Origin: an uncultured Pseudomonadota bacterium | GTDB lineage: Bacteria; Desulfobacterota; Syntrophorhabdia; Syntrophorhabdales; CAYQXL01 | NCBI GenBank assembly: GCA_964421445.1 | Contig: CAYQXL010000001.1 | Span: forward strand, 1,981 to 65,980 | DNA: 64,000 bases | Direction: 5' to 3' | Shown here: piece after piece, positions 1 to 64,000 of the stretch | Position numbering within the stretch: the first letter of the stretch is position 1 | How the letters are laid out: every line of letters begins with the position of its first letter | The notes under the pieces: generated by a model | Seen by the model: the letters and a program-made list of their open reading frames with translations, nothing else | What the model was told of the DNA's origin: nothing | Databases searched by the model: none | Position numbers and translations under genes: made by a program

Positions 1-2457
1 AAAGAAGAGCCGGTCAGGTGGAACACTGAGCTGTCGCGCAAAATACTTCTTCATCACTGAACCGAACATCTGCTGGGGAGACCGGCACGAGGAGAGGTGG
101 GGAAGGATGTCGGGAGCCATTTTCTCACAGTAATTGACCCATGCCGGACAGCAGGACGTAATCTGGGGAAGGATTCCGCCCTCGCCGAGACGGGTCAGAA
201 ATTCGGTCCCTTCTTCCATGATGGTGAGGTCGGCAGCCCAGCATGTATCAAAAACAAAATTAAATCCAACCTCCTTCAGTCCGGCTGACAAGACTGCCAT
301 AACCTCCGGTGCATCGATACCGTAATGTTGCCCGAAGGTTGCCCTGACTGCCGGGGCAATCTGGGCCACAACGGTGAGGTTCGGGTTATGCAGGGCCTGG
401 TAGATGTCGGGAAGGACCGGCTTGAAAGAGAGTGCTCCCGTAGGACAGGTTGTTGCACAATGGCCGCAGGCAACGCAGACAGTCATGTCAAGGGGACGTC
501 GGTCATTGGGTCCTATGGTCAGGACATTATTGGTCTCGTAGAAGGAAAGCGCCGAAGAGCCTTCCATTTCACGGCAGATTTTGAGGCAAAGCCCGCAGAG
601 AATGCATTTGCCCGGATCACGAACGATGAAGGGGTGGTTGTCATCAATGGGCAGGGGCCGGGCCGGTGTCGGATGATCGAACTGGACCCCGTATTCACTG
701 GCATATCGCCTCAACGTGCATGAATAGCGTTCCGTACAACCGCAGGATAGACATCGTGCTGCCTCGTCCATGGCGCTTCTTTCATCCCATGTCCGGGTAG
801 ATTCTTCGAAGCTCTTTTTCCTTTCCTCTGGGGGAAGGACAGGGATGTCCATCCTTTCGACGAAACCAACCCGCCTGAATTCGTCAGAAGGAATCTCGCT
901 CCAGTCTCCCTTTGTACAATTGAAAAGCTCGACGGCCGGAGTACATTTCCCCGTGCGAAGGAACTCGTCGATTTCAAGCGCTGCCCTTTTCCCTGCACCG
1001 ATGGCGTTTATGGCGATGTCCGGTCCGCTCACACAGTCTCCCCCTGCAAAGACACCGGGTATGGATGTCTCTGTTGTGAGCCCGCCGGTAAGGATCGTAC
1101 CATGCTTCGTTGTCAGGTCATCCCTGGCGATACATTCATTATCGACAATCTGGCCGATGGCGGTTACGATTGTCGAGCAGGCGATCGTAAATTCAGATCC
1201 CTCCACAGGGACGGGGCGGCGCCTTCCGCTGGCATCAGGTTCGCCAAGCTCCATCGTCATGCATGTGAGAGAGAGGGCACCATCTTCCTTTGCGATCGAG
1301 ACAGGGGCGGTCAGATACATCATTTCCACGCTTTCTTCGATAGCTTCTTCAATCTCTATGTCCTGGGCAGGCATCTCAGCCCTTGTTCTCCGGTATGCCA
1401 CGACCACCCTGCGCACACCGAGGCGAATAGCGCTTCGCGCAGCATCCATGGCGGTGTTCCCGCCGCCAAAAACGACGACCGTGTGGCCAAGGTCCGGTTG
1501 CTCCCCCCGTGCAAGGCGGGCAAGGAGATCGAGTCCTGTCATGACACCGGGGAGATCTTCGCCCGGTATGGCCATACGGGAAGATCGTTGGGCGCCAATC
1601 CCAAGAAATATGGCCTCATACCCCTCCCGCTTCAGGGACTGAATGGTGAAGTCCTTCCCCAATTCCCGGTTGTAGTGGATATCCATATCGAGATTGAGGA
1701 TTGCCATGACCTCGCGGGTGAGGATATTATCAGGCAAGCGATAGTAAGGAATCCCCCATCGCAGCATCCCGCCGGCAGCTTCCTGTTTTTCGTAAATGGT
1801 AACCTTGTGGCCAAGGCACCGCAGATAATACGCACACGTAAGCCCTGCCGGTCCTGCGCCGACAATGGCCACGTTATGTCCGGTACCAGGGGCCAGTGAA
1901 GGAACATATTCTACAGTCTGGTAACTGTTAAAATCTCCTATGAATCGCTTTACCCCGTTTATGTTTACCGGTGAGTCGACAGCATTTCGGCGGCATACAT
2001 CCTCACAGGGGTGCGGGCAGACCCTGCCGCAGACCGAAGGTAAGGGGTTGTTTTCTTTTATGACCGCCAGCGCTTCCACAAAATTTCCGTTTGCTACATG
2101 GTAGAGATACTTTTGTATGTCGATGCCGCCGGGACAGCGGACAACACACGGTGCCACGCAATCACCATAATGGCTGCGCAGGAGGGCCTGGAGGTATATG
2201 GTCCGGAAGTTCTCAAGGGCGGGAGAGCGGGTAGTGACGACCATCCCCTCCGCTACGGTGGTGGCAGTTGCGGAAACTATGCGTGATTTTCCCTTCTCTG
2301 CCATTTCCACCACAGAGAGTTCTATGCTGGTAGGGGGGCTCACCCTGGGGTCGTAGCCGAGGCTCGGTATGTCGATGCCGTTTTCCCTGGCTGCATCGAT
2401 GATAGTGCTGCCGTCCCGTGCGGAACATAGTCTATTGTCTATCGTTAAAGTTGCCAA
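1..2457 (-). CDS. [FeFe]-hydrogenase catalytic protein fused to an N-terminal ferredoxin-like domain and a GltD-like NAD(P)H/FAD module (partial; 3' end runs off the window start)
   Basis: Absent from the ORF track because it has no stop inside the window. Manual minus-strand translation from TTG at 2457 is open to nt 1; there is an in-frame TAA directly upstream and GGAGGAG just 5' of the TTG. It reads LATLTIDNRLCSARDGSTIIDAARENGIDIPSLGYDPRV... Next come a GltD-type Cys region (GDCVAPCVVRCP...GRVCPHPCEDVCRR) and a dinucleotide fold (VAIVGAGPAGL, VVVFGGGNTAMD). Two CxxCxxCxxxC(P) ferredoxin motifs follow. It ends with hydrogenase blocks VAQIAPAVRATFG, FDTCWAADLTIMEEG and TSCCPAWV. Confidence 0.85.
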   Translation of the reverse strand, partial: MATLTIDNRLCSARDGSTIIDAARENGIDIPSLGYDPRVSPPTSIELSVVEMAEKGKSRIVSATATTVAEGMVVTTRSPALENFRTIYLQALLRSHYGDCVAPCVVRCPGGIDIQKYLYHVANGNFVEALAVIKENNPLPSVCGRVCPHPCEDVCRRNAVDSPVNINGVKRFIGDFNSYQTVEYVPSLAPGTGHNVAIVGAGPAGLTCAYYLRCLGHKVTIYEKQEAAGGMLRWGIPYYRLPDNILTREVMAILNLDMDIHYNRELGKDFTIQSLKREGYEAIFLGIGAQRSSRMAIPGEDLPGVMTGLDLLARLARGEQPDLGHTVVVFGGGNTAMDAARSAIRLGVRRVVVAYRRTRAEMPAQDIEIEEAIEESVEMMYLTAPVSIAKEDGALSLTCMTMELGEPDASGRRRPVPVEGSEFTIACSTIVTAIGQIVDNECIARDDLTTKHGTILTGGLTTETSIPGVFAGGDCVSGPDIAINAIGAGKRAALEIDEFLRTGKCTPAVELFNCTKGDWSEIPSDEFRRVGFVERMDIPVLPPEERKKSFEESTRTWDERSAMDEAARCLSCGCTERYSCTLRRYASEYGVQFDHPTPARPLPIDDNHPFIVRDPGKCILCGLCLKICREMEGSSALSFYETNNVLTIGPNDRRPLDMTVCVACGHCATTCPTGALSFKPVLPDIYQALHNPNLTVVAQIAPAVRATFGQHYGIDAPEVMAVLSAGLKEVGFNFVFDTCWAADLTIMEEGTEFLTRLGEGGILPQITSCCPAWVNYCEKMAPDILPHLSSCRSPQQMFGSVMKKYFARQLSVPPDRLFF

Positions 2458-2569
2458 TTACTCCTCCGGTTCCCGAGATAAGAGGGGATTGTATATAAGA
2501 GTACATCTGCGACCGCCCTGTAAACATCCCTGCCACGAACACCTGCCGCACCTTTGAAAGGTGGGCTGA

Positions 2570-2598
2570 ATTATACTTTTTTGCCGGGATATATGCAA
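2570..2598 (-). promoter_or_regulatory. sigma70-type promoter candidate for the hydrogenase fusion gene
   Basis: The minus strand reads TTGCAT, a 17-nt spacer, then TATAAT (-35 = 2598..2593, -10 = 2575..2570). This lies about 110 nt upstream of the TTG start. Confidence 0.5.
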
Positions 2599-2766
2599 GT
2601 ATGTTGCCATTCTCAAATCCACCGCCTGATCTCACGACACCCATGGTCATCATCTGGGGTCTGGGACAGAAGGCGAGATGAAAAAGGTTGACGGGTTAGC
2701 CCACAAAAACAGATGATAGTAGGATGGATGGAGGAGAGTGTCTGTGAATCTGGGGGAGAGGCGTTG

Positions 2767-4155
2767 ATGGAAAGGAAGAGGGTTCTCGGATTCTGGGATC
2801 TCCTGCTTTTTTCGTTTTGCGGGATTTTTGGCGTGGAAGCCATCGCAGCTTCGGCCGCCATAGGACCTTCAGCGATATTCTGGTGGCTCGTATGTATTTG
2901 CGGCTATTTTCTGCCGTTCGGCCTGATTGTCGCTGAACTGGGTTCCACCTATCCCGAGCAGGGAGGAATCTACGGATGGATCAAAAGGGCGCTGGGCGGA
3001 AAATGGGCCGCCCGGACGACCTGGTACTACTGGATAGCTCTGCCCTTATGGTTGCCCGGAATATACATTGCAATCGCTGAAATGACCGGACAGATGTTCT
3101 TCCCCGGTATGGGGCTTGCAGGAAAGGTGTTGCTTGGCGTCCTTATGATATGGATCATAGTCGGGATAAACATCTGCTCTCTTCAATCGTCAAAATGGGT
3201 GCCCAACATCGGTTCGGTCACCCAGCTTGTCGTGGTGGCCGGGGTCATAGGTGCCGCTGTCATGACCTTTCTGAAGACCGGGCGCTTCGCCAACGAGATA
3301 AGCATGGCGACCGTACTGCCCGACCTGAAAGCCGAGATTGCTTTTATCCCCATGATCATCTATAACCTGTTTGGTTGCGAGCTGGTCCTGGGGGCTGCGG
3401 GAGAAATGAAAAACCCGGGAAGGGATGTCCCGAGGGCGCTTATTTTGTGCGCTGTGGTGATTGCGTCGTTGTATCTGGTCGCAACATGTGCAATCTGGGT
3501 TGTCATTCCTGTTGCCGACATAAATATTGCCAGCGGTATCCTTCAGGTGTTCAGGGTCGTTTTCGGCAATGAGGGCTTTGGACGAATCGTTGTCATTATA
3601 TTTGGCCTGAACATTCTGGCCAATCTGTTTACAGGTATCGTTCCATGGACATTGGGCGAGAATCGGACGGTCGCCGAAGCCGCCCGCAACGGAGAACTAC
3701 CTGAAGTCTTCGGAAAAGTGACCAGAAGGAACATGGCCCCGGTCGGAGCTTCGATAGTATCGGGGATCATCTCTACGGTAGTGATCATTGCCTACGGACT
3801 GATTGCCAGGAATGCAGCCGAGTTGTTCTGGCAGGTTATTTCTTTTAGCTGTGTCGTCAACATGCTCTGTTATCTGGTGCTCTTTCCCGTGTTCGTCCTT
3901 CTGAGGAAGAAGGATAGGGACACGAAAAGACCATATCGGATACCCGGTCCCGACTGGATCGCCGTAGTGCTGGCGATAATGGCAGAGGTAGTGGTTTTTG
4001 TTGCCGTGTTGGTCTGGATCATCCAGCCCGGTCGCGAGTTTACCCGCTCCACCTTGCCTATGCTGGTGGGAATGGTGCTCACGATCCTTGCAGGTGAGGT
4101 TCTCGTGGCCCACTCGGCGAGAAGATCCTCCGCCCCTTCTCAGGGACGTCCTTGA
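2767..4155 (+). CDS. APC-superfamily amino acid/polyamine permease
   Basis: The track ORF is 2713..4155. The protein is polytopic and hydrophobic throughout, with GGIYGWIKRALGGKWAARTTWYYW and a general layout typical of APC permeases. I prefer the start at ATG 2767 (GGAGAGG 5 nt upstream); 2713 is also possible. Confidence 0.8.
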   Translation: MERKRVLGFWDLLLFSFCGIFGVEAIAASAAIGPSAIFWWLVCICGYFLPFGLIVAELGSTYPEQGGIYGWIKRALGGKWAARTTWYYWIALPLWLPGIYIAIAEMTGQMFFPGMGLAGKVLLGVLMIWIIVGINICSLQSSKWVPNIGSVTQLVVVAGVIGAAVMTFLKTGRFANEISMATVLPDLKAEIAFIPMIIYNLFGCELVLGAAGEMKNPGRDVPRALILCAVVIASLYLVATCAIWVVIPVADINIASGILQVFRVVFGNEGFGRIVVIIFGLNILANLFTGIVPWTLGENRTVAEAARNGELPEVFGKVTRRNMAPVGASIVSGIISTVVIIAYGLIARNAAELFWQVISFSCVVNMLCYLVLFPVFVLLRKKDRDTKRPYRIPGPDWIAVVLAIMAEVVVFVAVLVWIIQPGREFTRSTLPMLVGMVLTILAGEVLVAHSARRSSAPSQGRP

Positions 4156-4424
4156 AATTGTGACAGAATGACACACTCCGCTCCACCTATAATTTCCGTT
4201 TAGTAATTGTTCTCTTGTTTATAAATGTCCCTGATTGATGATTTGACGGCAAACCTGTTCATTCATGGGCAAAAGAGACGGGTCATATCCCTGAAGTAAA
4301 CTCATTCGGAACTTGCCATAAGTAATAGATAAGAAGCTCTCTAAACTTTGTGTTATAGACCGTGAGGCTGGGCCTGGTTCTCATGGAGTAAGCAAAATAA
4401 TGTCAATATTTCAAGGACGTCCCT
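4142..4424. repeat. Terminal inverted repeats bracketing an AT-rich 283-bp segment (MITE-like)
   Basis: 4142..4158 AGGGACGTCCTTGAAAT is the exact reverse complement of 4408..4424. The match extends imperfectly to about 24 nt (TGACA again matched at 4161..4165 / 4401..4405). The left arm overlaps the permease stop codon (4153..4155). Confidence 0.75.
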
Positions 4425-4612
4425 CAATGCGATGGGAGTCGAAAGGAAATCTTTGTCGTTGACAATATCAGGCCTATCTGAGATATTTGTATAATAAACG
4501 AAAAACCGAAGTGTTTTTTTGGAAGGAAGACTGGCGAAAGGATCGTTTTTCCAAGTCTGCACATAACATTGCTGCTTATTAGCAAAATAAAATATCGGAA
4601 GGTGTATCTGCT

Positions 4613-4855
4613 ATGAAGAAAAGATCGGTTGCATTGTTGGTATTGGTTGCTTTCATCGGGATAGCGTTGAGTGGATGCGGATGTTTTCAGCAACAGGTGA
4701 AGGCTGATCCTCCTCCGCCACCACCGAAGGTTCAGGCTCCGCCCCCTCCGCCACCGCCACCGCCCCCTCCGCCTGCGATCAAGGCAGAGCCGAAGAAAGA
4801 AGTACCCCCTCCTCCTCCGCCACCTCCTGCCCCGGAAAAGAAGAAGAAAGGTTGA
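4613..4855 (+). CDS. Small polyproline lipoprotein, paralog 1 (80 aa)
   Basis: MKKRSVALLVLVAFIGIALSGC has a signal peptide and an L-S-G-C lipobox. The mature part holds Pro runs of 6, 12 and 8 (counted from codons) separated by KVQA / AIKAEPKKEV linkers, and ends in KKKKG. The 5' third is near-identical in DNA to 6153..6240. Confidence 0.8.
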   Translation: MKKRSVALLVLVAFIGIALSGCGCFQQQVKADPPPPPPKVQAPPPPPPPPPPPPAIKAEPKKEVPPPPPPPPAPEKKKKG

Positions 4856-5040
4856 TGTTTTTCCGGAAACGACCGTTGGTGGATCGGATGTAACGATTCT
4901 TATTTAAAACGAGATGTTATGAAGTATTTTAATTGAACTGAAGCTCCCGGTTGGGAGCTTCAGTTCATGTATTGCAGCACACTGCAGCCGGAGTAAGGTT
5001 ACGCCCTCCTGTGTGCCGTCAGGGAAACAGGGTGGATTGG
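4856..5040 (+). pseudogene. Decayed remnant of a YkuD-like gene (homologous to the 5' part of 6396..6746)
   Basis: The DNA downstream of paralog 1 aligns by eye with the DNA downstream of paralog 2, e.g. ...ctgaagctccc..gggagcttcag.tcat.tatt.cagcaca... and ...tcagggaaacag... versus ...tcaaggaaacag... The reading frame is broken by stops and frame shifts, and the segment ends where the convergent gene 5073..5744 begins. Confidence 0.45.
4934..4967. repeat. 15-bp-stem hairpin / palindrome downstream of lipoprotein paralog 1
   Basis: tgaactgaagctccc-ggtt-gggagcttcagttca is a perfect 15-bp stem with a 4-nt loop, about 80 nt after the stop at 4855. Its counterpart is at 6472..6503. Confidence 0.85.
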
Positions 5041-5072
5041 CGTTGTCCCTGACGAATATTTCCCGCCAACAC

Positions 5073-5744
5073 TTAATCCCGCTCAGGTTTGCCCGGAGGA
5101 CCGGATCGCTGAGATGGCTGTCTCATCTGGTGCTGTTGCGGATGAGGCTGAGGCTGGTGCATCTGCTGCGGCGTTCTCCGCTCCTGCCGCTGCTGTTCCT
5201 GATGCCTTCTCATATCGGGAGACTGGTTATATTCCCGCTGCCGTTCACGCCTCAGATCATTCCTCTGTTGTGGCGGTCGCGCCTTGTAGCCCTGGACACC
5301 CCATGTCTGGTGTCTTTCCCAATGGCGGTTTTCGCTCCATCGTTTCCAATTCTTGTGGAGGCGTTGCTGAGAGATGCGCTCGTAATACCACGGGTGGCCA
5401 TACCAGGTGCGGTCTCTGTAATACCGCCTCCATCCGGGATCAACGTCGTAGTAGAAGCTGGGAACGGTGTGATAGTATACCCATCCCCGGTCATAATACC
5501 GGGAGCGATACCATCGACCCTGCCAGGGGCGCCACCACCAGCCGTTCCAGAAAAAGAGATCGATATCGAGGTCCGGAACAACGTAAACATAGTTGGTATC
5601 GGGAATAACGACCACATCCGGTTGTTCGGTAAAAGTTATGGGCGGCGGGAGACCGATGCCGATGTTCACGTTTACCTGCGCCAGGGCTGAAAGAGGAAGG
5701 AGACTACAGGACGCCAAAAGCAATCCGACAAACAGTCTTTTCAT
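5073..5744 (-). CDS. Secreted W/Y/R-rich protein with a Q/R/H-rich disordered tail (unknown function)
   Basis: The track ORF is 5073..5765. I prefer the start at ATG 5744 (AAGGAG 8 nt upstream). The signal peptide is MKRLFVGLLLASCSLLPLSALA, which allows an ALA|Q cleavage site or an L-A-S-C lipobox. The core reads FFWNGWWWRPWQGRWYRSRYYDRGWVYYHTVPSFYYDVDPGWRRYYRDRTWYGHPWYYE. The C-terminus is low complexity and rich in Q, R, H and P. Confidence 0.7.
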   Translation of the reverse strand: MKRLFVGLLLASCSLLPLSALAQVNVNIGIGLPPPITFTEQPDVVVIPDTNYVYVVPDLDIDLFFWNGWWWRPWQGRWYRSRYYDRGWVYYHTVPSFYYDVDPGWRRYYRDRTWYGHPWYYERISQQRLHKNWKRWSENRHWERHQTWGVQGYKARPPQQRNDLRRERQREYNQSPDMRRHQEQQRQERRTPQQMHQPQPHPQQHQMRQPSQRSGPPGKPERD

Positions 5745-6003
5745 GGTTTCTACTCCTTTCTTCATTGTTTCTGTTGTCTGTGGCTACTTTTTTGCCTTAT
5801 TCCTGATAAAGCAATATTTGTGCCTTCAAGCATTTCCCTTTTACACAGGACGGTTACGAAGAGAAATGACTATCCTGTTCCTGGATACGGCGACGGTTTT
5901 GTTACCCTGTCGGGACCACAATCGACACAAGTGTCGATCATACCGCTCTCGTTTGTCCCCGCTGTACGCTCAGTTTCAGCATGTTGAGGCTGCATATCTA
6001 TTG

Positions 6004-6032
6004 TTGACAACGTTCTTCCTATCTGACATATT
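6004..6032 (+). promoter_or_regulatory. sigma70-type promoter candidate for lipoprotein paralog 2
   Basis: TTGACA (6004..6009), a 17-nt spacer, then CATATT (6027..6032). This is about 120 nt upstream of ATG 6153. Confidence 0.35.
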
Positions 6033-6152
6033 TCTAAAAGAGCGGCAATGTGGCACGTGTTTGGTGGGGATGTTTTTGGCATGGTCATTCATAAGATGCA
6101 CCGAATGACAAAAGTGGGCAATTAACCAAATTCAATGAAAGGAGATTTCATC

Positions 6153-6392
6153 ATGAAGAAAAGGTCGGTTGCATTGCTGGTATTGGTTGCTTTCATCGGA
6201 ATAGCTTTAGGCGGGTGCGGATGTTTTCAGCAGCAGATAAAGGGTGAGACACCCCCTCCGCCGCCGCCACCACCAAAGGTTGAGGCTCCGCCGCCGCCTC
6301 CCCCTCCGCCTGTAGTCAAAGAAGTCCCGCCGCCTCCCCCGCCGCCGCCTCCCCCTCCGCCTCCGGCGCCGGCAAAGAAGAAGAAAGGATGA
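6153..6392 (+). CDS. Small polyproline lipoprotein, paralog 2 (80 aa)
   Basis: The track ORF starts at 6135. ATG 6153 has AAAGGAG 8 nt upstream and matches the paralog 1 start. MKKRSVALLVLVAFIGIALGGC carries an L-G-G-C lipobox. Pro runs are 8, 8 and 13, and the tail is KKKKG. Confidence 0.8.
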   Translation: MKKRSVALLVLVAFIGIALGGCGCFQQQIKGETPPPPPPPPKVEAPPPPPPPPVVKEVPPPPPPPPPPPPPAPAKKKKG

Positions 6393-6395
6393 TCC

Positions 6396-6746
6396 GTGTT
6401 TCCTGATGTTGTCGTCGACATAGCAGCGGCAATAATCTGCTTCGCGGCGACCTGTCATCCTGTATTAGTTGGAGCTGAAACTCCCCGCGGGGAGTTTCAG
6501 CTCATTCATTACAGCACAACGGACCGGGGATATGGTGGCGACATCCTGTCGTTCAAGGAAACAGATGACGCCCTCTACGCGATTCACCGGGTGATCGATG
6601 TCCGTGGTCAGCGCCGCCCTGCCCGGTTGAAGAGCGGATCTGCAAAACAGCGGAACAGGATAACGGGGGGATGTATCAATGTTGAGCCCGGGGTCTTTGA
6701 TGACCTTGTAAAATGCTGTTACGGGTCTAAGCTGGTCATCAAGTGA
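6396..6746 (+). CDS. Small exported YkuD-like (L,D-transpeptidase-fold) protein
   Basis: GTG start 3 nt after the stop of 6153..6392, with AGGA 6 nt upstream. The N-terminus is hydrophobic (VVVDIAAAIICFAATCHPVLVGA). Motifs occur in the order expected for the YkuD core: TPRGEF, YAIHRV, ITGGCINVEPGVFDDL, GSKLVIK. The His-to-Cys spacing is longer than canonical. Confidence 0.55.
   Translation: MFPDVVVDIAAAIICFAATCHPVLVGAETPRGEFQLIHYSTTDRGYGGDILSFKETDDALYAIHRVIDVRGQRRPARLKSGSAKQRNRITGGCINVEPGVFDDLVKCCYGSKLVIK
6472..6503. repeat. 32-nt perfect palindrome inside the YkuD-like ORF
   Basis: gagctgaaactccccg|cggggagtttcagctc. It is homologous to hairpin 4934..4967, with two paired (compensatory) substitutions. 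Confidence 0.85.
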
Positions 6747-6838
6747 GCGTGGCTTTCAGGGGACAAAGACAGGAGAAAAAAAGAGCAGGTGACATTTTGC
6801 CACGGCAGACTTGTTTCCGGGAAGCGGGGGGGGCAGTA

Positions 6839-6914
6839 TGGAGCGGGCAACGGGGCTCGAACCCGCGGCATCAAGCTTGGGAAGCTTGCACTCTACCAGC
6901 TGAGTTATGCCCGC
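6839..6914 (-). tRNA. tRNA-Gly (anticodon CCC), CCA encoded
   Basis: The minus strand reads GCGGGCA-TA-ACTC-AGCTGGTA-GAGT-G-CAAGC-TTCCCAA-GCTTG-ATGCC-GCGGG-TTCGAGC-CCCGT-TGCCCGC-T-CCA. It folds into a full cloverleaf with 7/4/5/5-bp stems and a TTCGA T-loop. Confidence 0.95.
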
Positions 6915-6993
6915 CTTGTAGTACTATAACGGAACCAAAAAACGAAATCAACTTTAAACTATCCTGCCTGAGGCATATGGGAACCCACGGGCC

Positions 6994-8544
6994 TTAACTC
7001 TTTCTGTTGTACCCGAATCGTTGCTCAAAAACGGGAGCGATAAGGTTGTCCACAGGGGCGTGGCTGTCGGTGATGATGATAGACGGCCTCTTGTTGATGA
7101 ATTCGTCCATCAGGTCTTCCGGAACAACCTGGGCTGTGGCCCGCCCTTTCAGATGGGTTCTCACGAATTGTTGGAAATCCTTCATATCGAGCGGTCCGTT
7201 TGAGGCGATGACGATGAATGTGCTGATTCTGGTGTTTCTGAAGTCGGGACTGACCGATATGAGGTAGACGTTCTGATCGCCAAAGACCGACCTGAGTGTC
7301 TTGATATAGGACGGCAGAAAAAGACCGCGCTGGAAGTTGTCGATGATGTTGGACATGACGATGGCGCCAGGATTCATGATATTTTTCATTTCCTGCATAA
7401 ACTCCCTGGTTGTGAGGTGGTAGGGAATCGACAGGTCGTTGTAAGCGTCGGTGAAGATTACATCGTATTTGGCTTTGCAGTTCATCACGAACCACCGGCC
7501 GTCGGTGTTGTACGATTGTATCCGGGTCTCTCTCGGCATTCCCAGATAGTCGTAGACGATTTTTGTCACTTCCGGATCGATCTCGACGACATCGATATGG
7601 GCTTTCGGATATGCGATCTCCATCCATCGCGGGAAGGTATAGCCGCCACCGCCGATGGTGAGCGTGCTGAAGCTGTCGTCACCGGCAAATTTCCATTTCA
7701 GGACATCAGCGTAGATTCTCTCGTATTCGTATTCCACATGATAGGGATCGTTCAATGCTACGTAAGAGTGAATGAGGTTGTCGAGGACCATGGCATCAAG
7801 CTCTGTCTGACCGTCAGCACTCATCGTCTTTGTCAGTTTGATCGTGTAGTAGTCGCTTTCCCTGTAGAGATAAGTCTTCTCGGACAGGGGAATGGCATAG
7901 AGATAGTGGTGCGTTCCCCAAACAAGGGGTGCCATGATGACAACGAAGATGGCGGCAGTCACTTTTGACCGGAAAAGTGCTCCTGACAGGACCGCTGCGA
8001 GGATCAGGATGATCCCCATGGTGAGAATGATCGTCCGTGTTCCCATGTACGATATGAGGACGAACCCGGTGGCAAAGGTTCCGATGATTGCGCCGAGGGT
8101 CGACATGGCGTAAATCTTTCCGATGACATTGCCCGCTTTGTCCAGATTCTTGAGTGTCAGCCGCACGACAACAGGAGAGATTGTTCCCAGGATACAGCCG
8201 GGGACAAAAAATATGATTGTTGTGACGAGAAAGATCCGCATCATGAGGGAGAGGGGAAACTTATATCCTGCCACGAGATGTGTGAGAGGGATGATGGAAA
8301 GGGCCGTGATTCCCGAGAGAAGAAGGAGCCATCCCAGGGTCCTTCGCGTCGGAAAACGGTCCACCAGCTTTCCGCCGATGTAGGCGCCGATACTGATCCC
8401 TGCGAGGATCACGCCGATGATGCTTGTCCAGGTGTAGATGGATACACCGACAAACGGGGCTAAAATGCGGCCTGCCACCATCTCGATGACGAGCGAGCAA
8501 AAGCTCGCGATAAACATAATGACATACGCTTCAAAAAGACTCAT
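6994..8544 (-). CDS. Fused polytopic membrane domain / spermidine-synthase-like SAM-dependent transferase
   Basis: The N-terminal ~200 aa contain multiple TM helices. The C-terminal region reads LTIGGGGYTFPRW...HIDVVEIDPEV...YDVIFTDAYND, typical of the spermine/spermidine synthase fold. Confidence 0.75.
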   Translation of the reverse strand: MSLFEAYVIMFIASFCSLVIEMVAGRILAPFVGVSIYTWTSIIGVILAGISIGAYIGGKLVDRFPTRRTLGWLLLLSGITALSIIPLTHLVAGYKFPLSLMMRIFLVTTIIFFVPGCILGTISPVVVRLTLKNLDKAGNVIGKIYAMSTLGAIIGTFATGFVLISYMGTRTIILTMGIILILAAVLSGALFRSKVTAAIFVVIMAPLVWGTHHYLYAIPLSEKTYLYRESDYYTIKLTKTMSADGQTELDAMVLDNLIHSYVALNDPYHVEYEYERIYADVLKWKFAGDDSFSTLTIGGGGYTFPRWMEIAYPKAHIDVVEIDPEVTKIVYDYLGMPRETRIQSYNTDGRWFVMNCKAKYDVIFTDAYNDLSIPYHLTTREFMQEMKNIMNPGAIVMSNIIDNFQRGLFLPSYIKTLRSVFGDQNVYLISVSPDFRNTRISTFIVIASNGPLDMKDFQQFVRTHLKGRATAQVVPEDLMDEFINKRPSIIITDSHAPVDNLIAPVFEQRFGYNRKS

Positions 8545-8728
8545 GGCAGAATGGCCCTCCGTAACTGTAATCTTGGATTTCTGGTCAGACGCTTAATACT
8601 AATGAAGAAGCAGCCTTTTTGTCAAACGATTTTCCGCTCCCTTTCGCTCCGAATGAGCCATTGATCCTGTTTTTGCGCATGAGACGTTTGGAGGGGACGA
8701 AGAAAAGGATTTTTATTGAAGAATACAT

Positions 8729-8734
8729 TATAAT
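8729..8734 (+). promoter_or_regulatory. -10 box (TATAAT) placed 6 nt before the response-regulator ATG; possible leaderless transcript
   Basis: The sequence is cat-TATAAT-actact-ATG with no Shine-Dalgarno. The -35 region is poor (AGGATT at 17 nt). Confidence 0.3.
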
Positions 8735-8740
8735 ACTACT

Positions 8741-9421
8741 ATGCGTGTTCTTATCGTGGAAGACGAAGAGAAGGTTGCAAACTTTCTGAGCAGAGGCCTC
8801 GAAGAGGAAGGTTACTCGGTGGATGTGGCGTATGATGGCAGGGCGGGCCTCAAGTTCATAAAGGAGAACGCCTATGATCTCGTTCTCCTGGATTTGATGC
8901 TGCCTGAAATTGACGGACTGGAAGTCCTCCGGCGGATGCGGAGCGAAGGGATCGATTTCCCGGTCCTTATCACAACAGCGAAGAACTCGAAAGAAGATGT
9001 GGTGAAGGGGCTTGACCTGGGAAGTGACGACTATCTGACCAAACCCTTTTCTTTTGAAGAACTGCTCGCACGGATGAGGGCCCTCCTGAGACGGAGCAAA
9101 AAACCTGACAGCCACATTCTCGAATATCGCCAGATCGCCCTCAACCCCTACAACAGGACCCTGACGGTTGGGTCGAAAGAGATCGAGCTCACTGACAAGG
9201 AATTTCTTATGATGGAATACTTTCTCAAGAACAGCGAGAAGAAGGTATCCCGAAAGGACATTGCTGATTATGTCTGGCAGAATAAATCTGATACCACGAA
9301 CATCGTCGACGTCTACATCAACTTTCTCCGGAAGAAGATCGAGTCCCTGACACCGAAAAAGTATATTCAGAGCATACGGGGCGTTGGATATATCCTGAAA
9401 GAAGAGGATGAAAAGAATTAA
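8741..9421 (+). CDS. OmpR-family response regulator (CusR/CopR-like)
   Basis: The receiver domain reads MRVLIVEDEEKV...DLVLLDLMLPEIDG...TKPF. A winged-helix C-terminus reads IRGVGYIL. Confidence 0.9.
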   Translation: MRVLIVEDEEKVANFLSRGLEEEGYSVDVAYDGRAGLKFIKENAYDLVLLDLMLPEIDGLEVLRRMRSEGIDFPVLITTAKNSKEDVVKGLDLGSDDYLTKPFSFEELLARMRALLRRSKKPDSHILEYRQIALNPYNRTLTVGSKEIELTDKEFLMMEYFLKNSEKKVSRKDIADYVWQNKSDTTNIVDVYINFLRKKIESLTPKKYIQSIRGVGYILKEEDEKN

Positions 9422-10808
9422 CCTGCCTATTCGATGGAGGCTGACGCTCTGGTACAGCGGGATCCTTACGCTCATCCTCGCTGTCTTTGCGACAGGCGTT
9501 TTCATCTATTTTCAGAATAGTCTTCAGGCGTCCATCGATGCAAAGATACGGAGCATCGGCGATGTGCTCTCAACGGCAGCGACCGAGTCGCATAATCCCA
9601 ACGTATTCAACAATTTCGAACGATACCTCGAAAATGTCCTGGGAAGGAAGCCGAAAGGAAAGTTTATCCAGATCATGGATAAATCAGGCAAGATCGGAGC
9701 CAAAATGGACGATATTGAAACGGGGTCCCTGCCCACGACTTTCGCAACCCTTGAACGGGCACTGAGAGGAGAGGTTGTCTACGAAACGATCGGGAAGGCG
9801 AAGCCCCGGCTCAGGCTCGTGACGATTCCGATCCTCGAGAAGAACAAGACAACGAGTATTGTCCAGGTCGGTACCTCTATGGAGGACTTCGATGAGACCA
9901 TGAGAAAGCTTCTGATTATCCTCCTCATCGGCATCCCCTCTTCTATAGGTGTTACGGTTGTCGTGGGATATTTCCTTGCAAAGAAGGCGTTGAAGCCGGT
10001 GGACCAGATCAGAAAGGCGGCGGTCAAGATATCGTCGAGAAATCTCGATGAGAAGATCGTCCTCGGTCCGCGACGGGATGAGCTGACCAGGCTTGCTGCG
10101 ACGTTCAACGAGATGATCAGTAGACTGAAGAACGCCTTTCAGCGGGTGAATCAATTCAGCTCCGATGTCTCTCATGAACTGAAGACGCCCCTTACAATCC
10201 TGAAAGGAGAGACGGAGGTCGCCCTCCGGAAGGACAGGGAGGGTCCCTATTACAGGGGGCTTTTGTCGAGCCATCTCGAAGAGATCGACAGGATGAACAG
10301 GATTATCGAAGACCTTCTGCTCCTTTCCAAGGCTGATGCCCGGGAAGTCCAGTTGAATCTGGAGGAGATCGATCTTAAAGATTTAATCATCGATGTCTGT
10401 ATGGATATAAAGTTCTTTGCCGACAAAAAAGGTGTCGATCTCGTGGTTGGTGACCTTAACGATGTGAAGATGCAGGCGGACGAACTGAAGCTTCGGCGGA
10501 TGCTCCTGAACGTTATCGAAAACGGTGTCAAATACACCCACCAGGGGGGGAAGGTGGAGGTCGCGACCGCCGTGAACAACGGGAATGTCCGTATATACAT
10601 CAAGGATAATGGAGCCGGTATCTCGGAAGAGGATATAAAGTATGTTTTTGACCGGTTTTACCGGGGAGACAAATCGAGAAAACGGGAGAGCGGTAGCGGT
10701 CTTGGTCTCTCGATCAGCAAGTGGATCGCCGAAGCTCACCACGGGGGCATCGAAGTGGAGAGTTTTCAGGCCCAGGGAAGTCAATTTACAATTACATTGC
10801 CCGTATAA
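9408..10808 (+). CDS. Sensor histidine kinase (CusS/heavy-metal-sensor-like architecture)
   Basis: Two TM segments flank a ~130-aa periplasmic domain. There is a HAMP domain, an H-box (FSSDVSHELKTPLT), and N/G boxes (NVIENGVKYT, DNGAGI, GSGLGLSI). It overlaps the response regulator gene by 14 nt. Confidence 0.9.
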   Translation: MKRINLPIRWRLTLWYSGILTLILAVFATGVFIYFQNSLQASIDAKIRSIGDVLSTAATESHNPNVFNNFERYLENVLGRKPKGKFIQIMDKSGKIGAKMDDIETGSLPTTFATLERALRGEVVYETIGKAKPRLRLVTIPILEKNKTTSIVQVGTSMEDFDETMRKLLIILLIGIPSSIGVTVVVGYFLAKKALKPVDQIRKAAVKISSRNLDEKIVLGPRRDELTRLAATFNEMISRLKNAFQRVNQFSSDVSHELKTPLTILKGETEVALRKDREGPYYRGLLSSHLEEIDRMNRIIEDLLLLSKADAREVQLNLEEIDLKDLIIDVCMDIKFFADKKGVDLVVGDLNDVKMQADELKLRRMLLNVIENGVKYTHQGGKVEVATAVNNGNVRIYIKDNGAGISEEDIKYVFDRFYRGDKSRKRESGSGLGLSISKWIAEAHHGGIEVESFQAQGSQFTITLPV

Positions 10809-10820
10809 AGGAGGAACCGG

Positions 10821-12284
10821 ATGTCAGGGAAAAAGTGGTTTGGTCTTCTTTTGCTTATCGTTGTGGCGCTTGTTGCCCTTGTCTACGCCAAAGCAAAGAT
10901 CAGTGTGGAAAATACATGGGTCGATAGCAGCAGGCCTCCCATCCAGAATGTTGCACTCGATAAAACAGGACTCCCGAGTTTCAGCGGACTAGTCAAGGCT
11001 GTCAGCCCGGCGGTTGTCAATATAAGCACCACGATGGTTGTCAAGGGTCCCGATATGAATGACCGCTTTAGCGGGCCCAATCAGTTCAGAGACTTTTTCG
11101 GCAACGATTTTTTCGAGAAGTTTTTCGGCGATATGCCCCGCCGGGATTTCAAGCAACGAAGCCTCGGATCGGGATTTATTATTGACCGCGAGGGATACAT
11201 CATCACGAACAACCACGTTGTTGAAAAAGCACAGACCATAAAAGTCCGTCTTACCGACGGCAACGATTACGATGCAACGGTGATAGGAAAAGACCCGAAG
11301 ACCGATATTGCCCTCATCAAGATCAATGCAAAAAAGAACCTCCCTGTGGCGACCCTCGGCGATTCGGACAAACTTGAAGTCGGTGACTGGGTTCTTGCCA
11401 TCGGGAATCCCTTCGGTCTCGAACATACGGTAACGGCGGGTATTGTCAGTGCCAAACAGAGGGTGATCGGCGCAGGACCGTATGATGATTTTATCCAGAC
11501 CGACGCATCCATCAATCCGGGAAACAGCGGCGGGCCTCTCTTTAACCTCAAAGGCGAGGTTGTTGGTCTCAATACGGCGATCATTTCAGGGGGGCAGGGA
11601 ATCGGTTTCGCTGTCCCCATAAACATTGCCAAGAATTTGCTGAGCCAGCTCAAGACGAAAGGAAAGGTCACACGGGGGTGGCTCGGTGTGGTGATACAGA
11701 AGGTAACCCCTGAACTGGCGAAGAACTTTGGTCTCAAGGATTCGGAAGGGGCGCTTGTGTCTGACGTCATGGACCAGAGTCCTGCTGATAAGGCCGGTGT
11801 AAAGCGGGGAGACGTCATTGTTGCTCTTGACGGAAAGAAGATCAAGGATATGGATACGCTTCCCCGGATGGTGGCGTCGACGGATGTGGGGAAGACGGTG
11901 AAGCTCGGTATCATCAGGGATGGCAAGACCTTCGATGTGAACGTTGTTATTGCCGAACTGAAGGACGAGAAGGTTGCTGCGTCGAGAAAACAGTCGGTGG
12001 AGAAAGATTTTGGCCTCGTTGTCCAGGATATCACTCCTGAAATCGCCAAACACATGGGCCTGAAGGATCGCCGCGGTGTCATTGTCACTGACGTTCAGCC
12101 CGGGAGTCCGGCAGCAGAGGCGGACATCCGGTCAGGCGACATCATTCTCGAAGTGGGCCGGAGGCAGCAGATAAAGAATCTGGCGGACTTCAGAGATGCG
12201 ATGAAAAAGTCCAATATCAAACAGGGTGTCACCTTGCTCGTAAAAAGGGAGAACGTCACCTTCTTTGCAACATTGAAGGAGTAA
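10821..12284 (+). CDS. htrA: Periplasmic serine endoprotease HtrA/DegP/DegQ family with two PDZ domains
   Basis: It has a signal anchor. The catalytic triad context is TNNHVV, DIALIK and GNSGGPLFN. Two PDZ-like repeats follow. Confidence 0.9.
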   Translation: MSGKKWFGLLLLIVVALVALVYAKAKISVENTWVDSSRPPIQNVALDKTGLPSFSGLVKAVSPAVVNISTTMVVKGPDMNDRFSGPNQFRDFFGNDFFEKFFGDMPRRDFKQRSLGSGFIIDREGYIITNNHVVEKAQTIKVRLTDGNDYDATVIGKDPKTDIALIKINAKKNLPVATLGDSDKLEVGDWVLAIGNPFGLEHTVTAGIVSAKQRVIGAGPYDDFIQTDASINPGNSGGPLFNLKGEVVGLNTAIISGGQGIGFAVPINIAKNLLSQLKTKGKVTRGWLGVVIQKVTPELAKNFGLKDSEGALVSDVMDQSPADKAGVKRGDVIVALDGKKIKDMDTLPRMVASTDVGKTVKLGIIRDGKTFDVNVVIAELKDEKVAASRKQSVEKDFGLVVQDITPEIAKHMGLKDRRGVIVTDVQPGSPAAEADIRSGDIILEVGRRQQIKNLADFRDAMKKSNIKQGVTLLVKRENVTFFATLKE

Positions 12285-12378
12285 CTGAGGGCGGACGGGT
12301 GACCTTCGTCATTGATAAGCAGGTGTGAATGTGATTGAATGGAATACTAACGGTCGTTTCGGGGGGTTTTAGAATACC

Positions 12379-13584
12379 ATGCCTCTATATGCGTGGGAAG
12401 GAAAGACGACGAAGGGCGGCATCCGGAAAGGAATGCTGAATGCCGAATCCGAGTCGTCCCTCCGCACCTTGCTCAGACGGGACAATGTCATTCTCATACG
12501 GGCCCGGGAAAAGGCCGGACAAGAGAAAGACCAGTTCAATCCTCGGCGGAAAGTCAAGCCTCTCCAGATCGTTATTTTCACGCGGCAACTCGCCACGATG
12601 ATAACCTCCGGACTCCCCCTTGTTCAGTCGCTGGCGATCCTTTCGAACCAGCTCGAAGACAAGAATCTCAAGATCATTGTCACTGATGTAAAGGAGAAGA
12701 TCGAAGGGGGATCGAGATTTGCCGATGCCTTGAAACAGTATCCGAAAGTCTTTGATTCACTCTACGTTAACCTTGTTGTGGCCGGCGAAGAGGGAGGCAA
12801 TCTTGATACGGTTCTCCAGCGTCTTGCGGTCTATATGGAGAAGGTGGAAAAGCTGAAGAAAAAAGTGAAATCAGCGATGATCTACCCCATCAGTATCCTT
12901 GTTGTTGCCGTGGGCGTTGTCATGGTGTTACTTATCTTCGTCATTCCTGTTTTTGAGAACCTCTTCAAAGATGTAGGGGCAAAACTGCCCATGCCGACAG
13001 AGATCGTCATTGGTCTGAGCAAGTTCATGAAATCGAGTATCCACCTGATTATCGCTGCAGTGATCGTCGGTGTCTTTCTGTTCCGCCGTTACTACAGAAC
13101 GGAAAAGGGGGCGAGGACAATCGACAAGCTCCTTTTGCGTCTCCCCGTCTTCGGTGTTCTCGTTCTCAAATCTTCCATTGCCCGCGTTACCCGGACACTT
13201 GCCACCCTCCTGTCGAGCGGTGTCGCCATCCTCGAAAGCATGGCCATTGTGGCCCGGATAGCGGGGAATAAGGTTATCGAGGAGGCGTTTATCACGGCCC
13301 GGTCACGGATCAGTGAAGGAAAGAGCATGTCTGAACCCCTTGAGGAAAGTGGTATCTTCCCTCCCATGGTCGTGCAGATGGTCCAGGTCGGTGAATCGAC
13401 AGGAGCCCTCGACAGCATGCTCAACAAGATAGCTGATTTCTACGAAGAAGATGTGGACAATCTTGTCACCAACCTCACGTCTCTCCTTGAGCCGGCTATC
13501 ATGATCTTTCTTGGTATCGTCCTCGGCGCTCTTCTTGTGGCCATGTATCTGCCCATCTTCAAGCTGGGCACTGCTGTCGGATAA
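12379..13584 (+). CDS. pilC: Type IV pilus / type II secretion platform protein (PilC/GspF family)
   Basis: The T2SS-F domain is duplicated (IFTRQLATMITSGLPLVQSL... and ...RVTRTLATLLSSGVAILESM), and there are 3 TM segments. Confidence 0.85.
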   Translation: MPLYAWEGKTTKGGIRKGMLNAESESSLRTLLRRDNVILIRAREKAGQEKDQFNPRRKVKPLQIVIFTRQLATMITSGLPLVQSLAILSNQLEDKNLKIIVTDVKEKIEGGSRFADALKQYPKVFDSLYVNLVVAGEEGGNLDTVLQRLAVYMEKVEKLKKKVKSAMIYPISILVVAVGVVMVLLIFVIPVFENLFKDVGAKLPMPTEIVIGLSKFMKSSIHLIIAAVIVGVFLFRRYYRTEKGARTIDKLLLRLPVFGVLVLKSSIARVTRTLATLLSSGVAILESMAIVARIAGNKVIEEAFITARSRISEGKSMSEPLEESGIFPPMVVQMVQVGESTGALDSMLNKIADFYEEDVDNLVTNLTSLLEPAIMIFLGIVLGALLVAMYLPIFKLGTAVG

Positions 13585-13598
13585 CGACCGCCTCTATC

Positions 13599-14582
13599 TT
13601 ATAAGCCCTCTGAGGGGATCATTCCGAGATCCCGGATCATCTCCAGATCATGGGTCGAATCCCTGCCCAGTGTCGTCAGGTAATTACCCGTCATGAGGGA
13701 GTTGCACCCTGCGACGATTGCAAGAGGCAAAAGTTGACGGAGATTCTTCTCCTTTCCACCACAGAGCTTGATGTCCTTGTCAGGGAGAATGAACCGGAAA
13801 AGGGCAACGGTCAGGAGGATTTCGAGAGGGGCGAGCGCCGGCCGGTCCATGAAGGGGGTTCCGGGGATGGGATTGAGAATGTTGATCGGCACTGAATCGA
13901 CGTCCAGTTCCTTCAGGGTGAACGCAAGCTCTATCCTCTGCTCCATTGTCTCTCCGAGACCGATTATTCCTCCCGAACAGACGGAAAGACCGGCCTCTTT
14001 GGCGACACGGACCGTTGTAATGTCTTCCTCGTAAGCGTGGGTGGAGCAGATTTCGTCGAAATAGCTCCGGGCTGTTTCGAGGTTGTGGTGATACCGGTAC
14101 ATTCCCGCTTCCTTCAGTCTGCGGGCCTGGTCCCTGGTGACCATGCCGAGTGAGCCGCAGGGATGGATCCCCATATGGTTCATCGTTTCCGATGCCTTGT
14201 ATATTGATGTCCATTCCTCGTCGGATACAATATTTGTTCCGCTGGTGACAATACCGAAAAAGTGGGCGCCGTTCTCCTGGGCTTCCTTCGCTTTTGCGAT
14301 CATCTCTTCAGGAGAGACGAGGGCATAAACGGGAGCATCGGTCTGGTAATGGGCAGACTGGGCGCAGAACCGGCAATTCTCGGGACAGATGCCTGACTTG
14401 GCGTTGATGATGGCACACAGGCTGATGCGGCTGTCTTTGAAATGTTCCCGTATTTCATTGGCGTATGCGAAAAGCATGAAGGGCCGTTGTCTCCCCTCAC
14501 GGCAGAGGCTGATAGCGTCATCAACGGTTATTCCGACTTTCTCGATCGCCTTCTCTCTGCATTTCTCAAGAAGTGAGTTCAT
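13599..14582 (-). CDS. bioB: Biotin synthase, radical SAM (anaerobe-type auxiliary-cluster ligand pattern)
   Basis: SGICPENCRFCAQS (CxxxCxxC), YHHNLET, VCSGGIIGLGE. The start is set at ATG 14582 (GGAGG 4 nt upstream), which forms an ATGA overlap with the trmFO stop. The track ORF extends to 14618. Confidence 0.85.
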   Translation of the reverse strand: MNSLLEKCREKAIEKVGITVDDAISLCREGRQRPFMLFAYANEIREHFKDSRISLCAIINAKSGICPENCRFCAQSAHYQTDAPVYALVSPEEMIAKAKEAQENGAHFFGIVTSGTNIVSDEEWTSIYKASETMNHMGIHPCGSLGMVTRDQARRLKEAGMYRYHHNLETARSYFDEICSTHAYEEDITTVRVAKEAGLSVCSGGIIGLGETMEQRIELAFTLKELDVDSVPINILNPIPGTPFMDRPALAPLEILLTVALFRFILPDKDIKLCGGKEKNLRQLLPLAIVAGCNSLMTGNYLTTLGRDSTHDLEMIRDLGMIPSEGL

Positions 14583-15874
14583 GATGCCTCCTGTACTCGA
14601 TCGGTCTCTTCTTTCCATGCCTCAATAGATGCAAGGGCCTTCTGCACTATCGCCGTCTTTTCCCGTTTGTTGTAGTGTTCGAAGAGACCGAAGTTTATAT
14701 TCATAGGTTGAAAATTCTCTCTCGGTGTGATGATGTAGCGGAGCAGGGAGCCGAGAGCCGTATCGGACGGAGGAAGGGGCAGATCGATCCCCCGGGAGAA
14801 AAAAGCCGCACTTAGTCCTGCATAGAAGCCCATCGCCGTCGACTCCATATATCCTTCAACGCCTGTTATCTGACCGGCAAAGAAGGTCTGTTCTCTCGTC
14901 GCGAGGTTCAACCGTCCCGTGAGCAGGGTCGGTGCGTTGAGATAGGTGTTCCGGTGAACGCTGCCGTACCGGAGAAAACGGGCATTCCTAAGGGCCGGTA
15001 TAAGCCTGAAGACCCGGTCCTGGGAAGGATAGGTCAGCTTGGTCTGGAAACCGACGAGATTATACATTCTGCCGTCTTTGTCCTCACGGCGGAGTTGGAC
15101 CACGGCGAAAGGCCGTTTACCTGTTGAGTCTCTCAGTCCCACCGGTTTCATGGGGCCGTAGAGGAGGGTTTCCCTGCCCCGGCCCGCCATGACTTCGATG
15201 GGCAGACAGCCTTCAAAGTAGGCCAGTCTTTCGAAGGAACGTTCTTCCACCCTCTCTCCCTGGGAGAGGGCGTCAAAAAACAGATCATACTCGTCCTTCG
15301 TCATGGGGCAGTTGAGGTAATCACTGCTTCCTTCGCTATACCGGGATGCGAAGAAGGCCGAGTCCATGTCGATGCTGTTTCCGTCGACAATCGGCGAAAT
15401 GGCGTCGTAAAAATGGAGGTTTGCGGAGCCGGTGAGTTCGGCGATGTTTGCTGCCAGGGCGTCGCTTGTGAGAGGGCCTGTGGCAATGATCGCCGTATCG
15501 TCGGGCACCGTAATCTCTTCCTCGCGGACGATACGGATGGCGGGGCACGATTCTATTTCTGCTGTTACGTCCCGGGAGAACGCTTCCCTGTCGACGACCA
15601 GAGCCTTTCCTCCGGCAATGGCGTTTCTGTCGGCTATCTTCACGACAAGTGACCCGAGCCGGCGCAGTTCTTCCTTCAGGAGGCCGTGGGCATTCTGAAG
15701 GTCCTGGGATTTCAGGGAATTGCTGCAGACCAGTTCGGACAGATAGGCTGTTTTGTGGGCAGGAGTGAGCTTGTGAGGCCTCATCTCGCAGAGCGTGACG
15801 CTTGTCCCGAGACGGGCTATCTGGAAGGCTGCCTCAGTCCCTGCGAGCCCTCCTCCGATTACTTTGACTTCCAT
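14579..15874 (-). CDS. trmFO: Methylenetetrahydrofolate-tRNA-(uracil54-C5)-methyltransferase TrmFO (Gid)
   Basis: MEVKVIGGGLAGTEAAFQIA...LSELVCSNSLKS... The start is set at Met38 of track ORF 14579..15985, because the upstream extension overlaps the topA 3' end. Confidence 0.9.
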   Translation of the reverse strand: MEVKVIGGGLAGTEAAFQIARLGTSVTLCEMRPHKLTPAHKTAYLSELVCSNSLKSQDLQNAHGLLKEELRRLGSLVVKIADRNAIAGGKALVVDREAFSRDVTAEIESCPAIRIVREEEITVPDDTAIIATGPLTSDALAANIAELTGSANLHFYDAISPIVDGNSIDMDSAFFASRYSEGSSDYLNCPMTKDEYDLFFDALSQGERVEERSFERLAYFEGCLPIEVMAGRGRETLLYGPMKPVGLRDSTGKRPFAVVQLRREDKDGRMYNLVGFQTKLTYPSQDRVFRLIPALRNARFLRYGSVHRNTYLNAPTLLTGRLNLATREQTFFAGQITGVEGYMESTAMGFYAGLSAAFFSRGIDLPLPPSDTALGSLLRYIITPRENFQPMNINFGLFEHYNKREKTAIVQKALASIEAWKEETDRVQEAS

Positions 15875-18066
15875 CCGCACCCTTTCCTCAGACACACGGT
15901 CTTTCTCCGGTACAGGAAAAGAGTCGGAGCACCGCACACTTCGCAGGGACCTCCGGTGGGTTGGGTATTTGTGGAGAATGTGCACTCAGGATACCGGGAG
16001 CAACTGATGAACCGTTTTTTCTTTTTCGACGTCCGCTCCACGAGTTTTCCCGTACATCCTTCCTCGGGACAGGGAAAACCGATCGAGAATGCCTCCGTGT
16101 GCTTGCATGCAGGGTAGTTATTGCAGGCCAGGAACCGACCGAAACGTCCGTTTCTCTCGACGAGGGTGCCGCCACATTGTGGGCAGAGCCCTCTCGCTTC
16201 TTCTTCTACAACGGTGATCTGTCCTTTTGAGTCGATCTTGACATTCTTTTTGTTTGTACAGGCAGGCTTTCCGCTACAGAAGATATACTCTCCGTTTCGG
16301 CTCCACCGCATGAGCATCTTTTTGCCGCATTTTTCGCAGACGATGTCTGTCTCTTTCTCTTCCCTTTTCAGATCCTTCATGAGAACCTTGGCGTTCTTCA
16401 ACTCTTCGCCGAAGGCGTTGTTGAAGGCAACGAGCGATTTTACCCAGCTTTTTTTCCCGTCCTCGATCAGGTCGAGCCGTTCTTCCATCTTTGCCGTAAA
16501 GTCAATGTCGACGATAAGGGGAAAGGAATCCTTCATGAGCCCGTTGACCGTAACGCCCAGGGACGTTGGCACGAGACGTCCCCCGTCCTTCTTTGCATAG
16601 CTTCTGTCCTGAATGGTGCTTACTATGGTGGCGTAGGTCGATGGCCGTCCGATTCCCTTGTTTTCGAGGGTCCGAATGAGGGATGCTTCGTTGAACCTGG
16701 GAGGCGGCATGGTGAAACGCTGGTTGAGAATCGTCTCAACGAGGGAGAGAATATCCCCCTCCCTGACGTCGGGAAGGATTTCCAGCATGTCGTCTTCATC
16801 GCTTCCTTCTTCGTAGATCCGGGTGAAACCGTCGAAGAGAATCCTCTTTCCCTTGGCGATAAACGTATAGTCGCCTGCTTCGATATCGGCCGACTTGGTC
16901 TCAATCCGCTGGCGAACCATCTGGGAAGCAAGAAACCTTTTCCAGATGAGATCATAGAGGAGATAGAGATCTTTTTCGAGATAGGGCTTGAGCTTTTCGG
17001 GAGTCAGGTCAACGTAGGCGGGACGGATGGCTTCGTGGGCGTCCTGCGCCGACTTCTTGTTTTTGAAATGGTTCGGTGTCCGGGGAAGATAGGACTTTCC
17101 GAAATGTTCTTCAACATAGTGGCGGGCGCTCTCGATCGCTTCGTCCGAGACCCGGACCGAGTCGGTACGCATATAGGTGATCAGACCGGTGAGCCCTTCG
17201 TCGCCGATCTCGACGCCTTCGTAGAGTTTCTGGGCAACCATCATCGTTTTTTTGGGCGAAAACTTCAGCTTTCTCGAAGCTTCCTGCTGAAGGCGGCTTG
17301 TGATAAAGGCCGGCTGAGGCTGGACCTGCTTTTCCTTCGTCTCGATAGTGACGACAGTGAACGGGAGGCTCGACAACTCTTGTTTAATCGCCTCGGCGGA
17401 CTGGTTGTTCGGAATCCGCAGCTTAACCTTCCCCTTCTTTTCGAGCGTTCCCCGGATCAGTTGACCTGAAGGTAACGCAAGGTTGGCATCGATAGTCCAG
17501 TATTCTTCTTTTTCGAATTTGTCGATCTCCTCTTCCCGGTCGCATACGAGCCGGAGTGCAACCGACTGGACCCGTCCTGCAGAGAGGCCGTACTTAACCT
17601 TCTCCCAGAGCAGGGGGCTGATCTGATACCCCACGAGCCGGTCGAGGATTCTCCGGGCCTTCTGGGCTTCGTATTTTGCCATATCGAGATCGGTCGGGGA
17701 TTCGATAGCGTCGAGGACTCCTTTTTTGGTGATCTCGTGAAAGAGAACCCTCTTGATCTCCTTTTTTGCTCCAATCTCTTCGGCAACGTGGAACGCTATC
17801 GCTTCTCCTTCCCGGTCAGGGTCGGACCCGATGAAGATCTTCTTTACCCTCGATGCTGATTTGCGGAGGTCGTCGACTGTCTTCTCCTTGCCCTTGATAA
17901 CAACAAAATCAGGGGTGAAGTCTTCGTCTACGTTGACCCCCAGTTTGCTTTTGGGGAGATCCTTTATATGGCCATTTGTGGCGCGGATGATGAAGTCATC
18001 GCCCACAAATTTTGAGAGCGTCCGCATCTTCGTAGGTGATTCAACAACAAGCAACGATTTACCCAT
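15859..18066 (-). CDS. topA: DNA topoisomerase I
   Basis: Toprim N-terminus (LLVVESPTKMRTL), active-site region (ITYMRTDS), and C-terminal CxxC zinc-ribbon repeats. Confidence 0.95.
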   Translation of the reverse strand: MGKSLLVVESPTKMRTLSKFVGDDFIIRATNGHIKDLPKSKLGVNVDEDFTPDFVVIKGKEKTVDDLRKSASRVKKIFIGSDPDREGEAIAFHVAEEIGAKKEIKRVLFHEITKKGVLDAIESPTDLDMAKYEAQKARRILDRLVGYQISPLLWEKVKYGLSAGRVQSVALRLVCDREEEIDKFEKEEYWTIDANLALPSGQLIRGTLEKKGKVKLRIPNNQSAEAIKQELSSLPFTVVTIETKEKQVQPQPAFITSRLQQEASRKLKFSPKKTMMVAQKLYEGVEIGDEGLTGLITYMRTDSVRVSDEAIESARHYVEEHFGKSYLPRTPNHFKNKKSAQDAHEAIRPAYVDLTPEKLKPYLEKDLYLLYDLIWKRFLASQMVRQRIETKSADIEAGDYTFIAKGKRILFDGFTRIYEEGSDEDDMLEILPDVREGDILSLVETILNQRFTMPPPRFNEASLIRTLENKGIGRPSTYATIVSTIQDRSYAKKDGGRLVPTSLGVTVNGLMKDSFPLIVDIDFTAKMEERLDLIEDGKKSWVKSLVAFNNAFGEELKNAKVLMKDLKREEKETDIVCEKCGKKMLMRWSRNGEYIFCSGKPACTNKKNVKIDSKGQITVVEEEARGLCPQCGGTLVERNGRFGRFLACNNYPACKHTEAFSIGFPCPEEGCTGKLVERTSKKKKRFISCSRYPECTFSTNTQPTGGPCEVCGAPTLFLYRRKTVCLRKGCGWKSK

Positions 18067-18098
18067 TCACTTCTCTCCTGCAGAATCTAGTATTATAT

Positions 18099-19169
18099 CT
18101 ATTTTTTCACAAAAAGTCCGCCAGGAAACCGGCCTACTCGTCCTTTCATCTCAAGACGGGTCAAAAGTACCATCACATGCTTTGCCTCAAGTCCTGTCGT
18201 ATCGATGATCCTGTCCACATGTATCGTTTCGCCGCCCATGGCATCGTAGAGCGCCTGTTCTTCACCGTCGAGGGAGTCGGCTTTCCTGTCCGTTACAACG
18301 GTGAAAGAGGGAAAGCAGGTCGTTATGATCTCACCGGCATTGTCGATCAGTTTTGCCCCTTCCTTGATCAACCGGTTTGTCCCCCTGAAGCTATCGGAGT
18401 AAACGTTTCCCGGGACGGCCATAACTTCCCGGCCGTATTCTGCGCCGAGGCGTGCTGTGATCAGGGAGCCGCTCTTTTCCGTCGCTTCCACCACGAGAAT
18501 ACCCCTGCTGAGACCGGCTATGATTCTGTTTCTCTCGGGGAAATGGTACGGAAGAGGGGGGTCACCTGGAGGATATTCGGTGACGATGGCCCCTTCGGCC
18601 TGAATCTGTTCAAAGAGACGGCGATTTTCCGAAGGATAACAGATGTCGATGCCGCAGCCGAGGACGGCGATGGTTCTCCCTTTCTCCCGCACGGCCCCCT
18701 TGTGGGCGGCTGTGTCTATTCCCCGCGCCATGCCGCTGACGACGGTGATCCCTGCGAAGGAGAGGGTCTCACTGATCTTTTCAGCGAGGCTGAGTCCTTC
18801 GTAGGTCGCTTTCCGGGAGCCGACAATGGCTATGGCCGGTCCGTTCAGGGGCAGCTCTCCCCGGACATACAGAACGAGAGGAGGGTCGGGCAGGGGCCTG
18901 AGGGACGGAGGAAAATCATCATCGTCGATAGTAACGATGCGGACCGATCTCTTTTCCAGGGTCTCGATCTCTCTTTCCAGCGCATCCCGGGATGGGAAGT
19001 CCTGTGGAACATCCCACCACAGACCGCCGGAAGGTCTTATATCGGAGATATTCGGCAGCGTGTCCGTGTACTGGGTGTAGATCTCGTACTTCCGTCGCCG
19101 GGACAGGTTTGATGATCGTGAGAGGGCGATCAGGGAGAGTCTGTCTTCCATGGGATCATCTGTCTCCAA
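18099..19169 (-). CDS. dprA: DNA-processing protein DprA (Smf)
   Basis: IAIVGSRKAT...VVSGMARGIDTAAHKGA...VLGCGID, followed by a C-terminal winged-helix-like tail. Confidence 0.9.
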   Translation of the reverse strand: METDDPMEDRLSLIALSRSSNLSRRRKYEIYTQYTDTLPNISDIRPSGGLWWDVPQDFPSRDALEREIETLEKRSVRIVTIDDDDFPPSLRPLPDPPLVLYVRGELPLNGPAIAIVGSRKATYEGLSLAEKISETLSFAGITVVSGMARGIDTAAHKGAVREKGRTIAVLGCGIDICYPSENRRLFEQIQAEGAIVTEYPPGDPPLPYHFPERNRIIAGLSRGILVVEATEKSGSLITARLGAEYGREVMAVPGNVYSDSFRGTNRLIKEGAKLIDNAGEIITTCFPSFTVVTDRKADSLDGEEQALYDAMGGETIHVDRIIDTTGLEAKHVMVLLTRLEMKGRVGRFPGGLFVKK

Positions 19170-19811
19170 TCACTTTTTGTCACCCTTGCCACCGGTGATC
19201 GAGTCACTGTAGTATGCGGCTATGGAGGCTATTTCACGGAACAGAACGGCCCGTGAGGTTCCGTCTTTCCACCAGCCCGTCTGATGAAAATATGTTACGG
19301 CAACAGGTTTTATCATGTATGCCACTTTGCCGTCCTCCTGTCCTGAGCCAAAAAGGAGATGAAAACGGCGGGATGCATAGTCGGGAACGACAACGATCAC
19401 CTTTTTGAAACCGGCCGCAGTGAACTGCTCCCGAACCCTGGCGGTCATGGCTCGTCTGTCCGCCGGGAGGGAGACGGCCCGTATCACCGCATCCTTCACC
19501 CCTCTGTTCCTGGCGAGTTTCTGCACAAACTCGGTGATGCTTGTTCCGAGGATCTTGTCGTCTTCTATCCAGATGGCCCGGGCATTTCCCCTGCCGTACT
19601 CGCGGAATGCCTCGTCGAAGAGTTCGCCCTGCCTGTCCTCAGGAAACCTGGGAATGTAGACCGCATCGGCGGAGAAGACCTTGTCTTCGTACCGGAACTG
19701 ATTCCCTATGAACTTCAGCGATAAGGGGTGCATCATCAGGCCGGCAATCACCATGCAGAAAGCCACGAGAAAGACCAGACAGCCGCAACCCGACTTTCCC
19801 GCTTTTCCCAT
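19170..19811 (-). CDS. Membrane-anchored DUF218/YdcF-like protein
   Basis: The start is set at MGKAGKSG (Met71 of the track ORF), because the extension overlaps rsmE. There is one TM segment. KKVIVVVPDYASRRFHLLF resembles the VTSxYHMxRA block of the family. Confidence 0.45.
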   Translation of the reverse strand: MGKAGKSGCGCLVFLVAFCMVIAGLMMHPLSLKFIGNQFRYEDKVFSADAVYIPRFPEDRQGELFDEAFREYGRGNARAIWIEDDKILGTSITEFVQKLARNRGVKDAVIRAVSLPADRRAMTARVREQFTAAGFKKVIVVVPDYASRRFHLLFGSGQEDGKVAYMIKPVAVTYFHQTGWWKDGTSRAVLFREIASIAAYYSDSITGGKGDKK

Positions 19812-19887
19812 TACCGCTCGTCCTTCCGGGGCGGCACGTCTTCTTCCTGATGTGCGCTGGTTTCTGGCCGGCTTTCCTGTCAAGATG

Positions 19888-20625
19888 TCACTTTTTCCCG
19901 TATTCGTAGAGAATGATTGACAAAATAACAAGAGGAGCCGTTTCAGTCCTGAAGATGTGTTCTCCCAGCGTACAGGGCAGAAATCCGTTTTCTTCCAGCC
20001 ACTGGATCTCACCAGGTTCAATTCCCCCTTCAGGGCCTATGACAACGCAGATGCCCCCTTCCTTCTGATGGGGTATCACCGTATCGATCCGGCGGATCTT
20101 CTCTTTTTCATGGAGAACCCACCGGTTCTCCGGAGAACCGATGAGGGGAAGGATCGCCCGGAGCGGTGCAGGTTCGGCAACGTCGGGAATAGTAAAGCGG
20201 CCGCTCTGTCGTGATGCCTCGATCGTGATCCGCCGCCACCGTTCAAGTTTGGTTTTGTCCTTTTCCTCGACCTTGACGACAGTCCGCTTGAAGAGTGTCG
20301 GAATGATCCGTTCGACACCCAGTTCGGTCGCCTTTTCAATGAGCCAGTCCATCCGGGGCCCTTTGATTGGGCTAACACAGAGCGTTACCTTCGAGTGTTT
20401 TTCCTCGGGGTGATGGACGACGTCGAGAACCTGAACGTAAATCTCCTTGGCCTTTATGCTGCCGATCGTGCAGCGGTAGAGGTATCCCTTGCCGTCAATC
20501 AGGTCTATGCGGTCTCCAGGTCCCTTTCTCAGCACCTGGGCGAGATACCGGTGCATGGGACCCGTCAGGATGGCCATGCCGTTTTTCATTTTGAGTTTAT
20601 CCACAAAGATGCGTCGCACTTCCAT
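19888..20625 (-). CDS. rsmE: 16S rRNA (uracil1498-N3)-methyltransferase RsmE
   Basis: N-terminus MEVRRIFVD...HRYLAQVLR (PUA-like). C-terminus VVIGPEGGIEPGEI...LGEHIFRTETA (SPOUT knot). Confidence 0.85.
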   Translation of the reverse strand: MEVRRIFVDKLKMKNGMAILTGPMHRYLAQVLRKGPGDRIDLIDGKGYLYRCTIGSIKAKEIYVQVLDVVHHPEEKHSKVTLCVSPIKGPRMDWLIEKATELGVERIIPTLFKRTVVKVEEKDKTKLERWRRITIEASRQSGRFTIPDVAEPAPLRAILPLIGSPENRWVLHEKEKIRRIDTVIPHQKEGGICVVIGPEGGIEPGEIQWLEENGFLPCTLGEHIFRTETAPLVILSIILYEYGKK

Positions 20626-20627
20626 GG

Positions 20628-21596
20628 TTATCCTTCCGGGGGCTTATAGAATTTTGATTCGTACAGCCGATGGTATTCGGTCCACCGTTCGTTTTCCATA
20701 TTTTCGATCATGTATTCCTCCACCCCCGTGACTTTTGCGTCAAGGTTGTCGAGACAATGAATCGCTATTGCTTCCACACACATTGGCTTGCGGGGCGATC
20801 CCCATTCCTCTGTTCCATGGTGACTCAGGATAATATGCGTGAGAAGGGTGGCCAACTCGTCAGGGAACGACGCCATCTCCCTTCTGATGTCATCAAAGAT
20901 CATCACACCCAGGGTGATGTGACCGAGGAGACGGCCCCTGTCAGAGTACTTGAAGCCTCCCCTGAAATGTATTTCCTCCGTTTTTCCTATGTCGTGCAAC
21001 AGACTGCCGGTTATGATTATATCAGAATTTCCGCCGTATATACCAATCACCCTCTCAGCCATGAGGGCCACGTTGAGGGAATGTTCCGCAAGACCTCCGA
21101 TGGAGAAGTGATGGATACCGATCGATGCGGGGACCGTGAAAAACCGGTCCATAAGAGTCTTCCGCTCCTGAAACCTAACGAAAAACTCCTGGAGAAAAGG
21201 GTTGGTGATTCGCCCCACCGTGTCGAGAAGTCGTGCTTCCAGCTCTTGTCTGCCGTATCTGCTCTGCCGGTAAAACTTCCCTAGGGTTTCGGCCGAATCA
21301 TCGAGCTCGGGCTTTTCGATCCGCTCCACTTTGAGCTGTGCCTTCCCCTGAAAGAAGGTCCGTTTTCCTGTAACCTGAATGATATCGCCTTTTTCAAAGA
21401 GAGGGCCGTATTTGTCGACAAGGTCTTCTTCCCAGAGCCGTGCTTCGATTGTTCCTGTTCTGTCGCGGAGAAGGAGGGACATGAACCGCTGATCTGTTTT
21501 GGTGAGCGAGATGCTTTTCGAGCCGACCATGAAGCAATCTTCGATATAACCGCTCGCCGAGCCGGCGATGTCCTTCACGTACGTCCTGGGGTTCAC
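20628..21596 (-). CDS. OB-fold + HD-domain 3'-5' exoribonuclease, YhaM-like
   Basis: The N-terminal OB fold reads RFMSLLLRDRTGTIEARLWE. HD motifs are GGLAEHSL, LLHDIGK and SHHG. Confidence 0.75.
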   Translation of the reverse strand: MNPRTYVKDIAGSASGYIEDCFMVGSKSISLTKTDQRFMSLLLRDRTGTIEARLWEEDLVDKYGPLFEKGDIIQVTGKRTFFQGKAQLKVERIEKPELDDSAETLGKFYRQSRYGRQELEARLLDTVGRITNPFLQEFFVRFQERKTLMDRFFTVPASIGIHHFSIGGLAEHSLNVALMAERVIGIYGGNSDIIITGSLLHDIGKTEEIHFRGGFKYSDRGRLLGHITLGVMIFDDIRREMASFPDELATLLTHIILSHHGTEEWGSPRKPMCVEAIAIHCLDNLDAKVTGVEEYMIENMENERWTEYHRLYESKFYKPPEG

Positions 21597-22555
21597 CGGT
21601 CTTCTCCGAAGTGTTCGTATCCTTTTCTGGCAACGGTGATGCGCTTTCCCTGCCGGTAGACCTTTACACCCCTGCCGCCGGAGACTTCTCCGATGACGGA
21701 GATCCTTAATCCCTGCCGGACCATCGATTCGACAGCGGCGAAACGTGTCTGGGGGAAGGTGAAGAGGAGTTGATAGTCTTCGCCGCCTGAGAGTGCAAGG
21801 TCGAGCCGTCCTGCTTTCTTCAGTTCCTCCGGCACAGGAACGCGGTCAATGTCGATGCGGGCCCCTGTGTGGCTCTCCTTCATCATCCGCTCCAGGTCTA
21901 TGAGGAGACCATCGCTGACATCCATCATTCCGTTCGGGATAGATCGTTCGACCAACTCTTTCCATTCCTCGAGAGGAGGCCTCGGACTGGTGTGGCGGTC
22001 GATGAACGGCTTCAGGACCCCTGTCTTCACCCCTTTCTGAAGGAGTTCGAGCCCGTAGGCACTTTCGCCCAGAACGCCGGTAACAGCTATGAGATCGCCT
22101 TTCCGGGCCTTTTCACGGCCATAGTATTTCCTGTTCCGAAGATGTCCTGTCATCGATACATCGACAAAGAAGCCTGTTTTTGATTCGACCGTATCGCCGC
22201 CCAGGAGGGAGACGCCGAACTCCCGGGCCGCCTGGTCCATACCCTTGTAGAAATCACGGATCCGGCGATACGAGAGATCTTTGGTAAGGCCGATGGTGAC
22301 GAGATAGTAGAGGGGATCGGCGCCCATGGAAAGAATATCGGAGATGTTGACGTAGAGGGCTTTGCGACCGAGGGCTGTAAGGGATGTGCCGGCGAAGGTG
22401 AAATGGACGTTCTCGACCATGGCGTCCTGGGTGAAGACGTACCATTCCGACCCCATCTCGACGACGGCACAATCGTCACCTATGCCCCGGATGATCCTGT
22501 TGCCGTGACCGGCAAAGGGGTGGAGCCGCTGAATGAGTTGGTTTTCTCTGATCAT
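21593..22555 (-). CDS. thiL: Thiamine-monophosphate kinase
   Basis: GIGDDCAVV, AIR-synthase-like fold motifs (GGDT, MDVSDGL). It overlaps the downstream gene by 4 nt. Confidence 0.85.
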   Translation of the reverse strand: MIRENQLIQRLHPFAGHGNRIIRGIGDDCAVVEMGSEWYVFTQDAMVENVHFTFAGTSLTALGRKALYVNISDILSMGADPLYYLVTIGLTKDLSYRRIRDFYKGMDQAAREFGVSLLGGDTVESKTGFFVDVSMTGHLRNRKYYGREKARKGDLIAVTGVLGESAYGLELLQKGVKTGVLKPFIDRHTSPRPPLEEWKELVERSIPNGMMDVSDGLLIDLERMMKESHTGARIDIDRVPVPEELKKAGRLDLALSGGEDYQLLFTFPQTRFAAVESMVRQGLRISVIGEVSGGRGVKVYRQGKRITVARKGYEHFGEDR

Positions 22556-22685
22556 ATCGAATTGTCGGAAGATAATAGCAGTTTGGTGTACCCTTTTTCA
22601 ATCTTGTAATTTTTTTCTGTCCGGTCTACTATGCTTCTCATGGCATGAAGTGAATGGTTACCTATACTCATGAAGGGGGAGTACA

Positions 22686-23402
22686 ATGAGAATCTGGATC
22701 ATCATCTTTTCCGTCCTCATTATGGCATGTATGGTTGCACCGGCCCAGGGCGGTGTCGCCGAATCACGGGAATTTATGAAAAACATCCACTGGCTTGGCC
22801 ATGATACGTTCAGAATAACAGCGGGAAACACGACCGTCTACGTCGATCCGTTCCGCATAAAAGCCGACCGGCCCCAGCCGAAAGCCGACATTATCGTCAT
22901 TACCCATGACCACCACGATCACTGTTCTGTCGAGGATGTTGCGAAGATAGTCAGGAGCGATACGATCATTGTCAGCACCCCGTCTTGTGCGGCGAAGCTG
23001 ACGGGTACCGTCAAAACGGCGAGGAGAGGCGATGTTACGGAGGCCCGGGGGGTCAGAATCGAAGCTGTTCCTGCGTACAATATAGACAAGCGTTACCACC
23101 CGAAGGATGCTGACGGTGTGGGATATATTCTCACGATTCAGGGAAAACGGCTCTATTTTGCCGGCGATACGGACCATATCCCGGAAATGAAGGATCTGAA
23201 GAATATTGCCATCGCCTTTCTTCCCGTCTCAGGGACATATGTCATGACCGAAACGGAAGCGGCCGACAGCGCCCTTGACATAAAACCTGATATTGCTGTT
23301 CCCATACACTGGGGTGTTATCATTGGGACCAGGATGAATGCTGAACTCTTTGCCGAAAGACTGAAAGGCAAAGTCGAGGTCATCATCATGAGAGAGGAGT
23401 AG
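22686..23402 (+). CDS. Secreted MBL-fold metallo-hydrolase
   Basis: It has a signal peptide (ending APAQG) and the motif IVITHDHHDH, then ...FAGDTDH... Confidence 0.75.
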   Translation: MRIWIIIFSVLIMACMVAPAQGGVAESREFMKNIHWLGHDTFRITAGNTTVYVDPFRIKADRPQPKADIIVITHDHHDHCSVEDVAKIVRSDTIIVSTPSCAAKLTGTVKTARRGDVTEARGVRIEAVPAYNIDKRYHPKDADGVGYILTIQGKRLYFAGDTDHIPEMKDLKNIAIAFLPVSGTYVMTETEAADSALDIKPDIAVPIHWGVIIGTRMNAELFAERLKGKVEVIIMREE

Positions 23403-23444
23403 GTACAACGGCGACTTCGGTCAGCGGAGGACCGGGGTGGCTGG

Positions 23445-24758
23445 TCACGATCGTTGTCGTGTTACCTGGCGGACAGTGTCCATGAATTGCCTCAGGCGCC
23501 GTTCGTATCCCCTGTCTGTGGGTCTGTAGTATCCTGTGCCTTTCATCTCGTCGGGGAGATATTCCTGCTCGACGATGCCGTTTTCGAAGTCATGGGGGTA
23601 GAGGTAGTCTTTTCCGTATCCCAGGTCGGCCATCAACTGGGTCGGAGCGTTTCTGAGGTGAAGGGGAACGGGGTAGGCAGGCAGGTGGCGGACATCACTG
23701 GAGACCTTGCCGTAGGCCCTGTATATGGCGTTGCTTTTCTCCGCCAGGGCCAGGTAAACGGCAGCCTGGGCTATGGCGAGAAATCCCTCGGGAGGCCCGA
23801 GAAATCTGAAGGCCTCTGTTGCGGCGACCGTCAGACCGAGGGCCGCCGGATCGGCATTTCCTATATCTTCTGACGCAAATCTGACCATTCTTCTGAGAAT
23901 ATAGAGAGGGTCTTCACCGTTTTCGATCATCCTGGCCAGCCAGTACAGAGAGGCGTCAGGATCCGATCCTCTCATGCTTTTGTGAAAGGCGCTGATGAAA
24001 TCGTAATGGTATTCGCCTTTTTTGTCATAGGTAGCTATGTTTCTCTGAAAAGCTTCCTTCAGAACGGTGTGATCGATCGTTGTTTTTCCCTCGCTGTCGA
24101 CTGCGGCAACTGTCGATGCTATCTCGAGAAGGTTGAGGGCATGGCGGGCATCGCCGTTGGCAAGGAGAGCAAGTTCTGCCATCGTTTCTTCGGACATGGT
24201 GAATTGCCTCTTTTTCAGCACCTCATCGTCTGAAAGAGCCCTTTTGACGATCTTTACCATATCCCCGGAAGAGAGGGGGTTTAACGTGATGACTTTCATC
24301 CGTGACAGGAGGGGGGAGATAATCTCAAAGGAAGGATTTTCCGTTGTTGCGCCGATCAGCGTGATTGTTCCGTTCTCCACGTGAGGAAGAAAACTGTCCT
24401 GCTGGAGCTTGTTGAACCGGTGGAATTCATCGACAAAGAGAATGATCCGCTGAAGCCTCGCTTTATGAAAAACCTCCTTCACCTCCTTCATGCCGATCGT
24501 GACAGCGCTGAGGGAGACGAAGGGGAGGTTCATCTCCCGGCCGATGAGCCAGCCGATCGTTGTCTTTCCCACGCCGCTTGGTCCCCAGAGTATAAGGGAG
24601 GGGATCTCCTTCTTTTCGACGAGTATGCGGAGGAGCTTTCCTTCCCCCAGGATCTGGTCCTGACCGACCACATCAGCGAGGCTTCGGGGTCGTATCCGGT
24701 CGGCGAGCGGGCTCCTCGGTTGTGAGGCTGTCTTCAGTGGTGTATCAAAGAGGTCCAT
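23445..24758 (-). CDS. rarA: Replication-associated recombination protein A (MgsA/RarA AAA+ ATPase)
   Basis: Walker A LILWGPSGVGKTT, Walker B ILFVDEFHRFNK, and a C-terminal MgsA domain (YDFISAFHKSMRGSDPDASLYW). Confidence 0.9.
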   Translation of the reverse strand: MDLFDTPLKTASQPRSPLADRIRPRSLADVVGQDQILGEGKLLRILVEKKEIPSLILWGPSGVGKTTIGWLIGREMNLPFVSLSAVTIGMKEVKEVFHKARLQRIILFVDEFHRFNKLQQDSFLPHVENGTITLIGATTENPSFEIISPLLSRMKVITLNPLSSGDMVKIVKRALSDDEVLKKRQFTMSEETMAELALLANGDARHALNLLEIASTVAAVDSEGKTTIDHTVLKEAFQRNIATYDKKGEYHYDFISAFHKSMRGSDPDASLYWLARMIENGEDPLYILRRMVRFASEDIGNADPAALGLTVAATEAFRFLGPPEGFLAIAQAAVYLALAEKSNAIYRAYGKVSSDVRHLPAYPVPLHLRNAPTQLMADLGYGKDYLYPHDFENGIVEQEYLPDEMKGTGYYRPTDRGYERRLRQFMDTVRQVTRQRS

Positions 24759-24905
24759 GACCGGTCTTCATCGTATCAGCAAATGATGGTCTATTTCAAG
24801 TCGGTGACCGGATGCGGCTGCCGGTCCTATTGTAACCCGGTCCATGGGTCCCTCCTTAAGCGGACAGACGAAGCCCGGGCATCATCTTCTACTTGTGACC
24901 TCACC

Positions 24906-24934
24906 TTGTGAAGGGAGAATGGGGAGGCTATAAT
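24906..24934 (+). promoter_or_regulatory. sigma70-type promoter candidate for the cooS-family gene
   Basis: TTGTGA (24906..24911), a 17-nt spacer, then TATAAT (24929..24934). AAGGAGG precedes ATG 24973. Confidence 0.45.
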
Positions 24935-24972
24935 GAAGTAAAAACCGAAGGGAAGTGTAAGGAGGGGTTATC

Positions 24973-26877
24973 ATGAAAGACGACAGAATTTCCCATCATG
25001 AGTCAGTGCGCCGGGTCTATGAGCGCATCAAAAAGGACGGCATGGACAACATCTGGGATCGCTACGAAGCACAGGGGTTGGGGCCGAACCCTGACCAGAG
25101 GTGTCCGTTCTGTCAGGGTGGGGTCCGGTGCGACCTCTGTTCCAACGGTCCCTGCCGGGCTGACGTGGCGAAGGACAAAAAGGGTGTATGCGGTATCACC
25201 GGCGACGGGATGGCAATGCGGATGATGCTTTTGAGAAATGTTATGGGGGCATCGACATACCACTATCACACGGAGCAGACGATCAAGACCCTCCGGGCGA
25301 CGGCGAAGAACCGTTCTCCCTTCCGGATCACCGAACCGGAGAAGCTGGCAACCTTTGCGACGCGCCTCGGTGTACCTCTTTCTTCTTCACCGGAAGAGAC
25401 AGCCCTCGCATTCTGCGATGCCGTGGAAGCGGACTTTAACGGGAAGTATGACGAACCGAGCCGGATTGTCGACATGCTTGCTCCCCAAGAGCGAAAAACG
25501 CGGTGGACCGAACTGGGCATATTCCCCGGTGGCATTTACGGCGAGATGATGTTTTCCACCAGTTCGTGTCTGACGAACGTCGACGGCTATTATGTCAGCC
25601 TCGCTCTGAAGGCGATGCGCCTCGGCATTGCCATGGCCTACCAGAGCCAGATCGTCAACGAATACTGTCAGGACATACTCTTCGGCATTCCCAGGCCCCA
25701 CGCGATCCGTGTCGATCTCGGTGTCCTTGACCCCGACTATGTCAATGCCCTGACGAACGGACACGAACCCTTTCTCGGTTTTGCCATGGTCCAGCTCGCC
25801 AGAACCGAAGAGTGGCAGGCGAAAGCGAGGGCTGCCGGGGCAAAGGGGCTGAGGGTCATCGCCAACATTGAAACGGGCCAGGAGATGATTCAGCGGTGGA
25901 CGATGGACGACGCATTCTATGGGTTTACGGGGAACTGGATTATGCAGGAGGCCGTTCTCGCGACAGGGTGTGTGGACCTCTTTGCCTGCGATATGAACTG
26001 TTCCATGCCGATCGATCCGCTCTATGCGGAGAAATACAGATTTAAACTGATTCCGGTCAGTCAACTCGTTGCCTTTGAGGGGGTATCGGAGAGGATCGAC
26101 TATGAACCGGAACGGGCCCGGGAGCAGGCGGCGGCGCTTCTCGACATGGCGATCGGGAACTTTCCCGGCAGGCGGTCGTCGGTTACACCGTTGACAGGAC
26201 TGCCGATGGGGGAGGCGATCGTTGGTTTTTCAACGGAGAGTATCGTCGACGCCCTCGGGGGAACGATCGAACCGCTGATGAATGCCGTCAGGAATGGGAC
26301 GATCCGTGGAATTGCAGGCCTCGTTTCGTGCACGACCCTCAGGGACACCGGCCAGGATGTTCACAGTGTTCGTGTTGCCAGGGAACTGATCAAAAGGGAT
26401 ATCCTTGTCCTGTCGATGGGGTGCGGCAATGGTGCCATGCAGGTGGCAGGCCTGTGCAGTCCCGACGCGAAAGCATTTGCCGGTCCCGGTCTCCGGTCAA
26501 TCTGCGAGGCTCTGGCGGTTCCGCCTGTTCTCAGTTACGGGACGTGTACCGATACAGGACGGATTGCCGACCTTCTGTCCGTTGTGTCTGCAGCCCTGGG
26601 CGGTGTCGCCATACCGGACCTTCCCGTTGTGGCCGTGGCGCCGGAATACATGGAGCAGAAGGCGACCATTGACGCTGTCTTTGCACTGGCTCTGGGACTC
26701 TATACATACGTTAATCCCGTCCCTACCGTAACCGGTGGTCTCAATCTCGTCAAACTGCTGACCGCTGATCTTCCTTCTGTCACAGGGGGGTTGCTGAACG
26801 TGGAGACCGATGCAGTCAAAGCCGTCGACGGCCTCGCGGAGCACATCGAAAGGAAGCGGAGGGCATTGGGGATGTAA
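24973..26877 (+). CDS. cooS: CooS-family (anaerobic CO dehydrogenase scaffold) protein with a deviant C-cluster ligand set
   Basis: N-terminal Cys clusters are CPFCQGGVRCDLCSNGPCRA...GVCGI. Conserved blocks are NGHEP, CDMNCSMP, LVSCTT, SMGCGNG and YGTCTDTGR. The canonical GICCTGNE block reads ANIETGQE here. Confidence 0.8.
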   Translation: MKDDRISHHESVRRVYERIKKDGMDNIWDRYEAQGLGPNPDQRCPFCQGGVRCDLCSNGPCRADVAKDKKGVCGITGDGMAMRMMLLRNVMGASTYHYHTEQTIKTLRATAKNRSPFRITEPEKLATFATRLGVPLSSSPEETALAFCDAVEADFNGKYDEPSRIVDMLAPQERKTRWTELGIFPGGIYGEMMFSTSSCLTNVDGYYVSLALKAMRLGIAMAYQSQIVNEYCQDILFGIPRPHAIRVDLGVLDPDYVNALTNGHEPFLGFAMVQLARTEEWQAKARAAGAKGLRVIANIETGQEMIQRWTMDDAFYGFTGNWIMQEAVLATGCVDLFACDMNCSMPIDPLYAEKYRFKLIPVSQLVAFEGVSERIDYEPERAREQAAALLDMAIGNFPGRRSSVTPLTGLPMGEAIVGFSTESIVDALGGTIEPLMNAVRNGTIRGIAGLVSCTTLRDTGQDVHSVRVARELIKRDILVLSMGCGNGAMQVAGLCSPDAKAFAGPGLRSICEALAVPPVLSYGTCTDTGRIADLLSVVSAALGGVAIPDLPVVAVAPEYMEQKATIDAVFALALGLYTYVNPVPTVTGGLNLVKLLTADLPSVTGGLLNVETDAVKAVDGLAEHIERKRRALGM

Positions 26878-26918
26878 CCGGGTCAACCGGTGAACGGAGG
26901 GCGGAAGCTCTGCCAGGA

Positions 26919-26950
26919 CCGGTGACAGGCCGGCTCAGGCCTGTCACCGG
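26919..26950. terminator. Bidirectional hairpin between convergent genes
   Basis: ccggtgacaggcc-ggctca-ggcctgtcaccgg is a perfect 13-bp GC-rich stem, followed by gttctcttct on the + strand. It lies between the cooS-family stop (26877) and the stop of the minus-strand selenoprotein gene (26959). Confidence 0.6.
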
Positions 26951-26958
26951 GTTCTCTT

Positions 26959-27531
26959 CTAAGGAATGAGTCTGTACGGCATCGCTCTCTTGGTCCACAT
27001 ATTTCCCGGATATGCGCCTGAGAGCTGATCCCATGCCTGGCGGAGGGGTTTGGGATCATGGGTATGTTTATATCCTGTCACGCCTTTCCAGAATATGGCC
27101 GCAGGTGCCGAATCGGTGGCGGAAAAGGTGGTGATGATCCGATCGAGGAGTGCGAGGGTTTCGGGATATTTGTCAAAGTCGTAATACATCTTTGATATGC
27201 CGAGAAGCACTGAGGGAATAAATTCTTCAACGGTCAGATAGCCGACGGTCCGGGAATGCTCCTTTCCTTCCCAGTCGAGAATAATCAGGGCCGGAGTCCA
27301 CTTGATGCCGAACTGTGTCGCCAGGGGCTCCGAGTCTGCCGGGATGCGAAGGGGAACAACGGTCTGGTTGACGAAATCTGTTACAGCTTTGTCGGGATAC
27401 GTCACCGTATCCATCTGCTGGCACCCAATTCACCCAGGGTTGAAAAAGTCGAGAAATATTGGTTTCTTCTCAGCCGCTGCCCTGGCCACGGCTCTGCTCA
27501 TATCCGTTTCCCATACGATTCCGTTTCCCAT
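26959..27531 (-). CDS. Thioredoxin-fold selenoprotein (UxxC redox motif; in-frame TGA = Sec at codon 34)
   Basis: The track lists only 26959..27414. Upstream in the same frame: AGGAGG, 5 nt, then ATG(27531) GGA AAC... This gives MGNGIVWETDMSRAVARAAAEKKPIFLDFFNPG-TGA(27432..27430)-IGCQQMDTVTYPDKAVTDFVN... The TGA falls at the first Cys of the family's KPxxxDFxxxxCxxCxxMD motif. A hairpin follows 17 nt downstream. Confidence 0.75.
27395..27412 (-). other. Candidate bacterial SECIS hairpin
   Basis: On the mRNA strand it reads GGAUACG-GUGA-CGUAUCC, a 7-bp stem with a 4-nt loop starting with G. The stem begins 17 nt after the UGA. Confidence 0.55.
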
Positions 27532-27536
27532 ACGAT
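27503..27536. repeat. Perfect 2 x 17-nt tandem duplication spanning the start codon of the selenoprotein gene
   Basis: On the + strand, tccgtttcccatacgat appears twice. On the coding strand this is ATCGTATGGGAAACGGA twice, which creates two ATGs 17 nt apart in different frames. Confidence 0.9.
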
Positions 27537-27688
27537 CCTCCTGATAGATTAAGTTATGTCTCTCTGATTATAGTCGCAAATGGTTCTTCCGGCAAGGGGT
27601 CCGTTCGCCGGGGACCTGGAGATTCTGGTATACTATGGTATGGTACGGCACGGGCCTGTAATGAGAATTTGTTCATTGTGAGGAGCGT

Positions 27689-28024
27689 ATGAAAAGAGAG
27701 AATCGGCCGGACCCTGAACCGGAGGAACGGTTCGATACGGTCCGGCGGCATATCGTGAACCTTTTGTGCGAATACGAACTTTCGGCCCGGGAGATAAGCC
27801 GGACGCTCCATGTGCCCGAGCGGGAGGTCAATGACCATCTCGATCATATCCGCCGGAGTCTCCACCATCAAAACCGGAGGCTTGTCGTTACCCCCGCCCT
27901 CTGTGATCACTGCGGGTTTGTCTTTTCGAAGAGAGACCGGGTTTCAAAACCGGGCAAATGTCCCGATTGCCACAGAGGGACGATACGTGCGCCCCGCTTT
28001 TCAATCCCTACTTCCTCACGGTGA
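27689..28024 (+). CDS. Small transcriptional regulator: HTH domain fused to a C-terminal zinc ribbon
   Basis: RFDTVRRHIVNLLCEYELSAREISRTLHVPEREVNDHLDHI is wHTH-like. It is followed by CDHCGFVF...KCPDCH (CxxC...CxxC). Confidence 0.6.
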   Translation: MKRENRPDPEPEERFDTVRRHIVNLLCEYELSAREISRTLHVPEREVNDHLDHIRRSLHHQNRRLVVTPALCDHCGFVFSKRDRVSKPGKCPDCHRGTIRAPRFSIPTSSR

Positions 28025-30137
28025 AAACGACCTCATCGAGGACTGTTCCCTCTCCGTCGACGAGCCTGAGGGAGTGACGGCCCGCTTCGGGAATCCAGGG
28101 TTGGACTGAACCCTGTCCCAGGGGCCTGCCGTTCAGTGTCCACATTACCTGCCCTTCGTCGGGCGACGCTTCAAAGACCATCTTCTGTGCTTTTTCAGGG
28201 ATATCAGGATCGAGAGCGATTGTTGTTCCACCGGTCGGGTAGACAATGGAAGGAACGACAAGGGATTTTTCTGTCTCTCCCAGTACACGGGGTTCGGTTC
28301 CTCTGATGAACCATTCGTTCCGGACAGGCGGACCATTCTGCTGAACCAGTTGGAGGCGCTCAATGCCCGAAGGAGGGGGTGGTGGGCCGGACGGGAGTGA
28401 TCTGTGGAGATAGCGCATGATGTCGTGCCACAGGGGCGCAGCACCGGATACGCCGCTGACATTCCACATCGGCGACCCGGAGAAGTTACCGACCCAGACG
28501 CCGACGGTATAGAGGCGGGAAAACCCGATGCACCAGTTGTCCCTCATATCTTTACTCGTCCCCGTTTTAACGGAGGTCCAGAATGGTGTGGAAAGGGGGT
28601 TTTCCAGGCCGAATGTTGTACTCCGGGCCCCCCGGTCGCTGAGGATATCGGAAACGATGAACGATGCCTCCTTCGAGAAGACCCTTTTTTCTGCAGGCTT
28701 GCCGCCACCAGCCTCGATGCTGAGGGGTATGGAGAGGCCATTCCGTGCCAGGACGAGATATGCCTGGACGAGTTCATAGAGACTGACATCGATCGATCCC
28801 AGGGCCAGTGAGTAGCCGTAGTGGTCCGAATCGTAAAGGTTGGAGAAGCCGAGAAGACGGAGTGTTTCAACGAACCTGTCCTCCCCTGTGGCCAGAATTG
28901 TCCGAACGGCGGGAATGTTCAGTGACGACGCGAGGGCGATCCGTGCCGGCACCGGCCCCCGGTATCTGTTGTCGTAATTGTCGGGCCGGTAGATCCCCCG
29001 TTCAGTGAAGAGATCGATCGGCGAGTCGCTGATGAGCGATCCTGCCGTGAGAAGCTTCAGGTCGAAAGCCAGGGCATAGAGAAAGGGTTTCAGGGTCGAT
29101 CCGGCCTGCCGCCGTGCTGCTGCACCATCAACAAAGGGAGCACTCGAGTATATTCCCCCGTTCCCCACATAGGCGAGGATCTGACCGGTCCGGTTGTCTG
29201 CCACGAGAACGGCCCCGTCCCTGACATTCTTCTCCTTCAGTTCTCCGAGATATGCCCTGAGAACGGTGGAGGCAAAAGCCTGGAGGTCTCCGTCGAGGGT
29301 GCACTCGAACGCAATTTTTCCGGGGCGAGCCAAAAGCCGGGCGACGTGGGGGGCAAGGGACACCTGTGCTGGGATCCGGTAGGGCTGTCCCAGGCTGTCG
29401 GAAAGGACTCGGGTCAAATCGGAGGGAGGACTTTCCCAGGCCAGCGCCCCGGCGAGCCGTGCGACCCGCTGTGTGAGAGCAGGAATCGCCGCATTCGGTG
29501 ACCGGATGAGGGCGGCGAGAACAAGGGACTCAATCTGACTCAGCCCCGACGGTTCCTTCTGAAAGAGACCCTTCGATGCAGCCCTTATGCCCTGGAGTTC
29601 GCCGCGAAAGGAGACGAGGTTGAGATAGGCTTCCAGTATCTGATCCTTGGACCATCGTTTTTCGATTGCCTGTGCCGACCTCATCTGGAGAAGCTTGCCT
29701 TCCCACGATCGCTCTTTCGTCAGCCCCTTAATGTCCGGATCGATAATCTTGGCCAGTTGCATCGTCAGCGTGCTTGCCCCTCTCCTTCCACTCTGCCGGA
29801 CGTACGTCAGGACGGCACTCGCGACGGCCCGCCAGTCAACACCCCTATGGGATGTAAACCGGCGGTCTTCGGAGCAGATGACGGCGTCGATAAGGGCCGG
29901 AGAAACGTCTTTCAGCGGTACCCAGCCAAAGGACCGTCCCTGGAGATCGACGCGCAGTTCGTGGATCACGGAGCCGTTTCTGTCTCTCAGTGTGATGTCC
30001 GACGGCCTGTGCGAGGCGACGAGATCGCTGTATGCCGGAATAGCGGGCCTGTCGGCAGGCCGGAGGATGAGGACGAGACCTGTCCCGAGGCACAGAAGAA
30101 GAATCGCCGCGATGGACAGGATCAGCCCTCTTTTCAT
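28008..30137 (-). CDS. pbpC: Penicillin-binding protein 1C (bifunctional glycosyltransferase/transpeptidase family)
   Basis: The true start is MKRGLILSIAAILLL at ATG 30137, forming an ATGA overlap with the upstream stop. GT51 motifs are AVICSEDRRFTSHRGVD and GASTLTMQLAK. The transpeptidase motif is AGSTLKPFLY. There is a C-terminal PbpC domain. The 276-aa N-terminal extension in the track ORF is out-of-frame overlap with the A2M gene. Confidence 0.9.
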   Translation of the reverse strand: MKRGLILSIAAILLLCLGTGLVLILRPADRPAIPAYSDLVASHRPSDITLRDRNGSVIHELRVDLQGRSFGWVPLKDVSPALIDAVICSEDRRFTSHRGVDWRAVASAVLTYVRQSGRRGASTLTMQLAKIIDPDIKGLTKERSWEGKLLQMRSAQAIEKRWSKDQILEAYLNLVSFRGELQGIRAASKGLFQKEPSGLSQIESLVLAALIRSPNAAIPALTQRVARLAGALAWESPPSDLTRVLSDSLGQPYRIPAQVSLAPHVARLLARPGKIAFECTLDGDLQAFASTVLRAYLGELKEKNVRDGAVLVADNRTGQILAYVGNGGIYSSAPFVDGAAARRQAGSTLKPFLYALAFDLKLLTAGSLISDSPIDLFTERGIYRPDNYDNRYRGPVPARIALASSLNIPAVRTILATGEDRFVETLRLLGFSNLYDSDHYGYSLALGSIDVSLYELVQAYLVLARNGLSIPLSIEAGGGKPAEKRVFSKEASFIVSDILSDRGARSTTFGLENPLSTPFWTSVKTGTSKDMRDNWCIGFSRLYTVGVWVGNFSGSPMWNVSGVSGAAPLWHDIMRYLHRSLPSGPPPPPSGIERLQLVQQNGPPVRNEWFIRGTEPRVLGETEKSLVVPSIVYPTGGTTIALDPDIPEKAQKMVFEASPDEGQVMWTLNGRPLGQGSVQPWIPEAGRHSLRLVDGEGTVLDEVVFTVRK

Positions 30138-33100
30138 CTCTTTTCCCCGGGATGGATGGAGAAGAGGGGGTTTGGTATCTCGCCGAACATATCGGGAGCG
30201 TAGAGTGCCTCGAGCCGTGTCGCAGGAAGGCCGAAAACCCCGGCGGTGTTGAGGCGGACAGTGTATTCGACGGACCATTTCCCTTTTGGTACGAACTGGT
30301 AGTAGGCCCGGAATGCAGTGGAACTTCGTTCGGTAAAGTCCGGTCTGATCCACCCCCTGACCCGTTCGCCGGAGGTGAGAATCGACGAATCCCGGCCGAG
30401 TTGCCCTCCGAGAATTGTTGCTCCCGAGGGAACGGGATCGGACAGGACGACCCAGGTCATGTCGGACTGGGCTTCCATATCCACGCGGACTCTTGTTACG
30501 TCTCCCGCAGTCCACTGCCTGGGCGACTGCCTGTCGACGGGGGTCAGGGTCTTCGTCACTCTGAACCCGGCAAAAGCTGGTGCCGCGAGAGGTATGGCGG
30601 CGAGGCTTGACACGGATGCCCACGGCGCCCCCCGCCCGGTCTGTCTGATAGTGACGGTCCCTTTCTCCCGGGGCCAGGGAAAGTCGAACGATGCCCCCTT
30701 TGGCGCCTGGTTCCAGTCTGTAGATCTCTCTGTACCCAGGGAAACGGTTGTTGTGCCTGAGAGGGGTATGTTTTCGAAGTGGCGGGCAAACTTGTTCACC
30801 GCCTCTACGCCCCAGGCATTGGCTACTGTTGTTGACCATCGGCCTTCGGTACGGCGGGCGAGAGCCCCCCTGACGAGTTTTGGCATGTCGTCTTTCCACC
30901 GGGGATGAGTGAGAAATGTGAGAATCGTCCGGAGACTGTTGGTGTCGGTGTTCGACATGAGCCACCAGAGGCTGTCCCCTTTGTCCGTAGAAAAGGTGAG
31001 GACCGAACCGTGGAATGTGATCCGGGACCTAAGGATCTGCTCTGCCTGCTTTTGTCTTGTCTCTTTCTCTGTCACCGGGATGCGGGCCAGGATTCCGATC
31101 CAGTCAAGAAGGGCCGATGTGGGCCACAGATTCGGTTCAATCCGGATCGATTCAACGTGTTTGGCCGATGCCTTCCCCTTTCGTGAAAGGGCTTCGATGG
31201 CTGCGAGCTTCCTTATCGTCAGGTCGGGTACCGGGAAGGGCTGGGGCCGTTCAGTCTTTCCTTCGACAAACGCCGTGAGGGCCGCGATGACCCGGTCTTC
31301 AACATTTTTTGGCAGAGCAATGCCAGCTTCATGGGAGATGGCAAGGACGTAAGAGGAGAGGATATCGCTCCCCCTGGCCATGTCGGGGAAGTATTTGAGA
31401 AAGCCCTCGCTGTCGAGGTAGGTCGCCAATTCGGCCATGATCGGACCCCACTCCTTCTGGTTCCGGGACACGATGGCTTTGGAGATTTTCTGTTCGAGAC
31501 ATGTAAAGGGATAGGTATTCATATAATCGGCAACAGGCGAGAGGCTTCCCGACAACGATGGTGAAAGTGTCACCGAGACCCCTCCCTTTCCTTCGACCGC
31601 TTCCTTCGGTTTCTCCACAGGGACGGTGGAGTGACCGGTAATCTGGGAGAGGCGGGACTGGATGACCCGAACAGGGACGAGGGGTGCTACGGTCTGGGTC
31701 GTCTTCAGACTGTCACGAATCGTCCCTGACGGATCCCGGGCCGTGACCGTCCACGTGATGGCGGATGTATGTGCCGGGACCGTTATATCCCAGGCCATCT
31801 CCTTCGCCTCCCCCGGCTGAATCGTTTCTGTGCGCGGTGGGAGGACAGGCGGCTGACCTGTTCCCGATATGCCCACCGATGCCGAGAGCGTCAGCCTTTC
31901 CGGTTTATCCGTTGTGTTCCGGACCGTGAAGGATGCGGGAAATCTGTCCTGTTCCCGGACGGTCAGGGGAATGGCCGACGCAAGAACAATCTCCTGGTGC
32001 GTCCGGATAGTGCCCGTTCCCGTTCCGAAGAACTGTTCCCCTGCCGTGGCGATCGCAGCGACGACGAAACCGGTAATCGAATCGTTCAGGGGAAAGGTGA
32101 TCGTTGCTTCGCCGTGGCTGTCGAGAGGAACTGTTCCCTTCCAGTAGACGAGGGTGTCGAAGAGTTCCCTGGTCAGTTGTTTTCCTCCTCCGCCCCCGCG
32201 GGGAAGGGCCTTGAGGCCGTAGTGACGTTTTCCGATGACCTGACTCTGAGCCGTCGAGGTCCTGAAACTGTACCCCCGTTTTCTCATCATCCGCTCGAGG
32301 AGCCCCCAGCTTTTATTCTGGGCGAGTTCGAGAAGACCCTCATCAACAACGGCTACTGTGACCGATGCCGGAGCCGGCGGGACTTCCCCCCGTCCCGTCC
32401 GTGCCTGGACCTTGACGGACGCATTTTCTCTGACACGGTAGGTCTTCTTCTCCGGGAGAACGGCTACCTTCAGCTCGTGTGCCGACCAGCCTACGGCAAT
32501 TTCGGCTATACCGAGCTTGAATAACGGTTTGGCGGGATCGAACATGGCTGTCGGCTTTGGTCCTTTGACCCGGCCCCGTACTGCCAGGACTGAGACGAAG
32601 ATGTTCGGTGCATAACCCTCTTTCACCGGGAGCTCAATGACCGGTTCCTTTCCTGACAACTCGGTGACGAAGGCATCGAGGATACCTTCCCGCTCAACGG
32701 TGACGAGTACGGTTGCTTCCCTCATCGGTGCCCGTACCTGAAACCGGGCTTTTTCCCCAGGTTCATACCGCCGCTTCTCAGGAATGAGATCTATTCTGTC
32801 GCCATCTCCCACATCAAACCACCATTCATCGTCGCCGGATATCCACAGCCCTTCGTTGACAAGGGAGATATTTCCCGAGCCATCGTCGGCACGGCCTTCG
32901 ATGATGAAGTTTCCCGATCCCGGCGCAGGCATGGTGCACAGAAGCAGGCCCCGGTTGTCCGTTATGCCGCTGCAGCCGGCAACGGCTGGCTTGATCTCGC
33001 GGACATGTTCATAGGAGTAGAAACCTCCGATGAGCCGTTTCCGGTGGGAGAGGAAGTCCTGTTTAAAGATCTGGGAACTGACAGATATTCCGGACAATGG

Positions 33101-35980
33101 CTTACCTCCCGTGTCGAGAGCTACGATCTGGTACGAGAGCGTCCCTTTTGCCGAAACCCAAGAGTCTGTCCTCAGGCCGGCAAGGGCGCGGGACGGCCAA
33201 AGCGTGATTCGCCTGGAAACGGTCTGGATCTCTCCGTTCGGGTCCCTGAATTCCAGTTCCGTCAGGAGTTCACGAACCTCCGGGGAGACGGGGACATCAT
33301 CAACGGTAATCCGGGCTGCTCCTGTCGTGTCAAGCTTTACATCCCTGGTTGTGAGGGATTTTGTTGTCCCTGCCGCCGGGGATGTGCGAGACCCTCTTTC
33401 TCCGTCATCGCTGGTATCATCGTCCTGCTGGTCATCTCCCCTCCGGGAGATACCAGGCTTTACGCCGCCGTTGGCGACGATAAAATCGTCGTAACTGTCG
33501 AAGGTCACCTGTTTCGGGAGAACCTGGCCTCTCAGTCTGACAGGCAGGGCCCGGGCAGGACCGCCCGAAAGATGTTCGACGGCGAGATCGATGTCGACCT
33601 GGGATGGTCTCACCAACTCACCTCCCGGTACCCGTATTGTTGCTTTCATGAGGGGTACTTTGAATTCCTCCACCCGAAAACCACCGGAAAGAAGGGGTGG
33701 CTGACGGTCCGATGGCTCCTTTCCTCCCTTCTTTTCCTTCCAGACCATGCTGACGCTGTAAGAGCCGAGCTTTGCTCCTTTCGGGACGGACCACAGGTTC
33801 TCCGCCGATCCCGTCTTTCTGTCCCAGACAAGTGGCAGGGTATATTTCTCCGACGTTCCCACATGCTCCAGGATGAGTCTTTCAGGAAGGTCCCCTTTTT
33901 CGAGACCGAGACCCTGGACAGACTCCTTCCTGATGAGATGCTTCATATGGAGGTGATCACCGGCCCGGATTAGCGTGCGGTCGAAGATAGTGTGGGCGAT
34001 GACCGCCTGACCGGAGCCTTCCGTTGTGAGGCGGAAACGGTACGGCTCGATCCCTTCGTCCCACCCTGAGTGGACGAAAGTGAGGTCGCCGTCCTTTCCT
34101 GCGAAGACAAAGAGGCCGGAGGTGATCGACTGGAGTGCATGGAGCTGGGATGAGTCATAGTGGAGATCGGAATCCTGTTTGAGGCGGCAGGAGGCCGTTT
34201 CGTCGGGGTTGGGGAGAACTGTCCGTATCTGTCCGATTCCGTTCTGGTCTGTAAGTCCCTTCCAGAGAACTTTACCGGTACAGTCCCTCACCGTTACCGA
34301 TGCGTTCTCGACCGGTCGACCGCTGTCGAGGTACGTTACCCAGACGAGAGATGATTCACGGCCCCACTTCAGGTGGGCCGAGAGATTGGTTACAAGGGCT
34401 CCTGTCGGGACGAAGAGTGATCGTTGTTTGCCGAGGAGAGACTGACCGAGGATGGCGCTCTCCAGTTCGACGACGTGGAAACCGGTCTGTTTGAGGGGAA
34501 GTCCGATCACTTCGAAAGCCTTCTGGCCACCGGGTCGGGGTATGGAGAAAGACTGTAAGCCGTGAGCACCGGCGAAGACCGACCGGGATCTCCCTGTGAC
34601 GGCCAGTTTCTTCAACCAGGCGATGATCTCGGTCTCGGTGGTCACCGCCTTCACCCGAGCAGATACGGGACCAGTTCCCTTTGTCCGATCCTCTCTCTCC
34701 GGCTGGGCCAGTCGCTTCGTCTCCGGTGTTTCGGCGCTGTCGGGACCTTCGGGACTGTCGATAACCGTATGGCCCGCCAGGTTCGGCTCGATGTTTCGTA
34801 CTGTCACAGGGAGGACGGGATCATCGTTTTCGACGATTCCGAAACGGGAGGAGAATTTCGCCAGCGGTGGATAGGGGCCGACGGAAACGGTGGAAGGAAA
34901 TTTAGCCCTGTTCGAAAGCCGCCGGCCGGCATCATCTTTAAGGGTGTCCGGGATTGTAATGACGGCGGAACTGTTCTCTGAAAAGGGCCCGGGAAATGTG
35001 GCCCGGTACACATAATCTCCGCCCTGGGGGTCAGGAACGGCTCTATATGTCCGGTTGTTGGCGACGAGTGTGATCTGTGACGCGAGGTTCTTTGACACAG
35101 GAGCGGAAAACCGGATATGGAGGGGAAGAATGGGGATGCACCCCGACTTCGGTGTTTCCTTGGGGCAGTGGATGGTTGCCGTGAAGGGCCCCCGGGTCTT
35201 GTAGGTGAAGATCTGGTCCGCTGTTGTTTTGACGCCTGACCTCGACCTGATCCCTTTTCCCCAAACGATCGTTACCGGAGATTTCGGAGGGAGAGGCCGG
35301 GCACACTGGAACACGATGACCGGTTTCTTCTCCCCGCTGCCCTGTCCGATGTATTCGGCCCGGAGAATGTCGTTCTTCACTTTTCCCTGAATGATCGTGA
35401 TGCCCACCCGTTCTTTCGTTGCGGGAAGAAAACACGAGGCGAACTGCCGGACTGTAGCTTCCTCCGGTTCACCGTTCAGAATGGCGATAAAAGCCTGATT
35501 CTCGTCTATGTCCGTACTGTCCTTGTGGGGGACCATATCGGTGACTGCCGGTCCGCCGGTGGAGAACGAAAACGATCGTCTGCCTGTGATGGGTTGTCCG
35601 GCAAGGGTCCTTGTCCCGGGGCTTATGACGAAGGAGCAATCGACACCGGCCGGAAGGTCCTTGTCGAAATCATACACCCAGGTCCGTTCGTCGAGCCACC
35701 GTCCCTTGCCGGGAAGAGGACAGGTGATGGTGAAGGGGTCGGAAGACCGGGGGTTTCCGAAAGGCACCATGGGAACAGAAAAACGGGTTGACACCTGGTG
35801 AACCTTTTTTACCTGCCCTGATGGGCTGAATGCCTCGACGAGGGCCTCCTTCGCGAAAGCGGTGTGAGGTGTGAAGGAGAGGATGAAAAAAGAGAGGATG
35901 AGGATAAAAGAGCAGGGGAGATGCGGGAATTCTCGACGACGGTATGTGATTCGGTTCTTCATGGCCACCCCCGTGAACAT
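30134..35980 (-). CDS. Bacterial alpha-2-macroglobulin (YfhM/ECAM-type) with intact thioester motif
   Basis: 1948 aa with a signal peptide (..TPHTAFA). The thioester CLEQ is present in YPFTCLEQKISKA. It is classically paired with pbpC. An alternative start at ATG 35962 (MKNRITY) is possible. Confidence 0.9.
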   Translation of the reverse strand: MFTGVAMKNRITYRRREFPHLPCSFILILSFFILSFTPHTAFAKEALVEAFSPSGQVKKVHQVSTRFSVPMVPFGNPRSSDPFTITCPLPGKGRWLDERTWVYDFDKDLPAGVDCSFVISPGTRTLAGQPITGRRSFSFSTGGPAVTDMVPHKDSTDIDENQAFIAILNGEPEEATVRQFASCFLPATKERVGITIIQGKVKNDILRAEYIGQGSGEKKPVIVFQCARPLPPKSPVTIVWGKGIRSRSGVKTTADQIFTYKTRGPFTATIHCPKETPKSGCIPILPLHIRFSAPVSKNLASQITLVANNRTYRAVPDPQGGDYVYRATFPGPFSENSSAVITIPDTLKDDAGRRLSNRAKFPSTVSVGPYPPLAKFSSRFGIVENDDPVLPVTVRNIEPNLAGHTVIDSPEGPDSAETPETKRLAQPEREDRTKGTGPVSARVKAVTTETEIIAWLKKLAVTGRSRSVFAGAHGLQSFSIPRPGGQKAFEVIGLPLKQTGFHVVELESAILGQSLLGKQRSLFVPTGALVTNLSAHLKWGRESSLVWVTYLDSGRPVENASVTVRDCTGKVLWKGLTDQNGIGQIRTVLPNPDETASCRLKQDSDLHYDSSQLHALQSITSGLFVFAGKDGDLTFVHSGWDEGIEPYRFRLTTEGSGQAVIAHTIFDRTLIRAGDHLHMKHLIRKESVQGLGLEKGDLPERLILEHVGTSEKYTLPLVWDRKTGSAENLWSVPKGAKLGSYSVSMVWKEKKGGKEPSDRQPPLLSGGFRVEEFKVPLMKATIRVPGGELVRPSQVDIDLAVEHLSGGPARALPVRLRGQVLPKQVTFDSYDDFIVANGGVKPGISRRGDDQQDDDTSDDGERGSRTSPAAGTTKSLTTRDVKLDTTGAARITVDDVPVSPEVRELLTELEFRDPNGEIQTVSRRITLWPSRALAGLRTDSWVSAKGTLSYQIVALDTGGKPLSGISVSSQIFKQDFLSHRKRLIGGFYSYEHVREIKPAVAGCSGITDNRGLLLCTMPAPGSGNFIIEGRADDGSGNISLVNEGLWISGDDEWWFDVGDGDRIDLIPEKRRYEPGEKARFQVRAPMREATVLVTVEREGILDAFVTELSGKEPVIELPVKEGYAPNIFVSVLAVRGRVKGPKPTAMFDPAKPLFKLGIAEIAVGWSAHELKVAVLPEKKTYRVRENASVKVQARTGRGEVPPAPASVTVAVVDEGLLELAQNKSWGLLERMMRKRGYSFRTSTAQSQVIGKRHYGLKALPRGGGGGKQLTRELFDTLVYWKGTVPLDSHGEATITFPLNDSITGFVVAAIATAGEQFFGTGTGTIRTHQEIVLASAIPLTVREQDRFPASFTVRNTTDKPERLTLSASVGISGTGQPPVLPPRTETIQPGEAKEMAWDITVPAHTSAITWTVTARDPSGTIRDSLKTTQTVAPLVPVRVIQSRLSQITGHSTVPVEKPKEAVEGKGGVSVTLSPSLSGSLSPVADYMNTYPFTCLEQKISKAIVSRNQKEWGPIMAELATYLDSEGFLKYFPDMARGSDILSSYVLAISHEAGIALPKNVEDRVIAALTAFVEGKTERPQPFPVPDLTIRKLAAIEALSRKGKASAKHVESIRIEPNLWPTSALLDWIGILARIPVTEKETRQKQAEQILRSRITFHGSVLTFSTDKGDSLWWLMSNTDTNSLRTILTFLTHPRWKDDMPKLVRGALARRTEGRWSTTVANAWGVEAVNKFARHFENIPLSGTTTVSLGTERSTDWNQAPKGASFDFPWPREKGTVTIRQTGRGAPWASVSSLAAIPLAAPAFAGFRVTKTLTPVDRQSPRQWTAGDVTRVRVDMEAQSDMTWVVLSDPVPSGATILGGQLGRDSSILTSGERVRGWIRPDFTERSSTAFRAYYQFVPKGKWSVEYTVRLNTAGVFGLPATRLEALYAPDMFGEIPNPLFSIHPGEKR

Positions 35981-36024
35981 TATTTTTCTCGTTTCTTTAT
36001 GAGTGCGATACGCTGATCATGATC

Positions 36025-36033
36025 ATTATACCA
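36025..36033 (-). promoter_or_regulatory. Extended -10 promoter candidate upstream of the A2M gene
   Basis: The minus strand reads TGgTATAAT, 45-60 nt upstream of the A2M start codons, in the gap after hemW. Confidence 0.4.
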
Positions 36034-36070
36034 GAGCGGCGGAAAAGAGCTTGAAATCTTTTTACCGTTT

Positions 36071-37186
36071 TCAGATGATGAGGGGGAGCTTGTCGGCGAT
36101 GAGAAGACCCCGGACCGTTGGTACAACCCGATCTTCCCGGATCCTCAGATGGCCCGACTGAACGAGTCTTTCTATCGTCTCCCGTTTCATGGCTGAGGCT
36201 GACACTTCCTCCAGGGAGACCCCTTTTTTTGTCCTCAGACCGAGAAACAGTCGTTCGAGACGGAGTTGATCTTCGCTGAGGTACTCCCGCCCTCCTCTTG
36301 GTTTTATCCCGTTCATCGCCTGGTGGCAGTACTCGTCGAAAGAGGTGACGTTCCACCATCGTGATCCGTAAAGAAACGAATGGGCTGACGGCCCGAGTCC
36401 GAGGTAGGGATGGTGTTCCCAGTAGGTGAGGTTGTGACGGCATCGTGAATCTCTGTCCCGGGCAAAGTTTGAGACCTCGTAATGTATGTATCCCCGTTGC
36501 GTGAGAAAACGGGTTGTTGTGAGGAAAAAGCGGCGGGCTGTTTCCTCGTCGACCGGCGCCATGCGGCCCCGGCTGGCCTGCCGTGCGAAGGGTGTCCTCC
36601 CTTCGAAGGTCAGTTCGTAACAGGAAATATGTGTCGGTTCACAGTCGAGGGCCGTCTCAAGGGAGTAACACCAGGACTGGATTGACTGCCCCGGAAGTCC
36701 GTAGATGAGATCGATACTCATGTTCGAAATACCGGCCGATGTCACCATCCCGATAGCTTTACGGGCCTGGAGGCTATTGTGCCGTCTCCCGAGAAACCTC
36801 AGTTCGTTGTCGTCAAATGATTGAATACCCATGCTGATTCTGTTGACCCCGAGCGATACGAAGGTCTTCAGGATGGTGTCGGTCACATCATCAGGGTTCA
36901 CTTCGACCGTGATCTCCGCGGCCCCGGAGAAGGCAAAACGCCGCCGGAGGTGACCAAAGAGAATATCCAGTTCGCGGTCCGTGAGGCAGCTCGGCGTCCC
37001 GCCGCCGACAAAGAGGGTATCAAAAACAGGGAATCCGTCGTCACAGAGAGCGGCTTCAGCGTCGATAGCCCTGAGCCAGCGGGCTGTTTCGGAAAGGTCG
37101 GTCAGGGAAAAGAAATCACAGTAGGGACATTTGGTTTTACAGAAAGGTACGTGTACGTAAAGACCGGCCCTGCTATTTTTGCTCAT
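36071..37186 (-). CDS. hemW: Radical SAM heme chaperone HemW (HemN-like, oxygen-independent coproporphyrinogen oxidase family)
   Basis: LYVHVPFCKTKCPYCDF, GGGTPS, and a size (~370 aa) typical of HemW rather than HemN. Confidence 0.85.
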   Translation of the reverse strand: MSKNSRAGLYVHVPFCKTKCPYCDFFSLTDLSETARWLRAIDAEAALCDDGFPVFDTLFVGGGTPSCLTDRELDILFGHLRRRFAFSGAAEITVEVNPDDVTDTILKTFVSLGVNRISMGIQSFDDNELRFLGRRHNSLQARKAIGMVTSAGISNMSIDLIYGLPGQSIQSWCYSLETALDCEPTHISCYELTFEGRTPFARQASRGRMAPVDEETARRFFLTTTRFLTQRGYIHYEVSNFARDRDSRCRHNLTYWEHHPYLGLGPSAHSFLYGSRWWNVTSFDEYCHQAMNGIKPRGGREYLSEDQLRLERLFLGLRTKKGVSLEEVSASAMKRETIERLVQSGHLRIREDRVVPTVRGLLIADKLPLII

Positions 37187-38972
37187 CAGCCTTGAGGACA
37201 GCGAGAAAAGCGGCCTGCGGTATCTCTACCGCTCCAAAGGTCTTCATCCGTTTCTTTCCCTTTTTCTGCTTCTCCAGAAGTTTCCTTTTTCGCGAGATGT
37301 CGCCGCCATAGCATTTTGCCGTCACATCCTTCCTGAATGGTGTGATGGTCGACCGGGATATGATTTTTCCCCCAATGGCGCCCTGGATGGCTATTTTGAA
37401 CTGGTGGCGCGGTATCTCTTCCCTGAGCCGGTCGCAGACCTTCACGGCCCTGTCCCGGGCGCGCTCCTTGTGAACGATGAGGGAGAGGGCATCAACCCGT
37501 TCACCATTGACGAGGATGTCCAGTTTCACCAGATCGCCTCTGCGGTAATCGATGATCTCGTAATCGAAAGAGCCATACCCCTGGGTGATGCTCTTGAGGC
37601 GGTCATAAAAATCGAAGATCACCTCGGACAGGGGCATGTCGAATGCGATTTCCGCCCTTCCCGGAGCGGGGTAGTGGAGGTGAGAGTTGACGCCACGCCG
37701 TTCCATACAGAGTTTCATAACGACGCCGACAAACCGGTCGGGAACAATGATAGACGCCCTGATGAAAGGTTCTTCGCCGTAATCGATTGTTGTGGGATCG
37801 GGATAGTTGACAGGGTTGTCGATAATCTCTGTTGTTCCGTCGGCCAGATGGAAACGGTACTGGACACTGGGAGATGTCATGAGGATGGCCTGATCGAATT
37901 CCCGTTCCAGCCGTTCCTGAACAATTTCCAGGTGAAGCAGTCCAAGAAAACCGCACCGGAACCCGAGCCCCAGTGCTGCCGACGAGTCTTTCTGGTAGAC
38001 CAGGGCGGCATCGTTGAGGGTGTATTTCTCCAGTGCCTCCTGGAGGGAGTCATATTCATCCGATTCGATAGGGTAGATCGATGAAAAAACCACGGGCTTG
38101 ACATCGAGGAATCCGGGAAGAATCTCCGATGCCGGGTTCGTTTCCAGGGTGATCGTGGCCCCGATCCGTGTATCGCTCACCGTCTTGATGCCTGCTATAA
38201 GATATCCCACATCGCCGGCTTTCAGATGCTGGCGGGACTCGCGGGAGAGGCGGAAGATGCCCACCTCTTCCACCTTATACACAGAGTTGTTGTTCATGAG
38301 ACGAATCTGGTCGCCTGGTTTGACCGTACCGTCGAAGAGGCGGCAACTGACAATAACCCCCCGGAACGGATCGTACTGGGCGTCAAAAATGAGTGCCTTG
38401 AGGGGCTTGGTCTCGTCGCCTGAGGGGGGAGGGATCCGTTCGACGACAGCCCGGAAGATCTCGTCGATCCCCTTTCCTTCCTTGGCAGAACAGAGGAGGG
38501 CCGAGTCGGCATCCAGTCCCAGTTCCTGCCGTATCTCTTCCTTTACCGATTCAATGTCTGCCGAAGGCAGGTCTATTTTGTTGATGACGGGGATAATGAC
38601 CAGGTCATGCTCCATTGCTGCGTAGAGATTGGCCAGGGTCTGAGCCTGAACCCCCTGCGAGGCGTCAATAAGAAGCAGTACGCCTTCACAGGAAGCAAGA
38701 GCCCGGGAGACTTCGTACGAAAAATCGACGTGGCCCGGTGTATCGATGAGATTGAGCGAGTATCGTTCACCTTCCGGCGAGATATAGGGAAGGTTGATGG
38801 TCTGACTCTTTATGGTGATTCCCCGTTCCCGCTCGATGTCCATGCTGTCGAGAATCTGGTCCCGGAACTCACGGGCCTCGACAACGTGGACGTGCTGGAT
38901 CAGCCTGTCGGCGAGGGTCGACTTGCCGTGATCGATGTGGGCGATAATGCTGAAATTACGGATCTCTTTCAT
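37173..38972 (-). CDS. lepA: Translation elongation factor 4 (LepA)
   Basis: IRNFSIIAHIDHGKSTLADRL, DTPGHVDF, NKID, and a LepA C-terminal domain. It overlaps hemW by 14 nt. Confidence 0.95.
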   Translation of the reverse strand: MKEIRNFSIIAHIDHGKSTLADRLIQHVHVVEAREFRDQILDSMDIERERGITIKSQTINLPYISPEGERYSLNLIDTPGHVDFSYEVSRALASCEGVLLLIDASQGVQAQTLANLYAAMEHDLVIIPVINKIDLPSADIESVKEEIRQELGLDADSALLCSAKEGKGIDEIFRAVVERIPPPSGDETKPLKALIFDAQYDPFRGVIVSCRLFDGTVKPGDQIRLMNNNSVYKVEEVGIFRLSRESRQHLKAGDVGYLIAGIKTVSDTRIGATITLETNPASEILPGFLDVKPVVFSSIYPIESDEYDSLQEALEKYTLNDAALVYQKDSSAALGLGFRCGFLGLLHLEIVQERLEREFDQAILMTSPSVQYRFHLADGTTEIIDNPVNYPDPTTIDYGEEPFIRASIIVPDRFVGVVMKLCMERRGVNSHLHYPAPGRAEIAFDMPLSEVIFDFYDRLKSITQGYGSFDYEIIDYRRGDLVKLDILVNGERVDALSLIVHKERARDRAVKVCDRLREEIPRHQFKIAIQGAIGGKIISRSTITPFRKDVTAKCYGGDISRKRKLLEKQKKGKKRMKTFGAVEIPQAAFLAVLKADEQK

Positions 38973-39145
38973 AACGCCCCATCTATTTACCTCACTTGAG
39001 CGTCAGAGGCAAATGTTTTCGTCAATCTCCTCTCTGGCGGAGAGGGGTAAACCCCTCTTCCCCGATCGGTTCCCCTGTTTTTTTATGTGCAAACAAAGGA
39101 GATTTTATCATACAATACGGTCACAGAACGGAAAAAGAGGTGCCT

Positions 39146-39883
39146 ATGAGTGGAGAGGGAAAAGTTGTAGTGATTACCGGAGCCGGTCAGGGGATCGGTG
39201 AGGCGACGGCACGTGTCTTTGGGGAGCGGGGAGCAACGCTCATTCTCCTCGACAAGAACCGAAAAACTCTCCCTGGTGTGGCAAAGAGACTGGAAGAAGA
39301 GGGGGTCACCGTATATCCCTACATCATTGACCTGACACGGACGAAAGAGCTGGAAGCCCTGATTGAAGACGTGAAGGGAAAGTGGGACGTCGATGTTCTC
39401 ATCAACAACGCCGGCTTTGACAGGCCCGGTGTGTCGGCAAAGACGGGCAGAACCGATTTTACTGCAGTTCTCGGCATTCATCTGACCGTGCCCTTTCTCC
39501 TGAGCAAATGGCTCCTCCCTCCGATGCGCCGGAAACGGTGGGGACGGATTGTCAACATAAGCTCCGTTTATGGCCTTCAGGGGGCGAAAGGTGAAGTTGC
39601 CTATTCGGCTGCCAAGGCAGCGATCATAGGGCTGACAAAGACTCTTGCCCGGGAAGGGGGGCCGGATGGTGTCACGGTGAACGCCATAGCTCCCGGGCTT
39701 ATCAGAACGCCGCCGATGATCAGGATGGCTGACAAATATAAAGATCCTATTGTTGCCCAGACAGTTCTCGGAAGGATGGGCGAGCCAAGGGAGATTGCTA
39801 CGGTGGCTGCCTTTCTGGCGTCAGACGATGCGTCGTATGTTTCGGGAACGACGATCACCGTTGCCGGCGGCTGGGGGATGTAG
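39146..39883 (+). CDS. Short-chain dehydrogenase/reductase (FabG-like)
   Basis: The start is set at MSGEGKVVVITGAGQGIG (AAGAGG upstream). The NNAG and YSAAKAA (YxxxK) motifs are present. The track ORF starts at 38996. Confidence 0.85.
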   Translation: MSGEGKVVVITGAGQGIGEATARVFGERGATLILLDKNRKTLPGVAKRLEEEGVTVYPYIIDLTRTKELEALIEDVKGKWDVDVLINNAGFDRPGVSAKTGRTDFTAVLGIHLTVPFLLSKWLLPPMRRKRWGRIVNISSVYGLQGAKGEVAYSAAKAAIIGLTKTLAREGGPDGVTVNAIAPGLIRTPPMIRMADKYKDPIVAQTVLGRMGEPREIATVAAFLASDDASYVSGTTITVAGGWGM

Positions 39884-39936
39884 GGCCTCTCTGTTGACAG
39901 AACCGACCCAAGGGCTTAGAGTCGGGAGACAAGGAG

Positions 39937-40509
39937 GTGTCCATGAGACGGTTCGTTATGGTGTTTACTGTTGTTGTTCTCATTCTCTGGGCGTGGAGCG
40001 TTATACCTTCACAGGCGGACGACGAAGGAATCACGACAGTGATCATGGTTCGCCATGCCGAGGAAGACAGAACGAAAGAAGAGATTCCTCTCACTGACGG
40101 CGGGCGGAAACGGGCTCTCGAACTAGCCAGAGTCCTTGAAAAGGTCAATATTTCAGTGATTTATGCGACGCCGACGGCGAGAGCCAAGGAGACGGCAGGC
40201 CCTCTGGCCAGGAAGAAGGGGCTTCCCATCAGGGAATATAACTATAATGGTTACGGCGAGCTCCCCGGTGTAACGGCGTCGTTTCTCAAGGAGCATAAGG
40301 GCAAGGTTGTCTTTATTGCCGGTCATTCGGATGACGTACCTATGATGTCGGCCATCATGAGCCGGCAGATAGGGCCGGGGAAGGAGATTCAGTTCATGAA
40401 TAAAGGTATTTACGATACCCTGATCATTCTCTCTGTCCCCGACAAAGGAACGGCTACTGTCCTTGAACTGAAATACGGCGAACCCTCAGTTCCCGTTGCC
40501 GCTAAATGA
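39937..40509 (+). CDS. Secreted histidine phosphatase family protein (SixA/PGAM-like)
   Basis: It has a signal peptide, an RHAEE (RHG-type) motif and a GHSD motif. Confidence 0.7.
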   Translation: MSMRRFVMVFTVVVLILWAWSVIPSQADDEGITTVIMVRHAEEDRTKEEIPLTDGGRKRALELARVLEKVNISVIYATPTARAKETAGPLARKKGLPIREYNYNGYGELPGVTASFLKEHKGKVVFIAGHSDDVPMMSAIMSRQIGPGKEIQFMNKGIYDTLIILSVPDKGTATVLELKYGEPSVPVAAK

Positions 40510-41011
40510 AACGTTCGAAACGGAGTTTCTCGGCGTGGCATACGGGGCAGGTTTCAGGCGGAGCGTTCCGGGCACAAAGATAACCACAGACTCCGCACCG
40601 CCAGACCGGGTGGGAAAGGGGCCCGTTTATCGACACTGTCAGCGTGTGTTCCCCAACGGTCCTGAACTCTTTTGGCGGACGTCGTTCCGGGATGGGGCCG
40701 ACCCCTCTTTCACCGTTCGCCACAAAAGAGGATACATAGAGGGCGCAGTAACAGGCCCCGAATTCGGCGAGGTCCTGGTCGCGGTAACTGCAGGGACATA
40801 TGATGTCCCGATCCTCGTCCTCATTCCCTGATGCGAGTCTGCAGGGACAGGATCTGTAGCCGTACCGTACCCCGTTTTCATAAAGTCCCCTGACCAACTC
40901 CTCCGTGAACGATTTGTCGGGGTTTATCACGTAGCCTGACGCCCTGGCTCTCTCTGTGATCTGGGCGAGTAATCGGGCCATATCGTCCATGTCGGTTGTA
41001 TTCCTGTTCAT
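40502..41011 (-). CDS. Ferredoxin:thioredoxin-reductase-like catalytic subunit fused to a C-terminal rubredoxin-like domain
   Basis: CPCR...CPC...CYC (the FTR catalytic Cys pattern, with Tyr where plant-type FTR has CHC). It is followed by WRCGVCGY...CPVCHA (CxxC...CxxC). Confidence 0.75.
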   Translation of the reverse strand: MNRNTTDMDDMARLLAQITERARASGYVINPDKSFTEELVRGLYENGVRYGYRSCPCRLASGNEDEDRDIICPCSYRDQDLAEFGACYCALYVSSFVANGERGVGPIPERRPPKEFRTVGEHTLTVSINGPLSHPVWRCGVCGYLCARNAPPETCPVCHAEKLRFERFI

Positions 41012-41286
41012 CGCCCCAGAGCCTCCCGTATCCTTGGTTCGTCGAATCCGATTATACAGGTTTCACCCTCCACAACGAGAGACGGAAAAGAACACTTTGG
41101 GTTGTATCTCTTCAATGTTTCGAGTGCTACAGTCCTTTCGTCGTCTTTCAGAAGGTCAACATCGACGTAATCGTACCCAACATTCAGGGTTTGGAGCAGT
41201 TTTTTGGTCATTTTGCACCATATGCAGGTACTCAATGTGTAGAGGACCAATGATCCCCCTTCCTCTCCGTCTACGTGCTGAATCAT
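41008..41286 (-). CDS. Glutaredoxin-like / NrdH-like small redoxin
   Basis: 92 aa with VLYTLSTCIWCKMTKKLL (CxxC) and a C-terminal FPSLVVEG block. It overlaps the FTR-like gene by 4 nt. Confidence 0.75.
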   Translation of the reverse strand: MIQHVDGEEGGSLVLYTLSTCIWCKMTKKLLQTLNVGYDYVDVDLLKDDERTVALETLKRYNPKCSFPSLVVEGETCIIGFDEPRIREALGR

Positions 41287-41323
41287 TGTCCGCCTCCTTT
41301 TTTCTGTCTGGTAAACCGGTTGA

Positions 41324-42268
41324 TCATACGTGATTTCTCAGCATCAGTTCCATGGGATGGGGCGAAAGGTATGTCTGTCTCATGAGATAGGGCTCATTGT
41401 ATTTCCGCACGTAGTGCCGGATGAGGGTTATGGGGACGACGAGCGGTACGAGTCCTTTGCGATACGTCTCAATAATCTCGGTGAGTTCCTGTTTTTCGTC
41501 CCCTGAAAGGACCTTTTTGAAGTACCCGGCCATGTGGGTGAGGACGTTCGTATTTTTTCGCGCAGTGGCCTGGAGCTTCATCCCTGCCATCATGAGCGAG
41601 AGATAGGCAGCGTAGACATCACCGTCGAAGTTTTTCGCTCCTGCGACAAGCCTGCCCATGGCCGTGTAGTGTTTCGGGCTATGAGAAAGGAGGAGGAGCT
41701 TCTGATCCGTATGAAACTCGACAAGGCCCTGGAGGGAATACCCCTTTTGCGTAAAATCCTGCCATCTCCTGTAAATAAAGACCCGTTCGATAAAGTTTTC
41801 CCTCAGCACACTGTCGTGGAGTCGCCCGTCATCTTCGGCAGGAAGGAGGGGGAATCTCTTCATCAATGCGGCGGCAAAGATACCGATTCCTGTGTGGCTG
41901 GGCATCCCTGATTCATTGTAGACTTTGACCGATTGCATCCCTGAACTGGGGGAGCGGCTCTTGAAGATAAAGCCGGAGAGATTCTCGTCCACCAACCCTT
42001 TGAGCCGCGTCTCAGCCCATTCTTTCATGCCTTCCGTGTGATCGATATTGGTCCGGACTGTTACGAGCCTTGGATCGGCCGGGTTTCCAACGAGTCTCAG
42101 GGCCTCCCGGGGTATGGGTAACCCGTACTCGACCTCAGGACATACGGGGACGTAATCGAAGTAGACGGAAAGCGTATCCGTTACGTACCGGTCCCGTTGA
42201 TGCCCGCCGTCATACCGTACTTTTTCCCCGAGGAGACATTTGCTCACGCCGATCTTCATCTTTTCCAT
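41324..42268 (-). CDS. DUF523 (TudS-like) + DUF1722 fusion protein (YbgA-like)
   Basis: MKIGVSKCLLGEKVRYDGGH is a DUF523 N-terminus. The C-terminal half matches the YbgA/DUF1722 pattern (HYTAMGRLVA, HMAGYFK). The start is set at ATG 42268, after GGAGGGAGGA; the track start is 42283. Confidence 0.65.
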   Translation of the reverse strand: MEKMKIGVSKCLLGEKVRYDGGHQRDRYVTDTLSVYFDYVPVCPEVEYGLPIPREALRLVGNPADPRLVTVRTNIDHTEGMKEWAETRLKGLVDENLSGFIFKSRSPSSGMQSVKVYNESGMPSHTGIGIFAAALMKRFPLLPAEDDGRLHDSVLRENFIERVFIYRRWQDFTQKGYSLQGLVEFHTDQKLLLLSHSPKHYTAMGRLVAGAKNFDGDVYAAYLSLMMAGMKLQATARKNTNVLTHMAGYFKKVLSGDEKQELTEIIETYRKGLVPLVVPITLIRHYVRKYNEPYLMRQTYLSPHPMELMLRNHV

Positions 42269-42452
42269 TGGTCCTCCCTCCATCTTCGTTGTGCCACCAT
42301 CCTCTGTCTATTATCTCCGGCGCTGGGACGAATGTAAAGAGGCTTTCATGGGGCCCGCCGTCCGATAATGCCAGACGGGGGGTCACTCGGGGCGCCGTCT
42401 GTGGTAGTATAATAGCTGTTCCGAGATGAACGCTGCTGTATAGGGGTGATCT

Positions 42453-43265
42453 GTGCCTGCATACGCCGAAATCGTTGCATTCCTTCTCACTTTGATTGCC
42501 GGTCTCTGTACCGGTGCTGGGAGTCTGGTTGCCCTCACGGCCCGGAGGACAAACACAAAACTTCTTGCAGCAAGCCTCGGTTTCTCGGCAGGTGTTATGG
42601 TCTACGTTTCATTTGTCGGCATACTGGCAAAGGCACAGGAGTCTTTGGTTCATGAACTCGGCAAGGGACCGGGAAGCTGGCTTGCTGTTGGATCATTTTT
42701 TTCCGGGGTCGCTCTTGCTGCGCTCCTGGACCGGATGGTTCCGGACTTCGAGAATCCCCATGAACCGCGGAGGGTCGAAGAGATGGCAGCGGCCTCTCTC
42801 ACTCTTCCGAGGGATAAACTCTTCAGGATGGGTGCCTTTTCGGCGTTGGTAATCGGACTCCACAATTTTCCCGAGGGATTGGCCACCTTTGTGGCGGCCC
42901 TGAAGGATCCCGCTCTCGGAGTTTCCATTGCTGCGGCCATAGCGATCCATAATATCCCTGAAGGGATAGCCGTGTCAGTGCCGATCTTTTTTGCTACAGG
43001 AAGCCGGGCGAAGGCGTTCGGTTACTCCTTTGCATCAGGGCTCGCAGAGCCTGCAGGTGCCCTGATCGGCTATATGCTTCTGAGGCCGTTCCTCAACGAG
43101 ACTGTATTCGGGATTGTTTTTGCCGGTGTTGCCGGGATCATGGTATTCATTGCTCTCGACGAACTCTTGCCCGGCGCCAGGGAATACGGGGAACATCATA
43201 TCGCTGTTTATGGTCTCATTGGCGGCATGGCTGTCATGGCGGTAAGTGTTCTGTTTTTCATGTAG
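42453..43265 (+). CDS. zupT: ZIP-family zinc transporter ZupT
   Basis: It has 8 TM-like segments and the motif HNFPEGLA...IAIHNIPEGIAV. The start codon is GTG. Confidence 0.85.
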   Translation: MPAYAEIVAFLLTLIAGLCTGAGSLVALTARRTNTKLLAASLGFSAGVMVYVSFVGILAKAQESLVHELGKGPGSWLAVGSFFSGVALAALLDRMVPDFENPHEPRRVEEMAAASLTLPRDKLFRMGAFSALVIGLHNFPEGLATFVAALKDPALGVSIAAAIAIHNIPEGIAVSVPIFFATGSRAKAFGYSFASGLAEPAGALIGYMLLRPFLNETVFGIVFAGVAGIMVFIALDELLPGAREYGEHHIAVYGLIGGMAVMAVSVLFFM

Positions 43266-43350
43266 GGTCTCTGACGGTCGAAGCCGAAAGCCAGGCTGAA
43301 GGCGCGGTAAATGAGTTCACGGGAGATCGGGCAAAGGAGGCGGATACACT

Positions 43351-43569
43351 ATGTTCTCCACACTGAAACAGGTCAAGCGACTTGTTGTTGCCGTTGTGGG
43401 TCTGACTGTTTTGCTCCTGGGAATTGCCATGATCCTTCTGCCTGGACCTGCCTTTATTCTGATACCTGCGGGATTGGCGATCCTTGCTACCGAATTTGTC
43501 TGGGCCCGGAAACTTCTCGGCACCGTGAAGAGGATCATACGGAAAAAACGTGATACAGGTCCCTCGTAA
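43351..43569 (+). CDS. Small two-TM membrane protein with PGPGW-type motif
   Basis: 72 aa, with LLPGPAFILIPAGLAILATEFVWARK. Confidence 0.55.
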   Translation: MFSTLKQVKRLVVAVVGLTVLLLGIAMILLPGPAFILIPAGLAILATEFVWARKLLGTVKRIIRKKRDTGPS

Positions 43570-43628
43570 GGTCTTGGGCCGGCCCTCGTTTCCCGACGTG
43601 AAAAACCGACCGATGGGGCGCATCCCCT

Positions 43629-44066
43629 TCAGGTGATTTCAACGAAGCTCGATTCGCTGATTCCCTCGAGAAGCTGAAAAGACTGGATCTGAACGGAAAA
43701 GACAATGGCCCCTTCATCGCCGATGAACCCTTTCAACTGGGGGTGGCGGGCCAGGAGGTCTCGCCCGATTCTTCTGATCTTCTCTTCGTCCCTGACAGGA
43801 GAGAAGATCCCCGTGACAGTGAGAGCTTTTGTCGCTGTTCTATCCTTTGAATCATCGTTCTCCCGTGTGTCGATGAGGAGACTGACGTGAGGGTTTTCCG
43901 TGAGATTCCTGAATTTCCGCGTGTTCCGATGGGTCACCATGTAGATGGTTGTACAGTCGTCGTTGGGAATGTAGGACATAAGGGAACAGTGGGGCATGTT
44001 GTTGAGGGTCGTTGCCATGACGCAGGTGCTGTTCTCTCTGACAATCGATTTCATCGTGGTGATCAT
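43629..44066 (-). CDS. Pyridoxamine 5'-phosphate oxidase-fold (general stress protein 26-like) protein
   Basis: CVMATTLNNMPHCSLMSY...NPHVSLLID is the pattern of the split-barrel FMN-binding family. Confidence 0.6.
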   Translation of the reverse strand: MITTMKSIVRENSTCVMATTLNNMPHCSLMSYIPNDDCTTIYMVTHRNTRKFRNLTENPHVSLLIDTRENDDSKDRTATKALTVTGIFSPVRDEEKIRRIGRDLLARHPQLKGFIGDEGAIVFSVQIQSFQLLEGISESSFVEIT

Positions 44067-44078
44067 CTGTGCACTCCT

Positions 44079-45059
44079 TTATAGTCCGTTCCTGAAGTCG
44101 AGGAGGATTTTGAGGGAATCGGGGCGGGATGCCGCTTCAAAGGCCGAAAGAGCGTCTGTAAAAGGATAGACCGCCGAAACAAGCTGACGGACATCAATGA
44201 GACCCTGGGAAAGATGCTCCAGGGCCGGGCCGAAGGGACCACACCGGGAGCCGACGACGGTTATTTCGTCTATTACGAGAGGCGAAAGATTGAGCTGTGT
44301 TCCATCGGCCACAGTCGTTTTGAGAACGATTGTCCCTCTCGGCCTCACCTGGGACAGAGCGGTTTCAAAGCCTGTCGCTGACCCTGTTGTATCGATGACC
44401 ACATCCCATAATCTGCCCCTGTCGCTGGCATCGAGCCCGAGGGCATTGATGCCCAAAGTCCTGGCAATGGCCAGTTTCTCCTCATGTTTTCCAACAAGGA
44501 GGACGTCAGCGTGGGTCAACCGGAGAACGGCTGCGGCGAGAAGGCCGAGTTTTCCGTCCCCCAGTACGAGGATCCTCTCTGTTGGCCGGATGTGGACCTG
44601 CTCCAGAATCTCGAAGCAGGCTGCCAGTGGTTCGGTGAAGACGGCATCCTCATCGGAAAGACTGGCGGGGAGAGGATGGAGGCAGGACAGAGGAAGCGTT
44701 ACATACTCGGCGAAAGCACCGTTCCGCCCGTCGATTCCGAGTGTTGTCCGTGAAGGGCAGTGTCGCCCGAGGCCTTTGGAACAGTATTCGCAGACTCCGC
44801 AGGCGATGTTTATCTCCCCTACGACCCGTCTGCCGATGAGCCCCTGGTCAGGACCGTTCACATCATCGACGATGCCGACGAATTCATGGCCCAGGACACC
44901 TGCAAAGCCGAGGTAGCCTTTTGTTATCTGCATATCCGTGTCGCAGATTCCTGCCATGGTGACCTTTATCCGTGCTTCACCGGGCACCGGCACCGGTGCC
45001 GGGTAATCGTCGACAAAACGGAGAGTGCCGTCGAAGACGAGGGCTTTCATCGCACACAC
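44079..45059 (-). CDS. Zinc-dependent medium-chain alcohol dehydrogenase family protein
   Basis: GICDTD, GHEFVG, a structural-zinc Cys cluster (CGVCEYCSKGLGRHC), and a Rossmann motif (VLGDGKLG). Confidence 0.85.
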   Translation of the reverse strand: MCAMKALVFDGTLRFVDDYPAPVPVPGEARIKVTMAGICDTDMQITKGYLGFAGVLGHEFVGIVDDVNGPDQGLIGRRVVGEINIACGVCEYCSKGLGRHCPSRTTLGIDGRNGAFAEYVTLPLSCLHPLPASLSDEDAVFTEPLAACFEILEQVHIRPTERILVLGDGKLGLLAAAVLRLTHADVLLVGKHEEKLAIARTLGINALGLDASDRGRLWDVVIDTTGSATGFETALSQVRPRGTIVLKTTVADGTQLNLSPLVIDEITVVGSRCGPFGPALEHLSQGLIDVRQLVSAVYPFTDALSAFEAASRPDSLKILLDFRNGL

Positions 45060-45883
45060 CCTCCTTTCCGGAGGATGAATGCATCGATCAGGCGCCGGGC
45101 GATACTTATGGCTGATGGTACAGGGGGAAGGGTCCTATAGTCGAACCAGCCAGCGGTAATGATCTCTTTTGCGTCCGTTGTTACGGTGCCTCCGGCGTAT
45201 GTTGCCGTGAACCCGATCATGAGGGAATCAGGAAAGGGCCAGGGCTGGCTTCCGAAATAGGTAATATCCGTCACTTCAATACCTGTCTCTTCCCGAACCT
45301 CCCTTTTTACTGTGTCTTCGAGCGTTTCGCCCGGTTCGACGAATCCCGCGAGGACGGAGTAAAAGTCCTTCTTGAACCGGGGCGACCGGGCCAGGAGAAT
45401 CTCGTTGCCCCGTTCGACCAAAACGATAATAGCGGGGGAGATCCGGGGAAAGGTCACGAGACCGCAGGAAGGACACTGGTGGGCCAGTTCATCATCCTTC
45501 ATCGAGGTTTGCGCAGCACAGCGGGGACAGAAACGATCGTCCCTGCTCCAGTTTATATAGTGGACGGCCCGGAGAACGAGGGTGAACAGATCCTGGTCGA
45601 AAAGGTCATAGAGTGACCAGACACCGAGGAGCGCGAAAGGGGAGGGTAAATCCGTATTGGGAGGTATCTCGGCGGCGATGCAGGAATGACCGCCGAACTG
45701 TCCCAGGGAAATCGAACGGACGATGGGTAGCGACGGGAACCCCTCGTTCGTGAGTTCTTCGGGAATGACGGAACGTTCGCCCTGCCGGGAGACAACCATC
45801 CTGGTTCCTGAAAAAACAAACCACAGCGTGGACGGTCTGTCCCCGAAAGAATCGTCCTCTGTCCCTATAACCTGATCTGTCAT
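45047..45883 (-). CDS. nudC: NADH pyrophosphatase (Nudix + zinc ribbon)
   Basis: FCPRCAAQT...CPSCG zinc ribbon. The Nudix box is GFVEPGETLEDTVKREVREETGI. Confidence 0.8.
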   Translation of the reverse strand: MTDQVIGTEDDSFGDRPSTLWFVFSGTRMVVSRQGERSVIPEELTNEGFPSLPIVRSISLGQFGGHSCIAAEIPPNTDLPSPFALLGVWSLYDLFDQDLFTLVLRAVHYINWSRDDRFCPRCAAQTSMKDDELAHQCPSCGLVTFPRISPAIIVLVERGNEILLARSPRFKKDFYSVLAGFVEPGETLEDTVKREVREETGIEVTDITYFGSQPWPFPDSLMIGFTATYAGGTVTTDAKEIITAGWFDYRTLPPVPSAISIARRLIDAFILRKGGCVR

Positions 45884-46500
45884 GAAAGCCCGATCTTGTT
45901 CTCTCTTCCCGAGATGAGCCGGGCGATATTCTCTTTATGTTTAATAAAGACCAGAATGGCCGTGGCAAGGGAGAGAAAGAGGTACTCCCGGGGAGATGGG
46001 AGAAAAATCATTGTAATCGGGATGCAGACTGTTCCTACAAGAGACCCGAGGGAGACGAATCGTGTGACAAGCAGGACGAGGACGAACACAACGGCGCCTA
46101 TCCCGATCGAGAGGGGGCTGAGAACAAGAAATACGCCCATGGCTGTTGCAACACCCTTGCCTCCGCGGAACTTCAGGTAAACAGGGAAGAGGTGGCCGAG
46201 AAATGCTGCAAACCCGACAGAAGCAGCGACCGAAGGTTCGGGAAAATACCACGAAGCGAGAAGCGTAGGCACCAATCCTTTGACGATGTCGCCGGCGAGA
46301 GTGATGAGGCCTGTCGTTTTCCCCGCAGTTCTCATGACGTTCGTTGCGCCTATGTTTCCACTGCCCACGTTCCGGGGGTCCTTGCCGTGAATACGGGAAA
46401 GAATGACGCCGACGGGAATCGCTCCGACGAGATAGGCGGCAACTATGGCCATCCAGGCAGGCATGGGGTTAGAATATAAGGAAAAGGGAGGGATTGTCAA
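45880..46500 (-). CDS. plsY: Glycerol-3-phosphate acyltransferase PlsY
   Basis: GSGNIGATNVMR and FRGGKGVAT. It is polytopic and overlaps nudC by 4 nt. Confidence 0.9.
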   Translation of the reverse strand: MTIPPFSLYSNPMPAWMAIVAAYLVGAIPVGVILSRIHGKDPRNVGSGNIGATNVMRTAGKTTGLITLAGDIVKGLVPTLLASWYFPEPSVAASVGFAAFLGHLFPVYLKFRGGKGVATAMGVFLVLSPLSIGIGAVVFVLVLLVTRFVSLGSLVGTVCIPITMIFLPSPREYLFLSLATAILVFIKHKENIARLISGRENKIGLS

Positions 46501-46587
46501 TCGTCTCCGTCCGGCGCGGGAGAGGTCTTTTTTGTTGAAACGCCTGCTGATTTGTGGGAGAAAATAGGATCACATCAGGGAGGGAGT

Positions 46588-47013
46588 ATGATGGTCCGCT
46601 TTACGGCAATAGTCTGTGCATTCATCGTATGTCTCTGTGCCGGGGCAGCCGCTGCTGAACCGGACATGAGAGAAGGAAAATGGGAGATTACGACAAAGGT
46701 TGAGATGTCAGGCATGCCCGGTGGCATACCGGCACAGACCATGACCCAGTGCATCACGAAGAAGAATATGGTGCCCGGCCCCGAACAGACGAACCCCAAC
46801 TGTAAGATGGTCAGCTCGAATGTTTCGGGAAATACGGTTTCGTGGAGCATGACATGCAAAGAGAAAGACGGTACAATGGAAAGCAAGGGGCAGATCACCT
46901 ACAAGAGCGACAAGTTCACAGGGGCCATGACGTCGTTAATGACGCAGAAAGGGGAGCAGCCGGTGAAAATGACCGCCCAGATGACGGGACGGCGGATCGG
47001 CGAGTGTAAGTAG
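46588..47013 (+). CDS. Secreted DUF3617-like protein
   Basis: It has a signal peptide (ending GAAAAEP). GKWEITTKVEMSGMP...QCITKKN...NCKMVSSNVSGNTVSWSMTC is the family pattern. The start is moved to ATG 46588, after GGGAGGGAG. Confidence 0.55.
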   Translation: MMVRFTAIVCAFIVCLCAGAAAAEPDMREGKWEITTKVEMSGMPGGIPAQTMTQCITKKNMVPGPEQTNPNCKMVSSNVSGNTVSWSMTCKEKDGTMESKGQITYKSDKFTGAMTSLMTQKGEQPVKMTAQMTGRRIGECK

Positions 47014-47029
47014 AACGGGGCGATTTGTA

Positions 47030-47058
47030 TTGACAACCAACCGATTTGTCAGTAGAAT
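47030..47058 (+). promoter_or_regulatory. sigma70-type promoter candidate for rpmB
   Basis: TTGACA (47030..47035), a 17-nt spacer, then TAGAAT (47053..47058). Confidence 0.55.
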
Positions 47059-47139
47059 TCAGTGCTCTGCGGTGCTTCGGCCGATATCTGGCAGGGAGAA
47101 GCGGCCGCCGGGAATAAACTGTTGTTTCGGGGAGGCGTG

Positions 47140-47331
47140 ATGGCAAGGATTTGCGAGATATGTGGAAAAGGCAAGCAGATTGGAAATAATGTGAGTCATG
47201 CCAACAACAAGTCAAAGAGGGAGTGGCTGCCGAACCTTCAAAGTGTAAGGATCGTTGACGGAAAGACGACGAGGAAAGCCAGGATCTGTGCAAAGTGTAT
47301 CAAGAAAGGTAACTTTCAGAAAGCAGTTTAA
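47140..47331 (+). CDS. rpmB: 50S ribosomal protein L28
   Basis: [34 protein letters not shown]..., with GGAGG 5 nt upstream. The track ORF starts upstream at 47062. Confidence 0.9.
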
Positions 47332-49466
47332 GACGTACCTCTTACCCTTTCAACCGATCGGACCCCCTTCAATTTCTGGATCGACTTAATTATCTTCTGA
47401 AGTTGGGACATGTGCCCGATTTCAATCTCATAGGTGCCCGTGGCCGTTTTGTCAGGATAGGTCGTGGCCTGGGCGCCAACGATATTTGCCTTGTTTGACG
47501 TCATGATGCTGCTGATGTCGCTGAGCAGGCCCTTGCGATCTTCCGCAGAGACCTTCAGCTTGACCGGATAGGCCCGCTTGTCCTGTTCTAAGGCCCAGGC
47601 GACCTCGATCTTCCGTTGCTCGTCGTATGTGTGAACGTTGGGGCAGTCGGCGCCATGAATCGTCAGGCCCCGACCCCGGGTAATGAATCCCACGATAGTG
47701 TCTCCGGGGATGGGGTTACAGCAGTGTGCGAACCGGGTTACAAGTCCGTCGACACCTTTGACCTGAATAGCGTTGCCTGTGTCACGCCGGATCGACCGTA
47801 TAATCGTCTTAAGCTTGCTCTTCTTCTCTTCTTCGGGAAGGGTCTTCCCGAGTATCTGCTGAGGTGTATAGAGACCGTATCCCACCCCTGCAAAGAGATC
47901 GTCAACAGTCTCGAAACTGAAATCTTTGGCGATATCGGCCATCTCACCGCTTTTCAGCATTGACTGGAGGCTCCGGTCATATTTGCCGAGCGTCTTGTCT
48001 ATGAGGCTCCTGCCGAGCTCGATGCTCCGTTCCCGTTGCTCCGCCTTGACGAACTGCCGTATCTTTGTTTTCGCCCGTGAGGTTTTCACATAACCGAGCC
48101 AGTCTTTGCTCGGTTTATGCGTCGGGCTGGTCTGGATGTCGACCGTGTCCCCGCTCCGGAGAACATACCGGAGAGGCACGAGCTTTCCGTTTACTTTTGC
48201 TCCCTGACAGCGGTGGCCCAGTTCCGTGTGAATCGCATAGGCGAAGTCGATAGGGGTGGCCCCTTTTGGCAGTTCCCGAACATCTCCCCGGGGGGTGAAG
48301 ATGTAGACATCATTTGGGAAGAGATCGATCTTGAAAAGTTCCATGAACTCCTTGTCATCCTTTAGTTCCTGCTGCCATTCGATGACCCGCCTGAGCCACG
48401 AGAAGATCCTGTCTTCCTTGGCATCGAAGATTTTGCCCTCCTTATACTTCCAGTGGGCTGCGATCCCTTCTTCGGCAAATCTGTGCATGTCTTTTGTCCG
48501 GATCTGAATCTCCATTTTGTCACCCCCCCCGCCGACGACCTTTGTGTGGAGGGACTGGTACATGTTGGCTTTGGGCAAAGCGATGTGATCGGTGAATTTT
48601 CTCGGTATGGGTTTGTAGAATGAATGGATGTAGCCGAGAGCTTCGTAGCACTCCTTCACAGAATCGACGATAACCCTGAAGGCTATCAAATCGTAAATGT
48701 CGTCGATGTTCAGTCCTTCCTGGGCCATTTTTTTATAGATGCTGTAGATCCTTTTGGCCCGGCCGAAGACCTCGGCTGTGATTCCTGATGCTGCCAGTTT
48801 TTCCCGTATCTCTTCCCGCATTCTGGTGATGTAGGCTTCCCGTTCCCTCCGTTTCTGGGCGAGCTTTTCGCTGATCAACCGGTATTCCGTCGGTTTGATG
48901 TACTTGAATGATGCATCCTCCAGTTCACCCTTCAGCCACTCTATGCCGAGGCGGTGGGCGAGGGGAGCGTAGATTTCAAGGGTTTCCCGGGCTATTTCGA
49001 TCTGTTTTTCAGGTGAGATGAAATTGAGGGTCTGCATATTATGATAGCGGTCGGCAAGCTTGATGAGGATGACCCTGATATCTTTGCTCATGGCGAGGAT
49101 CATCTTCCGGAAGTTTTCCCCCTTCAACTCTTCCGACGTCTTGATGGCGATCCGGCTGATCTTGGTCACACCGTCGACGAGTTCGGAGACTTCTTTTCCG
49201 AAATATTCCTCGATCTCTTCCTTGCTGACATACGAGTCTTCGATTGTGTCATGGAGAAGGCCCGAGACAACGCTCGGTATATCCAGATTCATCTTGGTGA
49301 GTGTAAATGCCACCTCGAGGGGATGGATGAGGTAGGGCTCGCCTGAAAGTCGGGTCTGTCCCTTGTGAGCCTTGGCGGAGAAGATGTATGCCCGCTGGAG
49401 CATCTCCACGTCGGCCTGAGGATTGTACACAAGCATCTGATCGACGATGTCGTTAATTCGTATCAT
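47328..49466 (-). CDS. rel: Bifunctional (p)ppGpp synthetase/hydrolase (Rel/SpoT homolog)
   Basis: HD hydrolase domain ([13 protein letters not shown]), a synthetase domain, and TGS and ACT C-terminal domains. 712 aa. Confidence 0.9.
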
Positions 49467-50436
49467 TACGTGACCATCTGTAAAATGTGACCGGTGCCGA
49501 CGATGGTGTCAGGAGGATACTCCCGCTTCCGGTGAAGGGATGGTGTCCGTCGATCTCTGAGGCCGTTGATTCGGAGAGAAGAACCTCTCCCCTCCGGGCC
49601 AGCTTTTCGAGGCGTGCTGCGATGTTGACCGCTGTCCCGAGAGCAGTGAATTCTTTTTTGCTCGGGGAACCGAAAAGTCCTGTCACCACTTGGCCGGAGC
49701 TTATTCCAACACCGATCTGAAAGCCTTTATCAGTCCGGGAGATGAGATCCACCATTTCAATGGCACATGTGACTGCCTGTTCTTCGTGGCCCGGTTGGAC
49801 GACCGGCGCTCCGAAGAGAGCCATGACGCTGTCGCCGATGTATTTATCGACAATCCCACCGTGTTTCATCACAAGATCGCTCATGGGAACGAAATAGTCG
49901 GTATTCAGGAGGGATGCCACGAATTCAGGGGGGTTTGCCGATGTGAGTGAGGTAAAACCCCGGATGTCGGCGAAGAGTATTGTCACATAGGAGAGCCGTG
50001 TCTCGAGAAGGGACGGGTTTGTAAGGATCTGGTCATAGATGTCGGGGGAGATGAACTGTTTCATTTTTCTCCGGAGATGACATTCCCTGACCTTCCATTT
50101 AAGTTCACGGTTTTCAAAGGGTTTGGTGATGAATCCATCGACGCCGGCATCGATCGCTTTAATGGAGGCTTCAAGTGTGCCGTAGCCCGTGAGAATGATC
50201 GTTGTTGTGTCGTACCCGAGCCGTCCAATTTCCTCTATGGTCCTGATGCCGTCGATTCCGGGCATTATGAGATCACAGATTACAATGTCGTATCCCATGT
50301 GCCGGGCTTTGAAAAGGGTTAAAGCCTCCTCGCCGTCGCGGGCCCCGTCTACACTGTACCCCTCATCCCGCAATATGCGGGAAAGGGACCGCCTTATGCC
50401 TTCTTCATCGTCGACGACCAGGACACCGAGTTGCAT
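49453..50436 (-). CDS. Response-regulator receiver domain fused to a class III adenylate/guanylate cyclase domain
   Basis: REC domain: VLVVDDEEGI...IVICDLIMPGIDG...TKPF. Cyclase domain: VTILFADIRGFT, DKYIGDSVMALFG, GTAVNIAARLE. The 3' end overlaps the rel start by 14 nt. Confidence 0.85.
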   Translation of the reverse strand: MQLGVLVVDDEEGIRRSLSRILRDEGYSVDGARDGEEALTLFKARHMGYDIVICDLIMPGIDGIRTIEEIGRLGYDTTTIILTGYGTLEASIKAIDAGVDGFITKPFENRELKWKVRECHLRRKMKQFISPDIYDQILTNPSLLETRLSYVTILFADIRGFTSLTSANPPEFVASLLNTDYFVPMSDLVMKHGGIVDKYIGDSVMALFGAPVVQPGHEEQAVTCAIEMVDLISRTDKGFQIGVGISSGQVVTGLFGSPSKKEFTALGTAVNIAARLEKLARRGEVLLSESTASEIDGHHPFTGSGSILLTPSSAPVTFYRWSRNDTN

Positions 50437-50458
50437 ACCTGCTCCTTAGGCAGTCTAT

Positions 50459-50486
50459 ATTATCCCATCCGGGGGTGGCTTGACAA
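50459..50486 (-). promoter_or_regulatory. sigma70-type promoter candidate for the REC-cyclase/rel operon
   Basis: The minus strand reads TTGTCA (50486..50481), a 16-nt spacer, then GATAAT (50464..50459). AAGGAG precedes ATG 50436. Confidence 0.45.
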
Positions 50487-50567
50487 CAGTCAAATTGGAG
50501 TGGCACTGTCCGCGACAGAAGGAATGGTCCCGTCGTGTCGAGGGAGAGATGCCCTGACCCGGTATAA

Positions 50568-52166
50568 TTATCCGTCGACAGCATGGATGCGGTCACCTAT
50601 GAGGCGGCAATGATCAGAAACACGGCCCAGATTGACCAGCATGTCGACGAAGATGGGTCCCGCCTCCGCCTTGCAGGCCTTCTCGTAGAATCGTTCGAGA
50701 TGTTTGTCGAAAGCTCGGGCTATCTTCTGGTGAATCTCTATATCCCTCATGATCAGGTGTTCGATCAGATCCCTCTCTTTATTCTTTATGAGCGACGATG
50801 CATCATCGAGGCTTCCGAGAACAAGCCTGCCGATTTCTCTCAGTTCGGTCAGGGCGGGAGGAGAGAAGAATGCCCGTCGTTCATGCCTCGACTGGGCCAA
50901 TTCGCCGAGATTAAGGGCATGGTCGCCGATCCGTTCGATATCGTAGACGATGGCGGAAAAGGCAAAGAGTCTTTTGGTAAGGGAGGGCGACAGGTCCTTG
51001 CACGAAATATTCCACAGGTAGTCGGTTATCTCATAGTGGAGATTGTCGACAACGAGCTCGATATAGGAGAGATCTCTCTTCTGTGCCCCATGGTATTCGT
51101 GAATCATCCCAAGCCCCTTGGAAAGCATTGTCCTCGTAAGGGATATCTCCCGAACGAGCTCCATCTGCACCGAGCTTAATGCATCCTCAGCACAGTTGAG
51201 ACACTCTTTGTTCAAATACTGGGGCCAGAGGGGGATGACATCCGATTGGCCGGGAATGACCCTGATCATGAAGCGGGAAAAAGGACGGAGGAACGGGAGA
51301 AAAAGGAGAACAAGAAGAAGATTGAAAAAGAAGTGTCCAAAAGCGATCTGCTGAGGAATATTGGCGGTGAGCTCTCCGAGGAATGATGTAAAAGGCCCGA
51401 GGAAGCCAATGACGATGAGCGCTGTAACTGTTTTGGTGATCACGTGTGCTACAGCGCTTCGTTTTGCATCGACCGTCCCGACGATTCCCCCGAGGATTGC
51501 TGTTATTGTTGTCCCCACGTTTGCGCCCACAAGTATCGGTACGGCCTGGTCAAGGGTAACAATGTCCTGCATACCCAGAACAACGAGAATGCTTATGGGA
51601 ATGGCCGATGCCTGGACGATGCAGGTAAAGACGGTGCCCGCTGCGAGGCCGATCCAGGGATTATTCGCTGTCCTGAAAACTGTCAGAAAGGCCTCATTGT
51701 CCCTGAAGGGCGTTGTGGCCACGGAAATAAGATCGAGACCAAAAAAGACGAGACCGAAACAGAACGTCGCCTCACCGAGGGATTTGTAGTTGTCATGGGC
51801 GAGAAACCATACAAGAATCCCGAAAACCATGAACAGGGGCGAAAAGGCTGCAAACTTCCAGGCAACGAGTTGAACGGTGATCGTTGTGCCGATGTCTGCT
51901 CCGAGAATAATGCCCAGGGAATTGTAGAGGTTGATGAGCCCGGCGCTGACGAGACTGACCCCGACGAGCGTTGTTGCAGAACTGCTCTGAAAAACGATAG
52001 TGGCGAAGATGCCCGTCGCGATGCCATATAGTGGTTTCTTCACGGAAAAAAGAATGAGCTTCCGGACCCGTGCGGACAGAAGGGTCTTTGCCACCAGACT
52101 GAGCCGTGTCATGCCAAAGACAAAGAGGGCAAGGCCGGCTAAAGACAGAAGTATGCTCTGAATCAT
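50568..52166 (-). CDS. Na+/phosphate cotransporter family protein with C-terminal PhoU-like domain
   Basis: Duplicated Na_Pi_cotrans membrane repeats (SSSATT.., GANVGTT). The cytoplasmic C-terminal half is helical and PhoU-like. Confidence 0.8.
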   Translation of the reverse strand: MIQSILLSLAGLALFVFGMTRLSLVAKTLLSARVRKLILFSVKKPLYGIATGIFATIVFQSSSATTLVGVSLVSAGLINLYNSLGIILGADIGTTITVQLVAWKFAAFSPLFMVFGILVWFLAHDNYKSLGEATFCFGLVFFGLDLISVATTPFRDNEAFLTVFRTANNPWIGLAAGTVFTCIVQASAIPISILVVLGMQDIVTLDQAVPILVGANVGTTITAILGGIVGTVDAKRSAVAHVITKTVTALIVIGFLGPFTSFLGELTANIPQQIAFGHFFFNLLLVLLFLPFLRPFSRFMIRVIPGQSDVIPLWPQYLNKECLNCAEDALSSVQMELVREISLTRTMLSKGLGMIHEYHGAQKRDLSYIELVVDNLHYEITDYLWNISCKDLSPSLTKRLFAFSAIVYDIERIGDHALNLGELAQSRHERRAFFSPPALTELREIGRLVLGSLDDASSLIKNKERDLIEHLIMRDIEIHQKIARAFDKHLERFYEKACKAEAGPIFVDMLVNLGRVSDHCRLIGDRIHAVDG

Positions 52167-52277
52167 TCCAAACTATGAACCTTGCGGGGACAAGAAAAAA
52201 GTGCCAAGCAGCCGTTCATCTGTCCCGTCGCCGGCCTGATGGCATGTAATCCTGAAAGGAGAATGACTCTTTTGCTG

Positions 52278-52607
52278 TCAGGAAATCCTGCTCCCGTTGG
52301 GAATTTCTTTGTCCACGGTCAGGAGCACTACGGACGATTTGTCTTCAGCCGATGCGGCAAGAAGCATCCCGTGCGACGTGATCCCCCGAAGCTTCCGTGG
52401 CTCCAGGTTCGCAACAATGGCGATCTTCTTCCCGACCAGTTCTTCCTTGGTGTAATGGGTCTTGATGCCGGCCACAATGGTCCGCTCCTCACCCATGTCG
52501 ATTGTGAGCTTGTAGAGTTTGTCGGCGCCCGGTATGTCCTCGCACTCTCTGATCTGTGCCACCCGGAGCTCGATTTTGAGAAAATCATCAAATGTAATCG
52601 TGTCCAT
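52278..52607 (-). CDS. tRNA-binding domain protein (CsaA/EMAP-like)
   Basis: DFLKIELRVAQIRECEDIPGADKLYKLTIDMGEE..IVAGI...LVGKKIAIVANLEPRKLRGITSHGMLLAA. Confidence 0.8.
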   Translation of the reverse strand: MDTITFDDFLKIELRVAQIRECEDIPGADKLYKLTIDMGEERTIVAGIKTHYTKEELVGKKIAIVANLEPRKLRGITSHGMLLAASAEDKSSVVLLTVDKEIPNGSRIS

Positions 52608-53242
52608 TATTTTTCCTTTTCTATCCTGTTCTTGAGAATTCCGATGCCTTCGATCTCTACTTCCACTTCATCCCCAGCCTGAAGGGGCCCGACGCCGTGA
52701 GGTGTGCCGGTAATGATGACATCGCCGGGCAGAAGGGTCATGACAGAGGAAATGTATGACAGGAGTGCCGGAACGTCAAAGATCAGGTTGGATGTGTTCG
52801 AATGTTGTTTTACGACCCCGTTGACCCTGGTTGTGATGTCGAGATGGCCCGGGTCGATGTCTTTGACGATCCTCGGGCCCAGGGGGCAAAAGGTATCGAA
52901 GGATTTCGCTCTGGTCCACTGACCGTCAAGGCGCTGGAGATCCCTTGCCGTCACATCGTTTGCACAGGCGTAGCCGAGGATGAACAGGGATGCATCGGCG
53001 GCGGTAACGTGGCGGGCCCTTGTCTTGATTATGACGGCGAGTTCTCCTTCATAGTGAAGCTCCGATGTTGATGCCGGGTATATGATCGGTTCGCCGTGTT
53101 CGATGACTGCTGTCGACGGCTTGAGAAACAGGAGCGGCCTGTCGGGAAGAGCCTCTTTCATCTCGGCGGCATGGTCGCGATAGTTCAGTCCGACTGCAAC
53201 GATCTTAGACGGGGAGAAGAGTGCATTGCTGCCAGGAGCCAT
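52607..53242 (-). CDS. Fumarylacetoacetate hydrolase (FAH) family protein
   Basis: KIVAVGLNYRDHA, YEGELAVII, DVTARDLQ, FDTFCPLGP, PGDVIITGTPHGVG. Confidence 0.85.
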   Translation of the reverse strand: MAPGSNALFSPSKIVAVGLNYRDHAAEMKEALPDRPLLFLKPSTAVIEHGEPIIYPASTSELHYEGELAVIIKTRARHVTAADASLFILGYACANDVTARDLQRLDGQWTRAKSFDTFCPLGPRIVKDIDPGHLDITTRVNGVVKQHSNTSNLIFDVPALLSYISSVMTLLPGDVIITGTPHGVGPLQAGDEVEVEIEGIGILKNRIEKEK

Positions 53243-53244
53243 GG

Positions 53245-53643
53245 TTACTGCTTTGCCCCCTTCTTTCTTGCTTCCATCTCCTTTTCGGCCTGTTCTTCCA
53301 TCTCGTGAAGGCGCGTGTAGTAGTCGGGAAATTCCTCAAGGTGGTCTGTTGCAATCTCAAGTGCTACCAGCTTGTCTTTTGTGTGTTCCTGCTCCACGGC
53401 GATGCCCATGAGAAGCTGGTTGAGGTCGTACCTGGTGACCTGTTTCCCGTCAGCCTTCCCTCCTTCGATCTTGCCCTTGAACTCACGGATATCAATGCCG
53501 AATTTCTCCTGAATCGCCGAACGGTACGAAGCAAACCGGGCGCTGTCGTCTGCCGGTGAGTCTGATGGGGATGCAAGGATGAACAGAATAACGGTTACAG
53601 TTATAAGACCACATACGGCTGAACGGACCTTGCTCTTCGTCAT
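53245..53643 (-). CDS. Secreted hypothetical protein with a conserved EQEHT...HL..FPDYY helical motif
   Basis: The start is set at MTKSKV (AGGAGG upstream). It has a signal/TM segment. The motif is GIAVEQEHTKDKLVALEIATDHLEEFPDYYTRLHEME. Confidence 0.5.
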   Translation of the reverse strand: MTKSKVRSAVCGLITVTVILFILASPSDSPADDSARFASYRSAIQEKFGIDIREFKGKIEGGKADGKQVTRYDLNQLLMGIAVEQEHTKDKLVALEIATDHLEEFPDYYTRLHEMEEQAEKEMEARKKGAKQ

Positions 53644-53787
53644 GGCGGGATCCTCCTGGTATGTATTTGTCCGAATTATACAACGGTCGGGAGAGAATGG
53701 CAACGATGGGATCGGCGAAAAGCAGGGTGTGATGGGAAAGGGCAGATGTCATTGATCCGTTCCCCTCGGAAACGACGGGGGAAAGAC

Positions 53788-54537
53788 CTATGGGTTTTCC
53801 TGCTTCCTCGTTATGAAGATGAGCGTGTTTCCGCCGAGAATGACGTCATTTCGCAGGGTCAGGTCATACCGGTGTTTCCGTCGTGACTTAAGGGGAGTAA
53901 GGGCGGCCATCAGTTTCAGTCCGGCGACGAGAGGGATGAGGAAAGACTGTTTTTTCTTAAATTTATCCCGGAGGATTCGTTCAACCTGAAGACCGTTGAT
54001 CGCAAAGATGAGATCGAGAATCGTAATTGATAGGGGGGAATTGTGGAAATTGAAGAGATTCGACCCTTCCCTCCTGTAATCGTCGAGACTTTTCGGCTTC
54101 GTTACGTAGCCCTTGAGAAAATACTTGAACCTTTTCTCGATATTTGAGTAATTGGGAATACTGAAGATGCCCATGCCGCCCGGTTTCAGCACGCGGGAAA
54201 ATTCCTCCACCGCCCTGTACGGATCGGTCATGTGCTCGAGGCCGTCGATGCAGCAGACATAGTCGAAGGACGAATCGCCGGCGTCAATTGACCTGTTGAG
54301 GTCGGTAAATATGCATTGCACACCTGTTCCCATGAAGATGTCCGGTTCAATCTCGCCACATACGACATGAAAACCGAGATCTTTCAGCTTCATGGAGAGA
54401 TGGCCAAACCCTGCCGGCGCATCGAGAAGCGTCCCTCTCGGCTGGGTTGAGAGCCAGTCGATGATGACCTTGTGAATGCTCCCACGGGCCTTTGGTACGA
54501 TCCGCTCATCGTCGTATATGTCATCGATCTTAGTCAT
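53788..54537 (-). CDS. Class I SAM-dependent methyltransferase
   Basis: Motif I is LLDAPAGFGHLS. The post-I acidic residue and motif II/III spacing (CCIDGLEH, LKPGG) are present. Confidence 0.75.
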   Translation of the reverse strand: MTKIDDIYDDERIVPKARGSIHKVIIDWLSTQPRGTLLDAPAGFGHLSMKLKDLGFHVVCGEIEPDIFMGTGVQCIFTDLNRSIDAGDSSFDYVCCIDGLEHMTDPYRAVEEFSRVLKPGGMGIFSIPNYSNIEKRFKYFLKGYVTKPKSLDDYRREGSNLFNFHNSPLSITILDLIFAINGLQVERILRDKFKKKQSFLIPLVAGLKLMAALTPLKSRRKHRYDLTLRNDVILGGNTLIFITRKQENP

Positions 54538-54949
54538 CTGTCTCAGGCGGCCTCCCTTTCTGCATCCCTGAGGCCGACAATGCCAGATACTATCCTCAAG
54601 CCCGTTTTCTTGTCAACATGGAGCGGAAGAAAAATGTTTGACAGTCTTGCATCCTGCACGGGAATTATAGTACACTACATATGGATCAGCACATCGGAGT
54701 GCTGAAACTCATCATACCCTCAACGTCGCCGAGGGATTTTCAGAAAAACGAACGAAGTGGTTCAGAATAGTCAACGTCAGCGACTCAGCGGTCCTTGACA
54801 TCCCCGGGTGGTTATGTTCCTTGGGCCTCGCGAGGAGAAAAGGACCGGTTATGGTCATCTGTGTCTGCCGGGATGAACCGGACCATGTCCCTACGGCAGC
54901 AAAAGGGTATCGCAGGGAAGAAAGATCTATTCCATAGGAGGAGAAACAT

Positions 54950-57046
54950 ATGGAACTTACGAAGCTTTTTGGATCAAATGTATTCAACGATAAAGTGATG
55001 AAGGAAAGATTGCCCAAAGAGATTTACAGGGCTCTCAAGGAGACGATTGAAAAGGATATTCCCCTCCGGCCCGATGTTGCCGATGTGGTGGCAAACGCCA
55101 TGAAGGATTGGGCCATCGAGCGGGGGGCTACCCATTACACCCACTGGTTCCAGCCATTAACAGGGATCACTGCCGAAAAACACGATTCTTTCATCTCCCC
55201 TGCCGAAGATGGTAGTGTGATCATGGAGTTTTCGGGGAAACAGTTGATTCAGGGTGAGCCTGATGCATCGTCCTTTCCGAGCGGCGGTCTCAGGGCTACC
55301 TTCGAGGCCCGGGGATATACGGCCTGGGACTGTACATCGCCGGCGTTTCTGAAGACCGACGAGGGAGGGAACGTCACCCTGACGATTCCGACAGCCTTCT
55401 ATTCTTACAAAGGCGAGGCTCTTGACAAGAAGACACCTCTCCTCAGATCGATGACCGCCGTTTCAAAACAGGCCCTCCGAGTTTTAAAAGGTCTCGGGAA
55501 TACCTCTTCGGCGAAGGTGACTTCAACCGTCGGGCCGGAGCAGGAATATTTTCTTGTAGACAAGAAGTTTTACCTTGACCGGATCGACCTGATCATGGCC
55601 GGTCGGACCCTCTTCGGTGCTCCCGCGCCGAAGGGTCAGGAACTGGAAGACCAGTATTTTGGGGCGATCAAGGACCGGGTTTCCGATTACATGAGGGATC
55701 TGGACATAGAGTTGTGGAAGATGGGTATTACGTCGAAGACGAAACACAACGAGGTGGCACCGGCCCAGTATGAAATGGCACCCATTTTTGCCACCACCAA
55801 TATTGCCACTGACCACAACCAGCTTGTCATGGAGACGATGCAGAAGGTTGCCTTTCGCCATAATCTCGTCTGTCTTCTTCACGAAAAGCCCTACGCAGGG
55901 ATCAACGGTTCGGGAAAGCATAACAACTGGTCATTGTCAACGGATGACGGCATGAACCTTCTCGAACCGGGTCATACCCCCGGGGAAAACGTTCAGTTCC
56001 TGCTTTTTGTCAGTGCCATGATCAAGGCTGTCGATACACACGCCGACATCCTCCGTGCGACCTGTGCCACAGCGGGAAACGATCATCGGCTTGGTGCCAA
56101 CGAAGCGCCACCGGCCATCATTTCCATCTTCATGGGCGAGGAACTGACGGAGATTCTGGAGAAGATATCAAAAGGGGAAAAGATATCGACGACAGGGAGG
56201 CAGTTCGTCAGTGTCGGTGTCGATACCCTCCCCGTCATTCCGAGAGATAATACGGACCGTAACAGAACATCCCCCTTCGCGTTTACAGGGAACAAGTTTG
56301 AGTTCAGAATGGTCGGATCAGCTCAGTCTATCGCTGGTTCGAACGTCGCTCTCAACACGATCGCCGCCGAAGTACTTGACGAGATCGCAACGCGTCTCGA
56401 AAAAGCCCAGGATACCAATCTGGAGGCTGCTGCCATTATCAGTGAAATTTACAAAAAGCACAGCAGAATCATCTTCAACGGAAACAACTATTCCGATGAG
56501 TGGGTGGCGGAAGCGGAAAGACGGGGATTGCCCAACATGAGGAATTCGGTCGATGCCCTGAAAGCTTTTGTTACGGATAAAGCCCTGAAACTTTTCGAAA
56601 AATACGATGTCCTGTCCCACAAGGAACTCCACTCACGGTACGATATCTATGTTGAGCATTATGCGAAACAGATCAACATCGAGGCTCTGGCGGCTATAGA
56701 TATGGCCAAGAAGCAGTTTTTGCCTTCGGCAATTGAATATGCCACATTTCTCGCCGATTCCGCAGGAAGCTTCGCTTCCGCATCGCTTCCGGCACCTGTT
56801 CAGGAAGACCTTCTCGCAAAAGTGAATGGTCTTGTCACCTCGTTATACGGAAATCTGACAAAGCTCGAATCTGCTGTCTCCAGGGCGCAGGTAACGGGAG
56901 AGACGGTAAAACAGGCCGAGTCCTACAGGGATGATGTTTTTCCCGTCATGCAGGCCCTGCGGGCTGACGTTGATGCGCTTGAGATGATCGTTCCTCGCGA
57001 CATGTGGCCCGTTCCAACGTATACGGAATTGCTGTTCAAGTTATAG
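54950..57046 (+). CDS. glnN: Glutamine synthetase type III
   Basis: 698 aa. The N-terminus is [20 protein letters not shown]...[13 protein letters not shown]. The catalytic region reads [16 protein letters not shown] and [10 protein letters not shown]. Confidence 0.85.
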
Positions 57047-57065
57047 AAAAGCGTATGCCTCCAGG

Positions 57066-57105
57066 AACCGGCCCCCCCTCCCCCCAGGGGACGGCCGGTT
57101 TTTTT
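57066..57105 (+). terminator. Rho-independent terminator after glnN
   Basis: aaccggcc...ggccggtt is a GC-rich stem with an inner CCCC/GGGG pairing, followed by TTTTTTT. Confidence 0.7.
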
Positions 57106-57227
57106 GTCCCCCTTCAGGAGAAATCCGGCAGGGACAGGGGCACTGGAGGGACTGAATAAAAAGGGGTTGAACCTTCCGGAGGATTGAAGAATAATAATAG
57201 AGAAAAGCCCGAGCCCCCGGAGGAACA

Positions 57228-58304
57228 ATGAAGAACAGCCGATACCATACCCTCTGTCTCTCTGTTGCCATGATCCTCTCCGTTCTTTGTTTTCCGGTGA
57301 TGGCGGTGTCTCAACGTCCGGTGGTGGTGATCGTGGCGACAGGTGGAACAATAGCGGGCAAAGGGGCGACGACTACAACTACTGTCGGATATAAACCGGG
57401 TGTTGTTGGTGTCGAGAGCCTCATTGACGCTGTCCCTGAGATCAAAACCCTGGCCGACGTGAGAGGGGAACAGATCTTTCAGACAGGGAGCGCAAAGATT
57501 ACGCCGGCACACTGGCTTACGCTTGCCAGGAGGATTGACGTAATTCTGAAAGATCCCGTCGTTGCAGGGGTTGTTGTCACCCACGGTACGGATACCCTTG
57601 AAGAGACAGCCTATTTTCTCCACCTTACAGTGCGGAGCTCAAAACCTGTCGTTGTCACGGGGTCAATGCGGCCGTCAACAGCCATCAGCGCCGACGGGCC
57701 TGCCAATCTCTACGATGCCGTAGCCGTTGCTGCTTCCCCTTCCTCCCGGGGCAGGGGTGTCCTCGTCGTGTTAAACAATGAGATCAACGGAGCGAGAGAG
57801 GTGACAAAGACAAACACATTCATGGCCAACACGTTCCGTTCACCCGATCTCGGTCTTCTTGGTTATGTCCAGGCGGGGAAACCTTCATTTTACAGGGCGA
57901 CAACGCGCAAACATACAGGAGCGAGCGAATTCGATCTTGCGAAAGTAACCGATCTCCCTTCCATCGAGATCATTTATGGGTACGGTGGGACAGGACGGGT
58001 TCTCATCGACGGAGCTGTTGGGGCGAACGTCCGGGGGATCGTCTATGCCGGTGCAGGACAGGGCAGTCTCTCTTTGGATGCGAAGGCGGCACTTGCCGAT
58101 GCGCGGACGAAGGGGATCGCCGTTGTTCGGTCATCGCGAACAGGAAGCGGAATTGTTCCCCGAGACAAGGGAGAAGGGGATGATGACCACGGTTTTGTGG
58201 CCGGGGACAACCTGACCGCCCAAAAGGCGCGGATACTTCTCATGCTTGCCCTGACAGTCACCCCGGACCCTGTGAGGATCCAGGAGATCTTCTGGAGCTA
58301 TTGA
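57228..58304 (+). CDS. ansB: Periplasmic L-asparaginase type II
   Basis: It has a signal peptide. Motifs are VVIVATGGTIAG and VVTHGTDTLEETAYFL. Confidence 0.9.
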   Translation: MKNSRYHTLCLSVAMILSVLCFPVMAVSQRPVVVIVATGGTIAGKGATTTTTVGYKPGVVGVESLIDAVPEIKTLADVRGEQIFQTGSAKITPAHWLTLARRIDVILKDPVVAGVVVTHGTDTLEETAYFLHLTVRSSKPVVVTGSMRPSTAISADGPANLYDAVAVAASPSSRGRGVLVVLNNEINGAREVTKTNTFMANTFRSPDLGLLGYVQAGKPSFYRATTRKHTGASEFDLAKVTDLPSIEIIYGYGGTGRVLIDGAVGANVRGIVYAGAGQGSLSLDAKAALADARTKGIAVVRSSRTGSGIVPRDKGEGDDDHGFVAGDNLTAQKARILLMLALTVTPDPVRIQEIFWSY

Positions 58305-58422
58305 GGGAGAGGAGGTGACGGCGATGAAAGCAATGAGTGTGTCTGTCGTGCCGGAGGAAGGGAGACGGTCGATGGCTGTGCGGCAGAGGGGTCATGAGGC
58401 GTGCAAAGATGGAAATAGCGCG

Positions 58423-58869
58423 ATGAAGGGTGTCTGCGCTCTCGCGATGTTCATCGCACTTGTTGTGATGCCGTCCCTATCACAGGGTACAGACTGGCAG
58501 TATCTTCAGCCTTCCCGGGGGGGAGGAAAGATTTACTACGATCCGGAGAGTCGTGTTTCCATGCCCGGGGGAATGGTGCGGGAATCGTTTCTCACCGAGT
58601 ACAGCGTGGAAGAGATCAGACAGGCGAGGGAGAGCGCAGCGCGGGATGGTTTGAACGAAAAGAAGTTCGATCATGTCACATCTCACATTGCAGATATTGA
58701 ATTCGACTGTTCGACGAAGACCTTCAGGATTATCCGTCTTTCCTATTTTGACAGGGAAGGCCGGAGGCTTCAGGTTCTTACGTACAACGACAAAGATTGG
58801 CAACCCCTTCAAAAAGGATCCTCCATAAGGGCAAGATTTATCCATCACTGTTCCCCTGCGGCAAACTGA
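58423..58869 (+). CDS. Secreted hypothetical protein
   Basis: The start is set at MKGVCALAMFIALVVMPSLSQG (signal peptide). The track ORF begins at 58315. I recognise no motif with confidence. Confidence 0.45.
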   Translation: MKGVCALAMFIALVVMPSLSQGTDWQYLQPSRGGGKIYYDPESRVSMPGGMVRESFLTEYSVEEIRQARESAARDGLNEKKFDHVTSHIADIEFDCSTKTFRIIRLSYFDREGRRLQVLTYNDKDWQPLQKGSSIRARFIHHCSPAAN

Positions 58870-58965
58870 TACCCGGTCCTCGTAAATCCCGCTTTTCCCT
58901 GCACCATCGTAATCCTGATGGAAGAATCCCCGATACGTGCGCCGTACTTCCGTGAACGATTACCG

Positions 58966-59664
58966 TCAATGTTTTACAAAAGCCCGTATAAGCCCGAGAA
59001 TGGCAAGATGGCCGGGATAGAAAAAGTAGAAAAAATACTTTATTTTTGGCCCCTGCCTTCCGTTGTACAGGGCCGTCAATGGTACGGACAGGGCGGCGAG
59101 GGGTTCGAGGAGGAGGGTAATACAGTGGTGTGAAAGGTACGATGCGGTCAGAACAAAGGACGGATCAGTGAAAGCCCGCCATACGATTCCCCGGACAGAC
59201 CCGAGAACGGCGGCGGCAAGAACGGCGAGCCCCATCTTCCACGGGTTTTCGATATAGTAAAACATGACAAAGATCATCATGACGCCGGGCAGTCCATAGG
59301 ATGCCCGGACAAACTCGCTTGAAATACCGGCGAGCAGAACGGGAAGGAGACTCTTCTTTTTCTCGTAGGCATATATTCCGTACAAGCCTGCGGTGAGAGT
59401 AAAGAAGATATTGAAATGGACTGTGTCGTAGTGGAATGCATAGGTATAAAAGGGCTGTGAAATGAGGGAGAAAAGGAAAAGACGGCCCAGATATGATGTG
59501 GGATCCTTGGTATGTCTGTATCCCGACGCGACGAGATAGGCAAAGAGGGGAAAGGCAAGCCGTCCGATACCCCTGAGCAGGGGGTCTCCGTGGAAAAAGA
59601 TGGCGCCGAGATGGTCTATGACCATAATGGCACAGGCAAGCATTTTGATGGCGAAGCTGTTCAT
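58966..59664 (-). CDS. TraX-family polytopic membrane protein
   Basis: MNSFAIKMLACAIMVIDHLGAIFF is a typical TraX-family N-terminus. The protein is ~230 aa with multiple TM segments. Confidence 0.65.
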   Translation of the reverse strand: MNSFAIKMLACAIMVIDHLGAIFFHGDPLLRGIGRLAFPLFAYLVASGYRHTKDPTSYLGRLFLFSLISQPFYTYAFHYDTVHFNIFFTLTAGLYGIYAYEKKKSLLPVLLAGISSEFVRASYGLPGVMMIFVMFYYIENPWKMGLAVLAAAVLGSVRGIVWRAFTDPSFVLTASYLSHHCITLLLEPLAALSVPLTALYNGRQGPKIKYFFYFFYPGHLAILGLIRAFVKH

Positions 59665-60178
59665 CGAGTTCCCTCCTGTTTTACCATATTCTCACGGTCT
59701 ATTGAACGGGCCCGGCACCTTTTCCCGGCCGCTGTCCCTGCGGCTGGCTGGATCACCGGTCTTCCGGGGTTGTGAATTGATCAGCCCTTCAGAATGACTC
59801 TTTCGGTATTTTCCGAATCTTCCGTTGACTGCCCTGGTACACTGGTTTCATTCGCCACCCGTTACAGGTTATCGTCTTTTGTGAATAAAGTATAGATGGC
59901 TAGTGTGATAAATCCCTGATGAGAACCGCCCCGTGTCGAATGCTGGCACCTGCCGGAAGGGCTTTGGGGTGGCCTGTCAGCAGGAAGGAGTTGCGCCGGT
60001 TGAGATAGAGATTTATTGTTGACGAAACCTGGTGTAAAATTGTGTGCGAGAAAGGCCTGATAGGGAGCGCGAAAGATGAGGAAGACGAATTGTGTCCGGG
60101 CGAACGAAGCCTCTCTGCTGAACAGGGAGCCGGCGATTACGGATGGGATGAAAGGACGGGGTAGAAAAGGAGGGGTCA

Positions 60179-61072
60179 ATGCATCTGCTGCCAAGATTTG
60201 ATTATATCGAACCACAGAGTTTGACCGAGGCATGTACGGTGCTGTCGGAGATGAACGGTGAGGCAAAGATCGTTGCCGGCGGAACAGATGTCCTGGTGAA
60301 CATGAAAAAAGGGCTTATGTCTCCCCGCTGCCTTGTCAGCCTCCGGCAGATTTCGGAGCTCGCAGAGGTGAAACCGCTGCCGTCAGGAGTCCTTATCGGA
60401 TCCCATGTCATTGTGGCACGGCTGACCGAGAGTGACGTTCTCAGGCTCCGATACCCCATGCTGGGTCAGGCCTCTTCAGTTCTCGGATCGCCTCTTGTAC
60501 GGAACAGGGCGACGATCGGTGGAAACATCGTCAATGCCCGGCCTGCCGCTGATCTCCCTCCCCCCCTTGTTGCGATGGGTGCCCGTGTTCACCTGAGGGG
60601 CATGAACGGCGAACGGGAGATTGATATCGATGACTTTCTTGTCGGTCCGGGCCAGACACTCATCAGGACTGATGAAATCGTAACGGCCATTGCAATCGAC
60701 GAGCCTCTTCCGTTTTCCGGCGGCCAGTACTTGAAACTGATGCACCGGAGGTCTCTCGAAATAGCGATCGTTGCTGTTGCGGTTCGTCTGCGTCTCGACG
60801 GACCTGGTGGCCCCATCATCGGGGCGGCGGTTGTTCTCAGCTCGGTCGCTCCGCGGGCCATTCATGCCCCTGTCGCCGAGGCACTGCTGATCGGTGAAAA
60901 ACCATCGAAGAAGCTCTTTGAAAAGGCGGCATCTGCGGCATCAGGCGAATGTTCCCCTATTGACGATCTGCGGGGGGGTGCCGAATATCGGTGTGCAATG
61001 GTGGAAGTTCTCACAAAACGGGCGCTGACGGCAGCTGCGAAAGAGGCCTCGGTCGCAGGGAAAAAGGAGTGA
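60179..61072 (+). CDS. Molybdo-hydroxylase FAD-binding (medium) subunit (CoxM/XdhB-like)
   Basis: FDYIEPQSLTEA...KIVAGGTDVLVNMK..., ATIGGNI, DLRGGAEYR. Confidence 0.85.
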   Translation: MHLLPRFDYIEPQSLTEACTVLSEMNGEAKIVAGGTDVLVNMKKGLMSPRCLVSLRQISELAEVKPLPSGVLIGSHVIVARLTESDVLRLRYPMLGQASSVLGSPLVRNRATIGGNIVNARPAADLPPPLVAMGARVHLRGMNGEREIDIDDFLVGPGQTLIRTDEIVTAIAIDEPLPFSGGQYLKLMHRRSLEIAIVAVAVRLRLDGPGGPIIGAAVVLSSVAPRAIHAPVAEALLIGEKPSKKLFEKAASAASGECSPIDDLRGGAEYRCAMVEVLTKRALTAAAKEASVAGKKE

Positions 61073-61075
61073 ACC

Positions 61076-61549
61076 ATGAAAAGCCTGATAACGCTGACGG
61101 TTAACACCTGTTGTCACGAAATAGCCGTTTCGCCGAACCGGACCCTCGCTCAGGTTCTCAGGGAGGACTTGGGTCTTCTGGGAACGAAGATTGGCTGCGG
61201 GATAGGGGATTGCGGGGCATGTACCGTCATTCTCGACGGCCGTCCCGTTAACTCCTGCCTTGTCCTCGCTGTTCAGGCGAATGGCAGTGAGATTACAACC
61301 ATTGAAGGTGTGGCCGAAGGCGATACCCTTCATCCGATCCAGGAAGCCTTTATCGAAGCCGGCGCAATTCAGTGCGGCTTCTGTACTCCCGGGATGATTC
61401 TTTCAGCAAAAAATCTCCTCGATACACAAGCAAAGCCTACAGAGAAAGAGATCCGCGAAGCCCTGTCAGGAAACCTCTGTCGGTGTACAGGGTATCAGAA
61501 GATAGTCGAAGCCGTCCAGGCGGCGTCGAAGAAGATGAGAAAACGGTAA
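61076..61549 (+). CDS. Molybdo-hydroxylase [2Fe-2S] (small) subunit (CoxS-like)
   Basis: GCGIGDCGACTV, then QCGFCTPGMI and LCRCTGY. Confidence 0.9.
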   Translation: MKSLITLTVNTCCHEIAVSPNRTLAQVLREDLGLLGTKIGCGIGDCGACTVILDGRPVNSCLVLAVQANGSEITTIEGVAEGDTLHPIQEAFIEAGAIQCGFCTPGMILSAKNLLDTQAKPTEKEIREALSGNLCRCTGYQKIVEAVQAASKKMRKR

Positions 61550-61564
61550 GGAGGAGAGATCGCC

Positions 61565-63913
61565 ATGAAAGACTATTCTGTCATACATACGAGACTTCCC
61601 AGGGTCGACGCCCGAACAAAAGCAACGGGCGGAGCGCGTTACGCCGACGATCTCTCGCTGCCGAACATGCTCTACGGTGCCCTTCTTCAGAGTTCTGTGG
61701 CCCACGGGAGAATCACGAAAATCGATACAACGAAGGCGAAAGGTCTTGCCGGTGTCAAAGCGGTTGTAACGGCAAAAGAAGCCGGGTCGGTCCGGTTCGG
61801 GGTAAGTCCTGCACGATATGATGAAACGATTTTTGCAGGTGACAGGGTCCGGTACGTCGGCGATGAAGTAGCCGCCGTAGCCGCTGTCGATCTCGAGACA
61901 GCCCAGGAAGCGGTGCGTTTGATTGATGTGGAGTATGAAGAACTGCCGGTCATTCTCGATCCCTTTGAAGCAATCAAGGAGGGTTCGATGGCGATACACG
62001 ACGATTTTCCCACCAACATCTGTGCTGAAGTCCACCAGGAGTTCGGTAATGTCGACGAGGCTTTGGTCACGTGCGACTACGTCAGAACCGACCGGTTTGT
62101 CAACCAGAAACAGGACGGAGCCTTTCTGGAGCCACAGGCCTGTATCGGTGACTATGACCTCTCAGGTCGTCTCACGCTCTATTCGTCGACTCAGGCGCCC
62201 CACTATGTCCAGCGGACCGTGGCCATGGTTCTCGGTCTTCCTGTGGGGAGGGTAAGGGTTGTAAAGCCTTACGTCGGGGGAGGGTTCGGACCGAAGGCTT
62301 CGGCGAGCACACTTGAACTGGCGGCATGCCTCCTCTCCATGCGGACGGGCCGGCCGGTCAAAATGGCGTTTACCAGGGAACAGGTCTTTCTCCATAGCAG
62401 GGCCCGTCATCAGTTTTTTCATGAACTGACAACAGGGGTGAAAAAGGACGGAACCCTCGTTGCCCTGAAAAATACCTGTTATCTCGACGGCGGGGCTTAT
62501 GCGAGTTTCGGCATCGCAACCGTCTATTATGCAGGTTCCCTTCTCGGGGCGCCGTACAAACTTCCCAATATGAAATATGACGGCTACAGGGTCTATACAA
62601 ACAAACCGGCGAGCGGTGCACAGAGAGGCCACGGCGGGGTGGCGGCGCGGGCGGCGTGGGAACAGCAACTCGACAGTATCGCTGAAGAGCTCGGCATAGA
62701 CCCCATTGAACTGAGAGTCAGGAATATGATGAAACGGGGAGATGTCACCTGTAACGACTTCAACATGAGCAGCCTCGGAATGAAGGAATGCCTCGAAGCC
62801 GTGAGGGATGGGTCGGGTTGGGAGAAGAAAAAGGGCAGACTTCCCAGGGGGAAGGGGATCGGTGTCGCCTGCGGATTCTTTGTTTCCGGTGCCGGGTACC
62901 CCATCTACCGTTCCGAGACGTTTCATTCCACAGCCATGATCAAACTGTCGGAGGACGGAGGGACGGTCAATCTCTATACGGCATCCGCCGAAATCGGTCA
63001 GGGATCGGACACGATCCTGACCCAGATCGCCGCCGAAGCCCTCGGGGTAAAATACGACGATGTGAAGATCAGTTCGGGAGACACCGATTTTGGTGTCGAT
63101 CTGGGAGCCTACTCATCGCGACAGACCCTCATGTCAGGCCATGCGGTAAAGCAGGCGGCAGAAGACGTGCGGGATCAGGTACTCCAGGTTCTTTCGGAGA
63201 AGACGGGCATCCCTGCCAATGACATGGATATACGGGACGGACTGATCCATTTTTCCGGAAAGAGACCTGATATTACCCCTTTCCGGTCGACTTATCTGAA
63301 GGAACACAGGGGGTGGACCGATCCTCCCACAGGCGACGACCTGACATTCAGGGAGGCGGCGCGGCTGGCCTATCTCGAGAAGGGCGTGGTCGTTGGACGG
63401 GGTGCCTACAAACCAGGCCAGTTGGGTGGTACGTACAAGGGAGCGGCGGTGGGAACATCGCCGGCCTACGGGTGCTCGGCCCAGGTTGTTGAGGTGACGG
63501 TCGATATGGATACAGGGAAGGTAACGGTTGACTCGATGACCGATGCCCATGATTGTGGTTTTGCGATCAACAGGACAAATGTTGAAGGCCAGATGCAGGG
63601 ATCTTTATCCATGGGTCTCGGGGAAGCGCTCTTTGAAGAGGTCAGGTTTGACCAAAATGGGAAGGTCGTCAACGGGAGTCTGGGAGAATACCGCATACCT
63701 ACGTCGCTCGATATGCCGAATGTGAATACGATCATCGTCGAGAGCGATGAACCGAATGGTCCTTTTGGAGCGAAAGAAGTCGGGGAGGGGGCTATAATGC
63801 CTACGATACCGGCTATCTTAAATGCTGTTTACGATGCAACGGGGGTCAGGATCTCTGAACTCCCCGTCACATCAGAGAAGGTTTTTAAGGCATTGAAGGA
63901 AAAGGGTCGTTAA
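61565..63913 (+). CDS. Molybdopterin-binding (large) subunit of a xanthine-dehydrogenase-family hydroxylase; substrate unknown
   Basis: GGGFGPK, AQRGHGG, and C-terminal FGAKEVGEGA (catalytic Glu context). 782 aa. Confidence 0.85.
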   Translation: MKDYSVIHTRLPRVDARTKATGGARYADDLSLPNMLYGALLQSSVAHGRITKIDTTKAKGLAGVKAVVTAKEAGSVRFGVSPARYDETIFAGDRVRYVGDEVAAVAAVDLETAQEAVRLIDVEYEELPVILDPFEAIKEGSMAIHDDFPTNICAEVHQEFGNVDEALVTCDYVRTDRFVNQKQDGAFLEPQACIGDYDLSGRLTLYSSTQAPHYVQRTVAMVLGLPVGRVRVVKPYVGGGFGPKASASTLELAACLLSMRTGRPVKMAFTREQVFLHSRARHQFFHELTTGVKKDGTLVALKNTCYLDGGAYASFGIATVYYAGSLLGAPYKLPNMKYDGYRVYTNKPASGAQRGHGGVAARAAWEQQLDSIAEELGIDPIELRVRNMMKRGDVTCNDFNMSSLGMKECLEAVRDGSGWEKKKGRLPRGKGIGVACGFFVSGAGYPIYRSETFHSTAMIKLSEDGGTVNLYTASAEIGQGSDTILTQIAAEALGVKYDDVKISSGDTDFGVDLGAYSSRQTLMSGHAVKQAAEDVRDQVLQVLSEKTGIPANDMDIRDGLIHFSGKRPDITPFRSTYLKEHRGWTDPPTGDDLTFREAARLAYLEKGVVVGRGAYKPGQLGGTYKGAAVGTSPAYGCSAQVVEVTVDMDTGKVTVDSMTDAHDCGFAINRTNVEGQMQGSLSMGLGEALFEEVRFDQNGKVVNGSLGEYRIPTSLDMPNVNTIIVESDEPNGPFGAKEVGEGAIMPTIPAILNAVYDATGVRISELPVTSEKVFKALKEKGR

Positions 63914-64000
63914 GCCGGGGTGGGACGGAAAAATCCCGGCATGGTGCGACAGGATGGTGGCTGGTGATCTGTCAGGAATGCGGACAGGAGGGGGTGCGCA

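Follow-up and report, generated by a model that had tools for sequence, protein, structure and literature searches.

The window, a stretch of 64,000 nucleotides, carries a solitary cooS-V-type gene (P0001) with a divergent rarA/mgsA gene on one side and a convergent gene for a selenocysteine-containing (Sec) thioredoxin on the other (Table 1). P0001 is a real ORF; it begins with an ATG and encodes 634 amino acids uninterrupted by internal stops. Pfam family PF03063 matched the protein along its whole length (residues 52-614, E 2e-132). A promoter-like site was located ~40 nt 5' of the start codon, and the hairpin beyond the 3' end, as judged from its sequence, is likely a bidirectional terminator. 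With its own promoter-like site and terminator hairpin, the gene would be monocistronic.

Table 1. Features of the cooS-V-type gene, its product and its flanking genes, with positions in the window.
Feature	Position	Strand	Remarks
rarA/mgsA (AAA+ ATPase)	23445..24758	-	Divergent neighbour of cooS-V; context only
Putative sigma-70-like promoter	24906..24934	+	TTGTGA, 17 nt spacer, TATAAT; 10/12 consensus positions; consensus match only
Shine-Dalgarno AGGAGG	24960..24965	+	7 nt ahead of ATG; read from sequence
cooS-V-type gene (P0001)	24973..26877	+	Prismane/CODH family, clade D, structural group D-1
D-cluster motif Cys44-x2-Cys47, type III (CX2C)	25102..25113	+	Cys38/Cys41 of CooS-V_Ch
B-cluster [4Fe-4S] motif Cys53, Cys56, Cys61, Cys73	25129..25191	+	Alignment to CooS-V_Ch; invariant 80/80
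Tyr96, replacing acid-base His93 of canonical CODH	25258..25260	+	STYHYH vs ASHSDH; Tyr in 80/80
His264 (NGHEP), predicted active-site ligand	25762..25764	+	His259 of CooS-V_Ch; 80/80
Glu300 (IETGQE), replacing Cys295 of CODH-II	25870..25872	+	Glu295 of CooS-V_Ch; 80/80
Asn342-Cys343 (DMNCS)	25996..26001	+	Asn337/Cys338 of CooS-V_Ch; 80/80
Cys453, Cys484, Cys525	26329..26547	+	Cys449, Cys480, Cys521 of CooS-V_Ch; 80/80
Glu561-Gln-Lys563 (YMEQK)	26653..26661	+	Glu561 is Glu556 of CooS-V_Ch, Glu494 of Hcp
GC-rich hairpin, 13-bp stem	26919..26950	no strand	Between convergent cooS-V and selenoprotein genes
Thioredoxin-fold gene, in-frame TGA (U-x-x-C)	26959..27531	-	Convergent neighbour of cooS-V; context only

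The two flanking genes are those named in the original prediction, and the in-frame TGA of the thioredoxin-fold gene falls in an FNPG-U-IGC motif. A functional tie of cooS-V to its neighbours in the window was considered and rejected in favour of lineage-specific synteny, as these adjacencies are rarely kept among 80 homologous loci: rarA adjoins cooS-V in just 4 of them, the Sec-thioredoxin is found no more than 6 kb away in just 2, and the HTH-Zn-ribbon, PBP, ThiL-like and MBL genes of the window are essentially never nearby. Genes for cooC, cooF and acs were sought in the window and none was found, as had been claimed; other PF03063 and CbiA matches on the same contig (C1) lie outside the window. 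Likewise, the window revealed no ferredoxin gene adjoining cooS-V and no regulator coupled to it. No HcpR/FNR-type site (TTGAYN4RTCAA, up to 1 mismatch) was detected at positions 24760-24972; a site of this type, TTGATttaaGTCAA, is present upstream of the hcp gene of the genome. A search for a conserved upstream motif in 13 Syntrophorhabdaceae-type orthologues gave none, the upstream regions being unalignable. Recent horizontal arrival of the gene was also rejected: its GC content (57-59%) does not stand out from that of the surrounding DNA (51-60%), and neither a tRNA gene nor any other sign of integration was found near it.

Comparison to solved structures placed P0001 closest to CooS-V of Carboxydothermus hydrogenoformans (CooS-V_Ch; 7b7q, E 1.9e-198), with true CODH structures at E 3e-114 or weaker. 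The AlphaFold (AF2) model of P0001 (pLDDT 92) superimposed on 7b9a/7b7q with a TM score of 0.96-0.97, an rmsd of 1.5 A and 50% identity over 631 columns, compared to 28-36% identity to true CODHs. Together with the full-length PF03063 match, this fold bears out the CODH scaffold proposed for the protein, which is present at full length (~630 residues, three domains). In a tree of 58 CooS-type proteins, P0001 fell inside a clade with Glu at the Cys295 position (SH-aLRT 100), apart from both the canonical CooS enzymes and Hcp; the other CooS of the genome clustered with the canonical CC-type enzymes, and Hcp formed a distant outgroup. The SH-aLRT value of 100 is that of the clade of P0122 and the IETGQE group, and sister groups retain Cys. 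The tree was composed of unnamed 50%-cluster representatives in place of the CODH-I to CODH-V references, and the link of P0001 to CooS-V_Ch itself is drawn from the PDB sequence search and the fold match. Within this clade, P0001 is part of a closely knit IETGQE subgroup, whose members are 73-80% identical even between distant phyla of Bacteria and Archaea; it spans Desulfobacterota, Chloroflexota, WOR-3, Asgard archaea, Bathyarchaeia and Methanolobus.

Residue conservation was scored across 80 close homologues of P0001, and all residues diagnostic of CooS-V and structural group D-1 were found to be invariant (80/80). The motifs quoted in the original prediction (NGHEP, CDMNCSMP, LVSCTT, SMGCGNG, YGTCTDTGR and ANIETGQE) are all present in the protein. 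Its central claim, that Glu takes the place of the Cys295 ligand, held in every alignment: Glu300 aligned without gaps to Glu295 of CooS-V_Ch (7b7q). In Thermococcus CODH (6t7j) and CODH-IV (6elq), the residue opposite Glu300 was the latter Cys of CCTGNE, and in the canonical CooS encoded by the same genome it was that of the CC pair. At this position the alignment gives Glu, not Cys, and its presence in 80/80 homologues argues that Glu300 is not an error. The canonical C-cluster set of five Cys and one His is thus incomplete in P0001, as is the canonical pair of His93 and Lys563, of which Lys563 is retained and the His, which in the other CooS of the genome belongs to ASHSDH, is replaced by Tyr96. 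Where canonical CODHs have Q-C, P0001 and Hcp have N-C (Asn342-Cys343 in P0001), and where canonical CODHs have Ser, Thr or Asn, P0001 has Glu561; the N-C and E-Q-K motifs are common to P0001 and the genome's own Hcp but absent from its canonical CooS. The B-cluster cysteines align with C47-X2-C50-X4-C55-X12-C68 of CooS-V_Ch. At residue 47, part of the D-cluster motif, canonical enzymes have Gly.

These residues correspond to those described for CooS-V_Ch (PDB 7B7Q/7B7T/7B95/7B97/7B9A; Jeoung et al. 2022, PMC9311411), where Cys38/Cys41 hold a subunit-bridging [2Fe-2S] cluster and Cys449, Cys480 and Cys521 ligate the hybrid cluster, with a persulfide on Cys521. Its full ligand set (the active-site His, Glu295, Cys338, Cys449, Cys480, Cys521 and Glu556, with Asn337) is matched in P0001, as are the CX2C D-cluster and B-cluster motifs. 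P0001 likewise displays the entire signature of structural group D-1 (Inoue et al. 2019, PMC6344411), namely the H-E-C-C-C-C ligand pattern, Lys with Glu two residues earlier, the type III D-cluster with Gly41 changed to Cys41 and, as a hallmark of the group, Tyr for the acid-base His; the D-1 neighbours listed in that study (a COG1063 dehydrogenase and HypA/HypB) are absent beside P0001. Compared to canonical CooS/AcsA (the genome's own copy and CODH-II, 1SU6), P0001 shares the scaffold, the B-cluster, four of the five C-cluster Cys, the His and Lys563, but differs in Cys295 to Glu, His93 to Tyr, Ser to Glu at 561, a CX2C rather than CxxG...C D-cluster, and an overall identity of 28-36%. Genes for cooC, cooF, acs or a hydrogenase usually, though not obligatorily, accompany canonical CODHs; none of them occurs in the window. 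With Hcp, P0001 shares the PF03063 superfamily, the active-site motifs and the predicted cluster chemistry, but it belongs to another clade and architecture, and by analogy to CooS-V_Ch it would be expected to dimerize as CODHs do, with the D-cluster bridging the subunits. The hybrid-cluster potentials of CooS-V_Ch are much more negative than those of Hcp, and its hydroxylamine activity is ~100-fold lower (PMC9311411).

The genome was found to encode a single canonical CODH, which is acs-linked, along with one Hcp and one CooS-V type. The gene for the canonical CooS/AcsA (contig C17, L016:9388-11334, minus strand) is part of a complete acs operon that also includes a CooC-like gene; P0001 is 35% identical to this protein and falls in a different clade. 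The true Hcp (contig C7, L017:6626-8260) scored 818 bits on the Hcp model. Two CooC-like genes were identified, one within the acs operon on C17 (L016:13420-14196, minus strand) and an orphan with no obvious client on C16 (L109:5960-6739), neither of them near P0001; these calls are based on a CbiA domain with GKGGVGKT and CxC motifs, as the NCBIfam models named no candidate. C. hydrogenoformans has a similar inventory, in that both genomes carry true CODHs and Hcp as well as a solitary CooS-V-type gene. Cultivable carriers include Syntrophorhabdus aromaticivorans, Methanolobus and Clostridium autoethanogenum.

Automatic annotation would give a different answer. P0001 scored 693 bits on the NCBIfam equivalog model TIGR01702, well above the cut-off of 478, so pipelines will call it a CODH catalytic subunit; the model thus fails to separate CooS-V types from true CODHs. 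Hcp equivalog models (TIGR01703/NF003658) gave no match to P0001 at E <= 0.01. Public records name 77-80% identical relatives of P0001 anaerobic CO dehydrogenase.

Taken together, we consider P0001 very probably a CooS-V-type enzyme, that is, a nickel-free Fe/S/O hybrid-cluster reductase on a CODH scaffold. Its membership in this class, which was already described in 2019 (PMC6344411) and 2022 (PMC9311411), is seen in its sequence and fold, its ligand pattern and its clade, together with the inventory of the genome and the statistics on neighbourhoods, and the kinship to deviant CooS proteins with an Fe-S-O hybrid cluster, proposed from the outset, is thereby supported. The biochemistry is read by analogy to CooS-V_Ch, the sole characterised member and only 50% identical to P0001. 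CooS-V_Ch is nickel-free, has an Fe/S/O hybrid cluster, oxidizes no CO, reduces no CO2, reduces hydroxylamine very slowly (kcat 0.13 per s) and has no detectable NO reduction (PMC9311411). By this analogy, P0001 would be a nickel-free reductase with a ferredoxin donor and would not interconvert CO and CO2; the earlier view that it is probably no true CO dehydrogenase is supported by its CooS-V placement. In the proposed mechanism, the Ni,Fe C-cluster site of a homodimeric CODH scaffold would be rebuilt for the hybrid cluster, with His264, Glu300, Cys343, Cys453, Cys484, Cys525 and Glu561 as predicted ligands. Electrons would pass through the subunit-bridging [2Fe-2S] D-cluster (Cys44, Cys47) and the [4Fe-4S] B-cluster (Cys53, 56, 61, 73) to a hybrid cluster that may toggle between a reduced [4Fe-3S] and an oxidised oxo-bridged form, reducing a small oxidised substrate such as a hydroxylamine-like compound, an N-oxide or another molecule. 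These electrons would likely come from a ferredoxin, for which the FrdX-like protein whose gene adjoins hcp is a possible candidate.

This candidate donor emerged from the neighbourhoods of the 80 cooS-V loci, in which the recurrent families are an FrdX-like ferredoxin, an MFS transporter, a zinc ribbon, a histidine kinase and Rrf2, with no Ni maturase or C1 gene among them. The FrdX-like gene lies 12-52 nt from cooS-V on the same strand in ~16 of the 80 loci, representing several phyla; it flanks cooS-V on different sides depending on the phylum and adjoins it directly in Dehalococcoidia, WOR-3 and some archaea. Its homologue in the genome under study (L017:8318-9085) is immediately 3' of hcp (BLASTP 43% identity over the alignment, E 1e-75). 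Among 121 genomes sampled from the phylum, 77 gave an FrdX-like match, and in at least 30 a member of this family and an Hcp-sized prismane gene were no more than 2 kb apart. A ferredoxin partner common to Hcp and CooS-V suggests an Hcp-like reductase role for the CooS-V type; since the window has neither an adjacent ferredoxin nor an HcpR-type site, for P0001 this role is drawn from other genomes. The MFS transporter found 3' of cooS-V in 12 deltaproteobacterial loci was set aside as uninformative, being a generic oxalate/formate/lactate-type match below cut-off, and no orthologue was found in the genome (best match 33% identity).

That P0001 is instead a genuine Ni,Fe-CODH of an unusual kind appears very unlikely. 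In such an enzyme, the pendant Fe would be bound by Glu300 in place of Cys, maturation would be carried out in trans by either of the CooC-like ATPases, and CO would be oxidized or CO2 reduced in vivo. The complete CODH fold and TIGR01702 score of P0001 fit this reading, the orphan CooC-like gene on C16 could be thought to await a client, and Methanosarcina acetivorans genetics, as cited in PMC6344411, have been read as a hint of a CO-related role for D-1 proteins; moreover, the CooS-V_Ch that was studied came from E. coli cells lacking a cognate maturase, and its native host might conceivably make a Ni form. Against this, CooS-V_Ch has neither Ni nor activity with CO or CO2, and the C295E and C295A variants of CODH-II, as cited in PMC9311411, are Ni-deficient and have lost CO oxidation. 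P0001 additionally has Tyr for the acid-base His and a second, Hcp-typical carboxylate ligand, searches beside its gene for CooC-like, CooF-type and acs genes gave none, and the recurrent neighbours described above include no Ni maturase or C1 gene.

A role mainly as a redox or small-molecule sensor, with rearrangement of the hybrid cluster read by a partner or regulator, is likewise improbable, if somewhat less so. The extremely low catalytic rates of CooS-V_Ch would suit a sensor, a preprint on genomic context (10.1101/2025.09.14.676152) suggests that clade D proteins act in regulation or sensing and reports regulators among their neighbours, and Rrf2 regulators or PAS-GAF histidine kinases do occur upstream of cooS-V in some loci. 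In the window, by contrast, the gene has no coupled regulator; in other loci its tight recurrent partner encodes, as with Hcp, an electron-transfer protein, and the strictly conserved wire from D-cluster through B-cluster to active site suits turnover better than sensing. Decay of P0001 into a functionless paralogue of the acs-linked CooS could be imagined for a solitary gene that has lost one canonical ligand, but is effectively refuted by the 73-80% identity in distant phyla and the invariant cluster ligands (80/80); the ORF is moreover intact, with a ribosome binding site, promoter-like site and terminator, and its low identity to the genome's CooS and separate clade do not fit such a descent.

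For the preferred reading of P0001 as a CooS-V-type hybrid-cluster reductase, a broader and rather doubtful extension is that hybrid-cluster reductases have a second line in the CooS-V types, one that moves horizontally and uses the dedicated FrdX-type ferredoxin of Hcp on a substrate unlike that of Hcp. If this extension were true, one hcp-linked frdX would serve both Hcp and CooS-V in genomes like this one, the 73-80% identity of the IETGQE subgroup between Bacteria and Archaea (Asgard included) would reflect a specific substrate and not a redundant back-up, and that substrate could be, for example, another nitrogen- or oxygen-containing small molecule.

The window adds no new kind of system, and the FrdX-like partner is a modest addition to a known class. 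As a recurring partner common to Hcp and CooS-V, however modest, it provides a concrete candidate donor for assays. The main import is for annotation: TIGR01702 labels P0001 an anaerobic CO dehydrogenase, and anyone reconstructing the metabolism of this Syntrophorhabdaceae-like genome from that label would wrongly include a second CO-oxidising enzyme.

By sequence search of the PDB, the window protein was found to match CooS-V of Carboxydothermus hydrogenoformans (CooS-V_Ch, 7b7q) best by far (E 1.9e-198), followed by true CODHs at 3e-114 or weaker. Within a block free of gaps, E300 of the window protein aligned to residue 295 of CooS-V (IETGQE versus IESGQE), and the same column held the second Cys of CCTGNE in Thermococcus CODH (6t7j) and CODH-IV (6elq); in the canonical CooS of the same genome it is likewise occupied by the latter Cys of a CC pair. 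This position corresponds to the change from Cys295 of the Ni,Fe enzyme CODH-II to Glu295 in CooS-V described by Jeoung et al. (PMC9311411). Thus, the original prediction of a Glu for a C-cluster Cys was borne out, its reference block and its alignment were both right, and in these alignments the Cys295-equivalent residue of the window protein was Glu, not Cys. Judged from its residues (see table), the window protein carries exactly the signature of structural group D-1 of clade D (Inoue et al. 2019, PMC6344411), namely a type III D-cluster, H-E-C-C-C-C, Tyr, Lys and an Hcp-like Glu. All of these residues, the B-cluster cysteines included, were invariant in 80 of 80 homologues taken from species-representative genomes. 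The N-C and E-Q-K motifs of the window protein were common to the Hcp of the same genome, whereas its canonical CooS has Q-C and S-E-K.

An AlphaFold2 model of the window protein (pLDDT 92.1, pTM 0.92) superposed best on CooS-V (7b9a/7b7q; TM 0.96-0.97, rmsd 1.5 A, 50% identity), with true CODHs next in the fold search at 28-36% identity. A maximum-likelihood tree of 58 CooS-type sequences combined representatives of 50%-identity clusters with twelve close homologues, the own-genome canonical CooS and, as outgroup, Hcp; 11 fragmentary or degenerate rows were excluded. The window protein was placed in a clade (SH-aLRT 100) whose members all carry Glu at position 300, and the other CooS of the genome grouped apart with canonical CC/Ser/Lys enzymes. 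Along the successive sister groups the traits arose stepwise: Glu561 (P0129/P0130), then the CX2C motif with position 300 still Cys (P0124/P0127/P0128), and last the Cys to Glu exchange at position 300. As the tree contained no named CooS-V_Ch sequence, the link to that protein comes from sequence and fold searches of the PDB.

Homologues of 73-80% identity were detected in bacteria (Syntrophorhabdaceae, likely the family of the source genome, Dehalococcoidia, WOR-3, Acidobacteriota and Planctomycetota) and in archaea (Asgard archaea, Bathyarchaeia, Thermoplasmata, Methanolobus and Methanoperedenaceae). The Asgard and other archaeal carriers among the 80 homologous loci included Helarchaeota, Jordarchaeia, Freyarchaeota, Promethearchaeota, Bathyarchaeia and Methanolobus. 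Within the phylum of the window, only 11 of 121 sampled genomes had the CooS-V type. High identity across domains and patchy occurrence together point to strong purifying selection and horizontal transfer, and rule out a decaying paralogue. cooS-V is an unusually conserved, mobile single gene. The GC content of the window gene was unremarkable compared to its surroundings.

The source assembly (2.59 Mb, 127 contigs, 97.8% complete) was found to encode three prismane-family genes: the window gene, a canonical cooS/acsA and a bona fide hcp (contig C7; 818 bits on NF003658). The canonical gene lies on contig C17 within a complete acs operon (acsB, acsC, acsD, acsE, folD, acsV and a MinD-type P-loop gene), the last of these being CooC/AcsF-like based on its GKGGVGKT and CxC motifs. 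A second CooC-like gene, on contig C16, is isolated: it is flanked by a TrkA-type K+ channel gene on one side and an acyltransferase/ftsK block on the other, and is distant from all CODH and ACS genes. The proposed search for cooC revealed two CooC-like genes elsewhere in the genome and none beside the window gene. This inventory matches the published pattern for D-1 enzymes, which are mostly solitary and found in genomes that already have an active CODH and usually Hcp (PMC9311411; bioRxiv 10.1101/2025.09.14.676152).

From predicted signals, the window gene looks like a monocistronic unit. The rarA gene and convergent Sec-thioredoxin noted originally were both present, the latter with its in-frame TGA; across the 80 homologous loci the window neighbours were not conserved partners of cooS-V, and the 111-aa HTH/zinc-ribbon family was absent near cooS-V in all of them. 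The heptamer CTTGTGA occurs twice within 24901-24921, 13 nt apart, the second copy overlapping the -35-like hexamer; this pair could be chance or an operator. Comparison of orthologue upstream regions revealed no conservation, the heptamer pair included. No HcpR-type site was found 5' of the window cooS-V, whereas the hcp of the same genome has one. In Syntrophorhabdaceae-type relatives, an MFS transporter gene lies 80-200 nt downstream of cooS-V (L083:7986-9266 and 11 other deltaproteobacterial loci), and in locus L083 a Sec-thioredoxin homologue lies beyond the transporter gene, at 10917-11483 on the minus strand. An apparent loss of the intervening segment in the window genome would have made cooS-V and the selenoprotein gene neighbours.

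All ORFs within 4 kb of cooS-V in the 80 loci were clustered. The commonest recurring neighbour, about 255 aa long, carries an N-terminal 2x[4Fe-4S] ferredoxin domain; its Cys-rich C-terminal part (about 190 aa) matched no Pfam model. By position and domain make-up, this family probably corresponds to frdX, the hcp-linked ferredoxin-like gene of Rodionov et al. 2005 (PMC1274295), knockdown of which sensitises Clostridioides difficile to NO (PMC12915319). The gene was within 4 kb of cooS-V in 21 of the 80 loci and, in about 16, on the same strand at just 12-52 nt; it was upstream in Dehalococcoidia and Methanophagales and downstream in WOR-3. In WOR-3 a Rrf2-family (IscR/NsrR-like) regulator precedes cooS-V (L038, L040, L067, L072, L088), forming a compact three-gene cassette with the downstream FrdX-like gene in all of these loci except L038. 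PAS-GAF histidine kinases were observed 5' of cooS-V in Methanolobus and some Acidobacteriota/Planctomycetota loci. In the source genome, the sole full-length FrdX-like homologue lies directly 3' of hcp (43% identity, E 1e-75). The family was present in 77 of 121 genomes of the phylum; by coordinates, at least 30 of these 77 have it within 2 kb of, and on the same strand as, a prismane gene of Hcp size. In three other genomes of the phylum it was within 2 kb of the cooS-V homologue.

Features of the window protein, the window and related loci (coordinates without an L-handle are window positions; L017 and L109, contigs C7 and C16 of the source genome; other L-handles, cooS-V loci of other genomes)
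Feature	Position	Strand	Remarks
D-cluster cysteines	C44, C47		Cys38/Cys41 of CooS-V_Ch; CX2C, binds bridging [2Fe-2S] D-cluster
B-cluster cysteines	C53, C56, C61, C73
Tyr	Tyr96		in place of acid-base His93 of canonical enzymes
His	H264		His259 of CooS-V_Ch
Asn-Cys	N342, C343		Asn337/Cys338 of CooS-V_Ch
Cysteines	C453, C484, C525		Cys449, Cys480, Cys521 of CooS-V_Ch
Second carboxylate ligand	E561		Glu556 of CooS-V_Ch; two residues before Lys (K563)
rarA/mgsA	23445-24758	-	divergent neighbour
Sigma-70-like promoter match	24906-24934	+	predicted, consensus match; TTGTGA-17 nt-TATAAT
AGGAGG	7 nt before ATG	+	read from sequence
cooS-V-type ORF	24973-26877	+	intact, 634 aa
13-bp GC-rich hairpin	26919-26950		predicted; 3' of cooS-V-type ORF
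Thioredoxin-fold gene	26959-27531	-	convergent; frame crosses TGA within FNPG-U-IGC motif
PF0610-like HTH and zinc-ribbon protein	27689-28024	+	111 aa; PF21476, PF23470; divergent from selenoprotein gene
HcpR/FNR-type site TTGATttaaGTCAA	L017:6541-6554		5' of hcp; one mismatch to published consensus TTGACnnnnGTCAA
hcp, then 255-aa FrdX-like ferredoxin	L017:6626-9085
Second CooC-like P-loop gene	L109:5960-6739		GKGGVGKT plus CFC
FrdX-like genes	L054:5200-5985; L067:7918-8712; L087:5148-5948		in cooS-V loci
PAS-GAF histidine kinases	L075:4290-5891; L086:2085-3713; L093:2295-3692; L046:1978-5724		5' of cooS-V

The window protein matched PF03063 end to end (2e-132) and scored 693 bits against the NCBIfam equivalog TIGR01702 ("anaerobic CO dehydrogenase catalytic subunit"; cut-off 478), and automatic annotation will therefore name it CODH, as public records already name relatives of 77-80% identity. 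Sequence, fold and tree placement supported its membership in a deviant CooS class rather than among canonical CODHs, and the CooS-V/D-1 signature, fold and tree likewise upheld the original caution that the name CO dehydrogenase would likely be wrong. This finding is a correct annotation warning and not a discovery, the class having been published as D-1 in 2019 and, with the structure and biochemistry of CooS-V, in 2022. CooS-V_Ch displays no NO reduction and very slow hydroxylamine turnover (PMC9311411); from this 50%-identical protein we infer that the window protein would be Ni-free. The sole increment over the published class is the FrdX link: a partner family common to Hcp and CooS-V types supports an Hcp-like reductase role for the latter, and the single FrdX-like gene of the genome could serve both Hcp and the window CooS-V type.

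What the first reader, a model, noticed from the sequence alone, without database searches (positions are those of the whole stretch)
26959..27531. Selenocysteine-containing thioredoxin-fold protein hidden by an in-frame TGA (UxxC motif plus SECIS-like hairpin)
The ORF track reports only a 151-aa fragment (MDTVTYPDK...) with a thioredoxin-like beta-alpha core but no redox motif. Reading the same frame upstream gives a consensus AGGAGG, 5 nt, then ATG at 27531. The translation is MGNGIVWETDMSRAVARAAAEKKPIFLDFFNPG-TGA-IGCQQMD... The TGA (27432..27430) sits at the first Cys of the family signature KPxxxDFxxxxCxxCxxMD, producing U-I-G-C. A perfect hairpin GGAUACG-GUGA-CGUAUCC starts 17 nt after the UGA. 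This is the distance and G-containing apical loop expected for a bacterial SECIS. Automated annotation would truncate this gene and lose its active site.
Basis: partly seen in the sequence, partly recalled or inferred. Interest (0 to 1): 0.7.

Follow-up and report, generated by a model that had tools for sequence, protein, structure and literature searches.

The report
Mis-annotated selenocysteine thioredoxin-fold gene, known family
The in-frame TGA is very probably a real selenocysteine codon in a 190-residue thioredoxin-fold protein, but the family was already predicted as a bacterial selenoprotein in 2004-2006, so this is a correct call about a known family that public annotation still truncates.

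Summary
Window 27531..26959 (- strand) encodes a 190-codon gene with one in-frame TGA at 27432..27430, giving FFNPG-U-IGC-QQMD.

- With U read as C, the Pfam Thioredoxin_2 score rises from 21.5 bits (below cut-off) to 46.9 bits over the whole profile.
- Of 164 related loci fetched, 162 carry TGA at this codon and 2 carry TGC. All conserve the 33 upstream codons. More distant full-length homologues have Cys there.
- A 6-bp hairpin lies 17 nt after the UGA, with a 7th pair in the window copy and a GUNA/GUNU loop. It forms completely in 149 of 150 unique Sec-form genes. About 13 would be expected if the same amino acids used the family's own codon usage.
- The hairpin shows compensatory changes, some of which change amino acids. 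It meets all four published bSECIS criteria.
- TGA ends 13 of 36 other genes in the window, so the genetic code is standard.

The family is not new. Zhang et al. 2006 (PMC1794560, Additional file 4) list Geobacter proteins with FFNPGUIGCKQMDAV under 'Thiol:disulfide interchange protein'. The window protein is 50% and 44% identical to them.

What remains useful: RefSeq still splits these genes, the family is much more widespread than reported, and its function is untested.

The parts
26959..27531 (-). Complete coding sequence of the selenoprotein: 190 codons plus a TAG stop, with Sec at codon 34.
   Evidence: Translation. Pfam Thioredoxin_2 scores 46.9 bits over profile positions 1-101 when U is read as C. 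The protein is 50% identical (E 4e-80) to the G. uraniumreducens selenoprotein listed in PMC1794560 Additional file 4.
27537..27542 (-). Shine-Dalgarno sequence AGGAGG, 5 nt before the ATG at 27531..27529.
   Evidence: Read directly from the sequence. Homologous loci also have a GGAGG-type site before a start codon at the same position.
27567..27595 (-). Putative sigma-70-type promoter: TTGCCG, 17 nt, TATAAT.
   Evidence: Consensus scan gives 10 of 12 matches. One site was found against 0.7 expected, so this is only a lead.
27430..27432 (-). In-frame UGA read as selenocysteine (U34), the first residue of the U-I-G-C redox motif.
   Evidence: TGA at this codon in 162 of 164 related loci and TGC in 2. 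Cys at the aligned column in full-length homologues.
27421..27423 (-). TGC codon for Cys37, the resolving cysteine of the UxxC motif.
   Evidence: Invariant column C37 in alignment A2.
27395..27412 (-). SECIS hairpin GGAUACG-GUGA-CGUAUCC, inside codons 40-46 (M-D-T-V-T-Y-P). It starts 17 nt after the UGA, and the loop starts 24 nt after it.
   Evidence: MFE is -10.4 kcal/mol. Six core pairs are 99-100% paired in 141 unique sequences, with A-U to G-C (16) and U-A to A-U (11) double changes. Synonymous entropy is about zero only at D41, T44 and Y45. The resampling and slide controls support it. It meets the bSECIS criteria quoted.
27292..27294 (-). Codon for Pro80 in the W-T-P motif. I infer this is the cis-proline loop of the thioredoxin fold, facing the active site.
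   Evidence: Invariant column P80. It immediately precedes strand 81-85 in the model.
27178..27531 (-). Thioredoxin-fold domain (residues 1 to about 118), of the DsbD-gamma / DsbH / Thioredoxin_7 type.
   Evidence: Pfam PF13098, PF13899 and PF03190. The AlphaFold model of the Cys homologue has pLDDT 97. Foldseek matches DsbD-gamma (1uc7, TMt 0.71) and DsbH (2ju5).
26968..27168 (-). C-terminal all-helical, TPR-like domain (residues about 122-188). This is the part current annotation names.
   Evidence: Helices 122-135, 141-157, 160-173 and 178-188 in the model. Faint TPR_6 hits and a weak BamD/YfiO match. Whole-length fold matches to the Trx+TPR proteins YbbN/CnoX, 3qou and 3qdn.
26919..26950 (.). 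Perfect 13-bp GC-rich inverted repeat between the two convergent genes (this gene and cooS). It is probably a shared terminator.
   Evidence: The terminator-like scan scores it on the + strand with tail GTTCTCTTCT. It lies 9 nt after this gene's stop and 42 nt after the cooS stop.

Best explanation
Window 27531..26959 (- strand) is a single gene for a 190-residue cytoplasmic selenoprotein. The ribosome reaches UGA at codon 34. The hairpin 17 nt downstream, built from codons 40-46, acts as a bacterial SECIS: it recruits SelB-GTP-Sec-tRNA(Sec), and selenocysteine is inserted instead of terminating.

The product has an N-terminal thioredoxin fold of the DsbD-gamma/DsbH type. Its active site is U34-I-G-C37, at the start of helix 35-44 and facing the conserved W-T-P80 loop. 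A C-terminal TPR-like helical bundle follows.

It most likely works as a thiol-disulfide oxidoreductase. The selenolate of U34 attacks a substrate disulfide or other oxidised sulfur species, forming a mixed selenenylsulfide. C37 resolves this into an internal Se-S bond, which a cellular reductant then reduces. The helical domain probably binds the client or partner.

- **Shown here:** gene structure, the Cys/Sec pairing, conservation and covariation of the hairpin, the fold, and family membership.
- **Inferred:** Sec insertion itself, the catalytic cycle, the substrate and the reductant.
For: - **Gene anatomy:**
- **Domain completed by read-through:** Thioredoxin_2 rises from 21.5 to 46.9 bits and covers profile positions 1-101.
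- **Conservation of the TGA:** 162 of 164 loci have TGA and 2 have TGC. The 33 upstream codons are conserved in all. Hosts include Syntrophorhabdus aromaticivorans UI, Ca. Brocadia, Ca. Jettenia, Nitrospirota, Desulfobacterales, Syntrophaceae and Geobacteraceae.
- **Cys forms:** they have C-x-x-C at the aligned columns, with C37 and P80 invariant.
- **Hairpin:** six pairs are 99-100% kept, with double compensatory changes, some altering amino acids (GAU/UAU to GGA/UUC = D41G+Y45F).
- **Synonymous sites:** GAT 131/131, ACG 131/131 and TAT 133/138, while about 120 other conserved columns are near maximal synonymous entropy.
- **Controls:** 149/150 observed against 13 +/- 3.4 expected; 99.9% paired in register against 22-65% when slid.
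- **bSECIS criteria:** as quoted from PMC13188914, all met.
- **Standard code:** TGA ends 13 of 36 Pfam-supported genes in the window.
- **Family identity:** the G. metallireducens and G. uraniumreducens sequences in PMC1794560 Additional file 4 carry FFNPGUIGCKQMDAV. They are 44% and 50% identical to the window protein over the full length.
- **Fold:** pLDDT 97.2. Nearest solved structures are DsbD-gamma, DsbH and YbbN/CnoX.
Against: - No selA, selB, selD or tRNA-Sec lies in the 64-kb window, so the Sec-decoding trait of this particular organism is unverified.
- Rfam has no matching SECIS model.
- In this single sequence the local fold is no better than shuffles.
- One Cys-form homologue (L172) still has a perfect 7-bp hairpin of different sequence at the same place. 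The hairpin is therefore not strictly tied to TGA, although recent Sec-to-Cys conversion would explain this.
- There is no conserved operon partner, and no member has been tested experimentally, so the chemistry is inferred from the fold and motif.
Confidence: 0.88

Rival explanations
1. The TGA is a true stop. The locus is either a decayed gene or two separate small genes, a 33-aa peptide and a 151-aa 'TPR' protein, as current annotation has it.
For: Gene callers and RefSeq annotate it this way: a 33-aa 'thioredoxin family protein' WP_230402456.1 plus a 150-aa 'tetratricopeptide repeat protein'. One homologous locus (L109) has an additional in-frame TAG.
Against: A pseudogene would not keep the same single TGA, the same frame and a conserved 33-codon N-terminus in 162 loci spread over several phyla. 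The 151-aa fragment lacks half of its thioredoxin fold and scores below the Pfam cut-off. The Cys forms are single 186-203 aa proteins.
Confidence: 0.02
2. The UGA is decoded as something other than Sec. Either the organism uses a reassigned code (table 4 or 25: Trp or Gly), or near-cognate read-through inserts Trp or Cys.
For: Some gene calls on short Logan contigs read the codon as W and give 189-aa proteins.
Against: TGA terminates 13 of 36 well-supported genes in the window, and G+C is 54%. The position aligns only with Cys, the catalytic residue of a CxxC motif. A dedicated conserved hairpin fits SelB-dependent recoding. Cultured hosts of the family, such as Geobacter and Syntrophus, are documented Sec-decoding organisms with SelD and other selenoproteins.
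Confidence: 0.04
3. The gene is a selenoprotein, but the conserved hairpin is not the SECIS, or not only the SECIS. It could be a translational pause or mRNA-stability element that exists independently of Sec.
For: The Cys-form homologue L172 keeps a fully compensated 7-bp hairpin (GGAAAAG-GUUA-CUUUUCC) at the same codons. L001 and L171 keep weakened versions.
Against: Position, stem length, loop size and the G-U at the start of the loop all match the published bSECIS model. More distant Cys-only homologues (L173, L174) have no hairpin there. Clusters at 90% identity mix Cys and truncated (Sec) members, so conversions are recent and a leftover SECIS is expected. RNAalifold finds no alternative conserved structure in the 60 nt after the UGA.
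Confidence: 0.05

Closest known systems
'Thiol:disulfide interchange protein' selenoprotein family (Kryukov & Gladyshev 2004, EMBO Rep 5:538; Zhang et al. 2006, Genome Biol 7:R94; listed as PF13098 / UxxC / WP_011366075.1, 'predicted with high confidence', in PMC9312934 and PMC13188914)
   Same: Same length (186-190 aa) and the same FFNPG-U-IGC-[QK]QMDAV-[TA]-YP active-site block. Identity over the whole protein is 50% to G. uraniumreducens and 44% to G. metallireducens. The Pfam assignment is the same.
   Different: Nothing essential differs. This is an orthologue in an uncultured organism. In 2006 the family was reported from 3 genomes (Geobacter x2, Syntrophus). Here it turns up in several hundred loci, including anammox Planctomycetota, Nitrospirota and Syntrophorhabdia.
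DsbD C-terminal (gamma) domain and DsbH (Thioredoxin_7 / Thioredox_DsbH folds)
   Same: Best structural matches for the N-terminal domain are 1uc7, 2fwf, 4ip1 and 2ju5: TMt 0.60-0.71, rmsd 2.1-3.0 A, 22-25% identity. The CxxC-type active site sits at the start of the first long helix.
   Different: DsbD is a three-domain inner-membrane electron transporter, and DsbH is periplasmic. This protein is 190 aa and begins directly with the Trx domain, with no signal peptide or membrane segment visible in sequence or model. It carries a helical C-terminal domain and uses Sec. NCBIfam DsbD scores 34.5 bits against a cut-off of 330. The family name is therefore a historical label, not a functional assignment.
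YbbN / CnoX 'chaperedoxin' (thioredoxin domain fused to a TPR domain; PDB 3qou, 3qdn)
   Same: Same two-module architecture, an N-terminal Trx fold followed by TPR-like helices. These are the top whole-length Foldseek hits (E about 1e-6, 189-196 aligned columns).
   Different: Only 14% identity, TMq 0.41-0.42 and a global rmsd of 11-12 A, so the domain arrangement or length differs (YbbN is about 285 aa). There is no sequence-family match. No holdase activity is known for this family.
E. coli fdhF-type bacterial SECIS / bSECIS consensus (Zhang & Gladyshev 2005)
   Same: A stem-loop inside the coding region just after the UGA, with a small apical loop starting with G-U. The UGA-to-loop distance of 24 nt falls within the 16-37 nt range.
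   Different: The sequence is unrelated to fdhF. The stem is short (6-7 bp) and built entirely from seven conserved codons. No bulged U is evident. SelB binding is untested.

Membership tests
'Thiol:disulfide interchange protein' selenoprotein family (Kryukov & Gladyshev 2004 / Zhang et al. 2006) | Full-length sequence homology to the listed members from G. metallireducens and G. uraniumreducens. | tested here: met
   BLASTP gives 50% identity (E 4e-80) and 44% identity (E 4e-59) over 185 residues without gaps. The reference sequences come from PMC1794560 Additional file 4.
'Thiol:disulfide interchange protein' selenoprotein family (Kryukov & Gladyshev 2004 / Zhang et al. 2006) | A UxxC motif in a Thioredoxin_2 (PF13098) domain, with Sec encoded by an in-frame TGA. 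| tested here: met
   U34-I-G-C37. PF13098 scores 46.9 bits against a cut-off of 27.
'Thiol:disulfide interchange protein' selenoprotein family (Kryukov & Gladyshev 2004 / Zhang et al. 2006) | Cys-containing homologues with Cys aligned to the TGA (a Cys/Sec pair). | tested here: met
   P0002 has CIGC. In alignment A2, C34 is nearly invariant and C37 invariant. Named examples are the Geomonas 'thioredoxin fold domain-containing' proteins.
'Thiol:disulfide interchange protein' selenoprotein family (Kryukov & Gladyshev 2004 / Zhang et al. 2006) | The host genome has the Sec-decoding trait (selA, selB, selC, selD). | tested here: inconclusive
   None of these is in the 64-kb window: the only tRNA is tRNA-Gly, and the AIRS-family gene at 21593-22555 is ThiL, not SelD. 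The rest of the genome was not available.
'Thiol:disulfide interchange protein' selenoprotein family (Kryukov & Gladyshev 2004 / Zhang et al. 2006) | Selenium is actually incorporated at the UGA position. | not testable with these tools
   Needs 75Se labelling or mass spectrometry. The 2026 review lists the family as predicted, not experimentally verified.
Bacterial SECIS element (bSECIS consensus model, as quoted in PMC13188914) | Apical loop of 3-9 nt on an upper stem of 4-16 bp. | tested here: met
   The window copy has a 7-bp stem and a 4-nt loop (GUGA). The family has a 6-bp core with a 4- or 6-nt loop.
Bacterial SECIS element (bSECIS consensus model, as quoted in PMC13188914) | G in one of the first two loop positions, usually followed by G or U. 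| tested here: met
   The loop is GUNA or GUNU in all 141 unique sequences. This is partly confounded, because GU is also the start of a conserved Val codon.
Bacterial SECIS element (bSECIS consensus model, as quoted in PMC13188914) | 16-37 nt between the UGA and the apical loop. | tested here: met
   A 17-nt spacer plus a 7-nt arm gives 24 nt.
Bacterial SECIS element (bSECIS consensus model, as quoted in PMC13188914) | MFE of -7.5 kcal/mol or lower. | tested here: met
   -10.4 kcal/mol for the window hairpin. 128 of 141 family members pass, with a mean of -9.2.
Bacterial SECIS element (bSECIS consensus model, as quoted in PMC13188914) | The structure is maintained by selection beyond what the protein sequence requires. 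| tested here: met
   Zero synonymous entropy occurs only at the stem codons. Observed 149/150 against 13 +/- 3.4 expected. Compensatory double changes are present.
Bacterial SECIS element (bSECIS consensus model, as quoted in PMC13188914) | Binds SelB and is required for UGA recoding. | not testable with these tools
   Needs a binding or reporter assay.
DsbD, the true thiol:disulfide interchange protein (NCBIfam NF001419) | Whole-protein match to a three-domain membrane protein of about 570 aa. | tested here: not met
   34.5 bits against a cut-off of 330. Only profile positions 464-566 (the gamma domain) are matched, and the protein is 190 aa.
Thioredoxin proper (TIGR01068 / PF00085) | Score above the curated cut-off. 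| tested here: not met
   TIGR01068 scores 23.4 against 96.8, and PF00085 scores 22.7 against 23.5.
YbbN/CnoX chaperedoxin | A Trx domain plus a TPR domain, with sequence or fold-level equivalence over the whole length. | tested here: inconclusive
   The architecture is shared and these are the top Foldseek hits (E about 1e-6). However, TMq is 0.41, rmsd 11 A and identity 14%, and there is no sequence-family hit.

The most novel reading that the evidence does not exclude
The family may not be a plain disulfide reductase. It could be a selenocysteine-dependent counterpart of CnoX/YbbN-type 'chaperedoxins'. In that reading the TPR-like domain holds client proteins and U34 forms protective or repairing mixed Se-S bonds with their oxidised cysteines in strict anaerobes. 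In some lineages it would be recharged by a ferredoxin:thioredoxin-reductase/glutaredoxin module encoded next to it (5 Desulfobacterales loci). No Sec-using chaperedoxin is known.
Probability: 0.12. Interest if true: 0.45.

Novelty: new member of a known kind. Interest (0 to 1): 0.22.

Why it matters
**Annotation.** This is a clean case of a systematic error. Every database protein of the Sec form that I retrieved is a 150-155 aa fragment without its active site. RefSeq names these fragments 'tetratricopeptide repeat protein', and sometimes adds a separate 33-aa 'thioredoxin family protein'. NCBIfam 20.0 has no model that passes its cut-off for this family. A family model with a Sec-aware rule would correct several hundred genes.

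**Biology.** The data extend a selenoprotein family known from three deltaproteobacterial genomes to anammox bacteria, Nitrospirota and Syntrophorhabdia. Within this subfamily Sec is the dominant state, not the exception. The SECIS is unusually well resolved: its covariation reaches into the protein sequence, with D41G paired to Y45F.

**Limits.** None of this changes how Sec decoding is understood, and the protein's function remains untested.

Tried and rejected
- **Rfam.** Neither the gathering threshold on the whole window nor E<=10 on 27330-27480 found a SECIS family. Rfam has no general bacterial SECIS model, so this says little.
- **Single-sequence folding.** A 71-nt stretch gave no signal above shuffles. 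Only the comparative analysis was decisive.
- **SelD candidate.** The AIRS/AIRS_C gene at 21593-22555 is ThiL: TIGR01379 scores 283 bits against 61 bits for selD, which is below cut-off.
- **A second selenoprotein in the window.** I scanned for ORFs extended by reading through one TGA. The striking 640-codon candidate at 18099-20021 (-) is just two adjacent same-frame genes, an unknown gene followed by one I read as dprA from its sequence motifs. The LepA extension is spurious.
- **Structure.** Single-sequence AlphaFold failed (pLDDT 37). Alignment A3 worked.
- **Exact look-up with U.** The tool rejects U, and replacing U with X found nothing. I could not see directly whether any source stores a full-length Sec form.
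- **Literature.** Kryukov & Gladyshev 2004 is not held. A full-text search for the motif 'GUIGC' found nothing relevant. The link to the known family came from the supplementary sequences of PMC1794560.
- **Gene neighbourhood.** Clustering over 83 loci found no conserved partner. The largest cluster, generic LuxR-type response regulators, is present in only 11 loci.
Full report
**1. The observation**

On the - strand, AGGAGG (27542..27537) is followed after 5 nt by ATG (27531..27529). The frame then runs 190 codons to TAG (26961..26959), with one internal TGA at 27432..27430. The translation is MGNGIVWETDMSRAVARAAAEKKPIFLDFFNPG-TGA-IGCQQMDTVTYP... The mechanically listed 151-aa ORF starts at Met40. 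The hairpin GGAUACG-GUGA-CGUAUCC lies at 27412..27395, which is 17 nt after the UGA.

**2. Is the upstream part coding?**

Yes.
- With the TGA read as Cys, the Pfam Thioredoxin_2 match rises from 21.5 bits (below the 27-bit cut-off, profile positions 62-101 only) to 46.9 bits over positions 1-101. Thioredoxin_7 and Thioredox_DsbH also pass.
- A word-indexed search of 5.8 billion proteins returned 27 relatives. Of these, 26 are fragments of 135-152 aa covering only the part downstream of the TGA. The one full-length protein (P0002, 190 aa, 53% identical) has CIGC where the window has U-IGC.
- In several contigs gene callers also report a separate 33-aa ORF ending at the TGA.

**3. Comparative evidence for Sec**

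I fetched 80 loci from species-representative genomes and 80 from metagenomes, plus the contigs of P0002 and P0003.
- All 164 loci contain the conserved block [DSF]F[FYH]xxx-[TGA/TGC]-xxC-xxM. Of these, 162 have TGA and 2 have TGC; the two are near-identical contigs.
- The 33 codons before the TGA are conserved, and nearly all complete loci have a start codon 33 codons upstream.
- Hosts named in the records include Syntrophorhabdus aromaticivorans UI, Ca. Brocadia sapporoensis and pituitae, Ca. Jettenia, Nitrospirota, Thermodesulfovibrionia, Desulfobacterales, Syntrophaceae and Geobacteraceae.
- An exhaustive HMMER scan of 1.84 billion representatives found 471 proteins at E<=1e-10. They are a mixture of about 150-aa fragments starting at query position 40 (Sec forms) and 186-203-aa full-length proteins. 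The full-length ones carry C-x-x-C at the aligned place.
- In alignment A2 the Sec column is nearly invariant Cys. C37, P80 (the W-T-P loop) and G97 are invariant.
- TGA is an ordinary stop in this organism: it ends 13 of 36 Pfam-supported genes in the window. The codon is therefore recoded, not reassigned.

**4. The hairpin is a selected RNA structure**

The stem is built from codons 40-46 (M-D-[A/T]-V-[T/S]-Y-P), so amino-acid conservation could mimic a structure. Four tests separate the two.
- **Synonymous sites.** Among about 120 alignment columns with a conserved, degenerate amino acid in 151 unique genes, synonymous entropy is near maximal everywhere except three codons: D41 (GAT 131/131), T44 (ACG 131/131) and Y45 (TAT 133/138). 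Their third positions pair within the stem. The five TAC exceptions sit opposite a G that replaces the A partner.
- **Pair counts.** In 141 unique TGA sequences the six core pairs are 99.3-100% paired. Double compensatory changes occur at pair 3 (A-U to G-C, 16 sequences) and pair 4 (U-A to A-U, 11 sequences). Some of these change the protein in a coupled way: GAU/UAU (D, Y) becomes GGA/UUC (G, F).
- **Resampling.** Re-encoding each gene's own residues with the family's codon usage gives a complete stem in 13 +/- 3.4 of 150 genes (maximum 26 in 2000 trials). The observed number is 149.
- **Slide control.** Sliding the 3' arm by 1-3 nt drops pairing from 99.9% to 22-65%.

The structure meets the published bSECIS consensus quoted in PMC13188914:
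- loop of 3-9 nt on a 4-16 bp stem;
- G in the first two loop positions, usually followed by G or U;
- 16-37 nt from UGA to loop (here 24 nt);
- MFE of -7.5 or lower (here -10.4 kcal/mol).

As a small control I looked at five Cys-form genes.
- The two distant ones (L173, L174) have no hairpin.
- L001 and L171 have weakened ones.
- L172 has a perfect hairpin of different sequence.

I read the last as a leftover from a recent Sec-to-Cys change, because 90%-identity clusters mix full-length Cys and truncated members. It is the one observation that does not fit neatly.

**5. What the protein is**

An AlphaFold model of the Cys homologue P0002, built on a 33-sequence alignment, has pLDDT 97.2 and pTM 0.91.
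- The N-terminal part is a thioredoxin fold (strands 25-30, 59-64, 81-85 and 91-96). The U/C34-x-x-C37 motif sits at the start of helix 35-44, and P80 lies just before strand 81-85.
- The C-terminal part is a bundle of helices (122-188).
- Foldseek against the PDB gives DsbD-gamma (1uc7, 2fwf), DsbH (2ju5) and a Thioredox_DsbH protein for the N-terminal domain. The Trx+TPR proteins YbbN/CnoX (3qou, 3qdn) are the best whole-length hits, with poor global superposition.
- There is no signal peptide or membrane segment apparent, and the protein starts directly with the Trx domain. I infer it is cytoplasmic.
- NCBIfam 20.0 has no family that passes its cut-off. The best is TsoB at 44.6 bits against 805, through its DsbD-like part.

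**6. Context**

The gene stands alone.
- Downstream, convergent, is the anaerobic CO dehydrogenase catalytic subunit cooS (24973-26877, TIGR01702 693 bits). A perfect 13-bp inverted repeat lies between them at 26919-26950.
- Upstream, divergent, is a PF0610-like HTH/zinc-ribbon protein (27689-28024), followed by a PBP1C-type penicillin-binding protein.
- Across 83 loci no neighbour family is shared by more than 11 loci.
- A subset of 4-5 Desulfobacterales loci has a glutaredoxin gene and the ferredoxin:thioredoxin reductase catalytic chain immediately downstream. This hints at a possible reductant.
- No Sec-machinery gene lies in the window.

**7. Comparison with what is known**

[quoted passage not shown] Zhang et al. 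2006 report it in G. metallireducens, G. uraniumreducens and Syntrophus aciditrophicus.

Their Additional file 4 gives the sequences...LLDFFNPGUIGCKQMDAVAYP... and ...LLDFFNPGUIGCKQMDAVTYP.... The window protein aligns to them without gaps over 185 residues, at 44% and 50% identity (E 4e-59 and 4e-80). Membership is therefore established at sequence level.

The family name is historical. The protein is not DsbD (34.5 bits against a cut-off of 330).

**8. State of public annotation**

- RefSeq has the S. aromaticivorans orthologue as a 150-aa 'tetratricopeptide repeat protein' (WP_028894869.1).
- The Brocadia orthologues appear as a 33-aa 'thioredoxin family protein' plus a 150-aa TPR protein.
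- A few Logan gene calls read the TGA as Trp.
- Cys forms in Geomonas are named 'DUF255 / thioredoxin fold domain-containing protein'.

**9. Verdict**

The gene is a real, intact selenoprotein gene with a well-supported SECIS (confidence about 0.9 for Sec recoding). The catalytic mechanism is inferred from fold and motif.

It is a new member of a known, computationally predicted family, so it would not surprise a specialist. Three things are new here:
- the breadth of the family;
- the dominance of the Sec state in this subfamily;
- the quality of the SECIS covariation, together with the persistent annotation error.

Interest is low to modest.

Noticed in passing
L172:254-829 (metagenome contig, Cys form P0257): This Cys-containing homologue (TGT at the Sec position) keeps a perfect 7-bp hairpin, GGAAAAG-GUUA-CUUUUCC, at the same codons. 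Five of its pairs differ from the Sec-form consensus and all are compensated. Either it converted from Sec very recently, or the hairpin does something besides SECIS function.
   Followed up: partly
L031:3636-4219 and 3-4 similar Desulfobacterales loci: A glutaredoxin gene (PF00462) lies 67 nt downstream of the selenoprotein gene on the same strand, followed by a ferredoxin:thioredoxin reductase catalytic beta chain gene (PF02943). This is a possible dedicated reducing system, but it is seen in only 4-5 of 83 loci.
   Followed up: partly
L109 (metagenome contig Ga0116185_1085748), codon 38 of the homologue: Besides the Sec TGA, this copy has an in-frame TAG replacing the conserved Gln (U-I-G-C-*-Q-M-D). 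It may be a sequencing error, a pseudogene or something else; I did not resolve it.
   Followed up: no
P0040, P0041, P0051, P0256 (Logan short contigs): Gene calls on short contigs translate the Sec TGA as Trp and give 189-aa 'full-length' proteins. The caller apparently switched to a TGA-sense code because read-through gave a longer ORF. Such entries could mislead Cys/Sec comparisons.
   Followed up: yes
window 18099-20021 (-): Two adjacent genes share one frame, separated by a single TGA at 19172..19170, which gives an apparent 640-codon read-through ORF. They are a 283-aa protein without Pfam hits and a downstream gene that I read as dprA from its sequence motifs only (its Pfam was not run on this strand), lying upstream of topA. 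This is not a selenoprotein. The + strand ORF 18036-19112 (358 aa, no Pfam hit) overlapping the putative dprA is probably spurious.
   Followed up: yes
window 41324-42283 (-): This is a DUF523 (PF04463, 2-thiouracil desulfurase-like) + DUF1722 protein. The 2026 review lists DUF523 proteins with an SxSUG motif as a recently predicted selenoprotein family. The window copy has Cys (GVSKCLLG), so it is a Cys form.
   Followed up: partly
window 26919-26950: A perfect 13-bp GC-rich inverted repeat with a 6-nt loop lies between the convergent selenoprotein gene and cooS. It is probably a shared or bidirectional terminator. Only the + strand orientation has a T-rich tail.
   Followed up: partly
window 27554-27910 (-) versus 27689-28024 (+): Two overlapping ORFs lie upstream of the selenoprotein gene, and different public gene calls pick different ones. 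Only the + strand ORF has domain support (PF0610-like HTH plus zinc ribbon), so the 118-aa - strand ORF is probably spurious.
   Followed up: partly
window 28008-35980 (-): A PBP1C-type penicillin-binding protein (Transgly, Transpeptidase, BiPBP_C) sits directly downstream of a 1948-aa ORF. I recall that bacterial alpha-2-macroglobulin is typically paired with PbpC, but I did not scan the large ORF. The listed 985-aa PBP ORF also starts far upstream of its first domain, so its true start is probably later.
   Followed up: no
L003:6557-7762 versus L004:2034-3236: The neighbouring Creatinase_N/Peptidase_M24 gene is one 400-aa ORF in L004, but is split into 117-aa and 222-aa ORFs in the otherwise near-identical L003. 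This is probably a frameshift or assembly error.
   Followed up: no
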